Source: an uncultured Gammaproteobacteria bacterium (GTDB taxonomy: Bacteria > Patescibacteriota > Microgenomatia > UBA8517). Taken from it: DNA of 64,000 nucleotides. Both the position numbers and the translations under genes were made by a program. The notes under the pieces were generated by a model. It saw only the letters and a list, made by a program, of their open reading frames with translations. It had not been told where the DNA came from and did not search any database. The stretch is from NCBI GenBank assembly GCA_964617045.1, contig CAZTVZ010000001.1, positions 136,763 to 200,762 of the forward strand, given 5' to 3'. The number at the start of each line of letters is the position of its first letter. Position 1 is the first letter of the stretch. Shown in pieces: positions 1-64,000 of this stretch.

Positions 1-512
1 AACATGTATTCGTAATGTTCGTAATTTCTTTGGGCGTCACTAATAAGAAGTTGCCTTATAAATTCCGCTTGATCTTGATTAAATTCATTCACCCTTCCTT
101 GATTGTTAACTTTAGATTGGACACCCATTTCTTCAGCCGAAGGAACATAAAATTCTTTATCCAAAATAGAATATCTTGCGGACATTTCGTTCAAACTGGC
201 GGTTCTATGGCGAATCCATTGCCTTGCAACAAATATCGGCATTTTTGCATGAAACTTAAATTCAACCATTTCAAAAGGACTTGTATGGTCATGGCTTAAA
301 AGATGTTTGATCAAATCCGAATCTTCCCTGATTGTCCTTGTTCCTTTTCCATATGAAGTTCTTGCCGCTCGCGCGATTTCGGAGTCGGATCCCATGTAAT
401 CCACCAAATAAATAAATCCGTGATCAAGTACCGGAAATTCCTTCCCCATCATTTCTTCGGCTCCGGGATTAACCGGTCTTTTGGTATATTCTTGTGTAAA
501 TTCGGGGCTCAT
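1..512 (-). CDS. thyX: Flavin-dependent thymidylate synthase ThyX, C-terminally truncated by the window edge (start ATG at 512-510)
   Basis: Manual reverse-strand translation gives MSPEFTQEYTKRPVNPGAEEMMGKEFPVLDHGFIYLVDYMGSDSEIARAARTSYGKGTRT...ARQWIRHRTASLNEMSARY, which carries the ThyX RHRx7-8S signature. It is absent from the ORF track because it runs off the window. Confidence 0.8.
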   Translation of the reverse strand, partial: MSPEFTQEYTKRPVNPGAEEMMGKEFPVLDHGFIYLVDYMGSDSEIARAARTSYGKGTRTIREDSDLIKHLLSHDHTSPFEMVEFKFHAKMPIFVARQWIRHRTASLNEMSARYSILDKEFYVPSAEEMGVQSKVNNQGRVNEFNQDQAEFIRQLLISDAQRNYEHYEYM

Positions 513-562
513 GAAAGCTACAAGTTTTTATCAGTTATTGATCACCCATGTCAACGGGGAAA

Positions 563-2590
563 TTATTCTTTATCGTTTTGTTTTTGAAGTTTTGGATTTT
601 TCCAGCTTGCGTATTTGCACTCCGGATAGGCTGAACATCCGTAGAATTTTTTGCCTCTCCCTGTTTTTCTCACAATTACATCTCCTTTTCCACATTCGGG
701 GCATTTAATACCAACCTTTTCCATATATTTTTCGGTGTACTTGCATTCGGGAAAACGTTCGCAAGATATAAATTTTCCGAATCTTCCCAATCTTATTACC
801 AACTCACCTTCTTTACATTCCGGACATTTTCTTCCGAGTTTTTCGGTTTCGATTTTTACCCTTTCACTTTTTTCTCCCACATGTTCAAGTGTTTTCTCAA
901 AGGGCATATAGAAATCCTTAATTGCTTTGTTCCATTTAAGTTTTCCGTTGGCGACGGAATCAAGTTCATCCTCCATTTTGGCGGTAAAGGGATAATCGAT
1001 AATGTCATCAAAGTTTTTGTTTAAAAATTCATCAACTGCTTTACCCACAGATGTGGGTAAAAACTTCCCTTCCTGTTTTTCAACATAATTTCTTATTTGT
1101 ATTGTGGAAATAATCGGAGCATATGTTGAAGGCCTTCCTATTCCAAGTTTCTCAAGCATTTTGATAAGAGATGCTTCGTTATACCTGGCAGGCGGTTCTG
1201 TGAATAGTTGATTCGCGATAATCTCCAACAGCTTTAATTTTTCATTATTTTCTATTTCGGGAATTTTTTCGTATTCACCTTCAGGATCTTGTTTTGCGGG
1301 AATCAATGTTCTCCACCCGTTGAATTTGATAATTTGTCCTCGTTTGACAAGAAGATATTCTTTTTTTCCATTGGCAGTAATACTAACCGTTGTTTCGTCA
1401 TATATTGCGGGTGACATTTGCGAAGATACAAATCTTTTCCAAATAAGACCGAATAGGATCGATTCGTCTTTGCCGAATTTGGTTTCCTTTTCTTCAACCT
1501 TTGCATTTAGGTCTGTTGGTCTTATTGCTTCGTGTGCTTCTTGCGCAACTTTGGATGTTTTTTTATAAAAGTTGGGTTTTTCGGGAAGATATTCTTTTCC
1601 GTAATTTGTCTCAATATATTTTCTTACTTTTGTAATTGCTTGGGCGGAAATGTTTGTCGAATCAGTTCTGTGATACGTAATTAATCCTTGTTCATACAGT
1701 TTTTGAGCAACCGACATTGTTCTTTTGGCAGACCATCCGTAAATTCTTGCCGCTGCTTGTGACATCGTTGATGTTGTAAACGGAGCATATGGTCTTTTTA
1801 CAACTTCTTTTTTCTCAATACCCGTTACTACATAGTCGGATTTTTCAAGGTCGTTTTTAATTACTTCCGAATCTTTGGCGTTATCAGAAGAAAACTTTTT
1901 ACCTTCAACTTTCGAAAGTTCCGCAAGTAGTTCACCTTTTTTCGCTTGTAGTTTGGCGAATATTTTCCAATATTCAACCGGCTTGAAAGCTTCGATCTCT
2001 TTTTCTCTTTCAACAATTAATTTAACTGCTACTGATTGAACTCGTCCGGCAGACAAACCCCTTCTTACTTTTCTCCACAAAAGAGGTGACAGCTTGTATC
2101 CAACCAATCTATCGAGGACTCTTCTTGCCGTTTGCGCATCAACCAAATCTTTGTCAATTTCGGAAGGGTTATCAATTGCTTCTTCGACAGCCTCTTTAGT
2201 TATTTCGTGGAATGTTATTCGTTTTGATTTTTTCTTATCAGTTATTTCGGAGACATGCATCGCGATTGCTTCACCTTCACGATCAGGATCTGTTGCAATA
2301 TAGATATTGTCTGCTTTTTTGGACATTTTTCCGATTTCTTTTACATTGTCTGCTCTTTTCGGAACTTCTACATACTGGGGCTCGAAATCTTTTTCAATAT
2401 CAATTCCCAAGTTATTCTTGGGTAAATCCTTGATATGTCCGTATGTGGCTATTACGGAATAATCCTTGCCCAAAAATCTTTCCAGGGTTTTGGCTTTTGT
2501 CGGTGACTCTACAATAATTAATTTCATTTTTTTGTTTTTCGTCAGATGACGTGCTCTTTCCAAAGTAGTTATTCTAGCAACTCTTGTCAA
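563..2590 (-). CDS. topA: DNA topoisomerase I. The true start is probably the internal MKLIIVESPTKAK near 2527.
   Basis: N-terminal TOPRIM motif IVESPTKAKT. C-terminal tandem C4 zinc ribbons (CPECKEG, CPECGKG, CSAYPEC). 675 aa. Confidence 0.9.
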   Translation of the reverse strand: MTRVARITTLERARHLTKNKKMKLIIVESPTKAKTLERFLGKDYSVIATYGHIKDLPKNNLGIDIEKDFEPQYVEVPKRADNVKEIGKMSKKADNIYIATDPDREGEAIAMHVSEITDKKKSKRITFHEITKEAVEEAIDNPSEIDKDLVDAQTARRVLDRLVGYKLSPLLWRKVRRGLSAGRVQSVAVKLIVEREKEIEAFKPVEYWKIFAKLQAKKGELLAELSKVEGKKFSSDNAKDSEVIKNDLEKSDYVVTGIEKKEVVKRPYAPFTTSTMSQAAARIYGWSAKRTMSVAQKLYEQGLITYHRTDSTNISAQAITKVRKYIETNYGKEYLPEKPNFYKKTSKVAQEAHEAIRPTDLNAKVEEKETKFGKDESILFGLIWKRFVSSQMSPAIYDETTVSITANGKKEYLLVKRGQIIKFNGWRTLIPAKQDPEGEYEKIPEIENNEKLKLLEIIANQLFTEPPARYNEASLIKMLEKLGIGRPSTYAPIISTIQIRNYVEKQEGKFLPTSVGKAVDEFLNKNFDDIIDYPFTAKMEDELDSVANGKLKWNKAIKDFYMPFEKTLEHVGEKSERVKIETEKLGRKCPECKEGELVIRLGRFGKFISCERFPECKYTEKYMEKVGIKCPECGKGDVIVRKTGRGKKFYGCSAYPECKYASWKNPKLQKQNDKE

Positions 2591-2591
2591 A

Positions 2592-3458
2592 TCATAGCCT
2601 TAAATCGTCAAGTATGTCTTTAGGGTTCAGTGCAATTTTTGCACCATTTTCTATTAACATATGGGTAACAAAAGATCCCGGATCAGTAATCTTTCCCGGG
2701 ATGGCGTAAACGGTTTTACCCTGATTTGCTGCATATGAAGAAGTTGTTAATGTTCCACTATTTTTTCTTCCTTCAACAACAAGCAATACTTTGGAAAATC
2801 CCGTTATGATTCTGTTTCTTTCGATAAAATTACCTGGCAAAGGTGGTGTACCCAAAGGATATTCTGTAATTGCCGCACCATTTTGAATGATTTTATTAAA
2901 CAAACCGTAGTTTTCGGAAGGATATATTCTGTCTAATCCCGATCCTAATATTGCTATCGTCCTACCTTTTCTTAACAGGGTTGTCTTGTGGGCGATCGAA
3001 TCAATTCCTCTGGCCATACCGGAAACAATGGTAACTCCATGATCGGCTAAATATTTGGAAAACATTACTGCCACTTCCTTGCCGTAATCTGAATTATTTC
3101 TCGATCCAACAATTGAAACCGATTCGCTATCTTTACTAAGAATATTTCCGATCATATACAGACATATTGGAGCACAATCAATTTCTTTTAAATTAATGGG
3201 GTAATTTTTATCAATAATTGTGATTATTTTTATTTCCCTGTTTCGATTATCCGAAATGTATTCAGTGAAATTAAATATATTTCGAAAAGTCAAAAATTGA
3301 TTTACAAGTTTTCGATTGACTCCGATTTTTATTAGTTCCGACTCGTCCGAATACCATATTTTTTTGTATGAAGAATAATAATCGAACAAAATTTTTAGTC
3401 TCGTAACGCCAAATCCGTTGAATGCGGATAAGGAAATCAGGCAGTCTCTTTCTTTCAT
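2592..3458 (-). CDS. dprA: DNA processing protein DprA/Smf
   Basis: Rossmann-like DprA core: VSGMARGIDSIAH, ILGSGLDRIYP, LGTPPLPGNFIERNRIITGFS. The dprA-topA adjacency is a conserved arrangement. Confidence 0.85.
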   Translation of the reverse strand: MKERDCLISLSAFNGFGVTRLKILFDYYSSYKKIWYSDESELIKIGVNRKLVNQFLTFRNIFNFTEYISDNRNREIKIITIIDKNYPINLKEIDCAPICLYMIGNILSKDSESVSIVGSRNNSDYGKEVAVMFSKYLADHGVTIVSGMARGIDSIAHKTTLLRKGRTIAILGSGLDRIYPSENYGLFNKIIQNGAAITEYPLGTPPLPGNFIERNRIITGFSKVLLVVEGRKNSGTLTTSSYAANQGKTVYAIPGKITDPGSFVTHMLIENGAKIALNPKDILDDLRL

Positions 3459-5059
3459 GGATTAAATTGATAATCGAATATTTTTCTGGCAATAGGTCCC
3501 GCAACTTTTGAACCTTCTCCTCCACCTTCCACCAAAACTGTCATCACCATTTCCGGTTTTTCAGCAGGAGCAAAAACCGTAAACCATGCGTGAGTTTTTC
3601 CGTCGGTGTTTGTTTCTGCCGTTCCAGTTTTACAAGCAACCTGAGGAAGAAAATCAAAAAACGTATAACCAGTTCCTCCGGTTGTACATGTTTTAACCAT
3701 TCCTGATATTACCGTGTCTATGTGTTTGCTGTTTATGTTTAATTTTTGACAATTTCCGCTTCCGAATATTTTCGGGCTGCAATATTCACCCCCCGAAGCA
3801 ATTGTTGTTGTAATTGTGTTCACGGCTACGGGAGATAGTCCCAAATACCCCTGTCCGATTGAAAGGTGATATGTGTTTCCCAAGTACCATGATTCTCCAA
3901 TTGTTTTTTTCTTCCAGTCGGGAGTTGGAACCAATCCTGCAATTTCACCCGGGATATCAATTCCGGTATTTTTATCCAATTTAAATTTCTCTGCCCAATC
4001 ATCAATCTTTTTTATCCCCATAAGTTCTCCTATTTTATAAAAGAAAGTGTCCGTAGACCTGGCCAAAGCTTTTTCTACATTGATTTCCCCTTCGGTACTT
4101 CCATATTGCGTGTAATACCAATTGGTATACGAATATTCGTTTACGTTAATATATCCGACATCGTTATATAACCAATCCTTATCAATTACCCCTTCTGATA
4201 ATGCGGCAAGGGCAATAAGTGGTTTAAAAACAGAGCCGGGATGATATTGACCACCGATTGTTCGATTAAATAACGGAAGATTTTCATCGGTTAAATACTT
4301 ACCGATTTCTTTATCTTTGTTCTTCCCTACAAATATATTTGGGTCAAAAGAAGGAGAGCTGGCAAGAGCCAGCACTTGACCTTTCAGGTCGGTAATTACA
4401 ACTGCCGCTTTTTCTCCACCAAGTGAGTCGAAAGCCCTAACCTGCAATCCGTATGAAATATTTGTTTTAATATCCTTTCCCGGGACAGGCTCTCTACGTC
4501 CAATTGTTCGGATTTTTTCACCAAATGTATCAACCTCAACCAGTTCCTCTCCGTCAATTCCTCTTAAATCGCATTCGTATTGGCTTTCAAGTCCGGTCCT
4601 TCCGATCGAATCTCCAGATCTGTAAATTCCTTTTTCTGGACATTTAGGATTAACTTTCCCGACTTCGTTCTCGTTAACTTCACCAATATATCCTCCAGTA
4701 TGGGCAAACTTTTCTCCCAAAACATAAAATCTTGAGTACTCTTTTACTATTTCGCTTTCGGAGGCATCTTTGATCTCGTCGGTTTTTTTAAATCCTTCTT
4801 TTGGATCTATTACAATTCTTTTTTTAGTTTCGATATTGTCAATTAGAATTTCTCCGCCTCTTGCCAACACTTTTCCACGAGCAGCTTTAATGGGAATTCT
4901 TCTAATCCTGTTTCCTTCTGCTGCCGCTTTATAATAATCACCTTTGATAATTTGAAGTTCCAATAATCTTCCCGCCAAAAGAAGGAAGGCGAGAATTAGT
5001 ATCCCTCTCACAAACCATACTAACCAGCTTTGTGTTCTGGTGGAGGCAAGTGTTTCCAT
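3455..5059 (-). CDS. mrdA: Penicillin-binding protein 2 family transpeptidase
   Basis: N-terminal membrane anchor. SxxK motif (GSVFKP) and KTGTAE motif. Located just downstream of mreB. Confidence 0.85.
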   Translation of the reverse strand: METLASTRTQSWLVWFVRGILILAFLLLAGRLLELQIIKGDYYKAAAEGNRIRRIPIKAARGKVLARGGEILIDNIETKKRIVIDPKEGFKKTDEIKDASESEIVKEYSRFYVLGEKFAHTGGYIGEVNENEVGKVNPKCPEKGIYRSGDSIGRTGLESQYECDLRGIDGEELVEVDTFGEKIRTIGRREPVPGKDIKTNISYGLQVRAFDSLGGEKAAVVITDLKGQVLALASSPSFDPNIFVGKNKDKEIGKYLTDENLPLFNRTIGGQYHPGSVFKPLIALAALSEGVIDKDWLYNDVGYINVNEYSYTNWYYTQYGSTEGEINVEKALARSTDTFFYKIGELMGIKKIDDWAEKFKLDKNTGIDIPGEIAGLVPTPDWKKKTIGESWYLGNTYHLSIGQGYLGLSPVAVNTITTTIASGGEYCSPKIFGSGNCQKLNINSKHIDTVISGMVKTCTTGGTGYTFFDFLPQVACKTGTAETNTDGKTHAWFTVFAPAEKPEMVMTVLVEGGGEGSKVAGPIARKIFDYQFNP

Positions 5060-5060
5060 G

Positions 5061-6128
5061 TTATAAACCTTTGGTTACTCTTATTTTCGCAAGAAGTTGA
5101 GGATCTTCCAATACCCTCCCGCAACCTCTGGCAACACAAGTTAAAGGATCATCGGCAACCCATACAGGCATTTTTGTTGCATCTGATACTACTTTGTCGA
5201 TTCCCGGTATCATTGCTCCCCCTCCAGCAAGAGCAATACCTTTTTCCATTATGTCGGATATTAGCTCCGGAGGGGTTTCTTCCAACGTCTCCGCTATCGC
5301 CGTTATTATTTCTTGAATCATCGGAGCAAGCGCTTCCCTAATTTCACTGGATGCAAGTTTAACCGATTTGGGTAAACCAGATTCCAAATCCCTTCCCCTG
5401 ATAACAGCAAATTTATCCTTTCCCTCAAGACATGATCCAATATTAATTTTAACGTCTTCTGCGGTGGGCTGTCCCAATAATAATGAGTACTTCAATCTAA
5501 CGTAATTAATGATTGCATCATCCATCTCGTCTCCGGCAACTCTAATTGATCTGCCCAGGACAATACCCCCCAGAGATATAACGGCAATTTCCGACGTACC
5601 ACCACCAATGTCAACAATGAATAACCCTCCGGGGTCTTCGACGGGAAGTCCGGCCCCAATTGCTGCTGCCATAGGTTCTTCAATTAAATGTGCTTCTCTT
5701 GCTCCGGCGGCAATGGCTGCATCAGCAACCGCCCTTCTTTCTACCTCGGTAACACCGGAAGGAATACCAATAACGACCCTTGGTCTCGGAATTTTGGGAA
5801 TATTGCTACCCGTCTCGTGAACTTTTCTTATATAGTGAGTAAGCATAGCAGCTGTTGCATCAAAATCGGCAATAACCCCGTCTTTCAATGGTCTTATTGT
5901 CTCGATTGTACTCGGAGCCCTACCCATCATTTTTTTTGCAGAAGATCCGATTGCGAGAACTTCTTTGGATTTTTTATGCCTTGCGACAGCGGATGGTTCC
6001 CTTATTACTATTCCTTTTCCACGGACATGTACAAGCGTGTTTGCAGTACCAAGATCGATACCCACATCGTGAGAAAATAATCCGAGGAATTTATCTATTA
6101 AAAATAGTTTCATTTGATATCTCCGCAA
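5061..6128 (-). CDS. mreB: Rod shape-determining actin homologue MreB
   Basis: GIDLGTANTLV phosphate-1 motif. EEPMAAAIGAGLPV and VDIGGGTSEIAV motifs. Confidence 0.9.
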   Translation of the reverse strand: MRRYQMKLFLIDKFLGLFSHDVGIDLGTANTLVHVRGKGIVIREPSAVARHKKSKEVLAIGSSAKKMMGRAPSTIETIRPLKDGVIADFDATAAMLTHYIRKVHETGSNIPKIPRPRVVIGIPSGVTEVERRAVADAAIAAGAREAHLIEEPMAAAIGAGLPVEDPGGLFIVDIGGGTSEIAVISLGGIVLGRSIRVAGDEMDDAIINYVRLKYSLLLGQPTAEDVKINIGSCLEGKDKFAVIRGRDLESGLPKSVKLASSEIREALAPMIQEIITAIAETLEETPPELISDIMEKGIALAGGGAMIPGIDKVVSDATKMPVWVADDPLTCVARGCGRVLEDPQLLAKIRVTKGL

Positions 6129-6184
6129 GTATATTATTCAATATACACTTACGCAAAGAGCATTTTATATTAAAATAGTTAAAT

Positions 6185-8167
6185 ATGTATCATTTTTTCA
6201 ACAAACTTATAAACGTTCTTTTCAAAATTCTCCTTTTTACAATTCCTTTGGTACTCTGGATCTACAATTCCGAATTATTTGAATTCAACAAAACGGTTGT
6301 TTTATATGTTATGTCTCTTCTTATTTTTGGAGCATGGATCGCAAAAAGCATTGCAGTCAAAAAAATAATTTACAGAAAAAATATATTACTAATACCCGCC
6401 CTAATATTTTTGGCTTCACAAATAATATCAGCATTGGTATCGATTGATCCCCGTACTTCTTGGTTGGGATATTACTCTCGCTTCAACGGTGGCATCTCAA
6501 CAACGGTATGTTATTTGTTCCTGTTTTTCGCCTATATTTCGAATGTTGAAAAAGAAGAAAACAAAAAAAACATTAAATTTTTGCTTGCATCCGGATTATT
6601 GGTCTCAATTTACGGGATATTGCAAAAATTTGGAATTGATAAAGATGTGTGGGTTCAAGATGTTCAGGAAAGAATATTCTCGACACTGGGACAACCTAAC
6701 TGGTTGGGTACATGGATATCCATGTTAATTCCCCTGACTTATTTATTTTTTAGAAAAGGAAACAAAAAAACTGTATTTATTATTTCAACCATATTTTTTG
6801 CGACACTACTTTTTACTAAATCAAGATCGGCTCTTTTGGGATTTGGTTTAGCTTCGATTGTTCTTTCTCTATCCACATTTCTGGGTAAAGAGATCAAAAA
6901 TAACTTCACAAAACTTCTGGGGTTTTTTATTCCCTTTGTAATTCTAATAATAATCTTTGGAACACCGATTACTCCTTCGGTGTTTTCTTTAGGAAAACCT
7001 GCAGTAAATACTCCGAAAAATGTTCCCGTACTGGAAAGTGGCGGAACAGAATCGGGAGAAATAAGAAAAATTGTATGGCAGGGTGCTGTTGAAATTTGGA
7101 AACATTATCCGATTGTTGGTACCGGAGTGGAAACATTTGCTTATTCTTATTACAAATACCGACCCCTTGCCCATAATCTGGTTTCCGAATGGGACTTTTT
7201 ATACAACAAAGCACATAACGAATACCTCAATATCATGGCAAATACCGGAGCGTTGGGTTTAATTAGTTATTTGTTCTTTTTAGGCGCTTCACTTTACTTC
7301 ATGTATAGGTCAAAAAATGAAAATAAATGGATTTACATATCCGGATATGTATCCGTGCTGGTATCAAATGCATTTGGGTTTTCGGTTGTTCCCGTAAATT
7401 TAGTATTTTTCCTTCTTCCAGCATTCTGTTTAACCGAAGTATTTGAACAAAAAGAAATCAAAAAAGAATTTATGGTCGGATTAAATCTCAAAATGTTAGC
7501 AGTCGGCATATGGTTAATTGTTTTCGGATTATTATTCCTCGTTGTTAAATACTGGTATGCGGATACTTTGTATGCGATGGGGAAAAGCTATAACGATTCA
7601 AGCGATTTTATCCAAGGGCGAAAATATCTGATTAACGCCGTCAAACTATCACCGAATGAGGCAATCTATTGGAGCGAGCTTTCCCAGTCTTCAGCCGGAA
7701 TCGCTTCCAAGTTTCACGAAAGCAGTGAGGATCTGTCGGCAAGAGAAATTGCCGGATATTCGTTAAAGGAAATCGATATTGCCGAAAATTTATCTCCTCG
7801 TAATTTAAACATTCGAAGAGATAAATATTTTGTCCTTCTCAAACTTCTTCCTATCGACAACAACCTGCTCGAGATCATTAAAAACGACCTCCTTGATGCC
7901 ATTAATTTGGCCCCAACCGATGCTAAACTTTACTATTATCTTGCACTAACCTATATGCGTGCAGGAGAAGACCAAAAATCAATGGAGGTGTTAAAAAATA
8001 CCATTGAGCTTAAACCCAATTACAAAGATGCAAGGCTTGCATATGCAATTCTTCTTGGAGAAGCAGGAAAAAGGAAAGAGGCTGTCGAAGAGTTAAACTA
8101 CATCCTTAAAAATATTGACAGCAAAGACGAGTTTGTTAAGCAAGAACTTAACAAATATGCCAAATAA
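6185..8167 (+). CDS. Polytopic membrane protein with an O-antigen ligase/Wzy-like domain and C-terminal TPR repeats
   Basis: About 10 TM helices. NKAHNEYLNIMANTGALGL resembles the Wzy_C/O-antigen ligase motif. The C-terminal ~200 aa show a TPR-like periodicity (YYYLALTYMRAGEDQKSMEVL...). Confidence 0.55.
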   Translation: MYHFFNKLINVLFKILLFTIPLVLWIYNSELFEFNKTVVLYVMSLLIFGAWIAKSIAVKKIIYRKNILLIPALIFLASQIISALVSIDPRTSWLGYYSRFNGGISTTVCYLFLFFAYISNVEKEENKKNIKFLLASGLLVSIYGILQKFGIDKDVWVQDVQERIFSTLGQPNWLGTWISMLIPLTYLFFRKGNKKTVFIISTIFFATLLFTKSRSALLGFGLASIVLSLSTFLGKEIKNNFTKLLGFFIPFVILIIIFGTPITPSVFSLGKPAVNTPKNVPVLESGGTESGEIRKIVWQGAVEIWKHYPIVGTGVETFAYSYYKYRPLAHNLVSEWDFLYNKAHNEYLNIMANTGALGLISYLFFLGASLYFMYRSKNENKWIYISGYVSVLVSNAFGFSVVPVNLVFFLLPAFCLTEVFEQKEIKKEFMVGLNLKMLAVGIWLIVFGLLFLVVKYWYADTLYAMGKSYNDSSDFIQGRKYLINAVKLSPNEAIYWSELSQSSAGIASKFHESSEDLSAREIAGYSLKEIDIAENLSPRNLNIRRDKYFVLLKLLPIDNNLLEIIKNDLLDAINLAPTDAKLYYYLALTYMRAGEDQKSMEVLKNTIELKPNYKDARLAYAILLGEAGKRKEAVEELNYILKNIDSKDEFVKQELNKYAK

Positions 8168-8192
8168 TAGGCTTAAATGATATAATAAGCTC

Positions 8193-8723
8193 ATGATTAG
8201 AAAAATCGTGAAGACGGGACATCCCGTACTTCGTAAAACAGCCAAACCGGTAAAAAGGATAGACAGAAAGGTTCTTCAATTGATTGAAGACTTGAAAGAC
8301 ACCCTAAAAACGCAAAAGGACCCAGAAGGGGTAGGTCTTGCGGCTTGCCAAATTGGTGAAAACATGCGGGTATTTGCCATGGTCAGGAGCGATAAGTCGA
8401 TCTTAATTGTTATTAATCCGGAAATTCTCTCTGTAAAAGAAATGACTCAAAAAGAAATTGAAAAAGAACCTTCTTTAATGGAAGGCTGTCTTTCTTTGCC
8501 GAATTACTACACTCCTCTTTCCAGATCCAAAGAGGTCAAGCTTAGATATATGACCGAAAAAGGAGAAACCAAAGAAGAAGTATTCAAAAATTTCGAAGCA
8601 CAAATTGTTCAGCATGAAGTTGACCACCTTGAAGGAATAATGTTTGTAGACAGGCTACTTGAACAGAAAAAAACACTTTACAAACTGGTCGGAAACGAAT
8701 GGGAAGAGGTAGAAATAATCTAA
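8193..8723 (+). CDS. def: Peptide deformylase
   Basis: Three PDF motifs: GVGLAACQIG, EGCLSLP, QHEVDHLEG. Confidence 0.9.
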   Translation: MIRKIVKTGHPVLRKTAKPVKRIDRKVLQLIEDLKDTLKTQKDPEGVGLAACQIGENMRVFAMVRSDKSILIVINPEILSVKEMTQKEIEKEPSLMEGCLSLPNYYTPLSRSKEVKLRYMTEKGETKEEVFKNFEAQIVQHEVDHLEGIMFVDRLLEQKKTLYKLVGNEWEEVEII

Positions 8724-8724
8724 T

Positions 8725-9660
8725 ATGTTAAAAATTGTCTTTTTTGGCACACCCGCGTATGTTTTGCCCGTTTTGGAGAAACTTAGTAGGGTGTTTAGGG
8801 AAAAAAACAAATCTCCGATAATGGCTGTTGTTACACAACCACCAAAACCTTCAGGCAGAAAACAAAGATTGGAGTATTCCGCTGTAGACAGATGGGCTCA
8901 CGACAGGAAAATTCCTGTATATTACGAACCTTTCAAAATCGCCAGAGACGGAATAGAAGCAGACATTGCAATATTGGCAGCATACGGAGCAATTATTTCC
9001 GATAAGGTAATAAACCACTTTCCCAAGGGAGTATTAAATATTCATCCTTCACTTCTTCCGAAATTTAGAGGGGCTTCCCCTGTCCAGGCACAAATAATTT
9101 CCACCCCGGAAAAAACCGGTGTCACAATTATCAAACTGGACGAGCTAATGGATCATGGAGATATTATTACTCAATTTGAAGAGGAAATTACTCCTGAAGA
9201 CACCACCGAAAGCTTGAGAACAAGATTGTTTGAAAAATCCGCCGACGTTTTGGTGGAAACAATGAAACCATACTTAACCGGTAAAATTAAACCCAAAGAG
9301 CAAAACCACAAAAACGCCACGTTTACCAGGCTTATTAAAAAAGAACACGGATTTGTTCCTTCCCATATTATCGCAGCTCTAATTAAAGGAGGCACATTGG
9401 AAGAAGATTGGGAAATTGGAATAATTAAAGATTATTGCGTTAAACCCTCTGCCGAAATACTGGAAAGAATGTTAAAAGCTCTTAGTCCGTGGCCCGGTTT
9501 ATGGTCCAAGTTTCGTGTTAACGGAAAAGAGAGAAGAATCAAACTTCTTGAGCTTCACAACGAAAAAGGCATACTGGTAATTGATCGTGTTCAGGTTGAA
9601 GCAAGAAATCCCGTAACTTGGAGTGAATTTTTACGAGGTTATCCGAAAGCCGAATTTTAA
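8725..9660 (+). CDS. fmt: Methionyl-tRNA formyltransferase
   Basis: N-terminal formyl-transferase fold (IVFFGTP; NIHPSLLPKFRG). Canonical def-fmt operon arrangement. Confidence 0.9.
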   Translation: MLKIVFFGTPAYVLPVLEKLSRVFREKNKSPIMAVVTQPPKPSGRKQRLEYSAVDRWAHDRKIPVYYEPFKIARDGIEADIAILAAYGAIISDKVINHFPKGVLNIHPSLLPKFRGASPVQAQIISTPEKTGVTIIKLDELMDHGDIITQFEEEITPEDTTESLRTRLFEKSADVLVETMKPYLTGKIKPKEQNHKNATFTRLIKKEHGFVPSHIIAALIKGGTLEEDWEIGIIKDYCVKPSAEILERMLKALSPWPGLWSKFRVNGKERRIKLLELHNEKGILVIDRVQVEARNPVTWSEFLRGYPKAEF

Positions 9661-9884
9661 TTCTTTGAGGCTTCTTTTTTGAATTTCTTTATACACTTTG
9701 TACAAAGCAAAATTGTCTCTTTGCTTCCGTTTTTCTCCATAGTAAATTTCTGAAGATTAGGTTTGAAATCACGTCCAGTAACAGTGGTTCTTGAATTCCA
9801 CCTTTTACCTGCAACACCTCTTTTGTGACGATGTTGTCTTCCGACTGTTTTTCCTTTTCCGCAGTATGCGCAAATGTATGCCAT
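9657..9884 (-). CDS. rpmB: 50S ribosomal protein L28 (zinc-ribbon type)
   Basis: MAYICAYCGKGKTVGRQHRHKRGVAGKRWNSRTTVTGRDFKPNLQKF matches the L28 family pattern. A second CxxC (CTKC) sits at the C-terminus. Confidence 0.75.
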   Translation of the reverse strand: MAYICAYCGKGKTVGRQHRHKRGVAGKRWNSRTTVTGRDFKPNLQKFTMEKNGSKETILLCTKCIKKFKKEASKN

Positions 9885-9955
9885 ATAATTTTCCCCAATC
9901 TTTTGTGCTTTGAGGTTAGCTATTATACAATTAACTCTACTATTTCGTAAAGCCC

Positions 9956-10606
9956 ATGACTATATTAATCTGGATTCTAGCTTTTGCAATTGCCATTACT
10001 GTCCATGAAGCGGCACACGCATGGATGAGTTTCCGTTTGGGTGACCCTACGGCAAAACTGGACGGCAGGCTCTCTCTTAACCCGATAAAACACTACGATC
10101 CGGTCGGAACCACCCTTCTTTTGGTAACCGCTATTATGAGGTCCTTTGGACTTCCAGTTATTCCTTTCGGTTGGGCCAAGCCTGTTGAATACGATCCGTA
10201 TAATCTGAAAAATCCCAGAAAAGACGCCGCATTGATTTCTCTTTCAGGCCCAATGGCCAACATTCTTGTTGCCATACTTTTGGCTGCTCTTACACGTATT
10301 TTCGGAGGTCCTTTCTCTCCTTACAATTTTGTCCTAAACATCGTATTCCCAATTATTCTTCTTAATGTATCACTGGCGATATTCAACCTTCTTCCTATTC
10401 ACCCTCTTGACGGGGGTAAAGTGTTGGTTGGGATTCTTCCCGAAGACACATATCACGAAGTTGACAGATTTTTGAGAAGATACGGAACGATTATTCTGTT
10501 GATGCTCATATTCCCCGTTTTCGGAGGAACATCACTATTATTTACAATCATCTCCCCAATACTTAATTTAATATTGAACCTCTTGTTACCCGGATATTTT
10601 GTTTGA
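9956..10606 (+). CDS. Site-2 protease family (M50-like) membrane zinc metalloprotease
   Basis: HExxH in the first TM segment (VHEAAHAW). Multiple TM helices. A conserved LDGG motif near the C-terminal half. Confidence 0.6.
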   Translation: MTILIWILAFAIAITVHEAAHAWMSFRLGDPTAKLDGRLSLNPIKHYDPVGTTLLLVTAIMRSFGLPVIPFGWAKPVEYDPYNLKNPRKDAALISLSGPMANILVAILLAALTRIFGGPFSPYNFVLNIVFPIILLNVSLAIFNLLPIHPLDGGKVLVGILPEDTYHEVDRFLRRYGTIILLMLIFPVFGGTSLLFTIISPILNLILNLLLPGYFV

Positions 10607-10817
10607 CAGATTGACTCCTATTGCTACAATGTAATTACCCTGATCGAAGGGAGCCGAGATAATCTTTCCTGATCAATAACTAATTTAGGGAAGGCGGAGT
10701 CTTTTAAGCCCTTTGGACTTAAAGGCAGCTTACCCACCTGGATTTTCCAGGAAAAATTAGTCCGGTTCTCCGAGACAGGGCTGACCTCGTACCCCTCCAA
10801 TTTGCGCGTATATTTGG

Positions 10818-10823
10818 TATAAT
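10818..10823 (+). promoter_or_regulatory. Putative -10 box within the recurring 11-mer TATAATTTCAT, 9 nt upstream of tRNA-Thr
   Basis: TATAAT consensus. The same 11-mer recurs at 12990 and 34854, each time directly upstream of a transcription unit. Confidence 0.5.
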
Positions 10824-10832
10824 TTCATTTAC

Positions 10833-10904
10833 GCCGGGGTAACTCAGTGGCAGAGTAGCTGTTTTGTAAACAGCAAGTCGTGGGTTCAAATCCCACCCTC
10901 GGCT
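10833..10904 (+). tRNA. tRNA-Thr (anticodon UGU)
   Basis: Manual fold: acceptor gccgggg/cctcggc, anticodon stem gctgt/acagc, loop tttgtaa, T-loop ttcaaat. CCA is not encoded. Confidence 0.8.
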
Positions 10905-10909
10905 CACAT

Positions 10910-10994
10910 GCTGAGGTGGCGGAGTGGTCAAACGCATCAGACTGTAAATCTGACGTCCGAAAGGGCTACCTAGGTTCGAATCCTGGCCTCAGCA
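10910..10994 (+). tRNA. tRNA-Tyr (anticodon GUA), long variable arm
   Basis: Acceptor gctgagg/cctcagc. Anticodon stem tcaga/tctga with loop ctgtaaa. Long variable arm cgtccgaaagggctac, typical of bacterial tRNA-Tyr. Lies 5 nt after tRNA-Thr. Confidence 0.8.
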
Positions 10995-11017
10995 CAATTT
11001 CTGCCTCTTTTTAATTC

Positions 11018-12070
11018 ATGAGAACGTCAAGACTTGATTACCATTTGCCCAAACAGAGAATAGCTCAGGAACCGGCTTCCCCACGAGATTCGTCTAAATT
11101 GCTTTTAATTTCCCGACAATCCGGAGAAATCAAACACGGAGTATTCCACGAGATATCCGACTACTTAAACGAAAATGATGTGCTGGTGTTTAATAAAACA
11201 AAAGTCTTTCCGGCCAGGTTTTTCGGAAGAAAAGAAACAGGAGGAAAAGTCGAACTTCTCCTTTTAAAAAGAATCAGGAATGGAGTATGGGAAACACTTA
11301 CCAAACCAGGCTTGGATGTCGGAACAGTCATTCATTTCGAAGACTTTGAGGGAGAAATAAAAAAAAGATTTAATGAAATATCGGTGATAGAATTCGATGT
11401 AAGCGATGATTGGTTAATGCAAAACCTGGAAAAACACGGGTTAACTCCTCTTCCTCCCTATATTAAAAGCAAAACAAAAGAAAAACTTCTAAGAAAAGAG
11501 TATCAAACAATCTATGCAGATAAATTAGGTTCTGCTGCTGCTCCTACAGCGGGACTTCATTTTACCGAAAGGCTTTTAAACAAGCTCAGAAAAAAGGGTG
11601 TAGATTTCGAATTTGTTACTTTACATGTTGGATTGGGAACTTTTGCCCCGATTAAAGACTCAAAAATAGAAAACCACAAAATACATTCCGAATATTTCGA
11701 AATAGATGCAAGAACAGCAAAAAGATTGAACACTGCCAAAAAGGAAGGAAAAAGAATTGTCGCAGTTGGTACCACAACGGCAAGGGTGCTTGAATCGGCT
11801 CTAAAATATCGGAAGCTTGTTCCATCCAGAAAAGAGACTGATCTCTTCATTTATCCTCCGTACAAATTTAGGTTTATTGATTCGATAATTACCAATTTTC
11901 ACTTGCCCAAATCGTCTTTATTGGCAATGATTTCGGCTTTTGTAAGTTGGCCAAACACAAAAAGAAAATTCGGTTCATTCGAAAAAAGTATTATCGGGGC
12001 TGCATACAAAGTGGCAATCGGTAAAAAATATCGATTCTTCAGTTTTGGAGACGCAACTTTTATCTACTGA
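11018..12070 (+). CDS. queA: S-adenosylmethionine:tRNA ribosyltransferase-isomerase
   Basis: N-terminus YHLPKQRIAQEP. TLHVGLGTFAPIK and VAVGTTTARVLES motifs. 350 aa. Confidence 0.9.
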   Translation: MRTSRLDYHLPKQRIAQEPASPRDSSKLLLISRQSGEIKHGVFHEISDYLNENDVLVFNKTKVFPARFFGRKETGGKVELLLLKRIRNGVWETLTKPGLDVGTVIHFEDFEGEIKKRFNEISVIEFDVSDDWLMQNLEKHGLTPLPPYIKSKTKEKLLRKEYQTIYADKLGSAAAPTAGLHFTERLLNKLRKKGVDFEFVTLHVGLGTFAPIKDSKIENHKIHSEYFEIDARTAKRLNTAKKEGKRIVAVGTTTARVLESALKYRKLVPSRKETDLFIYPPYKFRFIDSIITNFHLPKSSLLAMISAFVSWPNTKRKFGSFEKSIIGAAYKVAIGKKYRFFSFGDATFIY

Positions 12071-12965
12071 CGATTTCGGGTTGACCCAATTTGTTGATAT
12101 ATATATTTGTTATCTTCTCGGAAACAATATCGGATCCATCAAATTCAAGTGTAATCGCAATGCCCTTTCTTGTTTCTTCGCTCCACATTTGATCAAAAAC
12201 AAAATTGCCCAATGAATAATATACTTTCTTTCCGTTTATCGTTTCCATATCCTGCACCCAATGAGGATGGTGTCCCGCAATAATGTCGGCGCCCAAACCA
12301 ACAAGCTCCCTTGCATATGCACGCTGTTTATTGTTGGCTGAAGGTTGATACTCATCTCCCCAATGTACTCCGACAATCAACACATCAACCAGTTTGTCCG
12401 ACTCTGCTATCATCTTTTTTTCAAGATTGTCTGGAGATCGGTACATCAAATTAAACCCAAGAAATCCGAATTTTATTCCGTTCACTTCTTTTATGACCAA
12501 ATTACCCTCACCCGTGTATTCAATTGCGTTTTCCGTAAGCACTTTTTGGGTCGTGACCATTCCTTCTTTTCCGTAATTTCCAGTATGATTATTCGCCAAG
12601 GTAACCACGTTTATCCCAGCGTTAATTATTCCTTTTGCCAGTATTGGATCAGCACAAAAAATCATTCCCGAATTCGTTTGGGGACAATCTTCTGCAAACG
12701 GGCTTTCGAGATTGGCAAACACAATATCCGAACCTCTCAAATAAGAGGATACCTTTTTGAAGGGATAATCAAAATCGTTTTGCTTCATACTCGTCACCAT
12801 TACCGATCTTCCCAACATTACGTCACCCAATAGAGTGATCCTGGTGGTTGTTTTTAACCCCAATACATCTTTGGGTCCGAAATTGTTGATATGGCTAAGT
12901 ACGTATATGAGGATTATTAGAAATGCCGAGGCCAAAATCAGTAAAAACGAGGTTGTTTTGTTCAC
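12060..12965 (-). CDS. CapA/PgsA-family metallophosphoesterase-like protein with an N-terminal membrane anchor
   Basis: LLGDVMLGR, ANLESPF, LANNHTGNYG, GVHWGDEY, GHHPHWVQ. The calcineurin-like metal-binding pattern of CapA proteins. Confidence 0.6.
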   Translation of the reverse strand: MNKTTSFLLILASAFLIILIYVLSHINNFGPKDVLGLKTTTRITLLGDVMLGRSVMVTSMKQNDFDYPFKKVSSYLRGSDIVFANLESPFAEDCPQTNSGMIFCADPILAKGIINAGINVVTLANNHTGNYGKEGMVTTQKVLTENAIEYTGEGNLVIKEVNGIKFGFLGFNLMYRSPDNLEKKMIAESDKLVDVLIVGVHWGDEYQPSANNKQRAYARELVGLGADIIAGHHPHWVQDMETINGKKVYYSLGNFVFDQMWSEETRKGIAITLEFDGSDIVSEKITNIYINKLGQPEIVSR

Positions 12966-12989
12966 AAATCAGTATAGCAATAAATCTGA

Positions 12990-12995
12990 TATAAT
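12990..12995 (+). promoter_or_regulatory. Putative -10 box (TATAATTTCAT copy 2) 9 nt upstream of the second tRNA-Thr
   Basis: The 20-mer is identical to the 10818 site apart from one base (gaTATAATTTCATTTACGCC vs ggTATAATTTCATTTACGCC). Confidence 0.5.
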
Positions 12996-13004
12996 TTCAT
13001 TTAC

Positions 13005-13077
13005 GCCTGGGTAGCTCAGTCGGCAGAGCATGTCATTGGTAATGACAAGGTCGTGGGTTCGATTCCCACCTCAGGCT
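13005..13077 (+). tRNA. tRNA-Thr (anticodon GGU)
   Basis: Acceptor gcctggg/ctcaggc (one G-U pair). Anticodon stem tgtca/tgaca, loop ttggtaa. T-arm gtggg-ttcgatt-cccac. Confidence 0.8.
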
Positions 13078-13120
13078 CACAACTTGTCCAAATAAGGTTT
13101 ATCGGTTAAAATACACGTCT

Positions 13121-13294
13121 ATGGCAAAAAAAGGAGCTCGAGAAATAGTCGCTTTGATTTGTTCCGTTTGTAAAAGTCAAAATTACATTACAGACAGGAA
13201 CAAGGTTAATATGGAAGGAAAACTGCAAGTAAACAAATACTGCAAAAAATGCAGAAAATCCACTTCCCACAAAGAAACGTCCAAGCTTAAGTAA
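13121..13294 (+). CDS. rpmG: 50S ribosomal protein L33 (zinc-ribbon type), 57 aa. Not in the ORF track because it is under 60 aa.
   Basis: Manual translation: MAKKGAREIVALICSVCKSQNYITDRNKVNMEGKLQVNKYCKKCRKSTSHKETSKLK, with CxxC...CxxC. The tRNA-Thr-rpmG-tRNA-Trp-secE-nusG neighbourhood is a widely conserved arrangement. Confidence 0.8.
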   Translation: MAKKGAREIVALICSVCKSQNYITDRNKVNMEGKLQVNKYCKKCRKSTSHKETSKLK

Positions 13295-13338
13295 TTTCCC
13301 CTTTGAGCTTAAATCCGCTATAATAAACCCTAGTATTT

Positions 13339-13409
13339 AGGGGCGTCGTTCAACGGCAGGACTACGGTCTCCAAAACCGTCAATAGGAGTTCGATTCTCT
13401 TCGCCCCTG
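13339..13409 (+). tRNA. tRNA-Trp (anticodon CCA), compact 71 nt
   Basis: Acceptor aggggcg/cgcccct. Anticodon stem acggt/accgt, loop ctccaaa. T-loop ttcgatt. Its 3' end is overlapped by the recombinase stop codon at 13380. Confidence 0.7.
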
Positions 13410-15014
13410 CAGAGTGAGATTTTGAGAGTATAAATGCATCAATTGAGCCATATAATCGGTCTTTTCTTCGGGTTCGAACCTAGAGATAATTTTATCCGTC
13501 TCAACTTTAGCAGTTTTAGCAGCCAAAAACGGTTTTGGTACGGAAATACGGACTATTTTGTTGAATAACTCAAAGTTCGAACCGATTGTCGCCAGTATCT
13601 CTCTTTTCTTTTGTAAGCTATCGGTGTGTCCAAAATGATACATCGCATAACATGCAAAATCGAAGGTTTTAGTGGATAGTTCTAGCCACTGATTTACTCT
13701 CTCACCTACATTCTTCTTTTGATCTTCAAGGCTTTTCTTCTCTGCTTTTAAGTCTTTCATTTGTCTTTCAAATTCCTCGTCTGAAAGTACTGAACCGTCT
13801 GAATTCATTGGCGAGATTTTAAGCTTAACTAAATTGTTTATCTTCTCGATACAATCACCATAAGCAGAATCAACGCTTTTGTTTACTACTGTCTGATCTT
13901 TGGCCTCTTTATCGTGTAATTCATTCAGATACTTAATGGCCCAATCTTTGAATGACTCTGGAATCTCAATCTGGGATAGCAAATAGTCTGCTTGTCTCTC
14001 AAATTCACCCACCTCAATTGACTTTTGAGTACAATGCACATTTAATCTTTTCGTACAATGATAATAGATGTATCTTGAACCATATCTATTTATTTTCTCT
14101 TCAGCAGTAACCATTCCCCCACATTCTCCACAACGAACCATACCTGTAAAAGCAAACTCTCTGGTCTTAGGTCTTTGCTTCCCTTTCCTTCCTAAAAGAG
14201 CTTGGACCTTGTCGTATTCATCACGAGTTATCATCTTTTGATGTTTACCAACATACCATTTACCACTATATTCATATTCCCCGTAATAAAATGGATTTGT
14301 AAATATCTTGTATAAAGTGTTTTTGCCTATCTCATTTCCACCAAGTCTTTTATGTTTTGTAGTTCTATAACCCCATTCTTTATTCATTATGTCCATGATT
14401 TTTAAGACGGAATAATTACCAGTCAACATTAAGTCCCATGCTTTCCTGATAAGAGGAAACTTCACAGGATCAACACCTATTGTTCTTCTACCTCTCTCTT
14501 CAGTCTTGTCATTGTAATAACCTTCTGGAACACAACCAGGCCTCCAACCATTGTTTAGTTTCGTTTGTAAGCCTCTTTTAACATTCTTGGAAAGATCCCT
14601 CAAAAACTGATTAGCCTGCCCAAATTCGATATTTAGAAGAAGTACATTATCTTGTGATTGGTATAGTCTCTGAGGCGTCACAATCACTTTTAAGAGCTCT
14701 TTCTGAAGCAACCAGCTTAATGTACCAGAGTCGACTGGGTTTCTTGATCCACGGCTCAAATCCCAAATAATTAAGCCTTGAATAGCCCCTTCTTGAACAC
14801 GTTCAACTTCTTGATTAAAGACTGGTCTTCCTGGCTGTTTTGCAGACATTGATTCTTCTGCTATTTTTTCCACTTTGAGATGATTATCCATCGCTAACTT
14901 AACCAAGACCTCTTTTTGAGACTCAAGTGAAGCCACTTGATGATCATTATCATCACTACTACGTCTAAGGTAGATATCGTATTTTAATTGTAATAATTCT
15001 TCTGGTATGTACAT
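13380..15014 (-). CDS. Large serine recombinase (integrase of the putative inserted element)
   Basis: N-terminal resolvase catalytic domain (YLRRSSDDNDHQVASLESQ, with the serine nucleophile). Recombinase domain and a zinc ribbon (RCGECGG). C-terminal coiled coil. 544 aa. Confidence 0.85.
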   Translation of the reverse strand: MYIPEELLQLKYDIYLRRSSDDNDHQVASLESQKEVLVKLAMDNHLKVEKIAEESMSAKQPGRPVFNQEVERVQEGAIQGLIIWDLSRGSRNPVDSGTLSWLLQKELLKVIVTPQRLYQSQDNVLLLNIEFGQANQFLRDLSKNVKRGLQTKLNNGWRPGCVPEGYYNDKTEERGRRTIGVDPVKFPLIRKAWDLMLTGNYSVLKIMDIMNKEWGYRTTKHKRLGGNEIGKNTLYKIFTNPFYYGEYEYSGKWYVGKHQKMITRDEYDKVQALLGRKGKQRPKTREFAFTGMVRCGECGGMVTAEEKINRYGSRYIYYHCTKRLNVHCTQKSIEVGEFERQADYLLSQIEIPESFKDWAIKYLNELHDKEAKDQTVVNKSVDSAYGDCIEKINNLVKLKISPMNSDGSVLSDEEFERQMKDLKAEKKSLEDQKKNVGERVNQWLELSTKTFDFACYAMYHFGHTDSLQKKREILATIGSNFELFNKIVRISVPKPFLAAKTAKVETDKIISRFEPEEKTDYMAQLMHLYSQNLTLQGRRESNSY

Positions 15015-15131
15015 AACTTAAATGGCCGCTCTGGTGTACTCAACTCGGATTGCTCCAAATTGCCCAAAGCGGCCATTAAAAAAGCAATCCTAACGAGCTG
15101 AGTACAATATAATTATGTGCTCAGTTTGTGC

Positions 15132-16061
15132 CTAAGTCAAGCCTACATATTCCAAACATCTATAAAATATTTCGTTGTCCCAATTCCCAAAATAATGGTT
15201 TAGGCGAAGGTTGTTTTTATCACGCTCAATACTTGTGAGCCATCTATTAATAACTTCTCTCATCACTCTATAGATATACTCCAAAGACCAGCCTTGATCC
15301 CTTAAAATTTGCACCTGCATAATAAAACCCAGGTAACATCTGTTAAGTTGTTCTTGCTTATACAAAATATGTTCCTCACCAAGTAAGGCTTCATATTTAA
15401 GCAAGTAATAAAGAAGGGATTTTCTTGCTAATCTTATTTCGTTTTTCTTGATATTATGTTTTGTTAACAAATCCTTATCTAGTAAGAAAGAAACACTAGC
15501 TTTGTTTATCATGCTACGGAATACCACTTCGTTTCGGGTTTTCGATAACGGTACGGGATTCAGATTTTCAGAGTTTTCCTTATAAGTACTACTTTTCTGG
15601 TCGTCCAGATAATTATTAGATTTAATATCACTATTTAATATATTATGTGACTGATCCTTCATGACCCCCATGAATGGATTTTCATTACTTTTTAAGTTTG
15701 CTTTTAAACCTTGATTTATGATATTTCCGATAACAGGCGAAATCTTTCTTACAGTCCCATAGCGAGATTTTCCTTCTTTGATTTCAGACTTCTTATACCT
15801 TGTAACATTAATGTATATTAGTTTTTTACTTTTGAGCTTTCTTAAAATGTATTGAACCCCACGAACACTTTTTACTCCAGCAACTTGGGTTAAGGTTTCG
15901 TTTTTTATAAAGCAATACCCATCTTTTTTAGATAGTCCAACAATTACTGCCAAAACATCTCTTTCTGATGCTTTGAGACCGACAACAGCATTTACAATAT
16001 TTGGAATAAATATAAATGGCTCCTCATTGATCGATTCTGATTCTGTCTTTTCACTTTTCAT
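15132..16061 (-). CDS. Hypothetical protein with an N-terminal winged-helix DNA-binding region (replication-initiator-like)
   Basis: LKASERDVLAVIVGLSKKDGYCFIKNETLTQVAGVKSVRGVQYILRKLKSKKLI looks like a wHTH. No other motif recognised. Confidence 0.35.
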   Translation of the reverse strand: MKSEKTESESINEEPFIFIPNIVNAVVGLKASERDVLAVIVGLSKKDGYCFIKNETLTQVAGVKSVRGVQYILRKLKSKKLIYINVTRYKKSEIKEGKSRYGTVRKISPVIGNIINQGLKANLKSNENPFMGVMKDQSHNILNSDIKSNNYLDDQKSSTYKENSENLNPVPLSKTRNEVVFRSMINKASVSFLLDKDLLTKHNIKKNEIRLARKSLLYYLLKYEALLGEEHILYKQEQLNRCYLGFIMQVQILRDQGWSLEYIYRVMREVINRWLTSIERDKNNLRLNHYFGNWDNEIFYRCLEYVGLT

Positions 16062-16260
16062 TTTTGTATTTGTTCAATGCTTCTACAGGTATTGGTTTGT
16101 AAATAATGTCAAAAAGTATCAAAAGTTTGATGCCTTGCTCTTTTGCCTCCTCAGATGGAATTTCCATACCAAACTCGCTTTTATAAATTCGCTGGTACTC
16201 TTCTACTGCTTCGTTGGATATAGACTGAGTGTTTTGCATATTAGTCTTCCAAAAAAGCAT
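16051..16260 (-). CDS. Small hypothetical protein (element cargo)
   Basis: ORF only. Co-directional and tightly packed with its neighbours. Confidence 0.3.
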   Translation of the reverse strand: MLFWKTNMQNTQSISNEAVEEYQRIYKSEFGMEIPSEEAKEQGIKLLILFDIIYKPIPVEALNKYKNEK

Positions 16261-16525
16261 TCAAAGCCCAATAAAAAGATTCTTTGTCTGCATAGTTCCC
16301 GTCGTTATGAAATTCAGAATATTTTCCAAAATTATCAAGAAGTTTGCCGTAGTTAACTCTAAGATAAACGAAACTATCATTTTTCTCGATTTCTTTCCAA
16401 TTTATCGTGCGTATTTTTTGAGAAAAACTTCGTCTGGAGTGAGTTAAGCACTTACTTATTGTTTTACCATCTTTAATTATTTTGTAAGAAAAACTGAGCT
16501 TGGAAGTTTGATTGATAATATTCAT
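16241..16525 (-). CDS. Small hypothetical protein (element cargo)
   Basis: ORF only. Confidence 0.3.
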   Translation of the reverse strand: MNIINQTSKLSFSYKIIKDGKTISKCLTHSRRSFSQKIRTINWKEIEKNDSFVYLRVNYGKLLDNFGKYSEFHNDGNYADKESFYWALNAFLED

Positions 16526-16546
16526 ATTTATAGTTGTTCTTAAGAG

Positions 16547-16783
16547 CTAAGGCTCTTCGTAAATCCTGGCTTTTAAAGCTTTTAAGTTGTCAAAGTACTG
16601 TCGGGGTTCAACGAGAAGTTCCCTCTTCCAATATTTATCAACAGATTCTTGAAGTTTCTTACTATCTTCAAAAACAAACAGAACTTTTTTATTCCCATTT
16701 GTTTTATCCAAATTAACTGGAAACCATAAAGAAAGAGTCGCCGAGAGATCTAATGAATACGTAGAGAAAATATTTATCTTCAT
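16547..16783 (-). CDS. Small hypothetical protein (element cargo)
   Basis: ORF only. Confidence 0.3.
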   Translation of the reverse strand: MKINIFSTYSLDLSATLSLWFPVNLDKTNGNKKVLFVFEDSKKLQESVDKYWKRELLVEPRQYFDNLKALKARIYEEP

Positions 16784-16877
16784 ATACGTACATACAGAAC
16801 TTACACCAACAAGTTGTCAATACAGCAAAATCGAAGCTGAAACTATGTAAAAACGGTTGATTAACGGAGTAAATATG

Positions 16878-17588
16878 TTACTCCACCATTGAAACGGGTA
16901 TCTTGAGTGATATCGAATACGTATTGTTATTCTTATTAAACTCTCCAACTTCGATGTAATCAACATCATGCTTAATTTTTTTAACCAAAGCACTTTTTGT
17001 ATTTTTCAACCAGTTATCATCGACGCCTATTCTAGGATAATTGTTAGTTACATAACGAGTTATAGACTCTTGCGGGACGTTTGCTTTGAGCCAATCCCCG
17101 GATCGCTCTATATTACCTCGGAGGAAATCAACTAATGCAGACATAAACACAAACGAGTCCGTATAGCTTTTCTTGTCTTGCGGTTTAAAATCGATGATTA
17201 GTTTGTCATCAGCAATTCGTCTTAACCAAAATCTCAATCCACTAAAGCCAAAACATTCACCAAGCTTGTATTGCTTAGGTTTTTCACTATCTACTTTAAT
17301 TTCCTTTGTATAATAGGAGATTTTTCTCTCAAGTTTATTTGCGTTTAATAGGCGAAACTCTGCCTTAATTCCATTCGTATCACTTCCAAAACGAAGAGAT
17401 CCATTGTTTTTGCCTGTAAACATTAATGCGATAATACATTCTCCTTCAAGCTCTCGTAAAATATTATATTCGTTAGGAGAAACACCACCATAATCTATCC
17501 ATTCAAACTCTTTCTCGAAATAGGCATTAGTTTTTATCTTTTGAAGCACTCCCAAATATTCTTCACAGATAGCCCTATCAAGTTTCAT
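16878..17588 (-). CDS. Hypothetical protein (236 aa) transcribed downstream of the XRE regulator
   Basis: ORF only. No recognisable motif. It is directly downstream of the XRE gene on the same strand. Confidence 0.4.
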   Translation of the reverse strand: MKLDRAICEEYLGVLQKIKTNAYFEKEFEWIDYGGVSPNEYNILRELEGECIIALMFTGKNNGSLRFGSDTNGIKAEFRLLNANKLERKISYYTKEIKVDSEKPKQYKLGECFGFSGLRFWLRRIADDKLIIDFKPQDKKSYTDSFVFMSALVDFLRGNIERSGDWLKANVPQESITRYVTNNYPRIGVDDNWLKNTKSALVKKIKHDVDYIEVGEFNKNNNTYSISLKIPVSMVE

Positions 17589-17621
17589 ATTTATTTTAAT
17601 TAAGACTATTATCTTACGAAG

Positions 17622-17840
17622 CTAATATGGAATCAAATCTTTTACCTTAACTTTCAATACTCTTGCTACCTTCTGAAGAGTCTTTAAGCTCATTCTTCTA
17701 TTACCTGTCTCAACTAAACCTATATGGGTTGTACTAACCCCAATGTCTTCAGCCAGTTGCTCTTGGGTTAATTCTGCCTGCCTTCTAAATCTTTTTATTC
17801 TTTTACCTATTCCAGAATCTTTTTTAGTTACCTTATCCAT
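17622..17840 (-). CDS. XRE-family helix-turn-helix transcriptional regulator (Cro/CI-like)
   Basis: LTQEQLAEDIGVSTTHIGLVETGNRRMSLKTLQKVARVL is a canonical HTH_3 pattern. 72 aa. It sits at a divergent junction, as phage repressors do. Confidence 0.8.
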   Translation of the reverse strand: MDKVTKKDSGIGKRIKRFRRQAELTQEQLAEDIGVSTTHIGLVETGNRRMSLKTLQKVARVLKVKVKDLIPY

Positions 17841-17951
17841 ACATTTTAAGTTAGCAGAGAGTGTGTTAAATATTTATTACGTAAAAGGAAAGAAAATGAG
17901 GCTAAAACTATTGCTTTTTTATTAACTACGAGTTATGTTTATTGTATAAAT

Positions 17952-18158
17952 ATGGCACCCAAAGTAGCTTTAATTATTTTAGTCGCAATAATCATCCTGT
18001 TACTCCAAATTCTTGCGTTTGTAGGTTTTGCAAAATCCAATGACAATAAATTAACAAACACACAACAAGATAGGTGGAAAAAGTTTTCAGAATATATGGG
18101 TATAGCGTTTCTAATATTTGGAGCAATAGTGTTTGTTATAGCTGATTTTATTGATTGA
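17952..18158 (+). CDS. Small two-TM membrane protein
   Basis: Two hydrophobic helices. Overlaps the next ORF by 4 nt. Confidence 0.35.
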   Translation: MAPKVALIILVAIIILLLQILAFVGFAKSNDNKLTNTQQDRWKKFSEYMGIAFLIFGAIVFVIADFID

Positions 18159-18622
18159 AAATGAAAAAAATTATATTTGCATTTATATGTTTTTGTCTCG
18201 GTATACTCACCTATTTAGTAATTGAACATGTGTTTCCCAAAAACATAATTTCATCTCACATAAGTAAATTTGAGATTGATACAGATATTGTTTTAGAAGA
18301 TGTTAACAATTTTCGCTTAAAAAATGATTTGAACTCTCTCGTCAAAAATGAGAATTTATGCAATGTAGCAAAGGTAAGATTAAAAGAAATTCCTTTTAAT
18401 TGGAGTCATAATGGATTTTCGGCAGCTAGATTTTGTGCTGTAAACTGTATGATGGGTGAGAACCTAGCCAAGAATTATAAAACAGAACAGTCGATCATCG
18501 ACGCATGGGAAAATTCTCCAGAGCATAAGGCCGTTATGATTAACAAAGATCTTAAGTACGGTTGCGTCGCATCAGATGGAAAATATACAGTCTTGGAAGC
18601 ATCAACAATGATTCCATATTAA
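18155..18622 (+). CDS. Membrane-anchored protein with a possible CAP/SCP-like domain
   Basis: N-terminal TM segment. SPEHKAVMINKDLKYGC resembles the CAP-domain HxxxM...GC signature. Weak. Confidence 0.35.
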   Translation: MKMKKIIFAFICFCLGILTYLVIEHVFPKNIISSHISKFEIDTDIVLEDVNNFRLKNDLNSLVKNENLCNVAKVRLKEIPFNWSHNGFSAARFCAVNCMMGENLAKNYKTEQSIIDAWENSPEHKAVMINKDLKYGCVASDGKYTVLEASTMIPY

Positions 18623-18947
18623 TTGGTGTGTCTCTCTTCTCACATATCTACTTTTTTACTTGCAAACAATTCTACGATAGACAAAGTTTTGACTATTCGT
18701 GCCTAAAATAATCAATTTACATTCAGCAAATTAAGAAGAATTTGATTAGAGGCTAATTATTAACTTTCTCCCCGATCTTTTATATATCTAGCCTTAAATA
18801 ATCGTCCTCAGATTTTATAGTAATAAGTATTCGGTAATTATTGGTTTGTGTAATATCTCGGACACCATTTCGAAAAACTGCCGATTAATTTCTAAATAGC
18901 AATTATTAAATTTAGTCTGTTTATTTGTAAAAACTAGATTATAAAAA

Positions 18948-19769
18948 GTGCTAATATTATTATTAACTATGGATAAAACTACTCTAGAATCTAATGAAGA
19001 TAACAATAGAATCACCTTTTCACTAAAAGATATTGTTGTTGGTCAAGAAATTAACCCTAACAATATGACTCTCCCCTTACTAAATGAGTTTTTGCAACAA
19101 GTTACAACGTTTTTAAAAGGGGGGAAATATATAGACTTAGCCAAAGTTAAAAGTAGCATCAAGCATGGTTCCCTGGCAATTGAAGTAAACAACAACGACG
19201 GCCTATTGGATGAAGCCTTTAATGATTATCAAATTTTGTTAAAACATGGGTCGCTAAATGATATTGATTCCAATCGTGCAAGAATCGTTGAGTTATGGCA
19301 GTCGAATAGTAAAAATAATGAAAACAGGTCTTACGATTTGTATGTCGGTGATGATTCCACGAACAATCCTCATTTCATAATATCCAGGAAAACCAACTTT
19401 ATTATGATAAACAACAACTGGGTAGATGTTGATCTCTACCTTTACGGTAAGATATTTGATCTAGGGGGTAAAAACAAACCGAATGTTCATATCGAATTAG
19501 ATAATGGTAATACAATAAAAATTCAAACTAATACAAGCCTTTTATCAACCGATGAGGAAAACAGACTTTATAAAAAACAACTAGTAAGAATAAGGGCTAA
19601 ACGTAATATCGATACAAGACAATTGAAAGAAGAAAAACTTATGTCTTTTGTCTATTATAATCCTCAATTTGACGAAAAAAGCTTCGAAGAAATCTCAGAA
19701 AAAGCAACATTGGCTTGGAAATCGGTAAAAAATCCGTCTACTTGGGTTGATGAAATAAGAGGTAATTAA
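18948..19769 (+). CDS. Hypothetical protein, likely starting at MDKTT (18969)
   Basis: ORF only. N-rich and AT-rich codon usage. Immediately upstream of the PIN-like gene. Confidence 0.4.
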   Translation: MLILLLTMDKTTLESNEDNNRITFSLKDIVVGQEINPNNMTLPLLNEFLQQVTTFLKGGKYIDLAKVKSSIKHGSLAIEVNNNDGLLDEAFNDYQILLKHGSLNDIDSNRARIVELWQSNSKNNENRSYDLYVGDDSTNNPHFIISRKTNFIMINNNWVDVDLYLYGKIFDLGGKNKPNVHIELDNGNTIKIQTNTSLLSTDEENRLYKKQLVRIRAKRNIDTRQLKEEKLMSFVYYNPQFDEKSFEEISEKATLAWKSVKNPSTWVDEIRGN

Positions 19770-19777
19770 TACTAAAC

Positions 19778-20275
19778 ATGGATAAAGATAACAAGAAAAT
19801 GACTGTCTTAGTAGATACAAGTTTTCTAATAACTTTGTATGACAAAACGAGACCTAATAATCCTACTGCGTTTAAGTATTTAAATTATTTTTTAGATAAT
19901 TTAATAGACATGTATTTATCAACAATTGTTATTTCAGAATATCAACAAATGCAACCTATTGTCGATATTATAAATTCAGGTAATTACATACCCATATCTT
20001 ATAACTACGAGGACGCTATCAAAACGGCCGAAATTGCCTACAATATTTCAGGCGAAAAACGTGGATCACGGGCAGAATTCAAAGACGATCTGAAACTTAT
20101 GGGTCAGGCAGAATTTAACAATATTACATTCATTATCACAGATGATGAAACAACCTTAGCCAAATACTGTGAAAGATTATCTGGTGCCAAGATGTTTAAA
20201 CCAAAAATTATAATTATGAGTAAGGGATTTGATTCTAGTATTTTCAATGATGGCCAAGCCTCACTAATTGAATAA
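19778..20275 (+). CDS. PIN-domain-like putative nuclease
   Basis: VLVDTSFLI start, with conserved acidic positions (D in LVDTS, E in VISEYQ, DD in FIITDDET) spaced as in PIN domains. Confidence 0.4.
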   Translation: MDKDNKKMTVLVDTSFLITLYDKTRPNNPTAFKYLNYFLDNLIDMYLSTIVISEYQQMQPIVDIINSGNYIPISYNYEDAIKTAEIAYNISGEKRGSRAEFKDDLKLMGQAEFNNITFIITDDETTLAKYCERLSGAKMFKPKIIIMSKGFDSSIFNDGQASLIE

Positions 20276-20287
20276 AAGCACTTTAAG

Positions 20288-20911
20288 TTAATATGGTGGC
20301 ATTATTTGGAAGTTTATATTTTTACAACGCTTAATAAAATATAGTCGATAGTTTTTTCTATCTTCTCTCAATCTTTTTTTATATTCTTCACAAGCTTGTT
20401 TAAAATCTTCAATTAGTCGTGCATTTATAATAAGTATCTTGTAAAGATTGCCACTTTTAAGAAATTTTATTCCGCAGGATTCTCTTTCAAGAGCAATTTT
20501 GTAATCTGATTCATTTCCAGAACCAATTACTGAAAAAGTTAATTTTTTGCCATTTTTTATCTTATATGTCTTTATTAGATATTCATGAGTTAAACCTGAA
20601 CGAATAATGTTATAGATACCATTACCAGTCGCTCTTTTTATCTTTGCAATTTCTTTCTGATAACCATGATTAAATAGCTGGTTAATAACAAAATTGAATC
20701 TTTGAGTGGCAGAGCCACGAACATCTTTGTATCGATAAAAACTGCCTAGTATTTCAATATAGTTAAAAATACCCAATGCTACCAAAAAGTTCGCTTGTGC
20801 ATTAATACTAGACCTCTTTAGATCTCCATACATCCAGCCCTGAACTGTACTAAACCTAGGAAAATACCTTTGATAATCAACGTGGTTTTCCTGGAAGGTT
20901 TCCAAATTCAT
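20288..20911 (-). CDS. Hypothetical protein (207 aa)
   Basis: ORF only. Confidence 0.4.
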   Translation of the reverse strand: MNLETFQENHVDYQRYFPRFSTVQGWMYGDLKRSSINAQANFLVALGIFNYIEILGSFYRYKDVRGSATQRFNFVINQLFNHGYQKEIAKIKRATGNGIYNIIRSGLTHEYLIKTYKIKNGKKLTFSVIGSGNESDYKIALERESCGIKFLKSGNLYKILIINARLIEDFKQACEEYKKRLREDRKNYRLYFIKRCKNINFQIMPPY

Positions 20912-20988
20912 GTTTCAACAACAATATATTCTAGAAAGCTACAAAAGTAAATCTGGCTAGAGACAACTAGTGCTTTATCCCTCAGTCT

Positions 20989-21081
20989 GTTCCATTGTGG
21001 ATGTTAAGCATTTTTAAACACCCCTCCCCACCCACTAGGACGTGCAATGATTACACAAATTGAGGTTAATTATTGAAGCAC
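20989..21081. repeat. Repeat A copy 1 (93 nt). 71 nt are identical to 24203-24273 and a 9-mer matches 24181-24189.
   Basis: Direct comparison: tttttaaacacccctccccacccactaggacgtgcaatgattacacaaattgaggttaattattgaagcac is present identically at both sites. Confidence 0.85.
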
Positions 21082-21112
21082 AGATTACAAGACTGTTACG
21101 GTTTTTAATAAA

Positions 21113-21511
21113 CTAATTTAGTAACTTGTCGGCAAGGTCCCTGATTACTTCTCCTTTTTTTGTTATCTTTACTATCATCTCATCTGTACTTTTCTTACTT
21201 AATTTTTTACCTTTTTCTTTTCTCGTAACTAATTCCCATAATTTCTTATATTCTTGAATTTCATTTGAAAGAATTATACTGTGTTTCTTAAATCTAGATA
21301 TCAAATAATCCAACCTATCAAAGTCCTTGTCATATAAAGTTCGGTATTTCATAGATTTCTCAGCTCGCTTGGTAATATCGTGAGTTTTAATATTTAACTC
21401 CATTATTTCTTTATATTTAATCTCGTTTAATTTTTGCCTTCTAAAAAATGCCAACGGAAGGATCGCAAGAACAATAGAATTTATAATTGTGAGAGCTTGA
21501 AAAATGTCCAT
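21113..21511 (-). CDS. Small membrane-anchored coiled-coil protein carried on a ~509-bp insertion between repeats A and B
   Basis: N-terminal TM segment (IINSIVLAILPLAFF) followed by a K/E-rich helical region. The flanking 9-mers ttgaagcac (21073-21081) and ttgaagtac (21582-21590) resemble a target-site duplication. Confidence 0.45.
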   Translation of the reverse strand: MDIFQALTIINSIVLAILPLAFFRRQKLNEIKYKEIMELNIKTHDITKRAEKSMKYRTLYDKDFDRLDYLISRFKKHSIILSNEIQEYKKLWELVTRKEKGKKLSKKSTDEMIVKITKKGEVIRDLADKLLN

Positions 21512-21590
21512 TCACAGATATTATACTTCAAATCACTCAAAATGATGGATTGTCGGAATCTAAAACTCATACATTTAACTTTTGAAGTAC

Positions 21591-21643
21591 TGGAATATGG
21601 CAAGACTCTTGAAGCTGTCTGTAATAAGTTTTAACATCACTTA
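21591..21643. repeat. Repeat B copy 1 (53 nt, about 81% identical to 24274-24326)
   Basis: tggaatatggcaagactcttgaagctgtctgtaataagttttaacatcactta aligns with tgggatataacaaggctcttgaagattgaggtaataagttctaacatcactta. Confidence 0.75.
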
Positions 21644-23488
21644 GATATCCCATCGGGCTATCTCTTCGGCCAGTCTTTTAAACTCACTGATAGCATTACG
21701 ACTCATGAAAGCATTGAGTTCAGAAATACTACTTGGGTAATAATTTAATTGGAGCTTGTCGATAGATAACTTTTCCCCTTCCTTCAATGAACTATTTATG
21801 TAATCATCAATCGATCCAATTCCCAATAACCACACATTCTGCTTTCTAAAAATAGTTCTAATTTTACCAATCTGAAAGTCTTTAATAACTTTTAACAAAC
21901 CAGATTTCCGTTCATAGACATACTTTTCAATCAATTTCTTATAACGCATTTGGTATAGTTTTTTGTCATCCTCGGTTAACGTACCTTGATTAAAAATTTT
22001 ATTAACTAATTTGAAAAAAGTGGTCTTAACTTCACTGTTAAGTGAAAATGTCCTTATTCCACTTTCTTTATCGTCAAGTCTCACCATTTTTCTCTTAAGG
22101 GTATTTACAGATCTAACAAATTCTTTACCGAAAAAATCAAAATCTGTTTCTTGTAAAAAGAAGTCTAAATCTACTACAAAAAAATAGTCTGTTCCTAGGT
22201 CTTTAGATAAGTCATACAGACTATGCATATATGCTTTTCCATAGCCCGCAACTATCTCTATATTTCTTTGATCCAAACTCATTTTGTTTAAGTGCTTCGA
22301 TAGAACTCCCAACGTCCTTTCAAAAAATATTTTATCTGTCGTTGATTCGACAGCTATTATTTTTCTACAAAAAAATATTTCGGGAAATGTAAGATATTTT
22401 TGTAATAATCTTTTATTCTGTAGTTTGACATGTCTCGTAAAAGTGTCTGATGTTTTTAGCAATTTTATACAATCGACTTTCGTCCACCTGATAAAAAATG
22501 TGGAGTGTGTTGCAATCAAGACTTGAACACCACGATGTGATAACTTCTTAATTTTAGAAATTACAAATGGCAATTGGGAATAATTTAAGTGCAACTCAGG
22601 TTCGTCAATTATCACAATCGAGGGCCCGACTTCTTCTATTGTTTCAAAAAAAACATTAAGGTTGTTTAGTTGTTGTTCACCAGAGCTTGCCTTTTGAATA
22701 TCTTTCCCTTTCCCATCCAAAATCATACGTGACATTTCTGGATTTCCATCATATACATATCTATAGTCGTCACTTTTTGACAGGTTGTTAATTATTGTTG
22801 TAGAATCTTCGACAACCTTGTTAAAATGCCTACTCATCGCTTTTTTGTTTTCCAAGGTTTTGAATAATATGCTTTTAAAATCAGCGTAGTTGTAAGCTAA
22901 TGACTTAATTCTTAATTTTTGTAATATTTTTCTCGCATCTAAATCTCGTGATTGATAAACATAATATATATCGTTATCAACCCTAACCAAAACTCGTTCG
23001 TTATGACTACTTCCAGACCCGATAAGTACTAATAAAAATTTTACCTTTGAATTCTTCATGTCATGCAGTTTAAGAAGACCCTCCCTTACTATTGGTTTGT
23101 CTCTGGTGTCGTCAACCAAAATCTTCTTAATGTCGACCATGCAATTTTCGTTATTTTTTGTCAAAGCGCACACCATAGTATCAGACCATACATCTTTTAA
23201 AAAACTGCTATTCAACTCAACTTCTGATGTCTCGAAAACTATATAGGGAACTTTACTGTGGTCTTCGGAGTAATATGAGCTGAACAAATTAGTCACAGAG
23301 AAAAAGTTCTTATTTCCAAGAAAATTGCCATCCAAAAAATAGGCCATTATTTGCAATAAAGTACTTTTCCCTACAGCATTCGGCCCAACGAAGATATTTA
23401 GATTTGAAGTAAGATCTACTTCGAAATCTTTAAAGCACCTTATACCATCAACAAAGATTCTTGATATGTAAGTGGAATTCAAATTCAT
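21641..23488 (-). CDS. OLD-family nuclease: ABC-type ATPase with a C-terminal TOPRIM domain (a fused PARIS AriA/AriB-like architecture is also possible)
   Basis: Walker A GPNAVGKST. Signature-like SSGEQQ. Walker B IVIIDEPELHL. H-loop LIATHS. TOPRIM glutamate in IIAVESTTDKIFFERTL and the DxD in FFVVDLDF. 615 aa. Confidence 0.75.
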   Translation of the reverse strand: MNLNSTYISRIFVDGIRCFKDFEVDLTSNLNIFVGPNAVGKSTLLQIMAYFLDGNFLGNKNFFSVTNLFSSYYSEDHSKVPYIVFETSEVELNSSFLKDVWSDTMVCALTKNNENCMVDIKKILVDDTRDKPIVREGLLKLHDMKNSKVKFLLVLIGSGSSHNERVLVRVDNDIYYVYQSRDLDARKILQKLRIKSLAYNYADFKSILFKTLENKKAMSRHFNKVVEDSTTIINNLSKSDDYRYVYDGNPEMSRMILDGKGKDIQKASSGEQQLNNLNVFFETIEEVGPSIVIIDEPELHLNYSQLPFVISKIKKLSHRGVQVLIATHSTFFIRWTKVDCIKLLKTSDTFTRHVKLQNKRLLQKYLTFPEIFFCRKIIAVESTTDKIFFERTLGVLSKHLNKMSLDQRNIEIVAGYGKAYMHSLYDLSKDLGTDYFFVVDLDFFLQETDFDFFGKEFVRSVNTLKRKMVRLDDKESGIRTFSLNSEVKTTFFKLVNKIFNQGTLTEDDKKLYQMRYKKLIEKYVYERKSGLLKVIKDFQIGKIRTIFRKQNVWLLGIGSIDDYINSSLKEGEKLSIDKLQLNYYPSSISELNAFMSRNAISEFKRLAEEIARWDI

Positions 23489-23537
23489 AAAACAGGCTTA
23501 TTTTAGTTCACCCCAGATTAAGAAGCAATCAAGGAGC

Positions 23538-24107
23538 CTATTTTGATTTTACTATGATAAAGGAAAGTCCTCCAACATATTTGTCTTTAATTCTCTGATA
23601 CTCAGTATTGCCACCCATTACTTCTCCGTCATCTTCAAATCTGGGATTTTCCACCAATGCCATGAAATGTCCACGATTCTCTTCATTCTTTCTTCTTAAC
23701 ATCGTAACAGCAGTGGAAATTCCAGGCACAGGTCTAACCCACCCATCTTCTGAATCAATAATTGGAACCTGATCTTCTACTGGTATTCCCCCTCTAATGT
23801 GTTCTATTGATTGGTCAGTATGGTTAATAATGTGATCTACTTTAAGTCCTAATTCTGGTTCAAATCTTTTGACTTCGCTTATAAACTCACCCACCTTAAC
23901 TCCCTTACCAAGCTTTAAACCTTGTTTGATTTTCGTCTCAATAGATTTTGGTAAAAGTCTATCGGGATAGAGATAATTGAAACAACTGATCAGAGAATAA
24001 TAGAAACACCCATCACCCAAATCATGAGTTTCTTTTACAAAATTACTTAATCTATCTCTTTGCATTACTCCAATAGCTCTTTCAAGCAATGGTCTATCCA
24101 TGGACAT
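23538..24107 (-). CDS. Hypothetical 189-aa protein, first gene of the OLD operon. Possibly a papain-fold/OTU-like cysteine peptidase.
   Basis: LGDGCFYYSLISC resembles the OTU Cys-box and RGHFMALVE the His-box. Weak motif-level evidence only. Confidence 0.35.
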   Translation of the reverse strand: MSMDRPLLERAIGVMQRDRLSNFVKETHDLGDGCFYYSLISCFNYLYPDRLLPKSIETKIKQGLKLGKGVKVGEFISEVKRFEPELGLKVDHIINHTDQSIEHIRGGIPVEDQVPIIDSEDGWVRPVPGISTAVTMLRRKNEENRGHFMALVENPRFEDDGEVMGGNTEYQRIKDKYVGGLSFIIVKSK

Positions 24108-24180
24108 ATTTTAACTCGCACCATTATGAGAGGCAATCTGCTCTACAACTAGGCAAGTCTAGTACTTTACTCCGCGTTTG

Positions 24181-24273
24181 GTTCCATTGGGAGTCCCAGG
24201 CGTTTTTAAACACCCCTCCCCACCCACTAGGACGTGCAATGATTACACAAATTGAGGTTAATTATTGAAGCAC
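24181..24273. repeat. Repeat A copy 2
   Basis: See repeat A copy 1. Here A is directly contiguous with B. Confidence 0.85.
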
Positions 24274-24326
24274 TGGGATATAACAAGGCTCTTGAAGATT
24301 GAGGTAATAAGTTCTAACATCACTTA
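24274..24326. repeat. Repeat B copy 2
   Basis: See repeat B copy 1. Confidence 0.75.
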
Positions 24327-24353
24327 CGACTTTCTGCAAAAAAGCTTTAGGGT

Positions 24354-24824
24354 GTGTATTATAGAATAATGGAACCAACAAGAATTCCTACTATCGAAAA
24401 AGTTAAATTGTTCCTTGAGGAATATGGATGGCATTTTAGGGAAATTGTTTCTGAAAATAAAACCTCTTTAATTTCACCTTATACTTTGGAGGGAGAAAAT
24501 AAAGGAGTTTTGATTAGTTTTAAAATCGAAGGCGAATTTGTTATGGTATCGACTGTAGACTTTCTTAAAAATATCCCAGATAGCTTTACAATAAACCTTC
24601 TTTCATTAAACGATAAGTTGAAACTAATAAAAATATTTGTCACCAGCCAAAATGGAGATAATACCGTAAATGCAGATGTTGGTTTTGAACTTTGGGATAA
24701 TTCTTGGAATAAAGAAGGATTTTTCTCATTTATGGACATGCTTTGTTTAGGAATTGAAAAAACAATCGAAATGGTTTCAACTGAAAACATTCCCCATCAA
24801 ACAAATTTTGTTACATTCTCCTAA
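24354..24824 (+). CDS. Hypothetical protein, possibly YbjN-like (putative sensory-transduction regulator fold)
   Basis: The size (~156 aa) and an alternating beta-rich pattern are reminiscent of YbjN/T3SS-chaperone-like proteins. Weak. Confidence 0.3.
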   Translation: MYYRIMEPTRIPTIEKVKLFLEEYGWHFREIVSENKTSLISPYTLEGENKGVLISFKIEGEFVMVSTVDFLKNIPDSFTINLLSLNDKLKLIKIFVTSQNGDNTVNADVGFELWDNSWNKEGFFSFMDMLCLGIEKTIEMVSTENIPHQTNFVTFS

Positions 24825-24949
24825 CTTAATAAGTTCTTAACAAAGTTAGCTAACCCCTGCTAAAACCACACTTGGGAGAGGGTTGGTTGGGTACTTCAAC
24901 ACATACTAAACTGTTGACTTTATTAATTGATAATTGAGATACTAATCTG

Positions 24950-25741
24950 ATGAGTATTGATAATCAGAATCAATCTTCTGGACTACCAATAAATCAAAGT
25001 TTTCCCAATAGTAACGGTGACAATTCTACGCAACCAAATGCACCTCAACCTATGCCTTTCCCTCAACAAACAGACTCCTTTTCGGTGTCTCCACAAGTGC
25101 AACCACAAGACCCAACCATTCAAAAAGATATATCAAAATCAAAAATTAATAAAATAATTATTTTATTAATAATCTTATGTTGTGTTGGTCTCTTTGCATA
25201 CTTTGGATTTTTTCACAAGTCCACCCGCGTCTCCACGCCTCAACCGACAGATACCGAGGATGTTAACAACAATACCAATATTGCTCCCCCTGTAGATAGT
25301 TCTTGTAAAATTTTTTGGGTTGATCCTATTCTTCCGGAAGAAGGAAATATCGAGCCACTTTTTCTACGTACAACAAATAGTGAAATAGCAACCGGATTTG
25401 AGGCGATCATTAGAAGAAGTGTTCAAAACAATGTATTAACCATTGATGTGGTAACCAATCTACTTCCAGAAACACACTCCCCATACTATCTATGGGCCGT
25501 TGCAACTGGTCAAAACGATTCAATCTGTATCCAAAACAATATTGGCCAATTGGAAAAAATTGGCGAAGAAGGTCCTTGGGGAGCAGGACCATTTACAATA
25601 CCTGTTGAAAATGTGAATGACGCACAAATTTTCTTGATTACTACTAACGGAAAAGGTTCAAACGCTACAGATAAAATAGAATCTTTGTCTGATCCAAACA
25701 TAGTTCTTTGGGGTGCCTACAAAGACAACCAACAGCCCTAA
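24950..25741 (+). CDS. Membrane-anchored protein with a low-complexity Q/P/N-rich N-terminus, one TM segment and an extracytoplasmic domain
   Basis: Hydrophobic segment KIIILLIILCCVGLFAYFGFF. PT-rich linker. Confidence 0.4.
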   Translation: MSIDNQNQSSGLPINQSFPNSNGDNSTQPNAPQPMPFPQQTDSFSVSPQVQPQDPTIQKDISKSKINKIIILLIILCCVGLFAYFGFFHKSTRVSTPQPTDTEDVNNNTNIAPPVDSSCKIFWVDPILPEEGNIEPLFLRTTNSEIATGFEAIIRRSVQNNVLTIDVVTNLLPETHSPYYLWAVATGQNDSICIQNNIGQLEKIGEEGPWGAGPFTIPVENVNDAQIFLITTNGKGSNATDKIESLSDPNIVLWGAYKDNQQP

Positions 25742-25794
25742 TTTCAATAGAAATTCCCGATATTGTTTACAGGTTTCTACAGAAAATTGAAAAA

Positions 25795-26799
25795 TTACCT
25801 GTTTCTTTTCATTCGTCTCTCTTCGAAATACTCGTTTCGCATTAATTGATTGTGGATCTTCAACAAAGCGTGATACTCTATCTGCCTTACTCTTTCTCTG
25901 GTCAAGTTAAACATCTTGGCCGTTTCTTCCAATGTGTGTTTTTCGTGATCCAAATATCCAACTCTGTACAAAAATATTGTTGCATTTCTGGGATTTTTGT
26001 AAAAAATATCGTTAACCATTTTGACAATGTAATCGGCATATTCTTTTTCTTCCATGATAACTTCCTGGTTTTTCTTGCTATCCGGAATAAAGTCGGCAAA
26101 CACACTTTCTTTGTCCCCGACCGGTTCATCAAGATCGAGTACCATATTCTTGGCGTATTTAAGTTTTTTAACGTATTTGAGAGGCTTTCCCAACTCTTGC
26201 GCAATTTCTTCGTTTGTCGGCTCCGTTCCGTTAATAAGTGTCTGTCTTACAGTCATCTTGTTCATTTTTATCAAATTATCATGAACATTGGCCGGATATC
26301 GGATTATTCTCGAGTAGTTGGCCATTGCTCTTCTTATACTTTGTTCTATCCACCATGTGGCGTGAGTGGTAAATCGATTGCCCAAGGAATAATCGTATTT
26401 TCTTGCCGCAATTACCATTCCATACATTCCTTCCTGAATTAAGTCTTCAAAGGGCAAACCTTTTCCTACATATTTTTTGGCAATATTAACCACCAAACGC
26501 TGGTGGGCATCCATAAGTTGACTCATTGCCTCTCTTGCATCTTCATTGAAATCTTCTTTTTTGGCACCAATGATATCCCCTTTTCTTTCAAACAACATTC
26601 CGTTTTTAATCCTTTTTCCCAACTCAATTTCCTCTTCAAGGGTAAGATATGTGCCGTTTTCGGGAGCGCGGGCTTCCGCAAGCATCAACTTGATAGGATC
26701 TGTGGGTACATTTTCATATCTGTCTTTACCGTTTTTTCTGGACGGTAAATCGAAATCGGCAGGGATTCTGTTTTCTGGGAGTCTTTCGGTCATATGCAA
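25795..26799 (-). CDS. RNA polymerase sigma-70 family factor (regions 1.2, 2, 3, 4). Possibly the primary sigma factor.
   Basis: Region 2.4: TTHATWWIEQSIRRAMANYSRIIRYP. Region 3: EEIAQELGKPLKYVKKL. Region 4.2 HTH: TLEETAKMFNLTRERVRQIEYHALLKI. Confidence 0.85.
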   Translation of the reverse strand: MHMTERLPENRIPADFDLPSRKNGKDRYENVPTDPIKLMLAEARAPENGTYLTLEEEIELGKRIKNGMLFERKGDIIGAKKEDFNEDAREAMSQLMDAHQRLVVNIAKKYVGKGLPFEDLIQEGMYGMVIAARKYDYSLGNRFTTHATWWIEQSIRRAMANYSRIIRYPANVHDNLIKMNKMTVRQTLINGTEPTNEEIAQELGKPLKYVKKLKYAKNMVLDLDEPVGDKESVFADFIPDSKKNQEVIMEEKEYADYIVKMVNDIFYKNPRNATIFLYRVGYLDHEKHTLEETAKMFNLTRERVRQIEYHALLKIHNQLMRNEYFEERRMKRNR

Positions 26800-26822
26800 A
26801 AATAACTTGGTGATTTTATCAC

Positions 26823-27416
26823 CTACTTATCCTTGCGCACAATCAGATTTCTCAGAGGTTCTTCGAAGCATCCTTTTTGAAAGCTATTATTGATAACAAT
26901 TTTATCTGCAATATCCAACAATTGATCGGCATTTCTTTCGACAAATACTCCGTTAATGTTTAGTGAATGCATATCATGTCTTGAACACACAATTTCGACC
27001 CAGTATATTTTTCTCCCGGATAGTTCAGCTGTTGCTCTTAACATATTTCTGTACTCCAGTTTCGAAAAAGTTGCATCTAAGATTACGGAAGAATCATTTG
27101 CTAAAATCTTCGTTGTTTCTTTAAACATTTCTTCATACGCAGCTTTGGAATGCCACTCCTGGTATTGAGAGGAAGCAAATAACCTTCTTCGATAGATATC
27201 ACTACTCAAAATGGGGACGTTGATGTTCTTTGCTAATTCTTCGGCAAAAGTAGTTTTTCCGACCCCTGCTTTCCCGATAACCGCAATTATCGAAGGATAA
27301 GAGATATCGATGCTGGAGGGTCTTTCCCTGGATTTGATACTGAATTTTTCGATACTCATCTTGAGATTACTTAAAATATCGCATAATAAATAATATTCAA
27401 TAGACGCAATTGACAT
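26823..27416 (-). CDS. P-loop NTPase/kinase (AAA_33-like)
   Basis: Walker A GKAGVGKTT. Walker B-like VILDAT. Confidence 0.55.
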   Translation of the reverse strand: MSIASIEYYLLCDILSNLKMSIEKFSIKSRERPSSIDISYPSIIAVIGKAGVGKTTFAEELAKNINVPILSSDIYRRRLFASSQYQEWHSKAAYEEMFKETTKILANDSSVILDATFSKLEYRNMLRATAELSGRKIYWVEIVCSRHDMHSLNINGVFVERNADQLLDIADKIVINNSFQKGCFEEPLRNLIVRKDK

Positions 27417-27444
27417 TCTTAGGCTTCATGCCTCATATTTAGTT

Positions 27445-28089
27445 GTGACCAAAAAAGGATCAGTGTTGGCGATAATTTTGATAATAGTTGCAATCTCGCT
27501 TGCGGGTGTAGGAGGATTTTTTGCAAAAGATGCGATTAAGCAAATTGCAGAGGCAGACAAAAAAACCGGAGGTATGGAAAACTTAAACGAAAAAGAGATT
27601 TTTTCCAGCTCAACCCCCACCCCTACTCCGATTAAAACCACAAAGACATATGTAAACGACAATCCAAAATTTTCAGTTGAAATTAAAAACGATTTAATCG
27701 AAAAGAAAAGCACCGACAGAAACGGATACACAAGTATCCTATTCGAAAGTCCAGATTACAAAATGGATGAACCGGAGAACGGCTACCCAACAGTAAAATC
27801 CGGATATACAGTTAGTGTCTACGCAGAAAGTGCAAATTCGAATCTTCAGGGAGAATTTGACAACAAACCAATTTATAAAGAGGCGGGTCAAAATATTAAA
27901 AATATAAAAGTCGATAACAGGGACGCTTTACAGTTTGATTTTGGTTACGAAGGAGTAATTTCAGTTACAACCATGGTTGTTAAAGACGAACTTCTTTACA
28001 CCATAGATATGAGATATTCATACGAAGAAGGAAAAGATAAATATTTTGGGGAATACACAAAAATAATTGAATCTTTTAAGTTCCTTTAA
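27445..28089 (+). CDS. Membrane-anchored or secreted hypothetical protein
   Basis: N-terminal TM/signal segment, TPTPTP linker, then a beta-rich domain. Confidence 0.4.
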   Translation: MTKKGSVLAIILIIVAISLAGVGGFFAKDAIKQIAEADKKTGGMENLNEKEIFSSSTPTPTPIKTTKTYVNDNPKFSVEIKNDLIEKKSTDRNGYTSILFESPDYKMDEPENGYPTVKSGYTVSVYAESANSNLQGEFDNKPIYKEAGQNIKNIKVDNRDALQFDFGYEGVISVTTMVVKDELLYTIDMRYSYEEGKDKYFGEYTKIIESFKFL

Positions 28090-28685
28090 CCTCGAATCAT
28101 ATCCAAATCTTCAGGCCAGGTTTCTTCTTTTTCGGTTAAGATAAACATTGTGTGATAATCCCTTTCGTATCTGGTTTCACCCGTGAGCGGATTTACTATT
28201 TCATTTTCATCCCACCATCTGTCTTCAAATTCTAAAATATGAAATATTCTGTCGGTTCCCGCAAACCTGGCATACGGATCTGCCAACATAATAATGTTGT
28301 TTACCGTATCTATGTATGTAACAACTGCATAGTGGCCGTTATCGTCGTCCGAATCTTCATAAAATACACCTTGCCATTCTATTCCCACCGGGTGTTTGTA
28401 TTGACGAACCGCTCGGACAAGATCGCTTAGACTTGAATTGTGTTTGTACCAAAACTGCATGTCAGGAAGAAGAATACTTACTGCATGAGCCATTTCCTTA
28501 ATAAACATTCCATGGGTTTGAAGTTTTTGCCGTATATCAACTGCATCAACAAATGCTTCCTGATCAATATCTCGACCGGCATTCGAAGCAAGCATTTCAA
28601 GAACTGCAGGACCACAATGTGCATTTGTAACCTGCGCAATTCTTCTTAACTCAGGAAAATATTGGCTACTGAAGAGTTTTGGCAT
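28086..28685 (-). CDS. Papain-fold C39-like cysteine peptidase domain protein
   Basis: QVTNAHCGPAVLEMLASNAG matches the C39-like Q...CG.A.L.M.L..G motif. A downstream His sits in DDNGHYAVVTY. Confidence 0.5.
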   Translation of the reverse strand: MPKLFSSQYFPELRRIAQVTNAHCGPAVLEMLASNAGRDIDQEAFVDAVDIRQKLQTHGMFIKEMAHAVSILLPDMQFWYKHNSSLSDLVRAVRQYKHPVGIEWQGVFYEDSDDDNGHYAVVTYIDTVNNIIMLADPYARFAGTDRIFHILEFEDRWWDENEIVNPLTGETRYERDYHTMFILTEKEETWPEDLDMIRG

Positions 28686-29718
28686 ATTTGCTTATCATAC
28701 ACGCGAGAACGTCAGTGAAAGATACTCCATGGAGAGCCATTACTTCTGTCATAGGCAGTCCCATATCCGGCCCGAATGCCGTATTCGGATTACTGTCGGT
28801 AAAATATGGAATACCGGTATTCTCGTCTACCCTTACGTCAAATTTGGCATAGTCTTTGTGATGCAAACCGTTAAAAGCTCGAATGGCGAGTGTTTGAATT
28901 TTTGTTGCCAAAGGTTCGGGTACAAACTTGTATTTATACGCATCTTCGTCATCATAACTTTCGATTGAAGTAAAGAAATGCTTTCCGTCTGGTTTGTTTT
29001 TGAATATCTTTTGTCCCATAAATACCTGTTTTTTGGTTCCATCGTCAAAAACCACAACGGTTACTTCTTCTCCGTCAATAAATTGCTCGACAATTACCGG
29101 AATTTTGTATGTTCCGACCATTTCGTCAACTTTTTTCTGAGCTTCTTTTACTGTTTCTTTTACAGCTTTGTTGTCAATTCCCACAGATCCTCCCGATTCG
29201 TTAAGTTTTACAATCAAAGGAACCCCTAACCCTTCGTCAATTGCAGTTCCGGCTCTTCTTACAAATTGGAAATTGGGTGTGGGAATGTCGTATGCGATAA
29301 GAAGTCTTTTGGTAATATTCCTGTTGTTTCCGATAATCATTCCTTCCATCCCTGCTCCGGTATATGGAATACTGGATAATTCAAGTGCTGCGGGCACAGA
29401 TGTTTGGAGTCTGTCTTTTCCCCTCAGTGTATCCACCAGATTGATTACTATGTCTGGTTTGTCCACAAGAAGGTTCGTGAGGAAGTATTGGTCTCCGGGA
29501 TAGGTTCGGACTTCGACTCCGAGCTTTCTTATTTCCTCGGCAACTTCTTTTGCCCTATCCTCAACTTCAACCTCAGCTATATAAGCATCTTCTGTGGGGA
29601 AAAAATCTCTTTCAACGTGAGAATACGCAACGGCAACCAGTTTAAGTTTCTTTAAAGCGTCCTTATCGATAGGAAGTTTAATTTTCGAAGGTTTTTTTAT
29701 TTTTTTATCTTCCGACAT
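28666..29718 (-). CDS. ATP-grasp protein of the D-alanine--D-alanine ligase family
   Basis: PLIVKLNESGGSVGI and FDVRVDENTGIPYFTDSNPNTAFG match Ddl-type ATP-grasp motifs. Overlaps the C39-like gene by 20 nt, consistent with an operon. Confidence 0.55.
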   Translation of the reverse strand: MSEDKKIKKPSKIKLPIDKDALKKLKLVAVAYSHVERDFFPTEDAYIAEVEVEDRAKEVAEEIRKLGVEVRTYPGDQYFLTNLLVDKPDIVINLVDTLRGKDRLQTSVPAALELSSIPYTGAGMEGMIIGNNRNITKRLLIAYDIPTPNFQFVRRAGTAIDEGLGVPLIVKLNESGGSVGIDNKAVKETVKEAQKKVDEMVGTYKIPVIVEQFIDGEEVTVVVFDDGTKKQVFMGQKIFKNKPDGKHFFTSIESYDDEDAYKYKFVPEPLATKIQTLAIRAFNGLHHKDYAKFDVRVDENTGIPYFTDSNPNTAFGPDMGLPMTEVMALHGVSFTDVLACMISKYAKTLQ

Positions 29719-29808
29719 ACCATGAACATCTTAGCACAAAATTTGCGCACAAAAAAAGTCTTAATTATTTCCTTGACAGTTGTTCTCTCGTTGTTCTAAT
29801 ATGCGGCA

Positions 29809-30426
29809 ATGGATGAAGAACATATTGTGAGTGCAAGATACGAAGAAAGGAAATCAAACTCTTCAAATAACGGATTATTGGCTCTAATTTTCATTCTTTT
29901 GATAATGCTTGTTGGGGGTGGGGCTTTTATCTTCGGCACAAACCAATCAGGTGAAAAAACTGAAGAGCCAACCTCAACTCCAACACCATCGGTTACCGTA
30001 AAACCAACAGAAGTACTGGGAGACGAAACGGAAGTAACCCCATCCATTGTTCCGCAAAAGGTTATTGGTGCATCAGTAACGGTTAACCCGCAAAATTCAA
30101 CAACATGCCCCACAACTTTCGAGTTCACCGGACAAATTAAAGTTGACGCTCCGGGAGTTGTTAAATACAGATGGATTAAAAGTGACGGAACAACGCCTGT
30201 CGAGAATCAGGAAGAATTTATTATTGCGGGAACAAAAACGGTAAGTACCAATTGGAAAGTATTTGGTTCATATTCGGGTTGGATAAGGCTTGAAACAATT
30301 TCACCAAACATTATCAGTTCAACCAATGCTCAATTCAAATTAACATGTCCCACTACAACCCCTTCGTTAAATATCAAACCACTGATTACACCGAATATTA
30401 AAATCCAAATAACGGACACTCCTTAA
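29809..30426 (+). CDS. Membrane-anchored surface protein with a Thr/Pro-rich linker
   Basis: TM segment LLALIFILLIMLVGGGAFIF. TSTPTPSVTVKPTE linker. Confidence 0.4.
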   Translation: MDEEHIVSARYEERKSNSSNNGLLALIFILLIMLVGGGAFIFGTNQSGEKTEEPTSTPTPSVTVKPTEVLGDETEVTPSIVPQKVIGASVTVNPQNSTTCPTTFEFTGQIKVDAPGVVKYRWIKSDGTTPVENQEEFIIAGTKTVSTNWKVFGSYSGWIRLETISPNIISSTNAQFKLTCPTTTPSLNIKPLITPNIKIQITDTP

Positions 30427-30992
30427 TAGTTGAGATCGTGTTTTATTCCACCGAAGTCTTTGTCTTGTTTGGGGTTTTCGGGAACAACAACTCTTTCCAT
30501 TGATCTAATCTTGTTCATTTGAATGGTGTTTAATTTGTTTTCCCATTCCTGGGTATCCAGGGAGTATAAAATTTTCTCAAGAAAATCCACGGATTCCGGA
30601 TCCGAGAAATCAACTGTTTTAAACCTGTTTTCGGTTGAAGAAAGTTTTTCATTTATGTAAGTTCCCAACTCATAATATTTCTGTGCAGCCACACAATTCA
30701 CCTTAAGAGAATCGGGGCATGATTTAGTGTTATTGATTATTCTTCCAAACACCACGTATGCAAGATGATTGGTAAAAGCTTCCCCCTGCTCCTCGACTTC
30801 GCGAAGTGATATTGTTGCTTCACTTATCGCAATTTTTGCATAGTTAAGACCATGAAGAGATATCTCTAAATATTCTTTATCATAACCCTCGGATTCTTCT
30901 TTAAGAATCTTTAATTCCCTGCTTAAATCTGTATAATTAAACTCTGGCGACATATTAGTCCCATATTGTATCCAATGGAAGGTGAAAGTCAA
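30423..30992 (-). CDS. Hypothetical protein
   Basis: ORF only. Confidence 0.35.
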   Translation of the reverse strand: MTFTFHWIQYGTNMSPEFNYTDLSRELKILKEESEGYDKEYLEISLHGLNYAKIAISEATISLREVEEQGEAFTNHLAYVVFGRIINNTKSCPDSLKVNCVAAQKYYELGTYINEKLSSTENRFKTVDFSDPESVDFLEKILYSLDTQEWENKLNTIQMNKIRSMERVVVPENPKQDKDFGGIKHDLNY

Positions 30993-31622
30993 ACAGAAAT
31001 AATTCGCAAGACTTACGCAAGGGCAACATTGAATCCCTCCAAAGATGAATTTATTCGGGAAATCAATTCCACGAGTGGACTATCGTTATTGGATATCGGC
31101 TGCGGAGAAAACCCAAGAATGTCGGTTGGTTTAAAAAAGGGTGATCTTTGGGTTGGCTGTGATCCGCATATTAAGGAAGAAAACATAACGGGTTCATCTG
31201 TTCATGTGCATACATCTTCAGCAAACAACCCCGACTCAAAGCTCATCGTGTTTAATTCGGATGCCGCTAGTGTTCCGGGCTTTGCACCGGATTGGATTAC
31301 CTGCATTGCACCAAATCCGAAAGATGTAGTTGACGATAAAATTATCAATTACGATCTTGAAAAATTTTTTGACTCAAATAAAAAACAACATTTTTTGGTT
31401 GTAATGGACAACAGGACAAAAGAAGCGGAACTATTTAAAAAGGATGCAATTAAACATATTAAAAAGTTTATGCATGATTTGAATTTCAACCTAATTAGTT
31501 CAGACGAAATTGATGACTTGGGGGATTACCTAAGAACAAATATTAACTTTAAACCGAATTCTGCGGATCTGGGTATAAGCGGGAATCAGTATCTACTTTT
31601 TGTTAAACCAAAAGGAAGATAA
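30966..31622 (+). CDS. Possible class I SAM-dependent methyltransferase-like protein
   Basis: LLDIGCGEN resembles methyltransferase motif I. Weak. Confidence 0.35.
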   Translation: MYPMEGESQTEIIRKTYARATLNPSKDEFIREINSTSGLSLLDIGCGENPRMSVGLKKGDLWVGCDPHIKEENITGSSVHVHTSSANNPDSKLIVFNSDAASVPGFAPDWITCIAPNPKDVVDDKIINYDLEKFFDSNKKQHFLVVMDNRTKEAELFKKDAIKHIKKFMHDLNFNLISSDEIDDLGDYLRTNINFKPNSADLGISGNQYLLFVKPKGR

Positions 31623-31623
31623 C

Positions 31624-32661
31624 TTATTTTAGTCTTGCGATATTTGCTTCGACCATCATTCCAATCAGTTCTTCAAATTTCACTTTTGGTTCCCAGCCCA
31701 ATTCATCTTTGGCTTTTTGCGGATTACCTACCAAAGGCCCTGTCTCCGTAGGCCTGACGAATCTTTGATCTACTTCAACATGATCTTCCCAATTTTTTCC
31801 TACGTGGTTATATGCCGCTTCACATAATTCCCTGATCGTGTGAGTTTCGTTGGTGGCAATTACATAATCTTCAGGTTTTTCCTGTTGTAACATCAACCAC
31901 ATTGCTTCAACATAATCTCCCGCAAAACCCCAATCTCTTTTTGCATCCAAATTACCCATTGCCACTTTTCCGTTTTTGACAATAGGCTCCCCTTCTTCGT
32001 TAAGATGCGGTGAATTCTTGATACCCAACTTTGCACAAGCTGCTGCATAACAAACTTTTTGGGTTACAAAAGCCAAACCTCTTCTTGGTGATTCGTGATT
32101 AAAGAGGATTCCGCAGGAAATATGCATGTTATAACTTGCACGATAAATTTTTGCGATGTTGTGTGCATATAGTTTGGCTGCAGCATATGGATTGGCAGGA
32201 TTAACGGGAGTTTCTTCCGTTTGAGGGATTTCTTTAACCCACCCAAACATTTCAGAAGAAGATGCTTGATAAAACTTTGCTTCGGGAACCAAGTCCCATG
32301 CAGCATCCATTACTCTGTGGGCACCAATACCAGTTATTTCTGCGGTATGAATAGGTTGTCTGAATGATTCTCTCGGTGCCGACTGTGAAGCAAGGTTGTA
32401 TATTTCATCGGGTCGACTTGCTTGAATCGCTTCTCTTATTGATACCGGATCTAATAAATCAGCTTGGATTAAATTCAAGTGCTCTTGGATATGGTCAATA
32501 TTTTCGTATTTTGTGGAGCTGGTTTTCCTTACAGTACCTGCAACCTCATAACCTTTTTTCAGAAGAAGCTCAGCCAGATAAGATCCGTCCTGTCCTGTTA
32601 TTCCAGTTATGAGAGCCTTTTTTGCCATCGATTTCTCTATTCTAATTACCTCCTGGTACAA
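31624..32661 (-). CDS. gmd: GDP-mannose 4,6-dehydratase
   Basis: ALITGITGQDGSYLAELLLKKGYEVAG N-terminal signature. Short-chain dehydrogenase Yxxx(K) context. 345 aa. Confidence 0.85.
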   Translation of the reverse strand: MYQEVIRIEKSMAKKALITGITGQDGSYLAELLLKKGYEVAGTVRKTSSTKYENIDHIQEHLNLIQADLLDPVSIREAIQASRPDEIYNLASQSAPRESFRQPIHTAEITGIGAHRVMDAAWDLVPEAKFYQASSSEMFGWVKEIPQTEETPVNPANPYAAAKLYAHNIAKIYRASYNMHISCGILFNHESPRRGLAFVTQKVCYAAACAKLGIKNSPHLNEEGEPIVKNGKVAMGNLDAKRDWGFAGDYVEAMWLMLQQEKPEDYVIATNETHTIRELCEAAYNHVGKNWEDHVEVDQRFVRPTETGPLVGNPQKAKDELGWEPKVKFEELIGMMVEANIARLK

Positions 32662-32743
32662 AAATCAATACCAAAAACTCAAAAATCTGATAAAATATTT
32701 ATCTAGCAAGAGTATTTTTACTCGAAAGGAGGCGATTTTTTGG

Positions 32744-32938
32744 ATGTTTATAGTCAAAAAGAAAAAAGGAGAATCCGAGGATAGATTGATAGCTCGTTTT
32801 AAGAAAAAGGTCTTAAACGAGGGAATCCTCTTGGAACTCAGAGACAGAGAACGATATAAAAAACCAGCCGAAAGACGTAAGGAGAACAAATACAGAATTA
32901 AATTCAATATCGAAATGGAAAAGAAAAGAAATTATTAA
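32744..32938 (+). CDS. rpsU: 30S ribosomal protein S21. The start is at the internal ATG 32744, preceded by AAAGGAGG at 32726.
   Basis: MFIVKKKKGESEDRLIARFKKKVLNEGILLELRDRERYKKPAERRKENK matches the S21 pattern (RFKK...GIL.E.R.RE.Y.KP...RK). Strong SD 9 nt upstream. The track ORF 32609.. begins too far upstream. Confidence 0.75.
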   Translation: MFIVKKKKGESEDRLIARFKKKVLNEGILLELRDRERYKKPAERRKENKYRIKFNIEMEKKRNY

Positions 32939-33591
32939 TTCCTTTTCTTGAGCCAAGTTTCTATGTACTTCTTTCTGTGATATCTGGTACTTCCAAATTT
33001 AAGGATAGCTTCCTGATGCTTTTTTGTACCGTATCCCTTATTGCCGTCCCATTGGTATTCAGGGTATTTATTAGATAATTTTTTCATTAAATTGTCTCGA
33101 TATACTTTGGCAATAATTGATGCAGCCGCAATGCTAAGTGATTTTCTGTCACCCTTAATAATTGGCAATTGCCTTCTTTTTCTTTTTGCGGGCAATCTGG
33201 GAACATATGGAATACTAAAAGCATCGACAAGTAAATAATCTATCGGCTTGCCCATCTTTTGTCTCGTTTTCGAAATAGCCATTCTAAATGCTCTGTTGGT
33301 AGCTTTTTGAATACCGCTTTTATTAATTAAACCGACATTTGTTTCTCCGATTCCCCACGCGAAAGAATTCGCTCTAATCCATTTGTTTGCTTTTATCCTT
33401 TGAAGCGATGTTAATTTCTTGGAGTCATCTATTCTTACTTCTTTTGATATTGTTTGTCCTTTTTCAAAAACAACGCAGGCTGTAACGACAGGTCCAGCAA
33501 ACGATCCTCTGCCTACTTCATCAAGTCCGGCAACAATTTCATACCTTTTCTTCCATAATTTAGTTTCGAAGAAAAAGTTAGGTTGCTTCAT
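32935..33591 (-). CDS. rnhB: Ribonuclease HII
   Basis: GLDEVGRGSFAGPVVTA metal-binding motif. 218 aa. Confidence 0.85.
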   Translation of the reverse strand: MKQPNFFFETKLWKKRYEIVAGLDEVGRGSFAGPVVTACVVFEKGQTISKEVRIDDSKKLTSLQRIKANKWIRANSFAWGIGETNVGLINKSGIQKATNRAFRMAISKTRQKMGKPIDYLLVDAFSIPYVPRLPAKRKRRQLPIIKGDRKSLSIAAASIIAKVYRDNLMKKLSNKYPEYQWDGNKGYGTKKHQEAILKFGSTRYHRKKYIETWLKKRN

Positions 33592-33594
33592 ATA

Positions 33595-34803
33595 TCAGAA
33601 TGTATTAACTGCAAGAGTGTCGGGATCGTTAAGAAGAGCTTTCAAAACTCCGTGTGCGTATTTAATATGCTGTCTTGCTCCTGTAGAATCTTTTGCCCTA
33701 AGATAATCTTCCGCACACATTCCTTCTCTCAATTTCGGCATCTTTATATACTGCAGCCTTTGGTTGATAAGCTTTTCTTCCGAAGAGTTCTCAAAATATG
33801 CTCCCGTTAAATACTTTCTAGCGATAGTTACAGGCCCCAAATATGGAGCACACTGTACCTGCGATAAAATCTGTTTCGAAATTGCCTTTAATAGCTGGCT
33901 TACCGTCCAGTAATCGAAATTAACATGTTTAATTTGCGGATTTTCGAAAATATCTAATCCACGATATTCATTTAAGCCGATTATCATTTCCAATGAAATT
34001 GCGGCATTTTCAATTTGCATTCTCGTATATGCCCGCTCTTCCTCCAGCCATCTATATATATTTTCCGCCTTACCTTCAGTGTTTGGCATTTTAATTTCAT
34101 TTTTAACATTCTCCAAAAATGCTGACCTTAGAAGAATCCTTGATATCATGGGATTTACTCTACCAAGGCTGTCTTTTTGAGCTGCTTTGGCAACTTTATC
34201 GATTACGGTTTTCCAGATATTACTTCTTGAATCCAACATGCCATTTCTTTTAAGCACCATCTCTGCCTCAAATGCAATTTTTGATAAATCGTTTTGTGTT
34301 TTAATGTTTCCGTTAATAAATTCTCCACTGATTTCGTTAATCTCCTGAAACACCTCGTCGACCTTCCCCTTTTCAACTCCGTATTCTGAATAATCGTGTG
34401 CAATCAGATCTTGCTGTCTCATTGCAGGCTCCAATCCCCCCTCAACATTTACAAGGATAAGTCGTTTTATGTTCCAGCTTTTGGGATACTGAGGAATTAC
34501 AAGAGCCTCATTTTTTCTTTTACCTCCAAAGATAATATCTTTGTCAAAATCCAAGGCTCGTTCGGTATATTTTCCCCACCGGCTTACAATAACGGAACCG
34601 GAAACGGGATTTACTCTTGGTACCCAAATTGGATACTGAATAGATTCTTTTCTGTAGTTGCCGACAGCAGGATAATCAAGAATTTTCTCCTGCTCCTTGG
34701 ATATAACCATCAAGTCGAGCTTTTCTTCGGAAAACCTATTTTTTCTATTTTCCGCCCACATGTCACGAGCTGACTCAATACTTCTGGGGGAGTTTTCTTT
34801 CAT
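33595..34803 (-). CDS. Hypothetical protein (402 aa)
   Basis: ORF only. No motif recognised. Confidence 0.4.
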   Translation of the reverse strand: MKENSPRSIESARDMWAENRKNRFSEEKLDLMVISKEQEKILDYPAVGNYRKESIQYPIWVPRVNPVSGSVIVSRWGKYTERALDFDKDIIFGGKRKNEALVIPQYPKSWNIKRLILVNVEGGLEPAMRQQDLIAHDYSEYGVEKGKVDEVFQEINEISGEFINGNIKTQNDLSKIAFEAEMVLKRNGMLDSRSNIWKTVIDKVAKAAQKDSLGRVNPMISRILLRSAFLENVKNEIKMPNTEGKAENIYRWLEEERAYTRMQIENAAISLEMIIGLNEYRGLDIFENPQIKHVNFDYWTVSQLLKAISKQILSQVQCAPYLGPVTIARKYLTGAYFENSSEEKLINQRLQYIKMPKLREGMCAEDYLRAKDSTGARQHIKYAHGVLKALLNDPDTLAVNTF

Positions 34804-34829
34804 TTGTGCCCAAATAATACCATAGTTCC

Positions 34830-35051
34830 TTGTTAATTCAATTTCGAACTGCTATAATTTCATCCGTGAGAAAGGTTTTAGACTATTTCTCTGAGGTAAG
34901 GTCCGAGCTCCGCAAGGTAACCTGGCCCAAGAAAGAAGAGGTAACTAAGTTAACATTGATAGTTCTTATTATCTCTGTAATTGTGGGCGGATACGTCGGA
35001 GGGCTCGATTACCTACTAACCAAAGGCTTGGAACTTTTGGTAGCCAGATAA
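34830..35051 (+). CDS. secE: Preprotein translocase subunit SecE. The likely true start is in-frame GTG 34866, giving 61 aa.
   Basis: VRSELRKVTWPKKEEVTKLTLIVLIISVIVGG matches minimal bacterial SecE. Directly upstream of nusG. Confidence 0.75.
   Translation: MLIQFRTAIISSVRKVLDYFSEVRSELRKVTWPKKEEVTKLTLIVLIISVIVGGYVGGLDYLLTKGLELLVAR
34854..34859 (+). promoter_or_regulatory. Putative -10 box (TATAATTTCAT copy 3) at the start of secE
   Basis: The same 11-mer as at the two tRNA promoters. It lies inside the track ORF, which implies that secE starts at GTG 34866 or is leaderless. Confidence 0.4.
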
Positions 35052-35053
35052 AA

Positions 35054-35668
35054 ATGGACGAAGATACAGTATTAGCAGTAGACGAAAGAGGAACCGGGAA
35101 AAGAAAAATTCCTGGCCATATCGTTATTACAGAAACCGATGATCCGAAAGCAAAGTGGTACGTCGTACACACCGCTTCCGGACACGAAGCTCGTGTCTCT
35201 GAAACTTTAAGACAAAGAGTCGAAACAATGAGCCTTCAAGGAAACATTTTTGAACTTCTTGTTCCGACCCAAGACAGAGTTGTCATTAGAGGCGGAAGAA
35301 AAGCAACCATTAAAGAAAAAATATTCCCGGGTTATTTGCTTGTAAAAATGATTCTCGATGATCCAACATGGTTGGCAGTTAGAACCACACCTGGTATTAC
35401 TGGGTTTGTCGGATCAGGAGAAAAACCAACACCTCTTTCGGAATCCGAGGTATTAAATATTCAGAAATTCGTGTCGGCACCGGCACCCAGATTCAAAACA
35501 AAGTTTACTGTTGGAGAAGCAGTTAAAATCACCGACGGACCATTCGCCGATTTCTTGGGAACCATAAATGACATCGACGAAGAAAAAGGTAAAGTAAAAG
35601 TACTCGTATCCATCTTTGGAAGAGAAACCCCGGTAGAACTCGATTTCCTTCAGATAGCAAAAGTTTAA
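35054..35668 (+). CDS. nusG: Transcription termination/antitermination factor NusG
   Basis: NGN domain (KWYVVHTASGHE, FPGYLLVKM) and C-terminal KOW (FTVGEAVKITDGPFADFLGTI). Confidence 0.9.
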   Translation: MDEDTVLAVDERGTGKRKIPGHIVITETDDPKAKWYVVHTASGHEARVSETLRQRVETMSLQGNIFELLVPTQDRVVIRGGRKATIKEKIFPGYLLVKMILDDPTWLAVRTTPGITGFVGSGEKPTPLSESEVLNIQKFVSAPAPRFKTKFTVGEAVKITDGPFADFLGTINDIDEEKGKVKVLVSIFGRETPVELDFLQIAKV

Positions 35669-35673
35669 CCTCG

Positions 35674-35985
35674 ATGACGGAAAGACGCCGATGCAGTTAC
35701 AATGGAGGAGTTGTCTGCGACGAAGAATGCTTTCTAATCGGACAATTTAACTCTCAAGCTTCAATGGGTGGTGCTGACAATAAAGAACTGGATCTTTCGA
35801 CAAAAGAAGTTGGCCCATACTGGTCAAAAGAAAATTGGATAGGCCTTGTTAAAAACACTCTTGAAGAATCGAAAAAAGGCTGTCCCCATCGAAAAGACCT
35901 GGAAAGCATTATCCTTGAAACAACAAGGTCAAAATACGAAAAAGGAGAGATAGTTGAAGATACTTCGGGCGAAGTAATTCCATAA
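35674..35985 (+). CDS. Hypothetical Cys-rich small protein (doubtful)
   Basis: ORF only. Overlapped by an antisense ORF of similar size. Confidence 0.25.
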   Translation: MTERRRCSYNGGVVCDEECFLIGQFNSQASMGGADNKELDLSTKEVGPYWSKENWIGLVKNTLEESKKGCPHRKDLESIILETTRSKYEKGEIVEDTSGEVIP

Positions 35986-36017
35986 AGGACACTTTCGCCC
36001 AAAATTCGAAGGTACAT

Positions 36018-36650
36018 TTAGTAACTTCTTTTTGTATGATCCCTGTTTACATAGAGAAGGAATAGAACAATCGGTTCTCCAAAAAACGAGATCAACATCA
36101 ACAGAACATACACTGCTCCAAATACATTCAATCCCAATTCAGCCGGGAATAAATTTGTTGGAGTGGACCCGAGTACCCACATTTCGGCACAAAGAGTATC
36201 CAAAAGTGTATCTACTATTGAGAGGATTAATGCGGCCAAAAGACCCACAATGGAAATGATCTTACCGAATGCAGCATTACTTCTTGATTGGGTAAACACC
36301 ATTGTCCATAACCCCAGTTGTATGACTCCCGTCACAACTGAAATCACCCAGGGTATGGCGTATCTGAGCCAGGAAGAATCGGGAAATACGAATACTTCCT
36401 GTAATACAATCCCGCCAAGATATATGTCGGCCAATAATATTGCCGGCACTCCGATGATGTATAGAAGACTGTTGATCCAGCGAATGGTTGTCGAGATAAT
36501 CCCGGTAACCCAGCCTTCATACATTGACGACTTTCCAGCACTGACTGGCAAATCCATGACTGTCATTTCTCCTCCTTTTTGTATATGTGCGATTGAGTAG
36601 GGCTTACCTACAATAGCCGATAATATACGCCCGACAAGGCTGTTAGTCAA
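36018..36650 (-). CDS. Polytopic membrane protein inserted between nusG and rplK
   Basis: Five to six hydrophobic helices. Confidence 0.45.
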   Translation of the reverse strand: MTNSLVGRILSAIVGKPYSIAHIQKGGEMTVMDLPVSAGKSSMYEGWVTGIISTTIRWINSLLYIIGVPAILLADIYLGGIVLQEVFVFPDSSWLRYAIPWVISVVTGVIQLGLWTMVFTQSRSNAAFGKIISIVGLLAALILSIVDTLLDTLCAEMWVLGSTPTNLFPAELGLNVFGAVYVLLMLISFFGEPIVLFLLYVNRDHTKRSY

Positions 36651-36785
36651 GGACTACAGGATATATAGGCATACTTTACAGTACGTATGTCTTGTCGTAT
36701 AATTACCCTACCTCGGAAATCTGAGGGAGATATCACAGATATCGAAAACTTCACTTAAGTATTCCCTATCTGTGCACAAACCAAA

Positions 36786-37214
36786 ATGGCATCAAAAAAA
36801 GTAAAAGTAGTCTTAAAAGTTAATTTACCGGCTGGAGAAGCAACTCCCGCACCACCTTTGGGACCGGCTCTTGGACAGCACGGTGTTGCCATTATGGACT
36901 TCGTTAAAAGATACAACGACGAAACATCTAAGATGAAGGGCAATATTGTTCCCGCCGTTATCACCATATACGAAGACAGAACCTTTGATTTCGTCACAAA
37001 ACTTGCTCCCGTGTCAGAAATGATCAAAAAAGCCTTGGGGATAGAAAAAGGTTCAGGAAAAACACCCAGGGTCATTGCAGCAACCATGACTGATGCACAA
37101 CTGACCAAAATCGCAGAAGAAAAAATCAAAGATTTGAATACTACAGATCTTGATGCAGCCAAGAAAATTGTTGCAGGCACAGCCAGATCTATGGGTGTAA
37201 AGATAGAAGGATAA
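36786..37214 (+). CDS. rplK: 50S ribosomal protein L11
   Basis: KVNLPAGEATPAPPLGPALGQHGVAIMDF conserved N-terminal domain. Confidence 0.9.
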   Translation: MASKKVKVVLKVNLPAGEATPAPPLGPALGQHGVAIMDFVKRYNDETSKMKGNIVPAVITIYEDRTFDFVTKLAPVSEMIKKALGIEKGSGKTPRVIAATMTDAQLTKIAEEKIKDLNTTDLDAAKKIVAGTARSMGVKIEG

Positions 37215-37216
37215 AA

Positions 37217-37936
37217 ATGACAGACGAAAAGAAACAAAAAGAAGAAAAAATTCACATTTCCGGACTCAAAGGCGGCCAAAGAATAACCGCTATTGATGCG
37301 GAACCTGTCGTTGTTAACGATTTTTCAAGCGAAGAATCCAACAAACAGAAAAAGGCTCCAAAATCCAGAGGAAAAAAGTACCAGGAAAACAAAGCAAAGG
37401 TAAATTCCACCAACCTGTATTCTTTACCGGAAGCAATCAAGTTGGCAAAAGAAACCTCATATTCCAGTTTTGACGGATCAATGGAAATGCATCTTTCGGT
37501 CAAAAAAACCGGAACTAATGTTAACGTTAACCTTCCCCATTCTTTAGGAAAAGAAAAGAAGGTTGAAATCGTATCCGACGAAACAATTAAAAAACTCTCT
37601 GAGGGTAAAATTGATTTTGACGTACTTGTCGCAACACCCGAAACAATGCCTAAATTGGTTCCTTTTGCAAGGCTCTTAGGACCTAAGGGTTTGATGCCTA
37701 ATCCCAAAAACGGCACTTTAATCTCCGACCCGAAAAAATATGCTGCAGGAGCAACAAACATTAAAACCGAAAGAGAAGCTCCTCTTGTGCACACGATATT
37801 CGGCAAAGTCTCAATGGAAGACAAAGTATTGGTAGAAAATGCAGAAGCCATTCTGAAAGCACTAGGTGGCTCCAAACAGGTACTGCAAATTCATATCAAG
37901 GCAACAATGGGTCCTTCAATCAAGGTTAGGGCCTAA
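37217..37936 (+). CDS. rplA: 50S ribosomal protein L1
   Basis: VATPETMPKLVPFARLLGPKGLMPNPKNGT motif. Confidence 0.9.
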   Translation: MTDEKKQKEEKIHISGLKGGQRITAIDAEPVVVNDFSSEESNKQKKAPKSRGKKYQENKAKVNSTNLYSLPEAIKLAKETSYSSFDGSMEMHLSVKKTGTNVNVNLPHSLGKEKKVEIVSDETIKKLSEGKIDFDVLVATPETMPKLVPFARLLGPKGLMPNPKNGTLISDPKKYAAGATNIKTEREAPLVHTIFGKVSMEDKVLVENAEAILKALGGSKQVLQIHIKATMGPSIKVRA

Positions 37937-38131
37937 TCTCCTAGATAACAAGCCCGAATTATTAATTACTTCAGTATCTGACAAAACAGAAAATAAATAT
38001 AAAGTCGGTGTTTGTTCAATTGGTAGTTTTATTGACGAAGGATTAAATAGAATCATAGACATCGACGGAATTGACGAATCAGTGATTGGTGTAATTGCCT
38101 TGGGTGATATAAACTAAAGTTTCAAGAACTC

Positions 38132-38764
38132 ATGAAAATATTTTTGATTAGGCACGCAAAAGGAAACGCCCAAAATGGTTGCTGGCAACAACCCAGCACA
38201 CCTCTTGGCGATATCGGTTTAATGCAAGCAAAAAAACTCTCCAAACTTACTAGATTTAATGATACTGATTTTGTTATTTCCAGTACTCTTCAGCGCGGTC
38301 TTGAAACTGCAAATATTTTAGTAGAAAAAATAAAGGTTCCAATAATTAGTACTAACCTTGTCGATGAGCGCCGCCAAAGCAATAAAATATATGGTCAAAA
38401 TTTTGAGTCAGAAATTGGGAAAAATTATCGAGATTCATTTAATAATAGTGGCAATAAAATTGTTTGGAAATTTGACGCTACCGAAGAGTCTGTTGATGAC
38501 GTGACAGCAAGGGCAATTAAATTCGCTAATATTCTCATAAAAGAATACAAAGGGAGCAATATTGCAATTGTTAGTCACGATATTTTTATTCGAGCCTTTA
38601 TTGCAACTTGTATCCTTAACAAGCAAGAAAATGATAGTTCATTTCAAAAATTATTTAATTCCCTATCGGTAAACAATTGTGGAATTACTCTTATGGAATT
38701 CTCGGAAGATAAATCCATGTGGAAAATATTATATTTCAACGATTTTTCTTATCTATTCCATTAG
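38132..38764 (+). CDS. Histidine phosphatase superfamily (phosphoglycerate mutase-like) protein
   Basis: MKIFLIRHAKG N-terminus (an RHG-like catalytic motif) and a later conserved His (VSHDIFIR). Confidence 0.5.
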   Translation: MKIFLIRHAKGNAQNGCWQQPSTPLGDIGLMQAKKLSKLTRFNDTDFVISSTLQRGLETANILVEKIKVPIISTNLVDERRQSNKIYGQNFESEIGKNYRDSFNNSGNKIVWKFDATEESVDDVTARAIKFANILIKEYKGSNIAIVSHDIFIRAFIATCILNKQENDSSFQKLFNSLSVNNCGITLMEFSEDKSMWKILYFNDFSYLFH

Positions 38765-39034
38765 ATTGTTTTAACAATGTGTTCTAAAATTTTATTGTGA
38801 GTTTTAGCCGCGGATTTATAATATTTCGGATTATTCTTCATAAAATAATCCAAAGCCCGTGTAGATATGAAAAGCGTATAGAAATTAATAGCCTTTAATA
38901 AACTTTCATTTATTTTTTGGTTCTTGAAATATCCTTCCAGAAAATACCCAAACTTGTCCATATTATTTCCCATCCTAATCGTATGAAATAATAAAGTTGA
39001 ATTTGCATTATTTCCCAAGATACCCTTAAAATCA

Positions 39035-39640
39035 TTGTTAGTTATGGATAAAGTACTCGATGCTGATATCTTAAGAAGATCTCTAGAAAAAGCCCAGAGT
39101 GACGGAACATGGAAAAGAGCCGATGTACCTAAAAACCCAGAGGTCGTTCCCCCTTTCAAGGAAGGATCAATTAATACCCAAACGGGTCAAATTAAACCCG
39201 AGAGAACACACGAAGAATCGATGGAGTTCTTCCATAAAGCAATTGAGGAGTACAAACAGTGGGATGAGGCTGAAAAAGCTTTAAATACAGAGAACACCGT
39301 CCTTCCCACCACCGAAACACCTGCATCTTCAACACCCGACGCACTTATTCCACTACCCGAAAAGAAAAGTATTTTTGACAAGATAAAATCTCTGTTTGCT
39401 CCTAAACCCAAGGTAGTTGAACCTAACAAGCGATCCGGTCAAGAGGTGTTTGCCTCCGAGGAACAAATAAAGTGGGCAGAAATGGCAGAAAACAGACGAG
39501 GTGTTTTTTCCGGTCACGAAAGTATTCCTGCAGGAGAAAATACGGAAATATTAGCACCAGGTGCTAAAGTAATTGCCACCCCTGAAACGGACAAAAGTAA
39601 GCTTACCCCACCTCAACCCCCCAAGGGAACAACAGGTTGA
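39035..39640 (+). CDS. Hypothetical low-complexity protein. It conflicts with the antisense ORF 38761..39159, so one of the two is spurious.
   Basis: ORF only. The P/T/E-rich C-terminus ends in PPQPPKGTTG. Confidence 0.3.
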   Translation: MLVMDKVLDADILRRSLEKAQSDGTWKRADVPKNPEVVPPFKEGSINTQTGQIKPERTHEESMEFFHKAIEEYKQWDEAEKALNTENTVLPTTETPASSTPDALIPLPEKKSIFDKIKSLFAPKPKVVEPNKRSGQEVFASEEQIKWAEMAENRRGVFSGHESIPAGENTEILAPGAKVIATPETDKSKLTPPQPPKGTTG

Positions 39641-39729
39641 CTCTAACCTCCATATTTGGTATTATTTACCTTGTTCCTAAGACAGTACGCATTCAAATAA
39701 GTCGTACCGAGGCGATTAAACACACGTAA

Positions 39730-39753
39730 AGCGCGCCTCGAGCGCTTTTTTTT
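39730..39753 (+). terminator. Rho-independent terminator/attenuator hairpin in the rplJ leader
   Basis: agcgc-gcctcga-gcgct stem-loop followed by T8. Ends 22 nt before the rplJ ATG. A 6-codon mini-ORF (MASWEK) sits between it and rplJ. Confidence 0.5.
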
Positions 39754-39775
39754 ATGGCTTCTTGGGAAAAATAAA

Positions 39776-40294
39776 ATGAAAAAAGCAGAAAAAACATTTT
39801 TCGTAGACAATTTGACCGAAGAACTAAAGGCCGCCAAGTCTGTTGTTCTCGTCAACTATTCCGGTATGGGTGTTGCAAAACAACAAGAACTTAAAAAGCA
39901 ACTCTCCGAAGTAGGTTCAAAAATGATCGTTGTCAAAAACACTCTTCTAAAATTGGCAGGAGAAAAAGCAGAAATTAACCCACAGGTTCTGGAAGAGTCT
40001 GTTCTTTCTGGACAAACTGCTTTGATTGTCTCCGAAGTTGATCCGATTGGACCCATACAGGTACTCGGTAAATTTGCAAAAGAAAACGAAATTCCTCAAA
40101 TGAAAGTCGGCATAGTAGACGGATCCTTCCAAGATGAAGGGTCGTTGAAAAAACTTGCCACCTTGCCTGGAAGAGATGTTCTTTTGGGACAAGTACTTGG
40201 TGCTTTAATGGCACCTTCATACTCCCTCGTTGGAGTACTTAACGCAGGACCTCAAATGCTTGTATCTATGCTTGATAGAAAGGCTAAGAGTTAA
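39776..40294 (+). CDS. rplJ: 50S ribosomal protein L10
   Basis: MKKAEKTFFVDNLTEELKAAKSVVLVNYSGMGVAKQQELKKQL. Confidence 0.9.
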   Translation: MKKAEKTFFVDNLTEELKAAKSVVLVNYSGMGVAKQQELKKQLSEVGSKMIVVKNTLLKLAGEKAEINPQVLEESVLSGQTALIVSEVDPIGPIQVLGKFAKENEIPQMKVGIVDGSFQDEGSLKKLATLPGRDVLLGQVLGALMAPSYSLVGVLNAGPQMLVSMLDRKAKS

Positions 40295-40317
40295 TTTTGT
40301 AAGGGGGGTGATTATTA

Positions 40318-40725
40318 ATGGCAGACGCAGAAAACAAATTATCAGAAAAAGTTTCGAAATTGGTTGATTCTATTTCAGAACTTTCAGTATTGGAACTTTC
40401 TGAACTCGTAAATGCACTTCAAGACAAACTTGGAGTATCAGCAATGCCGGTTGCAGCCGCAGCCGCTCCAGTAGCAGGAGCACCAGCAGCTGATGCCGCA
40501 CCTGAAGCGGGAGCTAACCAAACAGTTGTAATGACTGATGCAGGAGCTAACAAAATCGGAGTCATTAAAGCACTCAGGGAGATCAATCAAAACTTGACAC
40601 TCATGGAGGCAAAAGGAATGACCGAAACGCTTCCAGCTGAAATCTTGAAAGACGCAAAAGCAGAAGACGCTAAAGCAGCCGCAGATAAACTTACGGCAGC
40701 CGGAGCAAAAGTCGAACTTAAGTAA
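40318..40725 (+). CDS. rplL: 50S ribosomal protein L7/L12
   Basis: N-terminal dimerisation helix, Ala/Pro-rich hinge, and C-terminal domain GVIKALREI...GAKVELK. GGGG SD-like sequence upstream. Confidence 0.9.
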   Translation: MADAENKLSEKVSKLVDSISELSVLELSELVNALQDKLGVSAMPVAAAAAPVAGAPAADAAPEAGANQTVVMTDAGANKIGVIKALREINQNLTLMEAKGMTETLPAEILKDAKAEDAKAAADKLTAAGAKVELK

Positions 40726-40753
40726 TTAAGTGCTTTGAATCTTTTCTAAAAAG

Positions 40754-40778
40754 TCCGTCCCTAAAAGACGGATTTTTT
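40754..40778. terminator. Bidirectional intrinsic terminator between rplL and the convergent ATP-grasp gene
   Basis: tccgtc-cctaaaa-gacgga followed by T6 on the plus strand. A T-run is also present on the minus strand. Confidence 0.6.
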
Positions 40779-41679
40779 AGTGGAGAAAAATTAAATATTT
40801 GAGGATTTCTTTCTCGACAACAATTCCATTATCTTTCGACACGCTATCCCATCTTGGAGCCGAATTTACTTCGAGAATGTACGGTTTTCCGGTTTCGTCT
40901 TCGTGAATTACATCTACTCCTGCAATATTTATTCCCAACGCTTTGCAAGCGTTTACAGCTATTTTGGCATCTTCTTCGGGAATCGGATCAAGGGATCTCC
41001 TTTCTCCTTCTGGGAACTCTCCCCCAATTTTTTTGATAAACCTTCTCCTCCACCTTGTCGGCCTGGTAATGCCGGCAACAGCTGCATCGCCGATAACAAA
41101 TATTCTGAATCTTTGAGAGGCTTTAATAAATTCCTGGGCGATAAATCTTCCGCCTTTTTCTTCTATCTCAAACAATGGTTCGGTTATTTTTCTAAGTTTT
41201 TCTTCGTCTTTAGGAGACCACACCGCATTTCCCTGTTTTCCTTGTGTTCCTTTAATGACAAACGGGTACCCGAATATTTTTGGGGCATTGACGCATATAT
41301 TCTCAAGCGATCCGTAATATGTTTTTGGGAAAGGAATACCCCCTTCGTATAAAAGCTTACCCTCCAAAGACTTGGCTATGGGAAGTCTGACAAATCTACT
41401 TTTCTCGTATGCCTCATCAACCACCTTAATCCCTTTTTGTTTTGCGTAATCGACAAGAAGAGATGCATCTTCGAACCTTTTCCCTACAAGTCGAATATAA
41501 ATAATTTCAAAATCGTCTAAAGGCGTATCCCCAACTTTTAAAACGAATTCGTTTTCCGTAACATAGTTTAGATCCGAAAAACTGGCAATCATCACATCCA
41601 ACCCCATCTTTTTACCTTCCTCAACAAAAGGAACCAGATGTTTTTTCCCTCCACCAGCGATAACTAATATTTTTTTCAT
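40777..41679 (-). CDS. RimK-like ATP-grasp ligase (alpha-L-glutamate ligase family)
   Basis: YPFVIKGTQGKQGNAVW, and ILEVNSAPRW in the C-terminal ATP-grasp Mg-binding region. Confidence 0.7.
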   Translation of the reverse strand: MKKILVIAGGGKKHLVPFVEEGKKMGLDVMIASFSDLNYVTENEFVLKVGDTPLDDFEIIYIRLVGKRFEDASLLVDYAKQKGIKVVDEAYEKSRFVRLPIAKSLEGKLLYEGGIPFPKTYYGSLENICVNAPKIFGYPFVIKGTQGKQGNAVWSPKDEEKLRKITEPLFEIEEKGGRFIAQEFIKASQRFRIFVIGDAAVAGITRPTRWRRRFIKKIGGEFPEGERRSLDPIPEEDAKIAVNACKALGINIAGVDVIHEDETGKPYILEVNSAPRWDSVSKDNGIVVEKEILKYLIFLH

Positions 41680-42960
41680 TTAAGGATTAACAAGGAAACC
41701 GTCCAAGTCCTTCCTCCCAATTATTATCTGTCTTTTCAATTTACTTCTGTCCGCAACCCCGGCAGCCGTTCGTATCTTTCTTCCTTTTAACCAGTAAACC
41801 AAATTAACAATAGCCCTTTTTTCTTTTCCGAGAGAGCTTCTGACGCTTTTGTACCAAAGTATGTTGTCGGGTGCAATCAACCCCAAATCCATTGCAAGAG
41901 TTCTGTCGATAGAAGTTCTATATGCACCGGTATCGATTTTTGCGGGGATAACTATCTTTTTACCGTTTTTGTTTTTGATCTTCACTTCCGCAAAAACATC
42001 TACGGTTTTAATTCCCTCTTCCGCCCTTACTCTGTCCGCGAAATCCGAAGCAAACAAGGATTTGGCAATTTTTACTCCGTGTTCTGCATCGACAACTTTT
42101 AAACCCTCCACACGATCAAGCCTTTTTCTTAATCCCGTTTGATTTGCAAGTTGGATATTCAGTCCCGGCTCGGCATTCATCTCAAGTACCATGGGTCCCT
42201 TTTCGGGATGAAGAACAATATCGACTCCAATGTATCCCAAATGGGATACCATTTGGGCTTTTACCGCGGTCAGAAGAACTTGAGTCCAGTTTGGTATTTT
42301 TATCCCGTGCAATTTTCTCATTGTGCCCGGTTTGAATTTAATCATGTTCTCCTGATAGAGAGCATGCGTGGTAATACCTGTTGCAATATCTATCCCGACA
42401 CCAATAGCACCCTGGTGAAGATTGGCTCTTCCTCCTGATTCTTTAGTAGGAAGCCTGAGCATTGCCATTACGGGTATGCGATTGAATACGATAATACGAA
42501 TATCGGGAGTTCCTCTGAATGCATATTTCCTGAATGCCTTATGTCTTCCAACGTACTCTTGAACAAAAGCAATGTCGGGAACATTGTCCATCGAGTATGC
42601 ACCCTCCAGTATTTCGAGTGTGTGAAATTTCAAATCATCAATCGATATCTTTTTCCTTTGGGTGGTAATCCATCCTTGTCCGTCTTTGGATTTTTTCTTG
42701 GCAACAATTATTCCTTCTCCACCCAAACCCTTTGATGGCTTTAGTGCAAACGATCCCGGAAGCTGGTTCCAATCAAAATTTTCGATATCTTCGGGCTTTT
42801 TAAACTTCTTATAAATCTGAGGGTTGGAAATCTCCGCCCTGGTCAACAGTTTATTGGTTAGCAACTTAGAATCCGCAATTCCTTTTCCCTTGGGAGAATT
42901 GTATACGTACGAATACAGCTGTGATCTAGCATTTAAACCAAGAATCGAAGAAAGTTTCAT
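41680..42960 (-). CDS. Alpha-L-glutamate-ligase-related ATP-grasp protein with a C-terminal retropepsin-like (DTG) putative protease domain
   Basis: ATP-grasp-like core (GSFALKPSKGLGGEGII; VLEMNAEPGL). C-terminal AKIDTGAYRTSID aspartyl-protease motif (Zn_protease/DUF785-like). Confidence 0.6.
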   Translation of the reverse strand: MKLSSILGLNARSQLYSYVYNSPKGKGIADSKLLTNKLLTRAEISNPQIYKKFKKPEDIENFDWNQLPGSFALKPSKGLGGEGIIVAKKKSKDGQGWITTQRKKISIDDLKFHTLEILEGAYSMDNVPDIAFVQEYVGRHKAFRKYAFRGTPDIRIIVFNRIPVMAMLRLPTKESGGRANLHQGAIGVGIDIATGITTHALYQENMIKFKPGTMRKLHGIKIPNWTQVLLTAVKAQMVSHLGYIGVDIVLHPEKGPMVLEMNAEPGLNIQLANQTGLRKRLDRVEGLKVVDAEHGVKIAKSLFASDFADRVRAEEGIKTVDVFAEVKIKNKNGKKIVIPAKIDTGAYRTSIDRTLAMDLGLIAPDNILWYKSVRSSLGKEKRAIVNLVYWLKGRKIRTAAGVADRSKLKRQIIIGRKDLDGFLVNP

Positions 42961-43847
42961 TTGTTTAATAATTTCCTGAATCGCCAGATTTCAAGAAGTC
43001 TTAAGCCAACATATTTGCCCAAGAAAAAGTTAAAGAGTGCGGTAATAAGAAGAAGAATTTCCGGATTAAGAAGGGCAAATTCTTGTATCGGTTTTAAGGT
43101 AAGGAATAGATATGAAAGCAAAGCAAGGATTATTGTTTCCGAAGTTATATTAATAGCAGTCTTAACACTTTTACCCATCTGAACTCTGGTAAAGTCCTCC
43201 GCAAGAAGTGCAAGAATTAATACCGGGAAAATGGACACATCTGACAATGACGGATATTTAATGATCGGAGCAAGGAAAAGTATACCGAGAACTCCGAGAG
43301 CTACAAACCAAAGGGTAAAGGCCATTCTGGGTAAATACTGAAGTTTAATCTTGGTCCACTTCAAAAATGCTCTTATCAAACTCGCAACCAAAATAATCAC
43401 CAGGAACAACAGAAATCCGACAATAGGCCCTGTTGCAATAAACACAACGGAAAGTGCAGCAGGCAAAAATATTCCGAATCCTCTGAGACCTATTAAATGC
43501 CTTGCTCCTGCGATAACAGAGGCGGCAACTGGCAAGAGAAGAAGCAGGACCATGGTGTTTGCCGGTACTCCGGCGTCAACAGCTCCCCGGATTGCATATT
43601 TAATAGGACTTAGATAATGTGACCCAAGTTTTTGTTCGTTTAGTAGTTTTTCCAAAGGGTCCAAATTCTCTCTGGTATCCTCTACCAGTTTTGGCGCAGG
43701 AGTCGGAGTGGGAGTCGGAGATTCCGAAACCGTGGGTGTTGCACTGGGGGAGGCAGTCAAAGCCGCTACTCCACCAAAAGAGGAGAAAAATATTACAAGA
43801 AATGCAAGTAAGGAAAAGGCGGTTTTACGCATATTGGGAAAAATCAA
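42957..43847 (-). CDS. 7-TM membrane protein with an N-terminal signal peptide and PT-rich linker, of the kind found with RimK-like ATP-grasp systems
   Basis: Signal peptide, SPSATPTVSESPTPTPTPAP linker, then about seven hydrophobic helices. Overlaps the upstream gene by 4 nt. Confidence 0.45.
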   Translation of the reverse strand: MIFPNMRKTAFSLLAFLVIFFSSFGGVAALTASPSATPTVSESPTPTPTPAPKLVEDTRENLDPLEKLLNEQKLGSHYLSPIKYAIRGAVDAGVPANTMVLLLLLPVAASVIAGARHLIGLRGFGIFLPAALSVVFIATGPIVGFLLFLVIILVASLIRAFLKWTKIKLQYLPRMAFTLWFVALGVLGILFLAPIIKYPSLSDVSIFPVLILALLAEDFTRVQMGKSVKTAINITSETIILALLSYLFLTLKPIQEFALLNPEILLLITALFNFFLGKYVGLRLLEIWRFRKLLNK

Positions 43848-43951
43848 AATCTAAGTAATATTATATCAGTTTTTGCCCCTCGAACCGATAAGGACGTCGA
43901 AATATGGAAAAATGGCCATAAAATGGTACGATATTGATACTCTAAGTAAAA

Positions 43952-44665
43952 ATGACGCATACCAAAAACATTGTGATTCTTCATGGCTGGGGTTCTTCTG
44001 TCGTCAAGTTCGAACCTCTGGCGGCAAATCTAAAAAAGACAGGCTGGAAAGTTCTAACCGTTGAAATGCCAGGTTTTGACCTCAAGGCTCCTCAAAAACC
44101 ATGGACACTCAATGATTATGCGGATTTCATTGTTTCCAAAGCCAGGAAACATTTCGGAAAATCAAAATACGTGCTATTCGGCCACTCTTTCGGAGCCAGG
44201 ATCGGGATAAAGATTGCATCCGAGGGTTTCCCCGAGCTGTCGGGTTTGGTTCTTTGTAGTGCACCAGGTATCTCCCGAACGGTGTCGGTTAAAAGATACG
44301 CTTTTGCAATTATTTCAAAAATCGGCAAATTGACCCTCGGTAAAAATCCCCATCCGATATTCAAAAAAATGCTTTATAAATTTGCTAGAGAACACGATTA
44401 CGAGAAAACATCCGGAGTAATGAAGCAGACAATGACCAACGTTATCTCGGAAGACTTGAAGCCTTTGGTATCCAAAATTAATATTCCCACCCTTATTCTT
44501 TGGGGCGACAAAGACACCATGACTCCACCCAAGGATGCAAAATTCATAAATAACAAAATTCCGGGATCGGTTCTAAATATTCATGACGGTTATGGCCACC
44601 GAATACCTTACGATATTCCGGAAATACTTTCCCGTGACATTGAAATTTGGTTTAAAAAATTATGA
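43952..44665 (+). CDS. Alpha/beta hydrolase fold protein
   Basis: VILHGWGSS, and the nucleophile elbow LFGHSFGARIG (GxSxG). Confidence 0.7.
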   Translation: MTHTKNIVILHGWGSSVVKFEPLAANLKKTGWKVLTVEMPGFDLKAPQKPWTLNDYADFIVSKARKHFGKSKYVLFGHSFGARIGIKIASEGFPELSGLVLCSAPGISRTVSVKRYAFAIISKIGKLTLGKNPHPIFKKMLYKFAREHDYEKTSGVMKQTMTNVISEDLKPLVSKINIPTLILWGDKDTMTPPKDAKFINNKIPGSVLNIHDGYGHRIPYDIPEILSRDIEIWFKKL

Positions 44666-46218
44666 TTACTCTGACATTATGGATTTTCCAGGCAATATAT
44701 TTTCTTTCAGTATACGTATACTGGATTCAAACCAAAGAATACCGTATCGACAAACTTGTTGATTTTGTTAAATCGGGTCAAGCCATAAGAAAACTATTTC
44801 TGCCGATTCTTTTTGCAAAAATAATCCTGCTTTTAATCCTCCATTTTGTTTCCAGTGTCACATGGATAATTCCTTATGTGTTCGGTGCAATCGTCATTTA
44901 TGTTTTATATAGGCTCTTAAGCTTCGGAATAACCAGACCAATACTTACGCTAAGAGCAATTTTGATTATTTTCGGCTCCCTGTTTATTTTATCGTTATCT
45001 GTATTGATACGTGCACCTTTTGTGTTATTGGAACTGCTATTGATAACTTCACCCGTTCTTTTGATGCTGATTACCGACATTCCGGTAATTATAGTTAAAA
45101 ATCGAATAATTGAATGTGCAAAAGAAAAACTTGAGAATATTAATCCAACCATTATCGCAATTACAGGAAGCTACGGGAAAACAACAACCAAAGAATTTAT
45201 TTATCAATTACTTTCTTCCTCGTATAATACGGTGGCTACGGAGGGAAGCCAAAATACTCCAATCGGAATAGCAAGAAAAATACTGAGAGATATAAAGCCC
45301 GGTGTAAAATTCTTCATCGTGGAAATGGGGGCATACAAGCAGGGTGAAATAAACAGGCTTTGCGATATCGCCAGACCCGATATTTCCGTATTAACGGGTA
45401 TAGATACCCAGCATGTATCACTTTTCGGAAGTTTCGAAAATCTTAAAAATGCAAAGTACGAAATTGTTCAAAATTTGGATAAGAACGGCTTGGCAATATT
45501 TAACACAAACAACAGTGAGATTAATGAATTTATTGAAAAAGCAAAAAAGTCAAAGATAGAATTTGCTGAATATACTTCCGGCAAAAAAGTCCCAGTAAAT
45601 GGGATCACTGTTTTAAGTGCGTCAGAAAACATAAAAGGATTAACGGTTAACGTCAAAATTAAACACGATAAGGGGATTGTGCAAACTGCCATACACGGTA
45701 AACATTTTGCCGAAAACCTCGCATGCGCAATTTATATTGCAAGATTAAATAAAATTCCGTGGACAGAAATTAAAAGGATATGCCGCAACTTAAAGCTTCC
45801 TCAAAAGACAATGAACTTTATTCCGACGGGTCTAGGAAGCGTAATTATCGACGACTCTTTCAATTCTACCCCCACTGCTTTTGTATCAGCGCTTCATTCT
45901 CTTTCCTCTTTTAAAACTAAGAAAGCCATCATTACACCGGGTTTACTGGAACTCGGTAAATACACAGAGAGAGAACATGTCAAAATTGGAAAGCTTCTCA
46001 GCAATAGGTACGATAAAATAATATTAACTAACAGAGAATTTGCTTCATATATCAAAGAAGGTATAGGTAACAGCAAAAAACCGGCTTTAGTTGTTAACGA
46101 GAACACCAACGATATACATAAGATCGCAATCGATTTGATTAAATCCGGTTATACAATCCTTCTGGAAGGAAGAGTCTCTGTTGATGCCAAATCATTAGCC
46201 GAAAGGAGAATAATATGA
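44662..46218 (+). CDS. Mur ligase family protein (MurF-like) whose N-terminal domain is replaced by a 4-TM membrane domain
   Basis: IIAITGSYGKTTTKE P-loop of Mur ligases, and the central and C-terminal Mur ligase domains. The first ~150 aa are strongly hydrophobic. Confidence 0.65.
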   Translation: MITLTLWIFQAIYFLSVYVYWIQTKEYRIDKLVDFVKSGQAIRKLFLPILFAKIILLLILHFVSSVTWIIPYVFGAIVIYVLYRLLSFGITRPILTLRAILIIFGSLFILSLSVLIRAPFVLLELLLITSPVLLMLITDIPVIIVKNRIIECAKEKLENINPTIIAITGSYGKTTTKEFIYQLLSSSYNTVATEGSQNTPIGIARKILRDIKPGVKFFIVEMGAYKQGEINRLCDIARPDISVLTGIDTQHVSLFGSFENLKNAKYEIVQNLDKNGLAIFNTNNSEINEFIEKAKKSKIEFAEYTSGKKVPVNGITVLSASENIKGLTVNVKIKHDKGIVQTAIHGKHFAENLACAIYIARLNKIPWTEIKRICRNLKLPQKTMNFIPTGLGSVIIDDSFNSTPTAFVSALHSLSSFKTKKAIITPGLLELGKYTEREHVKIGKLLSNRYDKIILTNREFASYIKEGIGNSKKPALVVNENTNDIHKIAIDLIKSGYTILLEGRVSVDAKSLAERRII

Positions 46219-47444
46219 TATCGATATCGCTATCCCCGAATCTTGAAAAAGACGATTTCAAATTGGCATTAAGGATGCTTTTTTCTCCTAATCGTTGGGT
46301 TTCGGGAAACTCAAACAATATTTTGACTCAAAAGTTTTCCAAAATTATTGGGAAGGATTATGACTGTTGGCCGATAAATAGCGGTCGAAGTGGCTTGTAT
46401 ATCATTCTTAAAACTCTAGGATTAGATCGCGATTCAGAGGTGATTATCCAGGCGCTTACTTGTATTGTCGTTCCCAATGCCATTCGCGCTCTTGGTGCAA
46501 ATCCCGTGTTTGCGGATGTCGACAGTTCATTTAATCTCGACCCTAAAGATTTTGAAAGAAAAATAACAAACCGTACCAAAGCGGTAATAGTTCAGCATAC
46601 ATTCGGAGTCCCCACAAATATGAAAGAAATTTTAAAGATTGCACGAAAACACGAGATTTTCGTAATCGAAGATTGCGCCCACTCGTTGGGGGTATCTTTT
46701 AAAGGTAAACCATTGGGAACATTTGGTGATATTGCCTTCTTCAGTTTCGGGCGCGATAAAGTAATCTCTTCGGTTTTTGGAGGAATGATAACAACCAAGA
46801 ATAAGTCGATAGAAGCTAAAATCGACAAACTAATCGAGATTCTTCCCTACAATTCAAAACTGTTTATTTTTAAACAACTTCTGCATCCGATAATCACCTA
46901 TTTCTCAGTTAAATTCTATTCCCCTTTCGGTAAAATAATTTTTTACCTGGCTTCAAAATCAAAATTGTTATCAAAAGCTGTGTTTTCGAAAGAAAAACTG
47001 GGGATTCAACCCGATTTCTTTCCGGCTAAATTACCCAATGCCCTTTCGGTTTTGGCTGTTCATCAACTCAACAAATTATCTAAATTGAATAAAAGAAGAT
47101 ATGAAATTGCAAAAACATATTTTACCGACCTGAAAAACACGAATTTTAAATTACCCCATGCATCGGAGGTTCCACCCTTATTAAGGTTTCCTATACTAAC
47201 AGATAAGGCTTCGGAATTGGAACTGTACTTCGCTAAAAAGAAAATATATCTGGGAGACTGGTACAAAGACGTGGTAATGCCCAAAACCAGTGATAAATTC
47301 TCAGGATACAAAAGAGGTTCGTGTCCCAAAGCCGAAGAGTATTCCAAGGAGATGCTCAACTTACCTACAAATCCCACACTTGGCACTAATGATGTTAATA
47401 TGATTGTTGATTTACTTTCAAAATGGTCAAATACTCACAAATAA
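46215..47444 (+). CDS. DegT/DnrJ/EryC1/StrS-family PLP-dependent sugar aminotransferase
   Basis: IEDCAHSLG, and FSFGRDKVISS (Lys in FxxxK). Confidence 0.8.
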   Translation: MISISLSPNLEKDDFKLALRMLFSPNRWVSGNSNNILTQKFSKIIGKDYDCWPINSGRSGLYIILKTLGLDRDSEVIIQALTCIVVPNAIRALGANPVFADVDSSFNLDPKDFERKITNRTKAVIVQHTFGVPTNMKEILKIARKHEIFVIEDCAHSLGVSFKGKPLGTFGDIAFFSFGRDKVISSVFGGMITTKNKSIEAKIDKLIEILPYNSKLFIFKQLLHPIITYFSVKFYSPFGKIIFYLASKSKLLSKAVFSKEKLGIQPDFFPAKLPNALSVLAVHQLNKLSKLNKRRYEIAKTYFTDLKNTNFKLPHASEVPPLLRFPILTDKASELELYFAKKKIYLGDWYKDVVMPKTSDKFSGYKRGSCPKAEEYSKEMLNLPTNPTLGTNDVNMIVDLLSKWSNTHK

Positions 47445-48442
47445 CCAAAAAGGATATCTGGGAATCATTCGTACAAAAATACGAATGGTCCAATTTCCTC
47501 CAGGGGTGGGAATGGGGAGAGTTCCACGAAAGAATCGGAAACGATATCGAAAGAATTGGTTTATATGACAACAAGAAACTCGTGGGGGTAATGCTGTTTA
47601 TCGTCGAACACGCAAGAAGAGCAACCTATGCAACCGTTCCGGCAGGACCCTTACTGGACTGGAACAACAAGAAAATTCTTAAATGTTTCATCTCCTGCAT
47701 AAAAGAACTTTCTCATAAACACCACTGCTCTTTTGTCCGGGTAAGGCCACAACTTCTAAATAACGATAATAACGTAAAATTATTTGGAAAGCTTGGTTTC
47801 AAGCCCGCTCCTATGCATCTGCATGCGGAACTAACTCTCAGACTTAACCTGGAAAAAAGTGAAGAAGAGTTAATGTCCGAGATGAGGAAAAACACCAGAT
47901 ACGAAGTACGAAAAGCCGAAAAGCTGGGAATCGAGATTATTAAAAGTAACGATGCCAAAGAGATCAATAACTTTTATAAACTCCAAGAAAAAACCGCAGA
48001 ACGTAACCATTTTGTTCCTTTCTCCCTTGATTATCTGAAAAAACAATTTGAAGTATTTAAGGAAAACGACAAAGTGGCAATGTACACTGCTCATCTGGGT
48101 AAAAAGATGCTCGCAAAAGCTTTCATTATCTTTTACGGAAATGAAGCCGTATATCACTATGGTGCCAGCAGTGATCTGGGAAGAAAATATCCTGGGGCGT
48201 ATCTTCTTCTCTGGAAAATAGCACTGGAGGCAAAAGAAAAAGGTTTGAAATACTTTAATTTTTGGGGAATTACCAAGGAAGATGAAATTAACCACCGGTT
48301 TTACGGAGTATCCCTTTTTAAACGCGGTTTTGGTGGCGAAGAGATTGATTATTTACACGCAAGAGACTTCGTAATAGACAAACCCAAATACTTACTAAAT
48401 TTTATTGTCGAGAAAGTAAGAAAAAAGGTAAGAAGGCTCTAA
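47423..48442 (+). CDS. FemAB-family peptidoglycan-bridge aminoacyltransferase-like protein
   Basis: Size and GNAT-like duplicated fold signature (YHYGASSD...YLLLWKIALEAKEKGLKYFNFWGI). Confidence 0.6.
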   Translation: MVKYSQITKKDIWESFVQKYEWSNFLQGWEWGEFHERIGNDIERIGLYDNKKLVGVMLFIVEHARRATYATVPAGPLLDWNNKKILKCFISCIKELSHKHHCSFVRVRPQLLNNDNNVKLFGKLGFKPAPMHLHAELTLRLNLEKSEEELMSEMRKNTRYEVRKAEKLGIEIIKSNDAKEINNFYKLQEKTAERNHFVPFSLDYLKKQFEVFKENDKVAMYTAHLGKKMLAKAFIIFYGNEAVYHYGASSDLGRKYPGAYLLLWKIALEAKEKGLKYFNFWGITKEDEINHRFYGVSLFKRGFGGEEIDYLHARDFVIDKPKYLLNFIVEKVRKKVRRL

Positions 48443-48481
48443 ATTGACTCTAAATTATTTTATGACATAATTCTAATTAAT

Positions 48482-48778
48482 ATGGACAATGTCGTGAGAA
48501 AAAGAGAAGGACCATTATTTAACGAATATACTTTTATTCGTACCGACGAAGGAATAAGAGAAGCTGTAGTTACCGGAGACATGGATTCCGCGGTACTTAC
48601 AATAAATAACGGAGAAACGTTTACTGGCTCTTTGGTTCAAATACCTACCTCCGATACGGGAGGCATACCCACAAGAACAACACTTTTTAAAAGGGACGGA
48701 TACGACTTGGATTTGGAAAATCCGATCATAGTATCTCTGGAACACGTTAAAGGTCCACGCGGTAAAGAGAGATCTTAA
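48482..48778 (+). CDS. Hypothetical small protein
   Basis: ORF only. Confidence 0.3.
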   Translation: MDNVVRKREGPLFNEYTFIRTDEGIREAVVTGDMDSAVLTINNGETFTGSLVQIPTSDTGGIPTRTTLFKRDGYDLDLENPIIVSLEHVKGPRGKERS

Positions 48779-49126
48779 ATCTGTTTCTTCTTAAGAAGAA
48801 TACATTCTTTTGTGGGTACTAAATTAACATCGGTATTTACACAAAAACTGGGTCTTGGTTCGTCTTCATAGTTTCGACATGTTCCCTTTTCTTCATCAAA
48901 ACTGTCGCAGTTATATACACTAACCATAATATCCCTACCACCAATATTAACGAGCTTAGATCCGGTTCTTTTGATAAACTGAAATTTCTATAGCGTTTTT
49001 GCAAGTTTACCTGGGTTATTAAGTTCCATGGTAATGGAGAAGTCTTTACAATATTTCCTTTCGCATGATTATCACGAATTCGCCATTTGAGAGGATTAAA
49101 GCAAACAGGAGCAAATTAGACCGTCT

Positions 49127-50929
49127 TTACGGCACAACTTCCTTCCAGCGCATTCTTGTCTGCTGGAATATCGAAGGGAACAACTGGACAATTTCGGGGG
49201 CATAATTGAATACTTCTGCCGGAGTGAACGAATTGTCGACCAAATCCCTTTCAAGAGTTATCCCCCCGTTTGCAACCATTGATCCTCTTACAACAAGCTG
49301 AGTATCCCCCGCACCCGTTGATATTTCCGATTCAGCAAAATATATACCATCCAAGTTGGTGACAAGATCATCAATAAAGATGTACCCGCTAGTACCGGTT
49401 ACATCTTTACCCGCAGTAATCATGAAAAATCCGTTTCCGGGACTAAGGATTTCCACATTTCCGTTTAAGTATATGTTTGCCGATTCCGCAAGCACTACCA
49501 CTTTTCTGTCTCCAGATATGTCTATGTCTCCATTAATCGTAAGACTGGATAAATTGGTTCCGTCAAAATGGTAATAATAATATCCCCTGTAGAGAGTGCC
49601 TCCCGATTCAAAAACCGATCCGTCAACAACCGATGTCGATATCTCTTCGGGTACTAGGCTGTTAGGAATCTGTGAGGAAAAATACGAATAATCGATCATT
49701 TTCCCCTGGAAGGATGTGTTTGCGATCCAATTATTGGGGCTGCTGGCAGCCATACCAAGTCCGCTTCCAGAAAGAAAATCATATCCAGAAAGATATACAG
49801 CAACACCAGGATATCCACCCGGACCATTCAGTCCAAAAACAGGATTACATGTAGGTAGTGTGCACGTGCCGGGAATGTATGAATACAAATTTGCGGCAGA
49901 ATATACATCGGAATTAACAACTTGCCACCAAGCACCCGGTGTACCTACAACAACAGAAGCGGTCGAAGAACAGTTTCCACCGTCATTCATGCTCACATAT
50001 GCGCTAATTGTTGTCGTGCCAATGGAATTGGTGGTTACAGTTGAAGAATAGCTGGGAGTGTAGTCAATGGTTGGGTCTACACTGGCCACGCCGTCATTAA
50101 TAGAATCAAAAACAACGGAGTTAACGGTACCCGAAATTACATTTACAGAAGCAGTTAACATCCCCGTTGATTCCAAAGCAATGTTTTGTGTAGAAGGAAG
50201 AAGAGAAACCGAACACTGTCCAGGTGTGGTTCCCCCACCCCCATCGTCTCCACCACCTACGCAAGAAGTGCCGCAGGAAGGATCGGGATTGGAACAATTA
50301 ACACCGCAAGGATTTTCAATACTATCACAATTAGTTGTTATCCTTATTGGACGCTGGCACGGACTACATCCCAACTGACCACAACGTCCATCGGTAATAT
50401 ATTGATAAATACATCCATTAACACCCGGCGTACATGCTGAACCTGGTCTGTCGACACATGCAACATCATTGTTGCACTGAGTAACGGGATATGAATAACA
50501 ATTAGTAGTTGTTCCGGTTTTAACATAACGACAAAAAACTTCATAACTCCCACATCTATCCTGTCCACAGAAAAGAGGCGCATCCCCACATAACCACTCA
50601 CACGCTGTCGGGGTTGTGGTTGCCGTGGGTGGAGGGGTTGATGTGCTGGTGGGACATGTTGTACAGATACCCCCGTTAACAGTTTTCGTACAACCGCATG
50701 GGCATTGATTTTGCATTGTTTGTGAACAATACGGATCGATACCTCCACACATAGTATTATTGCTACATTCATCGTATGTAGATGAACAATGGGGGGGTGA
50801 AGCAACTGTTGAACAAATATTGCCAATACACACCTTGCATGGATCGGTTATTATCGCATTTACTGGTTTAACACCAATCATAATTAATCCGAAAAGGGCA
50901 ACGAAAATAATTATTAGTTTTTTAATCAT
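49127..50929 (-). CDS. Secreted Cys-rich, Gly/Thr-rich large surface protein
   Basis: Signal peptide MIKKLIIIFVALFGLIMIGVKPVNA. Roughly 40 Cys in the first ~230 aa, spaced as CxxC/CGC. Gly-rich and beta-rich remainder. Confidence 0.5.
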   Translation of the reverse strand: MIKKLIIIFVALFGLIMIGVKPVNAIITDPCKVCIGNICSTVASPPHCSSTYDECSNNTMCGGIDPYCSQTMQNQCPCGCTKTVNGGICTTCPTSTSTPPPTATTTPTACEWLCGDAPLFCGQDRCGSYEVFCRYVKTGTTTNCYSYPVTQCNNDVACVDRPGSACTPGVNGCIYQYITDGRCGQLGCSPCQRPIRITTNCDSIENPCGVNCSNPDPSCGTSCVGGGDDGGGGTTPGQCSVSLLPSTQNIALESTGMLTASVNVISGTVNSVVFDSINDGVASVDPTIDYTPSYSSTVTTNSIGTTTISAYVSMNDGGNCSSTASVVVGTPGAWWQVVNSDVYSAANLYSYIPGTCTLPTCNPVFGLNGPGGYPGVAVYLSGYDFLSGSGLGMAASSPNNWIANTSFQGKMIDYSYFSSQIPNSLVPEEISTSVVDGSVFESGGTLYRGYYYYHFDGTNLSSLTINGDIDISGDRKVVVLAESANIYLNGNVEILSPGNGFFMITAGKDVTGTSGYIFIDDLVTNLDGIYFAESEISTGAGDTQLVVRGSMVANGGITLERDLVDNSFTPAEVFNYAPEIVQLFPSIFQQTRMRWKEVVP

Positions 50930-50932
50930 CTT

Positions 50933-52450
50933 TTAGTATTCTCCTGATTTGGGGTTTTCCTTTACTACTGGGATAAATAAACTACCTGCTGCCTCTATCC
51001 CTGATTCGTCAAAAAAATATAAGTCTTCAATTTTACTTTGAGCCTCCAACGACGCCAAATTTTGTGGTTGTGTAATGTTGGCATATACTGGAGGCCATAC
51101 TATTCTTTCTTCAATCAAACGGTCAATGTCACCAGCCAAATCATACCACTTATTTTTTTCTCCTATTGTTGTAACTTCTTTTGTGTAAATTTCTAAGTTT
51201 TCCATTTTTTCTCCCACAATTCGTCTAATTACATAATGATTTTGACTATTAACGTCCCTAATTCTTAATAACAAAGAGTAGCTTTCTTTAGTTCCCGGTA
51301 AATCAACAACGCCCACGAAGTCTCCAGTTGTCATGCCTAGATAAATCCCCCTGTGAACAAGCAAGTCTCTTCCATAAACACTGGTTGTGTGGGTTTTTTC
51401 CTTCAAATACTGCACAGCCGCTGGGCTTGAATTATACCAAATACCATACATTTCCCCTTTTACGTGAATATTTCGAAATTCCAACGAACCAATATCCGGG
51501 TCACCAATGATGTTCATTATCTCCGTAATAGTTAGGATACATTTCTGCTTATCAATAGCTGTGTGTTTCAAATAGTTGAAGAATATCTCGTCTTTATCCA
51601 TTTTTTCCAATCCTTCAACTCCTTTTTCTTTTAAGTAATCCATTCTTATCTTGTCCATAAATTTCTGGAACTCCTCGTCCATACTTTGATCTTCCGGATT
51701 ATTTACAAAGTAGTTTTTGAATTTCTCCGGCCAAGAATCAATATTGTTGGGATTTCCCGTATAGATTTCCGGTGTCGGCGACGGTTCGGGTATTTCGGTG
51801 GGAGTACTTGTAGGTTCAATGGTAATCGTAGGTTTTTCTATTGTTGCTGAAGCAACCGGTTTTTCCGATGGAGGTGTTGGTTCAATTGGTTTAGCAACCA
51901 CCGGTGAACATGCAGTGAGTAACAATAAAGCAAGAGGCATTCTTTTAAAATGATCTCTTGAAAAATTTTTCCCTGAAAAAATATCAGTTAGAGTCAGGTC
52001 CCGTGCATTTCCTTTTATTTTTTGAGACGATCTCGTGAGAATATTGTGCGTTTCTTTTTCGGCTTCTTTGAGTTTTTTGCCGGCTGCAAGTTTTACCGTC
52101 CATGGTACTTCATCCATTCTTCTGACAAGTTCCAGCTTGGCAGACAATAATCCCAAACCTTCCAAAACACTGGTTGCAGGCGTGTTTTCGTCGATTTTTT
52201 CAGGCAATGGATGGTTTGTACTTAATTCATATATCGGACCTTTACCGAAATTCGTTGATATCCTGGCCTCAACTTTTCCATGTTCCTCTGGAGTCATTAG
52301 AGAAATCGTGGACAACCAGCTTTCCAAATTGTTACCCCCTCTCCCTTCTTGCTTCAATGCATTTTTTACCCCGTGAACATACATATCCATTGTGGGATAG
52401 GGATATGTATACGCTTCTTCTTGGGTTGATATTAGTCTTTCTTCTCTCAT
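50933..52450 (-). CDS. Putative lipoprotein. The lipobox LLTAC at residue ~175 suggests the true start is Met171 near 51940.
   Basis: MPLALLLLTACSPVV lipoprotein signal, then a PT-rich linker (PTPPSEKP...TPTEIPEPSPTPE). Confidence 0.45.
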   Translation of the reverse strand: MREERLISTQEEAYTYPYPTMDMYVHGVKNALKQEGRGGNNLESWLSTISLMTPEEHGKVEARISTNFGKGPIYELSTNHPLPEKIDENTPATSVLEGLGLLSAKLELVRRMDEVPWTVKLAAGKKLKEAEKETHNILTRSSQKIKGNARDLTLTDIFSGKNFSRDHFKRMPLALLLLTACSPVVAKPIEPTPPSEKPVASATIEKPTITIEPTSTPTEIPEPSPTPEIYTGNPNNIDSWPEKFKNYFVNNPEDQSMDEEFQKFMDKIRMDYLKEKGVEGLEKMDKDEIFFNYLKHTAIDKQKCILTITEIMNIIGDPDIGSLEFRNIHVKGEMYGIWYNSSPAAVQYLKEKTHTTSVYGRDLLVHRGIYLGMTTGDFVGVVDLPGTKESYSLLLRIRDVNSQNHYVIRRIVGEKMENLEIYTKEVTTIGEKNKWYDLAGDIDRLIEERIVWPPVYANITQPQNLASLEAQSKIEDLYFFDESGIEAAGSLFIPVVKENPKSGEY

Positions 52451-52454
52451 CGGT

Positions 52455-53276
52455 TTATTCCAGCACTCCTACTGCAGTGGCAAAAATGTGATATTTCGGA
52501 TCATCCAATACTGCCCAGTTTCCTTCAAAAAGTTCCTTCGTCTTTCCCAGATACCATGTTTCATAAGAATTTAATTGTGTAAGCCCAAAACCAACCCACG
52601 CTTCCATAATAGTACCTGGCTTTAATTTGCTCACTACCGTTTCAAGATCGTTAAACACATATTTGGGATGTGTATTAAAACTATCCTCATATGAATAGAA
52701 TGGCATACCCGTCGGTGCTTCTTTGGTGGTTGCCAACATTATTCTCATTTTTCTCTGTTGTGCATCACCGTTAATTACAAACTCGCTTTCGTAATTATTC
52801 AGATCGTTAAATCGGAATTCTTTTATTAGAGTACCCGATATCTTGTAGAATCCTCCCTCACTTTTTATCGGAACTGTATCAATCTGTTGGGTGTTTTGGA
52901 TATTGGGAACCAGGTTTTTAATAAACTCAGTATTTTTATCCTTATACAAGAAGAAATATGTAAGGGCAGATAAGATTACCAACACTATTGCCACAATTGG
53001 TATTATCTTTTTAAGCATTCTATATAAATATATACTCTCTGCCGAGGTATATTCAAGCTCTGTGTGCTTGCCATGCTTTGTCTTAATAAATATACTTAGA
53101 TCATGGATCAGGAAAATACAAATTATCGCGTTGTCCAAACCATATCCACTCCTCCGGAAAACAAAACCAGAACATTGTTGATTATCGGTATTGCGATCAT
53201 TGTTTTGTTTGTCGCAGGTGAAGCGGGATATTATTTTTACAACAAACAAATGCTGGATAAACAACAGCAAATACAA
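52455..53276 (-). CDS. Membrane-anchored hypothetical protein. The likely start is the internal MLKKIIPIV near 53018.
   Basis: The shorter start removes an overlap with 53103..53696 and begins with a TM anchor. Confidence 0.4.
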   Translation of the reverse strand: MYLLLFIQHLFVVKIISRFTCDKQNNDRNTDNQQCSGFVFRRSGYGLDNAIICIFLIHDLSIFIKTKHGKHTELEYTSAESIYLYRMLKKIIPIVAIVLVILSALTYFFLYKDKNTEFIKNLVPNIQNTQQIDTVPIKSEGGFYKISGTLIKEFRFNDLNNYESEFVINGDAQQRKMRIMLATTKEAPTGMPFYSYEDSFNTHPKYVFNDLETVVSKLKPGTIMEAWVGFGLTQLNSYETWYLGKTKELFEGNWAVLDDPKYHIFATAVGVLE

Positions 53277-53696
53277 GAGGATGCCAATGAAGAATCAATT
53301 TTTGCTGTTGATCAAATAGTCGATAAATCTTCGTCAATCATAGATCAAATTAATGTATCTGCAGGAAGCGGACTTCTAAAGCAGGCGAATATCGAAAGAG
53401 TGATTGCGGGTACTGTTGAGGAAATATCTGCAAGCTCTGTTGTCCTTGATAATTATGTTGGTAAAACCGCAATTGTAATTAGGGGGGTTGAGGGTAAATC
53501 AATGAGAATTCATTTCTCAGAATCCGAAATTCAAAAAATGAAAATTAATCAAACAAACCCGGACGGAACGCCACAACAGGTTAATATTGAGGAGATTAAT
53601 GTCGGAGACTATATAAACATATATATAAAAGACAATCTACTTAATCCCAATCTTGATAGCGTCGTCACGATAAGCATTACCAGATCCCAACAGTAA
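53103..53696 (+). CDS. Membrane-anchored hypothetical protein
   Basis: TM segment TRTLLIIGIAIIVLFVAG. Confidence 0.4.
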   Translation: MDQENTNYRVVQTISTPPENKTRTLLIIGIAIIVLFVAGEAGYYFYNKQMLDKQQQIQEDANEESIFAVDQIVDKSSSIIDQINVSAGSGLLKQANIERVIAGTVEEISASSVVLDNYVGKTAIVIRGVEGKSMRIHFSESEIQKMKINQTNPDGTPQQVNIEEINVGDYINIYIKDNLLNPNLDSVVTISITRSQQ

Positions 53697-54731
53697 AAAG
53701 AAAAGCCACAAAAACAAAGGGATATTGTAAGTTATATCAAACATAAAAGAAGTTAATAACCCAATAATAAGAAGTTGTTTTAATTGTGGTTTTTTTTGCA
53801 CTCCAAGCAATTCTTTCGAACACATCTTTACAAAAAACAAGAATGCAAAGATCGACATAATCCCCATTCCACTTAAAAGTTCAAAAGGAATACTGTGGGT
53901 CATTTCCGAAAATCCTCCGAAAAGAGGAATGCTTTTTTCGAAAGTTTGGGATATGTATCCAAAATTACCCATTCCTATGCCGAAAATGTGTTTCGGAAAA
54001 GATACAATCGATTGAAGAATGTAAGGTCTATCAAGAAGTATTGTTCTCTGTCTCGATATTGCTACAAACAATATTGCTGTTATCAACAATATAACCAATG
54101 TTGAGATAATTTTTGACCTATTTTTGAACCTTGAAAGGAAGTAGATAAATACAGGTACCAAAAGCGAGACAACGGCCGTTCTTGAGCCAGAAATGTAAAT
54201 CGTCAACAAGCCAATGGCAATGGCTGATAAAAGTATTATTTTATTCTTAATAGATATTCCCCTGCCCATTGCAAAGATTGGTATTAAAAGGGTTATGCTC
54301 CACAAATCCCCCAGATGGTGGTGTTTGGAGTTCATTGGCGCAATTAATCCCAAATGGGTATTCCGAATTATTCCCCAATTATTTTGGACGTATGCAAGTA
54401 GCGTGTAAAGTGTAGTCAGAATTACAATCAACCTCACCATTTTTAACGAAGATTCGTTAGAGGAATATATCCACAATAATATTCCGGAAAGAAAAAGACA
54501 GAAAACATTAAACGAATTAGATAAATTGACCGACCAAATCATGCTAATTGCTAGAGAAAAAAGAAACAGTGCCGACAAACCAATGTGTTTTGGTAATAAT
54601 ATTTTCCCGTTTTTAATATAGACCGAAAAAAGAAGCATTAAGGAAAGAATAATGACTAAATATATTGTCTCGTTAACATAGATTCCAATGCCGCCCAGAA
54701 GAAGTATCAAAAATACCGAAATATTTATCAT
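53637..54731 (-). CDS. O-antigen ligase/Wzy-like polytopic membrane protein
   Basis: About 10 TM helices. Located in a glycan-biosynthesis context. Confidence 0.45.
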   Translation of the reverse strand: MINISVFLILLLGGIGIYVNETIYLVIILSLMLLFSVYIKNGKILLPKHIGLSALFLFSLAISMIWSVNLSNSFNVFCLFLSGILLWIYSSNESSLKMVRLIVILTTLYTLLAYVQNNWGIIRNTHLGLIAPMNSKHHHLGDLWSITLLIPIFAMGRGISIKNKIILLSAIAIGLLTIYISGSRTAVVSLLVPVFIYFLSRFKNRSKIISTLVILLITAILFVAISRQRTILLDRPYILQSIVSFPKHIFGIGMGNFGYISQTFEKSIPLFGGFSEMTHSIPFELLSGMGIMSIFAFLFFVKMCSKELLGVQKKPQLKQLLIIGLLTSFMFDITYNIPLFLWLFFLLLGSGNAYRDDAIKIGIK

Positions 54732-54737
54732 AATTAA

Positions 54738-56012
54738 TTGACTACCTACCCAGTTGTAGTATATTTTAATAATAGGATATGGAAAAGAAAAAGAAGTATA
54801 ATAGCCCTAAAATTAAGACCTCAAAAGTTCAACCTATACATTTCTATGGCAAAAACACTTCCACATCAAATTACGAAAACGCAGAGTTCCTCCTTGCATC
54901 ACCAACTTCAATATTCTAACAACATCTCTTTCGGTCTAAGCATGCTTCCTCTTTTTGACCAGAATTCTGTTCTTGAAATTGTAAAGGCAAAAAAATATAA
55001 AATTGACGACATCGTCGTATTTAAAAAAAGAAATCGATTAATCGCTCACCGGTTAATATACATTCCGAAATCGCGCAAATTTTTTATTACAAAAGGCGAC
55101 AACAATCTTCGAAGCGACGGTAAAATATTGCCTGACATGATCCTTGGAAAAGTAAAAAGTGTTAAGGGCAAAACTAAAAATAGCGAAATAGAATCTTTTT
55201 ATCTAACACAATCGCTTCTCTACATGCACCATATTGTTCGCTTTACCGATTTTCTTAACAAGAACAAGATTCCCTACATAATACTCAAAGGTTTACCGAT
55301 ACACCTACGCTACGAAGGTAAAATTCCCAATCGAATATATTTTGACGTGGATTTCTTGATAAATAAAAATTGCTTACGTATTGTTGATAAATATCTCAAA
55401 ACAAATGGTTTTAAAAAAGGCAATGACGGCAAAGACAAAAAGATTAGTGGCGTTCAGCATACCTACATCAATACAAATAAATCCTTTGGCGTTAATTTTG
55501 ATATTCATATTAGTCCGGTTCGGATTTATCGCAAGCTAAATTTATTAAATGTATTTGTTCCTGACAAAGTAAAGATTTCCAATATGCTTTGGGAAGGGTC
55601 GGAAAAGCTTAAAATTTCGGACAAGGAATACACTGTCTTAAATAAAGATACTCAAATTGTTTACCTTCTTCTGCATTTTTTCCAACACAATATGGAGGGA
55701 ATACATCGACTTAATTTTATAAACAATATTGTTACCAAGGGTTCCCGCCCCAACTGGAATCAAATTGCACGAATGATGATAAAGTATTCTCTTTTTTCGC
55801 TATGTTATCCGCCCTTAAAAATGTTGGAAAAATATTATGGTTTTTGTGCTCCTCGAAAGTTTTTTTCATTCTTTAAGAGTTACGAATATTTCAAATTCGT
55901 GGGAAATATAATATCCAGATTTTCCAATCCGTTTAACTCAAGCGGTAGATATTTTTCGCTTGCAAAAAGAATGTTTTATTCGATTATTTGCTCACCAATT
56001 TTTTACCGATAA
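54738..56012 (+). CDS. Fusion protein: N-terminal Sec11/SipW-type (Ser/His) S26 signal-peptidase-like domain plus a minimal nucleotidyltransferase-like domain
   Basis: All four S26 boxes are present: LSMLPLF (box B Ser), DDIVVF (box C), LIAHRLIYI (box D, with His replacing Lys), TKGDNNLRSDGK (box E, GDNRxxSxDSR-like). Downstream, ILKGLPIHLRYEGKIPNRIYFDVDFLI matches the G[GS]x9-13DxD nucleotidyltransferase motif. Confidence 0.5.
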   Translation: MTTYPVVVYFNNRIWKRKRSIIALKLRPQKFNLYISMAKTLPHQITKTQSSSLHHQLQYSNNISFGLSMLPLFDQNSVLEIVKAKKYKIDDIVVFKKRNRLIAHRLIYIPKSRKFFITKGDNNLRSDGKILPDMILGKVKSVKGKTKNSEIESFYLTQSLLYMHHIVRFTDFLNKNKIPYIILKGLPIHLRYEGKIPNRIYFDVDFLINKNCLRIVDKYLKTNGFKKGNDGKDKKISGVQHTYINTNKSFGVNFDIHISPVRIYRKLNLLNVFVPDKVKISNMLWEGSEKLKISDKEYTVLNKDTQIVYLLLHFFQHNMEGIHRLNFINNIVTKGSRPNWNQIARMMIKYSLFSLCYPPLKMLEKYYGFCAPRKFFSFFKSYEYFKFVGNIISRFSNPFNSSGRYFSLAKRMFYSIICSPIFYR

Positions 56013-56238
56013 GAATTTCGATATATTTTCCCAGATCATCAGAAGCTTTCTTTCTGTCGACATCATATTTTTCAATTATGTTATCGATAATTTGTTTTAC
56101 TGATTTTTTCTTCTCAATTTCTTCCAAAATAAAATATCCAATTTCGTTAAGTTCGTGCAATTGCTGATTGGAGTTATCATAGGCAACATACGCATTCCCC
56201 AGTTTGTTGATAATTATATCTTTGTTCAGTTTATACAT
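55984..56238 (-). CDS. PqqD-family protein (RiPP recognition element-like)
   Basis: LHELNEIGYFILEEIEKKKSVKQIIDNIIEKYDVDRKKASDDLGKYIEILIGKKLV matches the PqqD pattern closely. 84 aa. Confidence 0.7.
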   Translation of the reverse strand: MYKLNKDIIINKLGNAYVAYDNSNQQLHELNEIGYFILEEIEKKKSVKQIIDNIIEKYDVDRKKASDDLGKYIEILIGKKLVSK

Positions 56239-57008
56239 TTTACTAATTCCTTATGAATTTCTCTTGGTTTCAAATTGACAAACAAATCATACATTTTTGC
56301 TTTTGACGACAAATCCATGATATTCGACAAAGTCGTTTTATCAAGGTTGCCGTTTGGAGTCCATAAGGAATCAGCAATATTCTTTACCTCTACAAATTGA
56401 TCACTGATTATTTTTGATTGGCACTTTTTGCTTTTATGTATTCGCAACAAGACAATTTTACTTGAATGTTTTTTAACAGGATACTTAGTTTTTTCCAAGA
56501 AAGGTGTTGAATATATGGTCCAAAAACCATTGATCTTTCGGAGGATAACCGCGTCGTCAGCGATAATATTGTAACCAATCTTATGCAAATTTTTTGCAAT
56601 AGTAGATTTCCCACCACCAGATTTTGCAATAAAGACATATGCATTTCCATTTCTATTCATTACCGCAGATGCATGAAACAACAGCGAATCAGATCTTTGC
56701 TTCTCCAGGAGAATATCTCTAAGTATCAAATCGATATCCAAGGCGGAAGATGAATATGCAAGTTCATATTTGTTTCCCAGTTTACGATATTTATTAAGAT
56801 AATAATCATTATTTTTGCGGAATATTTTATATGCGAAATCTCTTACAACGATCGTCTTATCTATTTTCTTCTTATTGATCTTGAATTTACCCCAATACTT
56901 ATTGAGATTATTAATAAATATTTCTTGTTCAACAACATTCTTCGTTGTTTTTAGGCTAAATTGAATCACTACTCCAGCTATCTCAAAATATATATTACCA
57001 ATTTTCAT
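56226..57008 (-). CDS. HPr kinase/phosphorylase C-terminal-domain-like kinase
   Basis: LLFHASAVMNRNGNAYVFIAKSGGGKSTIAKNL...IIADDAVIL matches the HprK P-loop region. Confidence 0.65.
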   Translation of the reverse strand: MKIGNIYFEIAGVVIQFSLKTTKNVVEQEIFINNLNKYWGKFKINKKKIDKTIVVRDFAYKIFRKNNDYYLNKYRKLGNKYELAYSSSALDIDLILRDILLEKQRSDSLLFHASAVMNRNGNAYVFIAKSGGGKSTIAKNLHKIGYNIIADDAVILRKINGFWTIYSTPFLEKTKYPVKKHSSKIVLLRIHKSKKCQSKIISDQFVEVKNIADSLWTPNGNLDKTTLSNIMDLSSKAKMYDLFVNLKPREIHKELVKCIN

Positions 57009-58107
57009 TAATTATTTTGCAAACATCATTGATACTTTTATTGGTTAAAGTGCTATATGAAGGTAACAATAACCCTTTTTCAAAAAAATGTTCCGCATTT
57101 GGATATTTTTCTTTTTTATAATCTTCTTCATATAATTTTTGCAGATGCACAGGCCTAAAGAATCTTCTATTGTCTACTCCATTTTGTGTTAACAGTCTTT
57201 CCATTTTTTCTCTTTTTGTCTGATTATCAAATAATACTGCAGGGAACCAGTAATTGGGGTTTTGGGATTTTATCGGCTGGATAAAGCTGATTCCTTCAAC
57301 AAGCAGTTTCTTTTCCCACTCCCGATATACTCTTTTTCGCTCGGACAGGAGATGTTTAAATTTATTAAGCTGTGATAATCCCAATGCGGCTTGCAAACCC
57401 GTCATAACCAAGTTATATGCCATCATCTTATGGCTAAAGTGTTCTTCCTTATTAAAGTCGAAGAACGATATTTTCTTAATTTTATTTATGTAATCTTCAT
57501 TATTACTTGCGACAAACCCTCCGTTACCTGTCGTAATTATTTTATTAGCATATAAAGAAAAGCACGAAAGATCACCAAGGCTTCCCAATTTCGAACCTTT
57601 ATACTTTGATCCCATTGCTTCTGCCGCATCTTCGATCACAAATATATTATTAGATTTTGCAATTTTGGTAATTTCATCCATAGCGCAAGGATAACCATAA
57701 AGATGTACGGGAATAACTGCTTTCGTTTTTTTTGAAATCTTTTTTTGAAATTCATCTACGGACATATTCCAATCATTTTTGGATGTTGAATCAATAAGCA
57801 CCGGCGTAGCACCGGTCCACTTTACCGCATTGACAGTTGCTATCATCGTCAATGTCGGAATTATCACTTCGTCACCTTGTCCTATTCCCAAAGATTTCAG
57901 TGCTAAAAATATTGCGGAGGTTCCGCTATTAACTGCAGCTCCATGTTTTGTACCTGCGACCAAAGAAGAAAATCTTTTTTCGAATTTTGCGACGTAAGGA
58001 GATTTGCTGCTAATCCATGATGAATCGAAACATTTTAGAATCTCTCTTCTATCCTCTCGGGTTAAAGTCGGTTTGGATATTGGAATATTAAACTTTTTCA
58101 TCTCCAA
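56995..58107 (-). CDS. DegT/DnrJ/EryC1/StrS-family sugar aminotransferase
   Basis: VIEDAAEAMGS, and SFYANKIITTGNGG (SxxxNK). Confidence 0.8.
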   Translation of the reverse strand: MEMKKFNIPISKPTLTREDRREILKCFDSSWISSKSPYVAKFEKRFSSLVAGTKHGAAVNSGTSAIFLALKSLGIGQGDEVIIPTLTMIATVNAVKWTGATPVLIDSTSKNDWNMSVDEFQKKISKKTKAVIPVHLYGYPCAMDEITKIAKSNNIFVIEDAAEAMGSKYKGSKLGSLGDLSCFSLYANKIITTGNGGFVASNNEDYINKIKKISFFDFNKEEHFSHKMMAYNLVMTGLQAALGLSQLNKFKHLLSERKRVYREWEKKLLVEGISFIQPIKSQNPNYWFPAVLFDNQTKREKMERLLTQNGVDNRRFFRPVHLQKLYEEDYKKEKYPNAEHFFEKGLLLPSYSTLTNKSINDVCKIINENW

Positions 58108-58789
58108 TATTTAATGCCAATTTAATAGAAATTCCAATGTAGTTAACAAACATTTTTATTAAATTCGATTTACTTTTCCCATACCTTCTGTCAGGAGATA
58201 CATAAGGTACTTGAGTTATCTTTCCCTTGTTTCTTTTTACACCCATCAGCATTCTGAGATGATATTCCCCGTAACCCCTATAAACATGGTCGAAATTCAA
58301 TTTTCTTAGCACTTCTTTTTTTATTACATAGAAACCGCTCATGTTGTCCATAACGGGAAATCCAAGTATCTTATTAAGCAACAAATTAAAGGAATAAGTA
58401 AAAGGATATCTTATGTTTCCTTTCATTGCTTTCCTTTGAGCAACAACCAAATCATTTTTACCGATTTTTTCAATCAATTTAGGAATAATCTGGGGAGGAT
58501 GATTAAAATCTGAGTCCATTCCCACAAGGATATCTCCCTTAGCCTTTTCCATTCCATAACGGATAGATTTTGAAAGACCCTTGTCGGTTTTTCTTATAAA
58601 TATTCTTACTCTTTTGTTATTGGCAAATTTTTTTCTTGCATGATACCCGCCCTTGTCCGGACTGTCATCATCGACAACAATAATTTCAAAATCATATCGT
58701 TTTTTTCTCAGTACAATGTTTATTTCCGAAACCAACTCTAGAATATTTTCTTTTTCGTTAAAGGTGGGTATTACTACTGATATTTTCAT
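58088..58789 (-). CDS. Family 2 glycosyltransferase (polyprenyl-phosphate sugar synthase-like)
   Basis: ISVVIPTFNEKENI, and the DxD in IIVVDDDSPD. Confidence 0.8.
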   Translation of the reverse strand: MKISVVIPTFNEKENILELVSEINIVLRKKRYDFEIIVVDDDSPDKGGYHARKKFANNKRVRIFIRKTDKGLSKSIRYGMEKAKGDILVGMDSDFNHPPQIIPKLIEKIGKNDLVVAQRKAMKGNIRYPFTYSFNLLLNKILGFPVMDNMSGFYVIKKEVLRKLNFDHVYRGYGEYHLRMLMGVKRNKGKITQVPYVSPDRRYGKSKSNLIKMFVNYIGISIKLALNIGDEKV

Positions 58790-59508
58790 TTCTTTTTAGC
58801 CAAAGCAATTATCGACGATCCCCAAGGAAAGTCAAACCATTTTAGAATATATGCTTCAATTCGCAATAGGAACAACAACAAAATATTTATTGCTGGAATT
58901 ACTTCTTCTACATCCGATCCTTTTGCAACAAACTTATCCAAGACCACTCTTCTTAAAAACACGAGCGGGAATATGAAAAAATATATATATGAAATACGAA
59001 TGACCTGAAAGCCAGATTGTTCAAGCATTGTTCGCATCTCCAAACTCGAAAATCTTCTTACCCCTCCCAAATGCAAATCGTGAGAACTGTATAGACATGA
59101 CATTGCAGAATCGGTAACCAGTATATATCCTCCTTTTTTAATAATTGCTGCAACATTTTTAACTACCTTTTTTGGATCCGGTATATTTTTGTGATACAGA
59201 ACGTCGAACAAGGTAACCAAATCATATTTGTCTTTTATGCCGGACGTTTTATTCGCATCTCCAAGTCTAACTTTTATTTTTCTTTTCAGAGAGTATTTCA
59301 CAGCGCTTATGTCACTATCGATTCCTTCAACAACTCCGTATTTTGAAAGATGTTGAGTCATTCCACCCGTACCACATCCAACATCTAATATCTTTGAAAC
59401 GGAACCTTGGATTGGGTTAATAAATACATCAGCAAACGATCTTTTTGCCAAAAACCAAAAATGTTTGTTTTCGAGAGAAAACATTTTTACGTATTCGTTT
59501 TTATTCAT
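58786..59508 (-). CDS. Class I SAM-dependent methyltransferase
   Basis: Motif I ILDVGCGTGGMTQHL. Motif post-I VEGIDSD. Confidence 0.75.
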   Translation of the reverse strand: MNKNEYVKMFSLENKHFWFLAKRSFADVFINPIQGSVSKILDVGCGTGGMTQHLSKYGVVEGIDSDISAVKYSLKRKIKVRLGDANKTSGIKDKYDLVTLFDVLYHKNIPDPKKVVKNVAAIIKKGGYILVTDSAMSCLYSSHDLHLGGVRRFSSLEMRTMLEQSGFQVIRISYIYFFIFPLVFLRRVVLDKFVAKGSDVEEVIPAINILLLFLLRIEAYILKWFDFPWGSSIIALAKKK

Positions 59509-59509
59509 A

Positions 59510-61396
59510 TTATTTTTTTATTATTCGAAAAATTATTTCACCCGGTAAAACCACCGGGGGGATAGCCACGTACTTAGATTCATCTTGAATCAAATAATAT
59601 CTGCCTTCACCAAAGAATCTGCCATAACATTTTGTATTGTTCTCAATTATTACCTGAGTCTCTTTGCTCGATATTTTCTTGGTAAGAATATCAAGTTTAT
59701 CAGCTTCGGTAAAATAGCAGTTAGAATCTTTTTCTTTTGAAAAATCATATATTGCCCATCTTTTATCGGACCACACAAGACTACCACGGTATTTTTCCGC
59801 TATCTGAGACGCAAAATTCGGTTTATAAAAATAATCCAAAACAAGCAATTCGATATTTAGTGCCCTTACATAATTCTTCCAACCCGGATCATCAACAGAA
59901 TCCAATCTTGAGTTTTGGATGTGCATATCTTCAAAAACAGTACCCGTATATCCATTAACCAAAACGAAATCTTTTTGCATCGACATAATCATGTATTCGG
60001 TATTTGCAGCATTGCTTTCGTTTGTCGGTAGAAATGCAACATTTTTTTTGGACATATCGTAATTCGGAAATGATTGCGAATACTTGGGCATGTAATAAAT
60101 GTTTACAGTTTCAGCTCCGACGAGCAAAATAACAATAAGGGTGAACAGATTCTTCATCGATCTGTTCCTTATTTTATTGAACATCTTTTCATATGCGGAA
60201 CCAGCGATTAAGGCAATAAAAATAATTCCTACCAGCATTATTCTTCCCGGAGTTCTTGTTAACGACAATGTTGGGAAGATTTGAAATAGATAGTAGAAAG
60301 GCAGCTTTATGTTTTCATCATTTAGATTTAAAAATGGACCCAGGGAAATAATCATCGCAAAAAATGAAGAAATAACCCAAGCCCAATGTATTTTCTTCTT
60401 ACGAAGCAAAAACAAGAAAATAAGAGATAGCACGGTTGCTATTACCCCAGAAGATAAGGTCATTTCCAAACGATGCTTAAGCGTGTAGTCTAATCCAAAC
60501 AGATTAAATACTTTTTGTACTGTCAAATAGTAAATTCCGTTTGGGTTGCCTTCCAAATAACCAAAAACATTTCCGGAGTGATTTGCAGCCTCTTCGATTG
60601 AACGAGAGTAGTTTTCTTTTATCGAATAATCGCGATATGAGTCAAATATTTTTAATATGGGGAACAACGACAAAAACAAAATAACCAAAGATAAGACTAT
60701 TTGCCTAAGGTATTCTGTCTTCCCGCTTTTCTTAAGCTTTTCGAAAAATAAAAACATTCCGTAAGGGAACAACAAAATGAAGCTAAATAATGTTAATTGC
60801 ATATTATTTAATGCGTTAAGAACAACGATGCCGGCTAAGATAAGGGAATTTTTATTTCCCGGCTGTTCAATTATTTTGTGGATTAGAACAAGCAGGGGGG
60901 GTATAAAAATCCGAGACAGATACTCCATATGTCCCGGAAATCTAATCGTTACTAAGGGCGCGAAAGAAAAAATTACAGCCGCAATCAAGACAGCAATCTT
61001 ATTTTTTAGAAAATATTTGAATGAATAATAACTGCTTACAAAGGTTAAAACGAAAGATAACAATATTTTTATATTTGTAGAGAAAGCGACATTGTTGGTC
61101 AAATAATACGGTATTCCAAAAAGAACGAGTGATTGGAATGGTTGAAAATCGAATAAGGCAAGAATATTGGGAAAAGGATAGTGAATCGGAGGGCTAAACA
61201 GGGTCGAGTAACTTCCCGAAGTAATTTTCGAGAACACATACCACAAAGTCCAAGCATTTGATTCAAAATCTTCCCTTGGAAAATATACATTCGACAACTC
61301 TCTCATAAAAGGATAGGTTGCAAAATAAGTAAGAATAAGTGCCATTACGATTACCAGCAAAAATTCCGATACGATTTTATTAATTTTGTTTTTCAT
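59510..61396 (-). CDS. Large polytopic membrane protein, possibly a GT-C/YfhO-like glycosyltransferase
   Basis: About 12-14 TM helices with a soluble C-terminal domain. The context supports glycan assembly. No catalytic motif identified. Confidence 0.4.
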   Translation of the reverse strand: MKNKINKIVSEFLLVIVMALILTYFATYPFMRELSNVYFPREDFESNAWTLWYVFSKITSGSYSTLFSPPIHYPFPNILALFDFQPFQSLVLFGIPYYLTNNVAFSTNIKILLSFVLTFVSSYYSFKYFLKNKIAVLIAAVIFSFAPLVTIRFPGHMEYLSRIFIPPLLVLIHKIIEQPGNKNSLILAGIVVLNALNNMQLTLFSFILLFPYGMFLFFEKLKKSGKTEYLRQIVLSLVILFLSLFPILKIFDSYRDYSIKENYSRSIEEAANHSGNVFGYLEGNPNGIYYLTVQKVFNLFGLDYTLKHRLEMTLSSGVIATVLSLIFLFLLRKKKIHWAWVISSFFAMIISLGPFLNLNDENIKLPFYYLFQIFPTLSLTRTPGRIMLVGIIFIALIAGSAYEKMFNKIRNRSMKNLFTLIVILLVGAETVNIYYMPKYSQSFPNYDMSKKNVAFLPTNESNAANTEYMIMSMQKDFVLVNGYTGTVFEDMHIQNSRLDSVDDPGWKNYVRALNIELLVLDYFYKPNFASQIAEKYRGSLVWSDKRWAIYDFSKEKDSNCYFTEADKLDILTKKISSKETQVIIENNTKCYGRFFGEGRYYLIQDESKYVAIPPVVLPGEIIFRIIKK

Positions 61397-63368
61397 TTAT
61401 TTCGTTCCAAAAATTGATATTACATTTCAAATCAATAATATTCGAGAAATTGATACAGCAGGAAGAAGGTGTTTTAGTATCTACTATCTCAGTTTTATTG
61501 ACCTTCTCGCTATCCACAACGAACGGCAAATAATAATATCTGAAAACGAACTGCTGTGAATAACTGGATGCATCGATATCTTCTCCCGCAAAATGTATTT
61601 GAGTACAACCTCTTTTCTGCAAATCGACAAAACCATTCAAAAATTGATGATAATTCCGAGAATCAATATAGCCCCATCTTATATCCTCAAATCCCGATTC
61701 GTTATTTGCATTCCGAAATACACTTGCTGTTAACATCAAGACAATTAATACGATCGTAATTAATTTAACAATCAATTTAATTCCCGGGCTTCCAACAATT
61801 ATCGATATCATAAAGATAATTCCCAAATGGGCTATACCAAAAGTCCTTTCAACAAAAATGCAGGGGAAAATAATTGAAAAAACTGTCAAGCCAATCGTAC
61901 TTGCGATAAAAAGTCCATAACCGATCCAATAACCCAGGTTAGTTTTATCTTCCAACTTTTTCGCAACAAAAAAAGGAGATAAAAGCAGTAAAGCAGCAAC
62001 CGCATACCCGAAAACTTCTTCCCTTATTCTAAAGAAACTTTCGGCAATAATTTTTTTACTTGCAAAAATGATTCCAATTTTTTCCCCGTTTACACAATTT
62101 GACATAATTCTAGATGCCGGTTCCCAGCTTGCTCGTAGATAAAACAAGTTTGGCAATAAAACAATTCCCGATAGAACCAACGAAATGAAATATGCCTTTC
62201 GAATATTTGGCTTCAAAATTAAAAAAATGAAAATCTCAAAAATAAAGAATAAAACCGCTGAGTAGTGTGTATTAAATAAAAGAAAATTCGTAAGTATAAA
62301 TTTAATCATAGTAACAAAATTGTTTGTTTTATCTGTCGCATTGATAAACGATTGAATATTTTTGATTTGATACAGAGCCAGAGCAATCAGAAGGTTGTAA
62401 GGAGATATCCAAAAATTAACATTTATAAAATACGTGGAAAGCGAATAAAGAAACAAAGCAAAATATCTTGAAAAGTTGGAGTAGTGTTTGAAAATATCAT
62501 TAATCAAATAAAACGATAAAACAAATAATAAAATTGATGAAAATCTTAACCACTGTAAGTTGTTTGATACGCTACTCCATAATTTCAAAAAAGTAATATA
62601 TCCCGAAGGGTTGTTTTCAGGAATATGTACTGTTGTTAAAAGTTCGGGCATCGAGAACCTCTTCGCGGCATCAAAAATCATTGCTTCGTCCGCCCACATT
62701 GAAATATTTAACATTGAATCAATTCTTAAGATCAATCCAACAATTAATAAAATAAAGGCCAAAACCAAAGGTGCACCTGTCACTATCCTGATCATCGAAA
62801 ATGCAATCATTTTAACTGTTCTTAAAACGATCAATGTTTTGTTTATAAAATTGAGGTTATTAATCATATCCATATCCATCTCCATCCACTGAGTAAAACT
62901 GTTGTTGTGACTTCCGGAAACAACCCACAAAGAAGTGATGCCCGGATTAACAGAGAACCGCATGGAATATTTTTTACTTATTTTTCCGGCTTCTCCGGGA
63001 GGCAAAGGTCTTGGTCCAACAAAGGACATTTCCCCTTTTATGATATTGATAAGCTGGGGTAGTTCATCCAAGCCCGTGTGGGCAAGAACCCTTCCGAATT
63101 TGGTAAAACGCGGATCGTTATATATTTTAAATACCGGACCGTCTGCTTCATTGATTTTTTCATACCTTCCCTGGTGTTTTTCTGCTCCCACGTACATGGT
63201 ACGGAATTTGATAATTTTAAATATATTTTTATTTTTCCCCAAACGTTTTTGCAGGAAAAACGGATTCGAAAAATCCTGTACCCATATCAACATCGACACC
63301 AGTACAAACAGTGGTGAAAGAAGGATCAACAACAACACTGCGATTATTTTTTCAATAACGATTTGCAT
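61380..63368 (-). CDS. Fusion: polyprenyl-phosphate hexose-1-phosphate transferase (bacterial sugar transferase domain) plus a large C-terminal GT-C-like membrane domain
   Basis: N-terminal LSPLFVLVSMLIWVQD...KFRTM...GPVFKI..DPRFTKFGRVLAHTGLDELPQLINIIKGEMSFVGPRPL matches the WbaP/WcaJ catalytic domain. It is followed by about 12 TM helices. Confidence 0.7.
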   Translation of the reverse strand: MQIVIEKIIAVLLLILLSPLFVLVSMLIWVQDFSNPFFLQKRLGKNKNIFKIIKFRTMYVGAEKHQGRYEKINEADGPVFKIYNDPRFTKFGRVLAHTGLDELPQLINIIKGEMSFVGPRPLPPGEAGKISKKYSMRFSVNPGITSLWVVSGSHNNSFTQWMEMDMDMINNLNFINKTLIVLRTVKMIAFSMIRIVTGAPLVLAFILLIVGLILRIDSMLNISMWADEAMIFDAAKRFSMPELLTTVHIPENNPSGYITFLKLWSSVSNNLQWLRFSSILLFVLSFYLINDIFKHYSNFSRYFALFLYSLSTYFINVNFWISPYNLLIALALYQIKNIQSFINATDKTNNFVTMIKFILTNFLLFNTHYSAVLFFIFEIFIFLILKPNIRKAYFISLVLSGIVLLPNLFYLRASWEPASRIMSNCVNGEKIGIIFASKKIIAESFFRIREEVFGYAVAALLLLSPFFVAKKLEDKTNLGYWIGYGLFIASTIGLTVFSIIFPCIFVERTFGIAHLGIIFMISIIVGSPGIKLIVKLITIVLIVLMLTASVFRNANNESGFEDIRWGYIDSRNYHQFLNGFVDLQKRGCTQIHFAGEDIDASSYSQQFVFRYYYLPFVVDSEKVNKTEIVDTKTPSSCCINFSNIIDLKCNINFWNEINEKQN

Positions 63369-63397
63369 GATTACTAATATTAATCTAATATTGACCC

Positions 63398-64000
63398 GTG
63401 ACTAAATCAGCGGGGAATATCAAATCCAAGTTTACAATATATTTATTCATTATTATCTGCCTGTCTGTTGCCGCATTTATATTTATTAAACTTCAAGACA
63501 CCAACAAACAAGACTTATATGTAAAAGTTAAACTATCACAGGGCTATTGGTGGAGCGCAACGAGTAAACCAAATTATTGGATACCTTCAAGCATAAATTT
63601 GGGTAATTACGAAACAGACACGGGAGGAGTAATATCTGCAGAAATTATTGAAACAAGATACTATCCTTTCATTGAATATCAGGATGAAAATACAATTAGA
63701 GCCGAAACTCAATACAATGCATATGTCGTTGCAAAAATTAAAGCAACATATAACAAATCGCAAGGAAAATACTATTACAAAAGAGATAGCCTGACTATCG
63801 CCTCACCAATTGCAATTGAAACAACCAATACATTAATAAACGGAACAATTATGCAAATATCGGAATCGGAAATTCAGAATAATAGTAAAAACATTAAAGT
63901 CCTTTTGTCCAAACCAACATCTAATACCGGTACGTATGCTGTTAGGGGAGAAAAGTATTTTGACGGAACGGAAGATGTATTGGAAATCGTAAATTCATAT
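63398..64000 (+). CDS. Partial ORF (GTG start, runs off the window) encoding a membrane-anchored protein
   Basis: Manual translation is open from 63398 to the window end. N-terminal TM segment FTIYLFIIICLSVAAFIFI. No in-frame ATG until about 63851. Confidence 0.3.
   Translation, partial: MTKSAGNIKSKFTIYLFIIICLSVAAFIFIKLQDTNKQDLYVKVKLSQGYWWSATSKPNYWIPSSINLGNYETDTGGVISAEIIETRYYPFIEYQDENTIRAETQYNAYVVAKIKATYNKSQGKYYYKRDSLTIASPIAIETTNTLINGTIMQISESEIQNNSKNIKVLLSKPTSNTGTYAVRGEKYFDGTEDVLEIVNSY

Follow-up and report, generated by a model that had tools for sequence, protein, structure and literature searches.

Integrated element at the tRNA-Trp gene

Directly behind a tRNA-Trp gene, the analysed window (a 64,000-nucleotide contig stretch from a Woesebacteria-like host of the Patescibacteria, CPR) harbours an element of 10,927 bp, which we interpret, with a probability of roughly 0.85, as integrative, plasmid-like and placed immediately behind the tRNA discriminator base by a large serine recombinase (LSR) of its own. 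Integrative plasmid-like element is the most fitting name, since neither virion nor conjugation genes were recognised. The bounds are fixed to the base: the element starts behind the tRNA, which it does not include, and is accompanied on both sides by the 5-bp core CTGCA (Table 1).

A conspecific metagenome contig (L015) represents the precise empty site, with window position 24334 joined to 13411; it corresponds to window 25092→24334 followed by 13411→4759 (99.9 and 98.5 % identity, respectively), overlapping by CTGCA (5 nt). A second empty state is found in L016, L019 and L020: 24339–25781 is missing there as well, and position 25777 is followed by 13413. The presence/absence polymorphism is precise in all four independent assemblies (98.5–99.9 % flank identity), and the tRNA-Trp sequence is identical in L015 and L019. 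The GC content of the element is 0.333 versus 0.386/0.392 for the host, and tetranucleotide distance is maximal over the element (15–25 kb of the window). No tRNA-length direct repeat is present at this insertion, and the tRNA is not cut internally. Within CTGCA the central dinucleotide cannot be placed, and the B′ and P′ arms share no clear motif. All sequences compared are metagenome assemblies.

The first-pass annotation had proposed an LSR-mediated insertion at the tRNA-Trp 3′ end, which the conspecific empty sites, the compositional shift and the recoverable att sites bear out; its expectation that no long direct repeat would occur agrees with a shared core of only 5 bp. Of the checks it had suggested, comparison with related genomes yielded the empty sites, the att sites and the right end, and the GC/k-mer plot the drop in GC and the tetranucleotide peak. 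The right boundary, left between 24.3 and 25.8 kb, resolves into the end of the live element (24338) and that of an older relic (25781), i.e., the two ends of this range. The size of about 11.5 kb, counted from 13339, has to be corrected to the 10,927 bp starting behind the tRNA.

Table 1 Features of the integrated element and its flanks (window positions)
Feature	Position	Strand	Evidence or remark
rpmG (ribosomal protein L33), host left flank	13121–13294	+	57-aa ORF; adjoins tRNA-Trp also in L001 and empty-site contigs
tRNA-Trp (CCA), integration target, intact	13339–13410	+	ARAGORN; Rfam tRNA 55.2 bits; discriminator G at 13409
LSR, integrated isoform, 544 aa	13380–15014	-	Pfam Resolvase, Recombinase, Zn_ribbon_recom; PHROG 95 integrase E=2.5e-61
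attL core CTGCA	13407–13411		Common to attR and attB, contains crossover; 5-nt overlap at L015 junction
Integrated element proper	13412–24338		Precisely missing from L015; GC 0.333 vs 0.39
Replication-initiator-like wHTH protein, 309 aa	15132–16061	-	HTH_36 sub-threshold; PHROG 270 'replication initiation protein' E=6e-7
Conserved backbone protein, 69 aa	16051–16260	-	tblastn matches in every related locus L001–L012
Backbone protein, 94 aa	16241–16525	-	64 % identity to L001 counterpart
DUF5659 backbone protein	16547–16783	-	Pfam E=3.8e-10; conserved in L001, L003, L007, L009–L012
236-aa ORF, function unknown	16878–17588	-	No family match
XRE-type HTH regulator, first gene of leftward backbone operon	17622–17840	-	HTH_3 E=6.9e-13; position also occupied in relatives
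Rightward cargo: 68-aa ORF and three further ORFs	17952–20275	+	
CAP-domain protein	18155–18622	+	CAP E=1.1e-8; CAP-domain gene also in free circle L008
273-aa ORF	18948–19769	+	Weak Pox_A22 match only
165-aa ORF	19778–20275	+	PIN E=0.015, sub-threshold
207-aa cargo ORF, function unknown	20288–20911	-	No matches
Repeat A1, copy of region just downstream of free-form recombinase stop	20967–21081		Family D1, 86 %; includes decayed tail 3′ end
132-aa ORF, inserted between A1 and B1	21113–21511	-	
Repeat B1, internal recombinase-tail relic (SDVKTYYRQLQESCHIPVLQ…)	21575–21643	-	Without last ~12 nt of attP arm
OLD-family ATPase-TOPRIM nuclease, 615 aa, defence-type cargo	21641–23488	-	Pfam AAA_15/AAA_21/OLD-like_TOPRIM; Walker A motif
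189-aa ORF upstream of OLD, same operon	23538–24107	-	Function unknown
Repeat A2, region downstream of tail stop codon	24159–24273		Repeat comparison
Displaced 3′ end of recombinase gene	24262–24333	-	Encodes KVVSDVRTYYLNLQEPCYIPVLQ followed by stop; also P arm of attP (GTTAGAAC)
attR core CTGCA	24334–24338		Junction sequence
Older relic block, 1,443 bp	24339–25781		Present in L015; missing from L016, L019, L020; GC 0.349
151-aa ORF in relic block	24369–24824	+	
263-aa ORF in relic block	24950–25741	+	
Third decayed recombinase tail in relic block	25745–25776	-	KPVNNIGNFY between two stops
Degenerate core CTACA in relic block	25777–25781		
Sigma-70 gene, first host gene on right	25795–26799	-	Pfam; L019 gene order and junction

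Recombinase gene spanning the attachment site

The 544-aa recombinase ORF with its three Pfam domains overlaps the tRNA 3′ end, as annotated at first pass, on the opposite strand by its last 31 nt; the tRNA antisense strand encodes the last 9 residues (GRRESNSY) of this integrated isoform. The LSR alignment shows no variation at R37 and S39, and the structure model displays a long coiled coil. Integration severs the gene ~23 codons before its stop and displaces the tail to the far (attR) end, and the displaced tail joined to 13410 yields a 559-aa ORF. On sequence evidence, the LSR gene harbours attP within its 3′ end and the free form encodes the 559-aa protein; excision would restore the full-length gene. 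In L001 the displaced tail is likewise conserved, retaining both the reading frame and the stop, and L003, L004 and L006 also bear displaced tails at their far ends. The conserved C-terminal tail of the free form reads …DVRT[F/Y]Y…[I/V]P…. Among 112 full-length homologues, ~17 possess this free-type tail and at least 42 the T-loop-encoded [RW][DE]SN, while most of the remaining ones end 2–3 residues past the junction.

One may speculate that the tail swap makes recombinase activity dependent on the integration state, a proposal that remains doubtful. The odds are about even that the swap has no regulatory meaning, with attP merely located within the last ~25 codons of the LSR gene, both isoforms equally active, directionality conferred by an unidentified recombination directionality factor (RDF) as in other serine integrases, and the tail motif kept as a DNA-binding arm. 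No RDF was identified in the present analysis. The invariant DNA GTTAGAAC represents the V-R-T codons and is found at the expected position of the zinc-ribbon motif; the tail is modelled with low confidence (pLDDT below 50), and the tRNA-derived ends of integrated isoforms consist of arbitrary residues (1 to >60 aa). Since the DVRT codons coincide with this predicted arm, tail conservation may partly reflect a DNA-level constraint rather than protein function. However, conservation extends past the 25-bp arm to …[FY]x[IV]Px[FL], 45–70 nt from the core, where the DNA spacing is variable yet in frame, pointing to selection on the peptide.

In case of the SSV-type 'suicidal' integrases (SSV1, pT26-2), the recombination site likewise resides in the integrase ORF and integration splits the gene to opposite ends; tRNA targets and small plasmid or virus carriers are further shared traits (PMC7253208). 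These enzymes are tyrosine recombinases of archaea leaving two inactive pseudogenes, whereas a serine recombinase of bacteria is concerned here, only the last ~23 codons of which are exchanged; the integrated copy retains its catalytic and DNA-binding domains in full. In mycobacteriophages BPs, Brujita and those of cluster P, attP is located inside a gene, and integration alters the C-terminus of the protein, signalling the integrated state (PMC3694055, PMC4557955). This integration-dependent immunity resembles the element described here in the position of attP within a gene and the C-terminus changed on integration; the phage gene, however, is the repressor and the integrase a tyrosine recombinase, whereas here it is the recombinase gene that is altered, with any functional effect being hypothetical. 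Removal of a degradation tag was reportedly demonstrated experimentally for the phage system in the primary paper.

Target recognition

Measured from the core, the GAAC in the P arm of attP lies exactly 5 bp more distant than the T-loop GAAC of the tRNA in attB (+20 versus +15 in the window, L001 and L003; +17 versus +12 in L004). For LSRs, the distance of the zinc-ribbon motif from the centre is described as 5 bp shorter in attB than in attP (PMC3783163); this hallmark shift is matched by that of GAAC between the predicted sites. The predicted attP is …TTACGACTTTCTG CA GAGTGAGATT… and the predicted attB …TTCGCCCCTG CA AAAAAGC…. The zinc-ribbon domain of the LSR may be envisaged to read the universal T-loop sequence as attB motif; such inferred reading would explain hops between different tRNA genes.

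Elements with serine integrases (φC31, Bxb1, A118/LI; SPβ; some ICEs) share the architecture of resolvase catalytic domain, recombinase domain, zinc ribbon and coiled coil, short att sites that have a minute core in common, and the same 5-bp offset of the zinc-ribbon motif (PMC3783163). The present LSR reaches no more than 26 % identity to those in phage or plasmid collections and, unlike those systems, targets the extreme tRNA 3′ end with the T-loop serving as attB motif, has attP embedded in its own coding sequence, and is carried by a ~9–11 kb replicon of Patescibacteria without recognisable virion or transfer genes. Tycheposons combine own replication genes and cargo with site-specific tRNA integration, forming variable islands beside tRNA genes, and 910 of 937 possess tyrosine integrases (10.1101/2020.12.28.424599); site-specific integration at tRNA genes also characterizes Islander-type islands (PMC4383910). 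The element resembles both in bearing cargo and own replication genes and in integrating at a tRNA site, but both rely overwhelmingly on tyrosine integrases and restore the tRNA from a long repeat that the element carries, whereas here the tRNA is uncut internally and no tRNA-length repeat exists.

Backbone and cargo

The order of backbone genes is kept across loci (XRE – DUF5659 – small ORF – Rep or primase-helicase – LSR), and cargo is almost wholly different between relatives. When free, the element would replicate through its Rep-like protein, the C-terminal half of which shares 55 % identity with the same-position gene of L001. The OLD gene is the single recognisable defence gene in the element (PADLOC: GajA 2e-23, Old 1.4e-22; PDB relatives AriA, PtuA and OLD), and the 189-aa ORF upstream has no match in Pfam, PHROGs, PADLOC or PDB. 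Both repeat pairs (20967–21081/24159–24273 and 21575–21643/24258–24326) were confirmed, A1 and A2 sharing an exact match of 71 nt (21011–21081 and 24203–24273).

Several gene assignments of the first-pass annotation are upheld, namely the XRE repressor at a divergent junction (17841–17951) and the OLD gene with its flanking repeats. The wHTH replication-like protein is supported only weakly, with an HTH_36 match of 22.9 bits (cut-off 25) besides the PHROG match. The supposed PIN-like gene pair could not be sustained, since the 165-aa ORF alone has a PIN match, itself sub-threshold, and its 273-aa neighbour only the weak Pox_A22 match. A cargo of mostly defence-type genes finds only partial support: relatives bear SIR2-like and restriction-modification cargo, but within this element OLD stands alone as a recognisable defence gene.

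Probable plasmid-like rather than viral nature

A new kind of temperate virus (prophage), small and non-tailed, with the unknown ORFs as structural proteins and the free circles of relatives as replicative form, is an improbable interpretation. It would accommodate the PHROG matches to integrase, replication initiator and repressor families, the 8.6–11.1 kb circles with an opposite-strand block of small unknown ORFs (including DUF6804 and CAP-domain proteins), and the divergent XRE junction, which looks like an immunity region. However, Pfam and PHROGs revealed no capsid, portal, terminase, Zot-like, packaging or lysis families in the element or the free circles, which likewise disfavours the term prophage-like used at first pass; IMG/VR holds only one 32 %-identical relative and INPHARED none above 26 %, and the cargo varies near-totally between relatives, unlike a conserved virion module. 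Conjugation genes were not recognised in the element either. Because most cargo genes are without recognisable function, unrecognised virion genes cannot be excluded. The integrative plasmid-like element may spread without own capsid or conjugation apparatus, e.g., by natural transformation or hitch-hiking.

Free circles and mobility

Judged by sequence relationships, the element is a member of an extensive family of small Patescibacteria replicons, with relatives found as free circles (8.6 and 11.1 kb) and also integrated at tRNA-Trp or tRNA-Gln. The smaller circle (8,633 bp) is evident from a 141-nt terminal overlap of L009, with L010 and L011 as its 100 % identical circular permutations, and the larger one (L008, 11,112 bp) from a 30-nt terminal overlap. 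Both contain the intact LSR gene with tail and no tRNA, and matched free/integrated pairs part exactly at the junction. For the sub-lineage concerned, database searches retrieved neither a free circle nor an attP junction, so that current mobility of this copy is only deduced, namely from the intact parts together with the empty site. To regard the insertion as a dead genomic island that became fixed, or as a chimera of assembly, is hardly tenable: the exact LSR occurs on only one database contig, the data are entirely metagenomic and relics show decay at this site, but the polymorphism is precise in four assemblies, LSR and displaced tail ORF are intact, junctions of this architecture are seen again in independent ENA, Logan, JGI and NCBI assemblies, and relatives are known as free circles.

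Older relics and host flanks

The block at 24339–25781 is inferred from its sequence features to be a decayed remnant of an older element of this type. This block and the tail relic at 21.6 kb may be traces left by previous elements at this site, via which the OLD operon was probably acquired. The sigma-70 gene at 25.8 kb and secE-nusG at 34.8 kb (secE at 34830, nusG at 35054) are located as initially annotated. The idea that the element splits a contiguous rpmG-tRNA-Trp-secE-nusG arrangement does not hold, since host genes already intervene in the doubly empty state: there, the sigma-70 gene directly adjoins tRNA-Trp (L019 gene order), followed by AAA_33 kinase-like and C39-peptidase-like genes.

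Insertion site and natural empty sites

The element adjoining the 3' end of tRNA-Trp has a GC content of 0.333, as compared to 0.386 in the left and 0.392 in the right flank, and the tetranucleotide distance from the host background is highest over 15-25 kb. Nucleotide comparison with the related element at locus L001 (LSR, large serine recombinase, 84 % identical) revealed homology in two places only: the backbone, and window 24219-24343 with the far end of the L001 element. The latter homology breaks off at CTGCA-AAAAA, and CTGCA also directly follows the tRNA discriminator base at the left end.

Contigs carrying the empty site were found by a search with the CapA-like protein of the left flank, followed by selection of contigs encoding identical copies. 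One of them (L015, ENA ERZ724080) corresponds to window 25092->24334 (99.9 %) and then 13411->4759 (98.5 %), with the two segments overlapping by exactly 5 bases, CTGCA; its junction sequence (…TTCGCCCCTGCAAAAAAGCTTTAGGG…) is the predicted attB. This precise junction delimits the element to 10,927 bp and leaves the tRNA intact. In three further contigs (L016, L019, L020; Logan assemblies of three runs) window 25777 is joined to 13413 and 13414-25783 is absent, i.e., the element as well as the neighbouring relic block are missing and tRNA-Trp directly adjoins the sigma-70 gene. The presence/absence polymorphism among conspecifics is precise at the target site, with flanks 98.5-99.9 % identical. 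The core common to attL, attR and the natural attB is the 5-bp CTGCA, within which the crossover dinucleotide was not placed. Islands at tRNA genes usually bear a displaced piece of the tRNA 3' end at their opposite terminus; this was rejected here, since no copy of the tRNA 3' half exists elsewhere within 3 mismatches, the reason being that the crossover falls past the last tRNA base.

Several expectations of the first-pass annotation were thus met, namely a compositional shift, the lack of a long direct repeat, and the value of genomes without the insertion for defining the att sites and the right end. Its extent of about 11.5 kb from 13339 has to be shortened to an element starting after the tRNA; its right boundary, sought between 24.3 and 25.8 kb, does lie in that zone at 24338, the rest of which is a separate older relic. 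The supposed splitting of an rpmG-tRNA-Trp-secE-nusG block does not hold: in the doubly empty state (L019) about 3.3 kb of host-like genes from sigma-70 onward are contiguous with tRNA-Trp, and the GC content is 0.383 over 25782-35000, so that no contiguous block was interrupted by the element. The element is real and precisely delimited and probably active, although recombination activity is inferred.

Exact patterns of attB and of the attP junction of the window sub-lineage yielded zero matches in JGI metagenomes. A scan of genome contigs with the 151-aa right-flank ORF gave one match only, a non-syntenic Woesebacteria gene without tRNA, which says nothing on the empty site. This gene (L014, 2566-3009, Ca. 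Woesebacteria GW2011_GWB1_33_22) is the sole homologue (66 %) of the relic-block ORF in the genome collection; its different, tRNA-free context fits a gene carried as mobile cargo.

Positions of the element, its parts and neighbouring features in the window
Feature	Position	Strand	Remarks
Putative 6S RNA	10634-10785	plus	Rfam, 36.2 bits (gathering score 46.4), E=4e-4
rpmG	13121-13294		directly upstream of tRNA-Trp
tRNA-Trp(CCA)	13339-13410	plus	ARAGORN; Rfam 55 bits
LSR, integrated isoform	13380-15014	minus	544 aa; Resolvase, Recombinase and Zn_ribbon_recom domains (Pfam)
Element	13412-24338		
ORF, PIN match	19778-20275		sub-threshold, E=0.015
A-repeat match, 71 nt	21011-21081; 24203-24273		
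Direct repeats, about 35 nt	21066-21100; 21575-21612		3' half of tail
132-aa ORF	21113-21511		
Internal tail relic	21575-21643		
Relic block	24339-25781		1.44 kb; ORFs of 151 and 263 aa
Host interval	25782-34829		about 9 kb
sigma-70 gene	25795-26799		
secE	from 34830		
nusG	from 35054		
Surface-glycan cluster	53000-64000		GC 0.337

The recombinase and its relatives

The LSR consists of (i) a resolvase-type catalytic domain (PF00239, E=1.2e-15) with a YLRRSSDD motif, (ii) a recombinase domain (PF07508, E=9e-10) and (iii) a zinc-ribbon domain (PF13408, E=1.3e-8), and matches PHROG 95 'integrase' (E=2.5e-61). R37 and S39 are unchanged in all 38 aligned homologues, and the AF2 model of the homologue P0012 contains long paired helices at 372-481, the coiled coil of the zinc-ribbon domain. 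As recognized in the first-pass annotation, the stop of the gene overlaps the tRNA-Trp 3' end; its final 31 nt are antisense to the T-arm and the acceptor 3' strand, and the integrated protein terminates in …SQNLTLQ-GRRESNSY. Serine integrases catalyze attP x attB recombination and require an RDF for excision; no RDF candidate was identified for the element. Judged by sequence, the element is a serine-integrase mobile element that meets every defining feature testable in this way, while catalysis is inferred.

The LSR family is large (3,427 database matches), and its members, where named, are annotated as Patescibacteria, Daviesbacteria, Levybacteria and similar. Look-up of the exact LSR sequence retrieved no record, plasmid and phage collections contained no relative above 26 % identity, and a scan of IMG/VR yielded just one (32 % identical).

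In the six relatives inspected for genomic context, the common backbone is XRE - (DUF5659) - small ORF - Rep or primase/helicase - LSR, and in 6/6 the LSR stop is located inside an opposite-strand tRNA gene (tRNA-Trp in L001 and L004; tRNA-Gln in L002, L003 and L007). Free circles were found for relatives with LSRs 70 % and 59 % identical to that of the window. The first (L008, contig of P0012; 11,142 bp) has identical 30-nt ends, giving a circle of 11,112 bp; the second (L009, contig of P0031; 8,774 bp, k141 assembly) has identical 141-nt ends, giving one of 8,633 bp, and 100 %-identical circular permutations from other samples (L010, L011) span its ends. Neither circle contains a tRNA, and in both the LSR is intact with its tail, the C-terminal ~23 residues of the free form.

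The predicted attP site inside the recombinase gene

Joining the right end (…CTG) of the element to its left end (CA…) carries the LSR frame across the junction (…CATCACTTACGACTTTCTGCAGAGTGAGATTTTGAGAG…) to yield a protein of 559 aa ending in KVVSDVRTYYLNLQEPCYIPVLQ before the stop codon. The displaced counterpart in L001 (TVVNDVRTYYLELQEPCYIPALQ) is likewise in frame and has its stop at the same place. Both observations place the predicted attP inside the LSR gene. The integrated elements L001, L003, L004 and L006 each have a displaced tail, oriented as expected, at a distance of 9-11 kb upstream of the LSR. Integration strips a conserved C-terminal peptide from the LSR and puts arbitrary tRNA-encoded residues in its place.

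Some database homologues carry the predicted free-type tail instead of tRNA-derived residues: it terminates about 17 of the 112 full-length homologues, a T-loop-encoded [RW][DE]SN ends at least 42, and most of the remainder stop within 2-3 residues of the junction. The junction is confirmed by matched pairs of free and integrated proteins, which diverge at this point: identity is 83 % as far as …NP.LL between P0012 (free) and P0007 (at tRNA-Gln), and 80 % as far as …NPRLSR between P0031 (free) and P0032 (integrated).

Conservation of the tail coincides partly with the DNA-binding arm. However, its distal motif (…[FY]x[IV]Px[FL]) is located 45-70 nt from the core and thereby beyond a 25-bp half-site, which suggests that selection acts on the peptide. 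The AlphaFold model of a free-form LSR, reasonable as a whole (pLDDT 75.8), was not informative on docking of the tail, for which pLDDT is below 50. The displaced tail is intact and in frame in the window and L001, as opposed to the decayed relics, from which it may be inferred that both copies continue to pass through a free state.

Inferred target recognition through the T-loop

When the sequences following the shared core were aligned, the attP arm (P) and the attB arm formed by the tRNA (B) turned out to have a motif in common. GAAC is located at +20 in P, within GTTAGAAC, the source of the tail V-R-T codons; in B it is found at +15, as part of the T-loop TCGAAC (window, L001 and L003, the latter with tRNA-Gln). 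With the longer shared core of L004 the positions are +17 (P) and +12 (B). The correspondence is particularly plain in the tRNA-Gln elements, where P reads TGGAT-GACGT-TAGAAC and B TGGAT-TCGAAC. The geometry that defines LSR sites is a motif for the zinc-ribbon domain 5 bp nearer the centre in attB than in attP (PMC3783163). As far as the P and B arms of these alignments reach, the element meets this 5-bp shift. The P' and B' arms displayed no clear motif, nor was a convincing motif shared by P/P' or B'/P'; for this reason, the central dinucleotide within CTGCA is not assigned.

The T-loop sequence is near-universal among tRNAs. The LSR family may be inferred to read it as its attB motif, which would account for the spread of the family over different tRNA genes, e.g., switching between tRNA-Trp and tRNA-Gln. 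In the tRNA-Gln sub-family (L003, L008) the attP arm equals the tRNA T-arm sequence plus a 5-bp insertion, and its attP may have evolved from a captured tRNA end.

Type of element and cargo

Besides the LSR, the element encodes a DUF5659 protein, an XRE regulator at a divergent junction, a CAP-domain protein, an OLD-family ATPase-TOPRIM protein and the wHTH replication-like protein of the first-pass annotation. The latter gene is present, but its assignment as Rep is weak (sub-threshold HTH_36 match; PHROG 270, E=6e-7), and the reported PIN-like pair is not confirmed, only one ORF giving a sub-threshold PIN match. Relatives encode a primase Zn-ribbon and an AAA_25/DnaB-like helicase and occur as circles. 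With replication being inferred, integrative plasmid-like replicon is the best label for the element.

A novel small virus remains possible, since highly divergent proteins could escape the searches; it is nevertheless improbable, as capsid, terminase, portal, Zot-like and lysis families were detected neither in the window element nor in the free circles (Pfam, PHROGs). For the same lack of virion structural, packaging and lysis matches a prophage was rejected, and "prophage-like" cannot be maintained as stated. An ICE/IME was dismissed, because relaxase, type IV secretion (T4SS) and coupling protein (T4CP) families were not detected among the ORFs of the element and of the free circles.

The cargo of this plasmid-like replicon family is almost wholly different between relatives, yet in many cases resembles defence genes: the window has OLD, circle L008 encodes a SIR2_2 protein, and L002 combines a type IIG restriction-modification enzyme with an SNF2/PLD protein. 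A mostly defensive cargo, as assumed for the element at first, is not supported in that form, since PADLOC scored OLD alone (GajA and Old models). Gabija consists of an OLD-type GajA and an adjacent UvrD-like helicase GajB; it was rejected, as the OLD neighbours are ORFs of 189 and 132 aa without helicase domain. A more fitting name for the protein is OLD-family nuclease, accompanied by a small partner of unknown nature; the 189-aa partner had no matches in the PDB.

In circle L008 (3-3934) a 1,046-aa protein without known function comes after the SIR2_2-domain protein, and the two may form a defence pair on a CPR episome. The L002 element at tRNA-Gln exceeds 10 kb, its far end lying outside the 10 kb fetched; its genes at 854-7787 encode DpnI-like, Eco57I/N6_Mtase/TaqI_C (type IIG restriction-modification) and SNF2-helicase/PLD nuclease proteins.

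Tail relics and inferred growth of the island

The repeats taken for cassette borders in the first-pass annotation are real, but repeat B is a copy of the recombinase tail, and repeat A one of the stretch directly past the tail stop codon. They are tail relics rather than att repeats, and a generic repeat search gave nothing else. An integron-like array needs an IntI tyrosine integrase and attC sites flanking the cassettes; it was rejected in the absence of IntI and of a significant fold in the repeats. Likewise rejected were repeat A as a structured RNA (z-scores -1.2 to +0.7, no Rfam match) and a paralogy of the two ORFs that follow the A repeats (207 and 189 aa), which are unrelated.

The tail relic within the element (SDVKTYYRQLQESCHIPVLQ…) is missing the final ~12 nt of the arm, and the OLD operon is located between it and the functional element end. 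The 132-aa ORF is flanked by direct repeats (~78 % identical), suggesting its insertion via recombination between tail copies. The adjoining relic block terminates with a degenerate core, CTACA, and before it lies a third, decayed tail copy on the minus strand (KPVNNIGNFY, between stops); these traces mark it as the remnant of an older element of the same family. Cargo would have accreted by repeated use of the site, or by recombination between co-resident elements, and subsequent deletion. The nested relics may illustrate how a tRNA-linked variable island with OLD and other cargo grows by repeat use of one site.

The A repeats share 71 nt of exact identity, while the adjacent B repeats are just 81 % alike. 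This stretch contains a G-rich tract (GGGTGGGGAGGGGTG, minus strand) and is located directly upstream of the 207-aa and 189-aa ORFs; it could act as a promoter or as a 5' leader, or its identity could stem from a recent gene conversion.

Comparison with known systems and implications

In the archaeal SSV-type 'suicidal' tyrosine integrases the att site is located within the integrase gene (PMC7253208), and the element resembles them in the position of its predicted att site in the LSR ORF. Membership was rejected, because the enzyme is a serine recombinase that loses only its C-terminal ~23 residues instead of being split into two inactive halves. Integration also rewrites a protein C-terminus in mycobacteriophage integration-dependent immunity (PMC3694055, PMC4557955), to which the predicted tail swap would be analogous. 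The element belongs to neither system, as it differs from them in the class of recombinase, in the domain of the host and in the gene affected. Tycheposons are likewise tRNA-linked, replication-competent and cargo-carrying, but rely overwhelmingly on tyrosine integrases (10.1101/2020.12.28.424599). In the searchable literature library, neither an LSR whose own ORF contains attP nor a CPR tRNA-targeting LSR family was found to be described, which is no proof of absence. Unusual traits of the element are (i) the targeting of tRNA 3' ends, by inference through the T-loop, (ii) attP in the LSR gene with a swapped tail, and (iii) the CPR host together with free mini-circle relatives.

One may speculate on the function of the tail swap. 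The free replicon would form full-length LSR, with the tail peptide (…DVRT[F/Y]Y…IP.F) needed for, or tuning, integration; after integration the chromosomal LSR would be tail-less with a tRNA-encoded end and differ in directionality, stability or activity. A genuine state-sensing role, altering any of these properties, is considered rather unlikely. The further reading, that the LSR records its own integration state as an RDF-independent, self-contained switch and, combined with T-loop recognition, allows tiny episomes to colonise any CPR tRNA gene and to assemble defence islands, is given a probability of only about one in four.

To our knowledge, mobile elements of Patescibacteria/CPR are very poorly known and genetic tools for these organisms nonexistent. 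The locus represents a fully delimited, apparently live integrative replicon with natural attB, attL and attR as well as a predicted attP set to the base, and with free-circle relatives; it could serve as a template for building a CPR integration vector as well as new orthogonal serine integrases. It also points to a route by which a serine recombinase may reach tRNA genes, with the T-loop in the role of the zinc-ribbon motif of attB and the same sequence plus a 5-bp spacer in the attP arm. It provides a bacterial serine-recombinase counterpart to the archaeal att-in-integrase-gene layout, which raises the testable idea that the C-terminus of the enzyme carries the integration state.

Other features of the window

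Even in the empty state, the host interval separates tRNA-Trp from secE-nusG; its genes include sigma-70, an AAA_33 kinase-like protein, a C39-like peptidase, a Ddl-like ATP-grasp protein, GDP-mannose dehydratase and RNase HII. The interval may be ancestral in the lineage or else stem from an insertion of much greater age. The sub-threshold match to 6S RNA is located directly upstream of a tRNA-Thr/tRNA-Tyr pair. A second low-GC zone with deviant tetranucleotide usage harbours a surface-glycan cluster (Wzy_C, DegT aminotransferase, GT2 glycosyltransferase, methyltransferase and Bac_transf sugar transferase); it has the appearance of a variable polysaccharide locus and not of a mobile element.

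Follow-up and report, generated by a model that had tools for sequence, protein, structure and literature searches.

The SCC elements of staphylococci use Ccr large serine recombinases, and they include pseudo-SCC units without a recombinase. Phage morons are promoter-gene units that stand on their own and have entered prophages between neighbours that are conserved. In the integration-dependent immunity of mycobacteriophages, attP lies inside the repressor ORF and the recombinase is a tyrosine integrase. Among the tycheposons of Prochlorococcus, tyrosine recombinases occur in 910 of 937 elements, with partial-tRNA repeats left behind (bioRxiv 10.1101/2020.12.28.424599). Repeated tycheposon integrations, with degraded remnants, give rise to composite islands. 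The locus analysed here shares features with each of these systems and departs from each of them. The stakes of the finding itself are modest; it concerns how a small integrative element of a candidate-phyla-radiation bacterium is constructed at its cargo end.

The element spans 10,927 bp (13412-24338 of the window, by which we mean the whole 64-kb stretch of DNA that was analysed), is lower in G+C than its flanks (0.30-0.34 versus ~0.38), and is missing in some members of the population. Contigs with an empty site were retrieved from other samples via g151, the first chromosomal gene right of the element (24369-24824, plus strand): in L013 (SRR31979761) and L015 (ERR15459720), the tRNA-Trp end (13383/13385-13411) is joined directly to 24334 onward. 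Since the 3' end of the tRNA-Trp (13411) is joined to 24334 in these contigs, 13412-24338 is an integrative element driven by a large serine recombinase (LSR). Its target is the tRNA-Trp (CCA) gene (13339-13410, plus strand; ARAGORN, Rfam and L013/L015), the 3' end of which makes attL. The crossover overlap CTGCA, given by the 5-nt overlap of the BLAST segments of L013 and L015, lies at 13407-13411 in attL and, in identical form, at 24334-24338 in attR, as placed by the L013/L015 junctions. As expected of an LSR element, attL and attR have only 5 nt in common and an empty attB site is present in contigs of other samples. The filled site is represented by contigs L012, L008, L009 and L001, and filled L012 and empty L013 have six SNPs in common (25858-25936) relative to the window. 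These contigs establish both the boundaries of the element and its polymorphism in the population, and they bear out the mobile setting proposed in the preliminary description, as the region belongs to the cargo of an integrative element that some members of the population carry and others lack. Like tycheposons, the element integrates at a tRNA 3' end, combines a site-specific recombinase and a replication-type gene with variable cargo, and occurs in populations that are mixed for it; unlike them, it has an LSR, 5 nt common to attL and attR, a Patescibacteria-type host, and an internal repeat that is not tRNA-derived.

Read from attR along the minus strand, the gene order is B'-A'-g187-OLD nuclease-B-g132-A-g207-backbone-recombinase-attL, where A and B are the internal, and A' and B' the terminal, copies of two repeats. 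The recombinase at the left end of the element (544 aa; 13380-15014, minus strand) has the Pfam domains Resolvase (PF00239), Recombinase (PF07508) and Zn_ribbon_recom (PF13408), and its ORF crosses attL and stops within the tRNA-Trp gene. Other minus-strand genes are a replication-initiator-like protein of 309 aa (15132-16061), matched by PHROG 270 'replication initiation protein' at E = 6e-7 and by Pfam HTH_36 at E = 7.7e-5, the latter under the gathering score (22.9 vs 25 bits); an XRE-type HTH regulator (17622-17840; Pfam HTH_3, E = 7e-13); the ORF g207 (20288-20911), directly downstream of the internal A; an OLD-family nuclease of 615 aa, with an ABC-type ATPase and a TOPRIM domain (21641-23488; Pfam AAA_15, AAA_21 and OLD-like_TOPRIM; PADLOC GajA and Old); and the ORF g189 (23538-24107), directly downstream of A', which we call g187 because it is 187 aa if read from the second ATG. 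Neither g207 nor g187 has a Pfam, PADLOC, PHROG or PDB match. The closest homologue of g207, 73% identical, lies in a different context, while homologues of the OLD nuclease (61% and 47% identity) stand alone, and the GajB-type helicase partner is absent here. Homologues of g132, OLD and g207 are each solitary in unrelated contexts, and thus these genes travel as single units. With the replication protein and g187 as queries, no relatives of the element backbone were found in IMG/VR.

The preliminary description had reported that A and B are contiguous in one copy and split in the other by ~500 bp bearing g132, and its coordinates hold. Ungapped, A (20967-21081, minus strand) is identical to A' (24159-24273, minus strand) at 99/115 positions; as first delimited (20989-21081 vs 24181-24273), the count was 85/93. 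The core of A, 21011-21081 in the internal and 24203-24273 in the terminal copy, is perfect over 71/71 positions, as had been noted, while the 44 nt adjoining it are identical at just 28/44. B (21591-21643) and B' (24274-24326) are identical at 43/53 positions, or at 56/69 when the 16-nt boundary stretch is included (21575-21643 and 24258-24326, minus strand); the first 16 nt of the internal B are then the right boundary repeat and its last 3 nt the OLD stop codon, and the terminal copy ends 7 nt from the crossover. A'-B' is contiguous at 24159-24326, whereas A and B, at 20967-21643, are held apart by ~500 bp, and within the 64-kb window A and B have these two copies only. In a gapped alignment, the homology of A and A' reaches ~25 nt from the ATG of the minus-strand downstream genes, including a -35-like box, and the cores of the two copies end at matching distances from the ATG (100 and 96 nt). 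The homology of B breaks off sharply at the OLD stop codon, and B and B' match most closely nearest the crossover (22/23; 21621-21643 vs 24304-24326). Inside the core lies a G-rich block, GGGTGGGGAGGGGTG, odd for DNA of 32% G+C and found at these two places only. Identity of the core stops at 21081/24273, the first position of heterology, and the 0/71 mismatches within it compare with 29/113 in the remainder of A and B (Fisher p = 3e-7). An assembly artefact is ruled out, as every junction is reproduced by independent Logan contigs: L009 covers the A flank, core, g132, B and OLD, L001 covers 21052-24232, and L012 runs from the last 30 nt of the core through B' into the chromosome.

The final ~175 nt of the element are A'B', and this location at the terminus makes the internal A...B a paralogue of the terminal module. 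Between the two module copies lies a 3.2-kb cargo block of g187, the OLD-family nuclease and g132. In the split repeat, the non-coding end-piece of the element is present a second time, an ordinary rearrangement of mobile-element cargo. From the sequence we infer a recombinational origin for the duplication. The scheme that we favour, with moderate confidence, is that A-B is a non-coding terminal module next to the attP of an LSR element, that it was duplicated by recombination with the core as the exchange footprint, and that the g132 difference arose via microhomology. The terminal B'A' would be the working end of the element and the internal B...A a diverged paralogue; A' extends to ~50 nt from the start codon of the next gene, and the gapped homology to ~25 nt, a final stretch in which promoter-like boxes lie. 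Recombination would have taken place between two diverged module alleles that came from related elements or from an old duplication, and the perfect 71-bp core amid flanks of 64-81% identity would be the footprint of homologous exchange, whether crossover or gene conversion, with a tract ending exactly where the g132 segment interrupts homology. The presence or absence of g132 would reflect illegitimate recombination at the 16-nt microhomology, either by deletion from the terminal copy or by insertion into the internal one. There was no sign of a donor element, nor of any internal att site or tRNA fragment at an older junction. The 71-nt perfect tract could equally stem from strong functional constraint; because the core is statistically distinct from its flanks, the alternative already posed for it, recent exchange or functional constraint, is a valid one.

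The segment unique to the internal copy (21082-21574, minus strand) consists of the 132-aa ORF g132 (21113-21511, minus strand), a perfect TATAAT box 8 nt ahead of its ATG, and a 3' tail of 31 nt. Members of the g132 family number 22, with identities of 55-69%, and include one from Candidatus Amesbacteria. An AlphaFold2 model (pLDDT 87.5) is all helical with a hydrophobic N-terminal helix, a generic helical bundle with no fold match, and the protein has no Pfam, PADLOC, PHROG or PDB assignment. Homologues in other Patescibacteria lie in unrelated contexts with DNA similarity limited to the coding sequence, and their loci show neither conserved flanks or ends nor flanking repeats. The segment has the composition of the surrounding element, has no terminator 3' of g132, and has no further copy within the 64-kb window. 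At 21082-21110, where the insert begins on the left, a degenerate third stretch resembling B was considered and treated as chance (p ~0.04-0.07 vs B, ~0.2 vs B'); it would overlap the C-terminus of g132, which is native to the family. The best reading of the g132 unit is as a self-contained, moron-like cassette with its own putative -10 box and a leaderless-type start, which would have been gained or lost at the microhomology. Like a moron, g132 is one small gene with its own -10 box and no mobility genes, has homologues in scattered contexts, and sits between sequences that are contiguous in the paralogous copy. Morons are, however, defined across related phage genomes, whereas here two paralogous modules of one element are compared; and, unlike morons, g132 has no terminator after it and a composition not distinct from that of the element.

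At the breakpoints of this segment, the 9-mer TTGAAGCAC occurs at 21073 and at 24265, and the 9-mer TTGAAGTAC at 21582. Of the 9-bp flanking duplication that had been described, the 9-mers are thus present, but the repeat is really an imperfect one of 16 nt: the left copy, TTAATTATTGAAGCAC (21066-21081; direct-repeat search), which includes the first-noted 9-mer, matches TTAACTTTTGAAGTAC (21575-21590) at 13/16 positions. For a fixed position pair, P(>=13/16) is 1.5e-5 (empirical 1.9e-5) and P(>=8/9) is 2.6e-4. Throughout the surrounding AT-rich DNA, chance alone gives many 16-nt repeats of ~80% identity, and the match is meaningful only because it is placed exactly at both homology breakpoints; the same frequency means that substrates for microhomology deletion are readily present. 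Taken as 8/9 or as 13/16, the boundary repeat is fitted equally well by a decayed duplication and by pre-existing microhomology.

An alternative is that two related LSR elements integrated successively at tRNA-Trp. The internal B would be the former right end of the recombinase-bearing element, and OLD-g187-A'-B' the remnant of an older element whose recombinase end and junction att were later deleted, like the pseudo-element in a composite island. Repeated integration at one tRNA with degraded remnants is documented for tycheposons (bioRxiv 10.1101/2020.12.28.424599). The 22/23 identity of B and B' nearest the crossover is as expected of a conserved recombinase-binding arm, and the abrupt end of B homology at the OLD stop codon is likewise consistent with such a history. 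We nonetheless regard it as unlikely, since the element contains no second crossover, no attP-like junction or internal attB/attP relic, and no tRNA fragment, since A and B are dissimilar to tRNA-Trp, and since an additional deletion would be required that ended exactly at the OLD stop codon. Moreover, attL and attR are not known as usual LSR targets. As in composite SCC, an LSR island occupies one fixed chromosomal site, with putative growth by accretion and with internal end-sequence repeats delimiting cargo blocks that have no recombinase. SCC units are bounded by short integration-site repeats that include the crossover, whereas the internal copy here is without the crossover and its adjoining 7 nt, and the repeat here, unlike that of SCC, is as long as 115-170 nt and has a perfect core of 71 nt.

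Another alternative is that selection keeps the 71-nt core, as a small RNA, as an operator or upstream activating site common to the g187-OLD and g207 promoters, or as a recombination site, with A-B marking the boundaries of single-gene cassette exchange. Both cores lie ~100 nt upstream of a minus-strand gene, the G-rich block within them is confined to these two places, and B loses its homology precisely at a stop codon, a frequent feature of cassette boundaries. Stem changes and closing pairs also look compensatory between the two copies: a short stem in the diverged flank reads AUCC/GGAU or ACUCC/GGAGU, depending on the copy, and the A unit can be closed by GUGCUU/AAGCAC in one copy, with AAGUAC and a G-U pair in the other, both being possible compensatory pairs seen in two sequences only. 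On the other side, Rfam yields no match to A or B, either at gathering scores over the window or even at E <= 10 over 20200-24900; the fold energy of A is the same as that of shuffled sequences on either strand (z from -1.2 to +0.6), and the two MFE structures disagree. There is no clear terminator in A, no extended or significant attC-type inverted repeat in A and B, and no recombinase other than the LSR. Given these results, and the lack of conservation in any other genome or metagenome searched, we think selection on a cis-acting core improbable.

Those searches were made by several routes. Exact 20-23-mers of the core have no match in GTDB representative genomes, JGI metagenomes or IMG/VR; blastn and nhmmer with A and B returned nothing in 160 LSR-related loci; and by blastn the internal copy has no match in phages and the terminal copy none in plasmids. 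In the loci around homologues of g132, g207 and OLD, A and B gave only one 16-nt and one 15-nt exact match, both judged to be chance. With no A- or B-bearing relative among the sequences searched, the proposed module family consists of two copies in a single genome. Several other candidates were set aside along the way. LOOT RNA matches in related loci are real, and their sequence is unrelated to A. Direct repeats of ~125 nt near the LSR genes of four related loci (L047, L140, L153 and L155) seemed analogous to the split repeat and are the duplicated C-terminal domain of adjacent paralogous genes. As decayed 3' parts of tRNA-Trp, A and B give local alignments that score no better than shuffles.

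The preliminary description had offered a choice between a cassette-exchange hotspot, which is tenable as a loose description, and a miniature mobile cassette, in which the ~500-bp g132 segment would have inserted into an intact A-B with a 9-bp target duplication of TTGAAGCAC, in the manner of an IS or MITE. Several IS families produce 9-bp target duplications, and, as with IS and MITEs, a short direct repeat stands on either side of a segment that is missing from the paralogous site; the microhomology falls exactly on both breakpoints, far beyond chance at a fixed position, the uninterrupted copy has a single 9-mer, and g132 homologues are scattered across unrelated contexts in other Patescibacteria. 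Such an insertion is nonetheless very unlikely, as the insert has no terminal inverted repeats (21082... vs ...21581 agree at 8/14 by eye, and the inverted-repeat search found none), no transposase domain is found among the 59 ORFs of >=110 aa in the window (Pfam; the sole recombinase is the LSR), the segment is single-copy in the window, its homologues elsewhere match in coding sequence only, without conserved ends or flanking repeats, and the repeat, with 13/16 matches over 16 nt, is not a clean one of 9 bp. Nor did the proposed comparison of copies and of empty and filled sites favour it: A and B have two copies only in the window, the sole other genomes with A/B, near-identical strains from other samples, have the same arrangement (L009), contigs from other samples include no empty/filled variant of g132, and the polymorphism concerns the whole 10.9-kb element.

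The end-module duplication that we favour places diverged copies of one non-coding module around single-gene units, including an OLD-family nuclease, and would illustrate how defence genes are shuffled in reduced genomes. Should the 71-nt core prove to serve in exchange or regulation, it would offer a new way into the turnover of cargo in such elements. An extension of this idea, which we regard as a long shot, is that the A core and B together form a dedicated cassette-boundary element of Patescibacteria LSR elements, a cis-acting site or small RNA for swapping single accessory and defence genes of leaderless type (g132, g187-OLD, g207) beside attP, with the exchange point at a 9-16-nt GTGCTTCAA(TAATTAA) motif. 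If true, it would amount to integron-like cargo exchange without an integron integrase. As with integron cassettes, single-gene units are parted by repeated non-coding modules and the boundary at B is a stop codon. Unlike integrons, the window has no IntI-type tyrosine recombinase (Pfam survey of all window ORFs) and the LSR only, A-B has no attC-like imperfect hairpin, the genes have their own promoter-like boxes, and there are two modules only.

The terminal module also touches on the recombinase gene. In a reconstructed circle, the recombinase ORF is 559 aa long and ends in ...CYIPVLQ*, with its TAA exactly on the B'/A' junction, so that B' would provide the last 23 codons of the ORF in the excised form. 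The codon differences between B and B' (3 synonymous, 8 non-synonymous) lend no support to this coding role of B'. A itself was considered as a coding relic, a minus-strand frame being open across B' and A' with a single stop, and this was rejected, as substitutions between the copies are not synonymous-biased; a search of 1.84 billion representatives with the 45-aa peptide of the A frame gave no real homologue (a single weak, repeat-like match at E = 1e-4), and the related loci that were fetched gave none either. As in the mycobacteriophage immunity system, an ORF has the crossover within its 3' end, and the integrated and excised forms encode different C-terminal tails; unlike that system, the ORF here is the LSR's own, and the switch of tails is predicted from sequence. 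In related LSR loci, mostly of Patescibacteria, the ORF ends within a convergent tRNA in 73/131, and therefore attP within the 3' end of the ORF is a property of the clade. Here lies the wider use of the locus: LSRs of this clade, which is widespread among Patescibacteria, target the 3' ends of tRNAs and have attP within their own ORF, one member of the clade, the element in the window, has been caught filled and empty in natural samples, and LSRs with defined attB/attP pairs are wanted as genome-engineering tools. One further contig, L014 (SRR31979760), begins at 24312, <=3 nt from the first attR-specific 31-mer, which suggests a second path out of the right end of the element in that sample and bears indirectly on the excised circle.

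The two copies of the A-B repeat, one of them split around a 132-aa gene (g132), are real. In a repeat search of the 64-kb window each repeat has two copies only, A at 20967-21081 and 24159-24273 (99/115 identical) and B at 21575-21643 and 24258-24326 (56/69 identical); the 93-nt A and 53-nt B of the preliminary description are identical at 85/93 and 43/53 positions. The terminal copies, A' and B', have 16 nt in common, and the internal A and B lie ~500 bp apart with the g132 ORF (21113-21511, minus strand) between them. Within A there is a perfect core (21011-21081 = 24203-24273, 71/71), whose adjoining 44 nt are identical at 28/44 positions. Mismatches number 0/71 in the core against 29/113 elsewhere in the repeats (Fisher p = 3e-7).

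The 9-mer earlier taken for a boundary duplication is present at both breakpoints, but belongs to a longer repeat of 16 nt (TTAATTATTGAAGCAC / TTAACTTTTGAAGTAC, 13/16). For a fixed position pair, the probability of a 13/16 match is 1.5e-5 and that of an 8/9 match 2.6e-4. Because repeats of similar size and quality are common throughout the AT-rich DNA here, the boundary match is meaningful only by its position, exactly on both homology breakpoints. All junctions are reproduced in independent Logan assemblies: L009 runs from the neighbouring gene g207 through A, g132 and B to the next gene, L001 covers 21052-24232, and L012 passes from the final 30 nt of the core through B' into the chromosome. 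The arrangement is therefore no assembly artefact. Just upstream of g132 we also noted a perfect 9-nt inverted repeat (21524-21532 / 21581-21589, TACTTCAAA / TTTGAAGTA, 48 nt apart), one arm of which overlaps the right-hand boundary 9-mer while the other abuts a TATAAT box.

All genes of the region lie on the minus strand, in the order B', A', g189 (hereafter g187; the second ATG gives 187 aa), OLD, B, g132, A and g207. OLD encodes a 615-aa OLD-family nuclease with ATPase and TOPRIM domains (Pfam; PADLOC GajA/Old), and B starts exactly at its stop codon. From the core end to the next gene's start codon is 100 and 96 nt in the two copies, with gapped homology, including a -35-like box, reaching to ~25 nt before the ATG. 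A -10-like box can be read 0-11 nt before the start codon in each of g132, g187 and g207, and from sequence these look like separate, leaderless-type transcription units. At the OLD locus (21641-24107) the 187-aa gene lies 50 nt upstream of OLD; the two closest OLD homologues (61% in L010, 47% in L011) have no g187-type partner.

Looking up g151, which lies in the chromosome to the right of B', recovered empty-site contigs from other samples. These, L013 and L015, begin with 27-29 nt of the tRNA-Trp 3' end (window 13383/13385-13411) and continue from window 24334 onward, the two segments overlapping by 5 nt, CTGCA. Hence 13412-24338 (10,927 bp) is an insertion absent from part of the population, and both its filled and its empty site are present in public samples. 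The filled contig L012 and the empty L013 differ from the window at six SNPs (25858-25936) that they have in common, so gain or loss has been recent within one strain background. The element has a G+C content below that of its flanks and carries at its left end a large serine recombinase (LSR) gene of 544 aa (13380-15014, minus), whose ORF crosses attL and stops inside the tRNA. Other genes of the element encode a replication-initiator-like protein, an XRE regulator, a CAP-domain protein and the OLD nuclease. In domain architecture, in the short crossover common to both ends and in the existence of an empty site the element matches LSR integrative elements, and it behaves like the tRNA-targeting, cargo-carrying tycheposons. 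Given these boundaries, A'B' makes up the final ~175 nt of a mobile element, with the end of B' 7 nt from the crossover. A further contig (L014, SRR31979760) begins at window 24312, at most 3 nt from the first attR-specific 31-mer, much as the starts of the empty-site contigs coincide with the first 31-mer specific to attB; the start of L014 gives only a hint that a second path, perhaps the excised circle, leaves the right end of the element in that sample.

Relatives of the LSR number several hundred (at least 277 and at least 543 confirmed matches in two scans). We fetched 160 related loci (37-64% identity, mostly from Patescibacteria MAGs). Of these, 131 extend far enough downstream, and in 73 of the 131 the LSR ORF terminates within a tRNA gene of convergent orientation, the targets being Asn (32), Gln (19), Trp (6) and others including Tyr and Ser. 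Thus an attP inside the ORF 3' end is a property of the clade, and an LSR ORF ending inside a tRNA seems to be a design shared across this clade in Patescibacteria. When the element ends are joined in silico, a 559-aa LSR ORF runs through the reverse complement of B' to a TAA exactly on the B'/A' junction (...GTG CTT CAA TAA; tail KVVSDVRTYYLNLQEPCYIPVLQ, then stop), and in this frame the 9-mer is the last three codons. The LSR ends in GRRESNSY in the integrated form and would end in a 23-aa B'-encoded tail in the excised circle (13380-13411, 24262-24338). In the internal B this frame is retained (...LSDVKTYYRQLQESCHIPVLQKLNV, then stop), but OLD is read in a different frame and no ORF leads into B. 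Of the codons that differ between B and B', 3 do so synonymously and 8 non-synonymously, which gives no sign of selection on the peptide, and a coding role for B' is therefore something we infer.

In some related loci, direct repeats of 60-75 nt (86-96% identity) link the LSR gene 3' end to a site 8-11 kb off: 2022-2096 / 11496-11570 in L063, 462-535 / 11485-11558 in L074 and 4319-4378 / 12206-12265 in L077. These are probably att repeats containing part of the target tRNA and delimiting those elements. Direct repeats of ~125 nt, ~500 nt apart upstream of LSR genes (L047 752-873 / 1237-1361; equivalents in L140, L153 and L155), were rejected as non-coding modules, being the common C-terminal domain (...GVSSARKF) of adjacent paralogous genes.

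The g132 family is small and well conserved (22 proteins, 55-69% identity, one annotated from Candidatus Amesbacteria). Its AlphaFold2 model (pLDDT 87.5) predicts a hydrophobic N-terminal helix and a helical bundle, and neither profile searches nor structure comparison of the model gave a family or fold match. Homologues adjoin NUDIX and radical-SAM genes, or Shedu and another LSR, or Mrr; at these loci DNA similarity to the window ends with the coding sequence, and flanking repeats were not seen. Nor was an empty site for g132, same-strain contigs from other samples all being filled. The closest homologues of OLD (61%, 47%) and g207 (73%) stand alone in unrelated contexts. Evidently g132, OLD and g207 move as single units, without recognisable transposition machinery, and the g132 unit is similar to a phage moron. 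The transposon/MITE and integron classes were rejected on the defining features tested.

Our overall reading, to which we give about an even chance, is that the two A-B copies are paralogues of a terminal, attP-proximal module, with homologous exchange at the core. A-B and A'B' flank a 3.2-kb block, g187-OLD-g132, and two diverged module alleles would have been exchanged homologously, leaving the 71-bp tract amid 64-81% identity as a footprint. The exchange may have been either a gene conversion or a crossover; a crossover depends on a stretch of identity and hence selects one. On its right side the 71-bp tract stops exactly at the start of the g132 heterology. The g132 difference is an indel bounded by the 16-nt microhomology. 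It may equally have arisen by deletion between direct repeats that match by chance or by illegitimate insertion of g132 as a moron-like unit; such deletion is the commonest spontaneous rearrangement, and the local DNA is rich in repeats that could serve as its substrates. The split repeat, though real, is a rearrangement of an ordinary kind within mobile-element cargo, with the perfect core as its one unexplained detail.

We consider it unlikely that two LSR elements accreted in tandem and then underwent deletion. Successive integrations, remnants and mixed populations are described for tycheposons (bioRxiv 10.1101/2020.12.28.424599); the element here has another class of recombinase, another host and no tRNA-derived repeats. 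Just as doubtful is a selected cis-element or cassette-boundary site. The core's G-rich block, GGGTGGGGAGGGGTG, is absent elsewhere in the window, and the diverged flank holds a 4-5-bp stem with compensating changes on both sides between the copies, a comparison of two sequences only. Repeat A has no Rfam match even at permissive thresholds, its fold energies are no different from those of shuffles, and its two copies fold differently; the core contains no clear terminator or promoter, no homologues were found for an open minus-strand frame through A, and neither A nor B has a copy in the genome, metagenome, phage or plasmid collections searched. The proposal least likely to be right is the original one of a miniature transposon with a target-site duplication, which had the 9-mer at both breakpoints in its favour and was not borne out, the insert being single-copy in the window and without inverted ends, and a search of the window for terminal inverted repeats and a cognate transposase finding neither (transposase domain in 0/59 ORFs of at least 110 aa).

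A tRNA origin of A was rejected on comparison with tRNA-Trp. Downstream of one g132 homologue, ~500 nt carry no called gene (L002 1179-1691); the stretch has a G+C-rich start (GGGGTGACGCGAATTGACGGGGAC...) and no Rfam match at the gathering threshold. LOOT RNA (Rfam RF03000) is found on two Patescibacteria-type contigs, at L003 8874-8994 (-) and L006 5502-5616 (+), with 80.8 and 68.5 bits; in L003 it lies between the Shedu-side gene block and an HTH and LSR pair, 2.5 kb from the g132 homologue. In Rfam, LOOT is given as an RNA reported solely from unclassified metagenomic sequence. Finally, a 40-nt repeat (10809-10848 / 12981-13020, 88% identity) covers the upstream region and first bases of two tRNA-Thr genes (TGT, GGT) and contains a TATAAT box.

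Follow-up and report, generated by a model that had tools for sequence, protein, structure and literature searches.

An OLD-family nuclease gene on a low-GC integrative element adjoins a gene for a rare, predicted papain-fold protein, probably without forming a two-gene system with it

Two adjoining genes in a 64,000-nt stretch of DNA from an uncultured bacterium (contig CAZTVZ010000001.1; the whole stretch analysed is hereafter called the window) raise the question of whether an OLD-family nuclease has gained a new kind of partner. One gene encodes a 615-aa OLD-family protein, and the other, lying upstream on the same strand and 49 nt away, encodes a 189-aa protein that a preliminary description had paired with it as a candidate two-gene defence system. 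If the pairing were true, a protease-coupled class would be added to the OLD nucleases, whose triggers remain poorly understood. We find it more probable (roughly 70%) that the two are independent neighbours, a stand-alone Class-1-type OLD gene carried as cargo and a papain-fold gene, joined by local rearrangement. The features on which this reading is built are collected in Table 1.

Table 1. Positions in the window of the two genes, their flanking repeats and the surrounding element genes.
Feature	Coordinates	Strand	Remarks
tRNA-Trp	13339-13410		overlapped by the 3' end of the serine recombinase gene
Large serine recombinase	13380..15014	-	Resolvase + Recombinase + Zn_ribbon_recom
309-aa HTH_36 / replication-initiator-like protein	15132..16061	-	
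72-aa XRE-type HTH regulator	17622..17840	-	
207-aa ORF	20288..20911	-	preceded by R copy A; function unassigned after Pfam, PADLOC, NCBIfam and PHROGs
Repeat R copy A (115 nt)	20967..21081		follows the 132-aa ORF and stops 55 nt short of the 207-aa start codon
132-aa ORF	21113..21511	-	hydrophobic N-terminus; downstream of OLD, inside the R-bounded 3.2-kb unit
Repeat L copy C (69 nt)	21575..21643		from the OLD stop codon, between OLD and the 132-aa ORF
615-aa OLD-family protein	21641..23488	-	N-terminal ABC-type ATPase, C-terminal TOPRIM, then helical tail
49-nt spacer between the 189-aa and OLD genes	23489..23537	-	
189-aa protein, rare uncharacterised family	23538..24107	-	predicted papain-like fold; candidate catalytic Cys34 and His147
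Repeat R copy B (115 nt)	24159..24273		stops 51 nt short of the 189-aa start codon
Repeat L copy B (69 nt)	24258..24326		directly 5' of R copy B (gene orientation), with a 16-nt overlap

The 615-aa protein matched three ATPase families in Pfam (AAA_15, 3.4e-17; AAA_21, 7.8e-16; AAA_23, 1.4e-13) as well as OLD-like_TOPRIM (PF20469, 1.2e-10; 42.2 bits against a cut-off of 23.2), the latter across the whole profile (1-67 of 67) at residues 372-442; AAA_15, AAA_21 and OLD-like_TOPRIM each exceeded their own cut-off. Its Walker A (G35-PNAV-G40-K41-S42, residues 35-42), signature (S268-S-G270-E271, residues 268-271), Walker B (D295-E296) and H-loop (H328), together with the TOPRIM residues E381 and D440-x-D442, were all invariant in an alignment of 6 sequences (A6). 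The OLD ATPase-TOPRIM architecture assigned to this ORF in the preliminary description is thereby borne out, with the sequence pointing to an ABC-type ATPase followed by a C-terminal TOPRIM. The best solved relative in a PDB profile search was the Class 1 OLD of Thermus scotoductus (6p74; 1.5e-22), aligned from Walker B through TOPRIM, and a single-sequence search matched 6p74 at the N-terminus only (2.9e-4). Close relatives numbered only two among 5.8 billion proteins, and an AF2 model built on the 6-sequence alignment was too poor for reading the fold (pLDDT 45). When the locus was checked with PADLOC, as had been proposed, the 615-aa protein matched models of GajA (2e-23, the top match), Old (1.4e-22), AriA (1e-18) and AriAB (8.5e-16), and the 189-aa protein matched none.

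Examples of Class 1 OLD proteins are P2 Old, Thermus scotoductus OLD, Vibrio cholerae Vc OLD and E. coli YbjD. The OLD classes have been defined (PMC10568477), and defence by stand-alone Class 1 OLD proteins has been reported (PMC12392090). We found no helicase, RT or AriB-type gene near the OLD gene on searching its neighbours with Pfam, PADLOC, NCBIfam and PHROGs. Class 2 (Gabija) was rejected since a GajB-type helicase gene is absent: no helicase, and so no GajB-like gene, was present in the island ORFs scanned (13.4 to 29.7 kb), and the place directly downstream of OLD is taken not by a UvrD/PcrA/Rep-like gene but by the 132-aa ORF, which has no matches. Class 3 (retron) was likewise set aside, there being neither an RT domain in the neighbouring ORFs nor an Rfam match (E <= 1) within 20850-24400; the NCBIfam retron Eco8 effector model scored 34.6 bits against a cut-off of 250. 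Class 4 (PARIS) was rejected because there is no AriB gene and the AriAB model ranked below GajA and Old, and no TOPRIM-type Pfam family other than OLD-like_TOPRIM, AriB-type included, was reported in the protein. Like the single-gene Class 1, the 615-aa OLD has no dedicated helicase, RT or AriB partner. From its sequence we read it as a genuine OLD-type ATPase-nuclease of the stand-alone (Class-1-type), single-gene anti-phage kind.

The 189-aa protein carries the motifs GDGCFYYSL (from residue 31) and RGHFMALVE (from residue 145), which had been likened to the Cys- and His-boxes of papain-fold or OTU-type peptidases. It gave no match in Pfam, PADLOC, NCBIfam or PHROGs, in keeping with its description as an uncharacterised neighbour without helicase features. 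An AF2 model (pLDDT 84) predicts a papain-like, two-lobe fold in which C34 is the first residue of a helix (34-46) and H147 lies in a strand (146-150), so that a putative nucleophilic Cys would stand at a helix N-terminus and the His on a beta-strand. In 33 sequences that share 19-65% identity with the query, C34 never varied and the conservation of H147 was at least 90%. In the family alignment (A3), G165-G166 followed by Q or N was common, not invariant, and no Asn or Asp was conserved at a fixed distance past H147. Model and conservation together uphold the two boxes and the papain-like fold; the OTU part of the likeness found no profile match. Indeed, 0 of 33 members matched any Pfam peptidase family, on which ground both OTU and C39 were rejected, and an hhalign comparison with a C39-like protein of the same window also spoke against C39 (probability 0.2). 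A PDB sequence profile search returned noise only, Foldseek with the model found nothing significant in PDB or BFVD, and no relatives were found in viral contigs or BFVD.

We found the family to be rare (39 representatives among 1.84 billion proteins) and not covered by a Pfam model. Its members are about 180-240 aa long or shorter in 38 of the 39 representatives, and ATPase and nuclease domains are absent throughout; the one longer member, P0053 (487 aa), holds internal repeats of the family profile only. The 189-aa protein is probably a cytoplasmic protein with a papain-like fold and a Cys34/His147 catalytic pair, and this predicted fold and pair make it a probable, if putative, thiol peptidase, isopeptidase or amidase. 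The ~190-aa family, with its invariant Cys and near-invariant His, would lend itself to curation as a new family of putative thiol peptidases.

No terminator-like site was predicted on the minus strand between the 189-aa and OLD genes. The layout underlying the proposed operon (same strand, a 49-nt gap, no such site) therefore stands, and the operon itself is something we infer from it. The two genes may be co-transcribed; nothing suggests that they act jointly. Among 10 distinct loci searched by tblastn and with an OLD HMM, none had an OLD gene adjoining the 189-aa homologue, and the neighbours were instead adh_short, alpha/beta hydrolases, GrpB, DUF4145, UDG, 2'-5' RNA ligase and a Trans_reg_C regulator. 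The nearest OLD homologue (L013; 61% identity) is preceded by an APH/fructosamine-kinase-like gene, has neighbours on both sides that differ from those of the 615-aa OLD, and shares its 9.4-kb contig with no 189-aa relative; among close OLD relatives this is the one informative context, the other (L014) having just 51 nt upstream. By blastn, homology to L013 covers window positions 23528..21646 only, and homology to two 189-aa relatives (L004 and L016) covers 24121..23539 only. Since the OLD-proximal 40 nt of the spacer (23489-23528) are conserved with the leader of that closest OLD homologue, they belong to the OLD module. Adjacency is thus not conserved across genomes in the contexts examined. 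Because the two genes adjoin only in this genome, we find no support for a new two-gene defence system or a new OLD pairing; the search of other genomes that the preliminary description had called for found, in these contexts, a pair that is not co-conserved, an outcome which that description had itself named as refuting its proposal.

Some further observations concern these neighbourhoods. One locus (L019) has a distant OLD-family gene 7.4 kb from a 189-aa homologue, with PD-(D/E)XK and GmrSD neighbours, which could hint at a loose tie of the 189-aa family to defence regions. Logan assemblies from at least 4 samples contain the same OLD/189-aa arrangement, as identical sequence and not as independent conservation. 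Base composition was tried as a marker of an island boundary between the genes and did not discriminate (GC of 0.361 for the 189-aa gene, 0.324 for OLD and 0.304 for the next ORF). A syntenic link between the 189-aa gene and rpoD was also discarded, as it holds in one clade only (L001, L019, L020); the window's sigma-70 gene is just 36% identical in that comparison, too little to establish orthology.

The OLD gene lies in a region of low GC (0.30-0.34 over 15-25 kb, where the window as a whole has 0.37) with a large serine recombinase gene at tRNA-Trp, which confirms the AT-rich integrated element noted earlier. This recombinase likely serves as integrase for the low-GC element on which OLD is carried. 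The 309-aa protein matched phrog_270, a replication initiation protein (6e-07), and Pfam HTH_36 below the cut-off (7.7e-05; 22.9 bits, cut-off 25). The 72-aa XRE regulator is 64% identical to an HTH gene of L013 that is situated 1 kb from the OLD homologue there, indicating that OLD is tied to the element and not to the 189-aa gene. Judged from gene content and composition, OLD is cargo of a ~11-kb integrative element at tRNA-Trp that also holds the recombinase, replication-initiator-like and XRE genes.

The repeats reported around the pair are genuine, not chance matches, and resolve into two overlapping pairs, R and L, the L pair lying where the repeats had been placed before. The R copies are 86% identical over 115 nt and match perfectly across a 75-nt core, from which a 50-nt stretch occurred exactly 2 times versus 0 in 100 shuffles; L copies B and C are 81% identical over 69 nt. 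Contiguity across R copy A was confirmed in an independent sample (L024). The repeats do bracket the two genes as claimed, but the R pair takes in a third, the 132-aa ORF, for which Pfam, PADLOC, NCBIfam and PHROGs gave no homologue and which is absent downstream of OLD in L013 and L014.

Several identities for the repeats were considered and rejected. R is not a known RNA by Rfam, at either gathering or E-value thresholds, and the predicted RNA structures did not clearly surpass those of shuffled sequences (z of -0.2 and -2.3 for the 115-nt R copies; the leaders gave -0.3 and +1.3). A role of R in phage attachment was dropped since a 47-nt piece of its core had no exact match in viral contigs; as an operator of the XRE regulator, its imperfect palindrome (GTGTAA-TCA-TTGCAC) had no further copies in the element. 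L is not a 3' element that OLD genes share: L013 has none, and the similarity downstream of the L014 OLD is not robust, its score being reached by 11/2000 and 1082/2000 shuffles. Nor is L copy B a relic of the 3' end of an OLD gene, as no coding remnant lies upstream and the mismatches show no third-codon-position bias. A Logan unitig of 3181 nt (L012), equal to the R-bounded unit, was rejected as a circle; its ends run 30 nt into the R core, as de Bruijn graph branching at k=31 predicts.

How else might the two genes have come together? The 189-aa protein could be a separate accessory (a toxin, effector, or defence or anti-defence protease) that gathers in the variable or defence region of OLD, a reading we hold to be unlikely. 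It would fit a rare, patchy family in variable neighbourhoods, which include Fic/DOC genes (L002, L020), a holin-like gene (L020), DUF4145 (L011) and a defence cluster 4-7 kb from the family member in L019; homology confined to the 189-aa gene suggests single-gene mobility, and the syntenic L013 site appears, on a weak match, without the gene. Yet no PADLOC or PHROGs model matched the protein, viral contigs and BFVD held no relatives, and many of the neighbours encode routine metabolic enzymes or hydrolases (Ser_hydrolase, abhydrolase, adh_short, GrpB, OMP decarboxylase). Somewhat less probable again is that OLD serves the mobile element itself, in replication, maintenance or competition with other elements, and not the protection of the host from phage. 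The element does have its own recombinase and a replication-initiator-like gene. However, P2 Old is prophage cargo that excludes competing phage, so both roles overlap. An archaeal OLD-family protein, Cran1, has a non-defence role (PMC12796447), whereas in bacteria every characterised OLD class relates to defence (PMC10568477; PMC12392090).

A recently assembled two-gene system, effectively a new OLD class in which the papain-fold protein would be an infection sensor or would activate or license OLD, for example by proteolytic processing, seems to us quite improbable. The shared strand, the short gap free of a terminator-like site, the placing of both genes in a repeat-bounded unit of a low-GC mobile element, the recurrence in Logan samples and the OLD gene at 7.4 kb in L019 all lean towards it. 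Against these stand the 0 of 10 distinct family contexts with adjacency, a nearest OLD homologue without a 189-aa partner, homology breakpoints that coincide with the gene borders, the lack of domain fusions seen in the 189-aa family, and the resemblance of OLD to self-sufficient Class 1 enzymes; the Logan samples, moreover, share one sequence. More doubtful still is a newly assembled, lineage-restricted pair, effectively a fifth OLD context in which a thiol peptidase would gate or trigger the TOPRIM nuclease and the L/R modules would be recombination or regulatory sites for cassette swapping inside an element with a serine recombinase.

If the genes are independent neighbours, as we favour, OLD alone would most likely nick or degrade invading phage or plasmid DNA, as do P2 Old and Vc OLD, and by the same analogy its ATPase and TOPRIM sites would both be required. 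Elsewhere the 189-aa gene is found as a single-gene module in unrelated neighbourhoods, and its adjacency to OLD would have arisen by a local cassette-like rearrangement, marked by the duplicated L/R intergenic modules before the 189-aa/OLD, 132-aa and 207-aa genes.

Set beside known systems, the 189-aa family differs from the papain-fold (clan CA-type) peptidases with which we compared it (staphopains, C39 bacteriocin-processing domains, AvrPphB, UfSP, and bacterial and viral deubiquitinases) in a distinctive conserved N-terminal helix, QRDRLSxFxKE. The ATPase part of OLD is like that of PARIS AriA (PADLOC, 1e-18; PDB 8ux9, 1.3e-18); in contrast to AriB and fused AriAB, its TOPRIM is of the OLD-like_TOPRIM type and a separate AriB gene is absent. 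Gabija GajA (Class 2) has the same ATPase-TOPRIM architecture and supplies the top PADLOC matches, but no GajA structure was among the best 60 of 80 PDB profile matches, and the neighbours here are the predicted papain-fold protein and the 132-aa ORF in place of GajB. With the Class 1 nucleases the 615-aa OLD shares the lack of a helicase, RT or AriB partner and, with P2 Old, its carriage as mobile-element cargo, although it is very divergent and longer than TsOLD (528 aa). It would be one more single-gene OLD nuclease travelling as mobile-element cargo in uncultured environmental bacteria, a useful addition and not a surprising one.

The 615-aa protein had been described from its sequence as an OLD-family ATPase-TOPRIM nuclease, and domain searches bore this out. 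We found Pfam matches to AAA_15 (3.4e-17), AAA_21 (7.8e-16) and AAA_23, together with the full model of PF20469 (OLD-like_TOPRIM) at aa 372-442 (1.2e-10; 42.2 bits vs a cut-off of 23.2). A PADLOC scan of the locus agreed, with GajA (2e-23) and Old (1.4e-22) as the top defence-library matches. The ATPase motifs (Walker A, G35..G40-K41-S42; signature, S268/G270/E271; Walker B, D295-E296; H-loop, H328) and the TOPRIM motifs (E381 and D440-x-D442) were all invariant in an alignment with the five retrievable relatives of OLD; close relatives numbered only two (61% and 47% identity).

The OLD and 189-aa ORFs lie on one strand with 49 nt between them, and the preliminary description had joined them in a candidate two-gene defence system, a new OLD pairing. 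We recovered 10 distinct contexts of 189-aa homologues (23-85% identity; in 9/10 the downstream sequence extends for about 0.9 kb or more), and in none did an OLD gene adjoin the homologue (tblastn with the OLD protein and an HMM of the OLD alignment). The 85% homologue (locus L004) is followed, likewise at 49 nt, by adh_short. Neighbours elsewhere were DUF4145 and a 193-aa protein (L011), Abhydrolase_11 (L006-L010), Ser_hydrolase and GrpB (L005/L015), Trans_reg_C and a glycosyltransferase (L002), small unknown proteins (L001), alpha/beta hydrolases and a 2'-5' RNA ligase (L019), a holin-like protein (L020), and a second family paralogue and UDG (L022). Conversely, the OLD homologue of locus L013 lies between an APH/fructosamine-kinase-like gene upstream and an SNase gene downstream, and its 9.4-kb contig carries no 189-aa relative anywhere; the OLD relative in L014 has only 51 nt of upstream sequence and is uninformative on a partner.

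Nucleotide homology of the two genes is modular: similarity to L004/L016 spans window positions 24121 to 23539 (the 189-aa gene plus 14 nt) and similarity to L013 spans 23528 to 21646 (OLD plus a 40-nt leader), placing a junction about 10 nt wide within the spacer. L013 has both the adh_short gene found after the 189-aa gene in L004 and a sequence weakly similar to the upstream region of L004, with no 189-aa gene between them; this pattern suggests that loci have or lack the 189-aa gene as one cassette. The window arrangement does recur in Logan contigs of several samples, which is not independent conservation because these contigs carry the same sequence (99.95-100% identity). A protease-OLD system assembled recently at this locus would fit the close same-strand spacing; set against the unlinked homologues and the junction within the spacer, we regard it as highly improbable. 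Co-conservation thus does not support a two-gene system, as judged from sequence comparison.

The 189-aa family is rare (11 proteins among 5.8 billion; 39 members when 1.84 billion cluster representatives were searched with a profile) and is matched by no Pfam, PADLOC, NCBIfam or PHROGs model. Its members are about 180-240 aa or shorter, except for a 487-aa protein with internal repeats of the family profile, and none of the 39 representatives carries a fused ATPase or nuclease domain. The Cys-box and His-box reported earlier are present, at aa 31 and aa 145. A confident AlphaFold2 model built from the family alignment (pLDDT 84.4, pTM 0.83) has a helical N-terminal lobe, with helix 34-46 beginning at Cys34, and a beta C-terminal lobe, with His147 in strand 146-150. 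Across 33 members (19-65% identity to the query), Cys34 is the sole invariant residue and His147 is kept in at least 90%. Because of this fold and the conservation of Cys34/His147, the protein is probably a papain-like Cys/His enzyme. The papain-like part of the proposed papain-fold/OTU-type peptidase is thereby retained and the OTU part dropped, as no OTU-specific feature was found; no third catalytic residue was identified, and Foldseek of the model returned nothing significant in PDB or BFVD.

Several neighbourhoods of the family merit description. Serine-hydrolase or alpha/beta-hydrolase genes, often with an SNase-type nuclease (farther upstream in L006 and L007), lie just upstream of family genes in L005/L015, L006-L007 and L019; the arrangement recurs in several lineages, and no other neighbourhood of the family showed even loose conservation. 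An SNase gene also adjoins the OLD homologue in L013. In L022:1718-2931, tandem paralogues (203 aa and 196 aa) precede the uracil-DNA glycosylase gene. Locus L019 (metagenome contig Ga0265292_1000015) carries a compact group of defence genes at 784-5757, which is 4-7 kb upstream of its family gene and consists, in order, of a distant OLD-family ATPase-TOPRIM gene (about 25% identity; AAA_15 1.6e-39, OLD-like_TOPRIM 1.2e-21; 7.4 kb upstream), a PD-(D/E)XK nuclease (252 aa) and a type IV restriction enzyme, GmrSD_N (798 aa). Between this group and the 189-aa homologue lie five metabolic or hydrolase genes. The arrangement is not an operon; at most, L019 points to a tendency of the family to occur close to variable regions. 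In related genomes (L001, L019, L020), a sigma-70 gene lies 5-9 kb from the homologue, preceded by dnaG in L001 and L020. In the window, a gene of the sigma-70 family (25795-26799) is found 1.7 kb upstream with matching relative orientation; at only 36% identity it is at most a candidate orthologue.

Coordinates of the integrative element, the two genes and their flanking repeats
Feature	Window position	Strand	Remarks
tRNA-Trp	13339-13410		overlapped by 3' end of serine recombinase ORF
Large serine recombinase	13380-15014	-	Resolvase, Recombinase, Zn_ribbon_recom; left edge of low-GC region
309-aa HTH_36/replication-initiator-like protein			after recombinase; phrog_270 6e-07; Pfam HTH_36 just under cut-off
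XRE regulator	17622-17840
R repeat (pair D1)	20967-21081; 24159-24273		115 nt, 86% identical, 75-nt identical core
132-aa ORF	21113-21511		third ORF inside R-bounded unit
L repeat (pair D2)	21575-21643; 24258-24326		69 nt, 81% identical
OLD (615 aa)	21641-23488	-
189-aa ORF	23538-24107	-

Both genes had been placed inside an AT-rich integrated element, a placement supported by the low GC at 15 to 25 kb (0.30-0.34 vs 0.37 for the whole window) and by the recombinase, replication-initiator-like and XRE genes (see table). The recombinase ORF overlaps 31 nt at the tRNA-Trp 3' end, which is what integration into or beside the tRNA gene would be expected to leave; the other end showed no partial copy of tRNA-Trp, and base composition leaves the right-hand boundary unfixed. 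The XRE protein shares 64% identity with the HTH gene situated 1 kb away from the L013 OLD homologue, the closest one, which ties OLD to this element type. By reading of the sequence, an L33-like (rpmG) ORF precedes tRNA-Trp (13122-13410 region), and a Logan unitig (L023) ends at 13280, the end of that ORF. Within the low-GC element, adjacent 273-aa and 165-aa proteins (18948-20275, +) show sub-cut-off matches to Pox_A22/RuvC-like (0.0027) and PIN (0.015; N-terminus VLVDTSFLI), respectively, and may form a small nuclease or toxin module. At 28086-29718 (-), a 350-aa ATP-grasp/D-Ala-D-Ala-ligase-like protein lies upstream of a 199-aa Peptidase_C39-like protein (2.7e-05), and the two overlap by 20 nt; they may form a pair for peptide ligation and processing.

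The bracketing repeats resolved into two overlapping direct-repeat pairs, with L essentially where the preliminary description had put it. Read along the genes, the succession is L then R, 189-aa ORF, OLD, L, 132-aa ORF, a degenerate L then R, 207-aa ORF. A 50-nt piece of the R core has exactly two copies in the window (0 in 100 shuffles). R ends 51 nt and 55 nt before the 189-aa and 207-aa start codons, a position suggestive of a 5' leader or regulatory module that has been duplicated. For the repeats we saw no Rfam match, significant fold, viral match or extra operator copies. The 75-nt core holds an imperfect palindrome, GTGTAA-TCA-TTGCAC (21042-21056 and 24234-24248), then a G-rich run (GGGTGGGGAGGGGTG), and both R copies can close with a GUGCUU/AAG(C/U)AC stem.

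The domain calls of the preliminary description thus stand without its two-gene system. We propose that a serine-recombinase integrative element carries the Class-1-type OLD nuclease as cargo. By analogy with its family the nuclease would act in defence, ATP binding or hydrolysis by the ABC domain controlling two-metal TOPRIM cleavage of invading DNA. The 189-aa protein would be an unrelated cytoplasmic papain-fold thiol hydrolase, and L and R would be duplicated intergenic modules at cassette junctions.

OLD classes are set by genetic context: single genes (Class 1), a downstream UvrD-like helicase, i.e. Gabija (Class 2), a retron RT with ncRNA (Class 3) and PARIS (Class 4) (PMC10568477). Scans of neighbouring ORFs (Pfam, PADLOC, NCBIfam, PHROGs) found beside the window OLD neither the helicase of Gabija, nor the RT of Class 3, nor an AriB-type gene as in PARIS, and no Rfam match lay around the locus. 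The AlphaFold2 model of OLD (pLDDT 45) was too poor to check for the Class 2 TOPRIM insert. Against solved structures, the family profile of OLD best matched the Class 1 Thermus scotoductus OLD (6p74; 1.5e-22), from Walker B to TOPRIM, whereas the remaining structures among the 60 matches listed (AriA, PtuA, Rad50, SMC) align on the ATPase part only. From sequence and context, we assign the window OLD as a predicted Class-1-type nuclease, alongside the Class 1 proteins that defend alone: Vc OLD (PMC12392090), E. coli YbjD (PMC13261556) and P2 Old.
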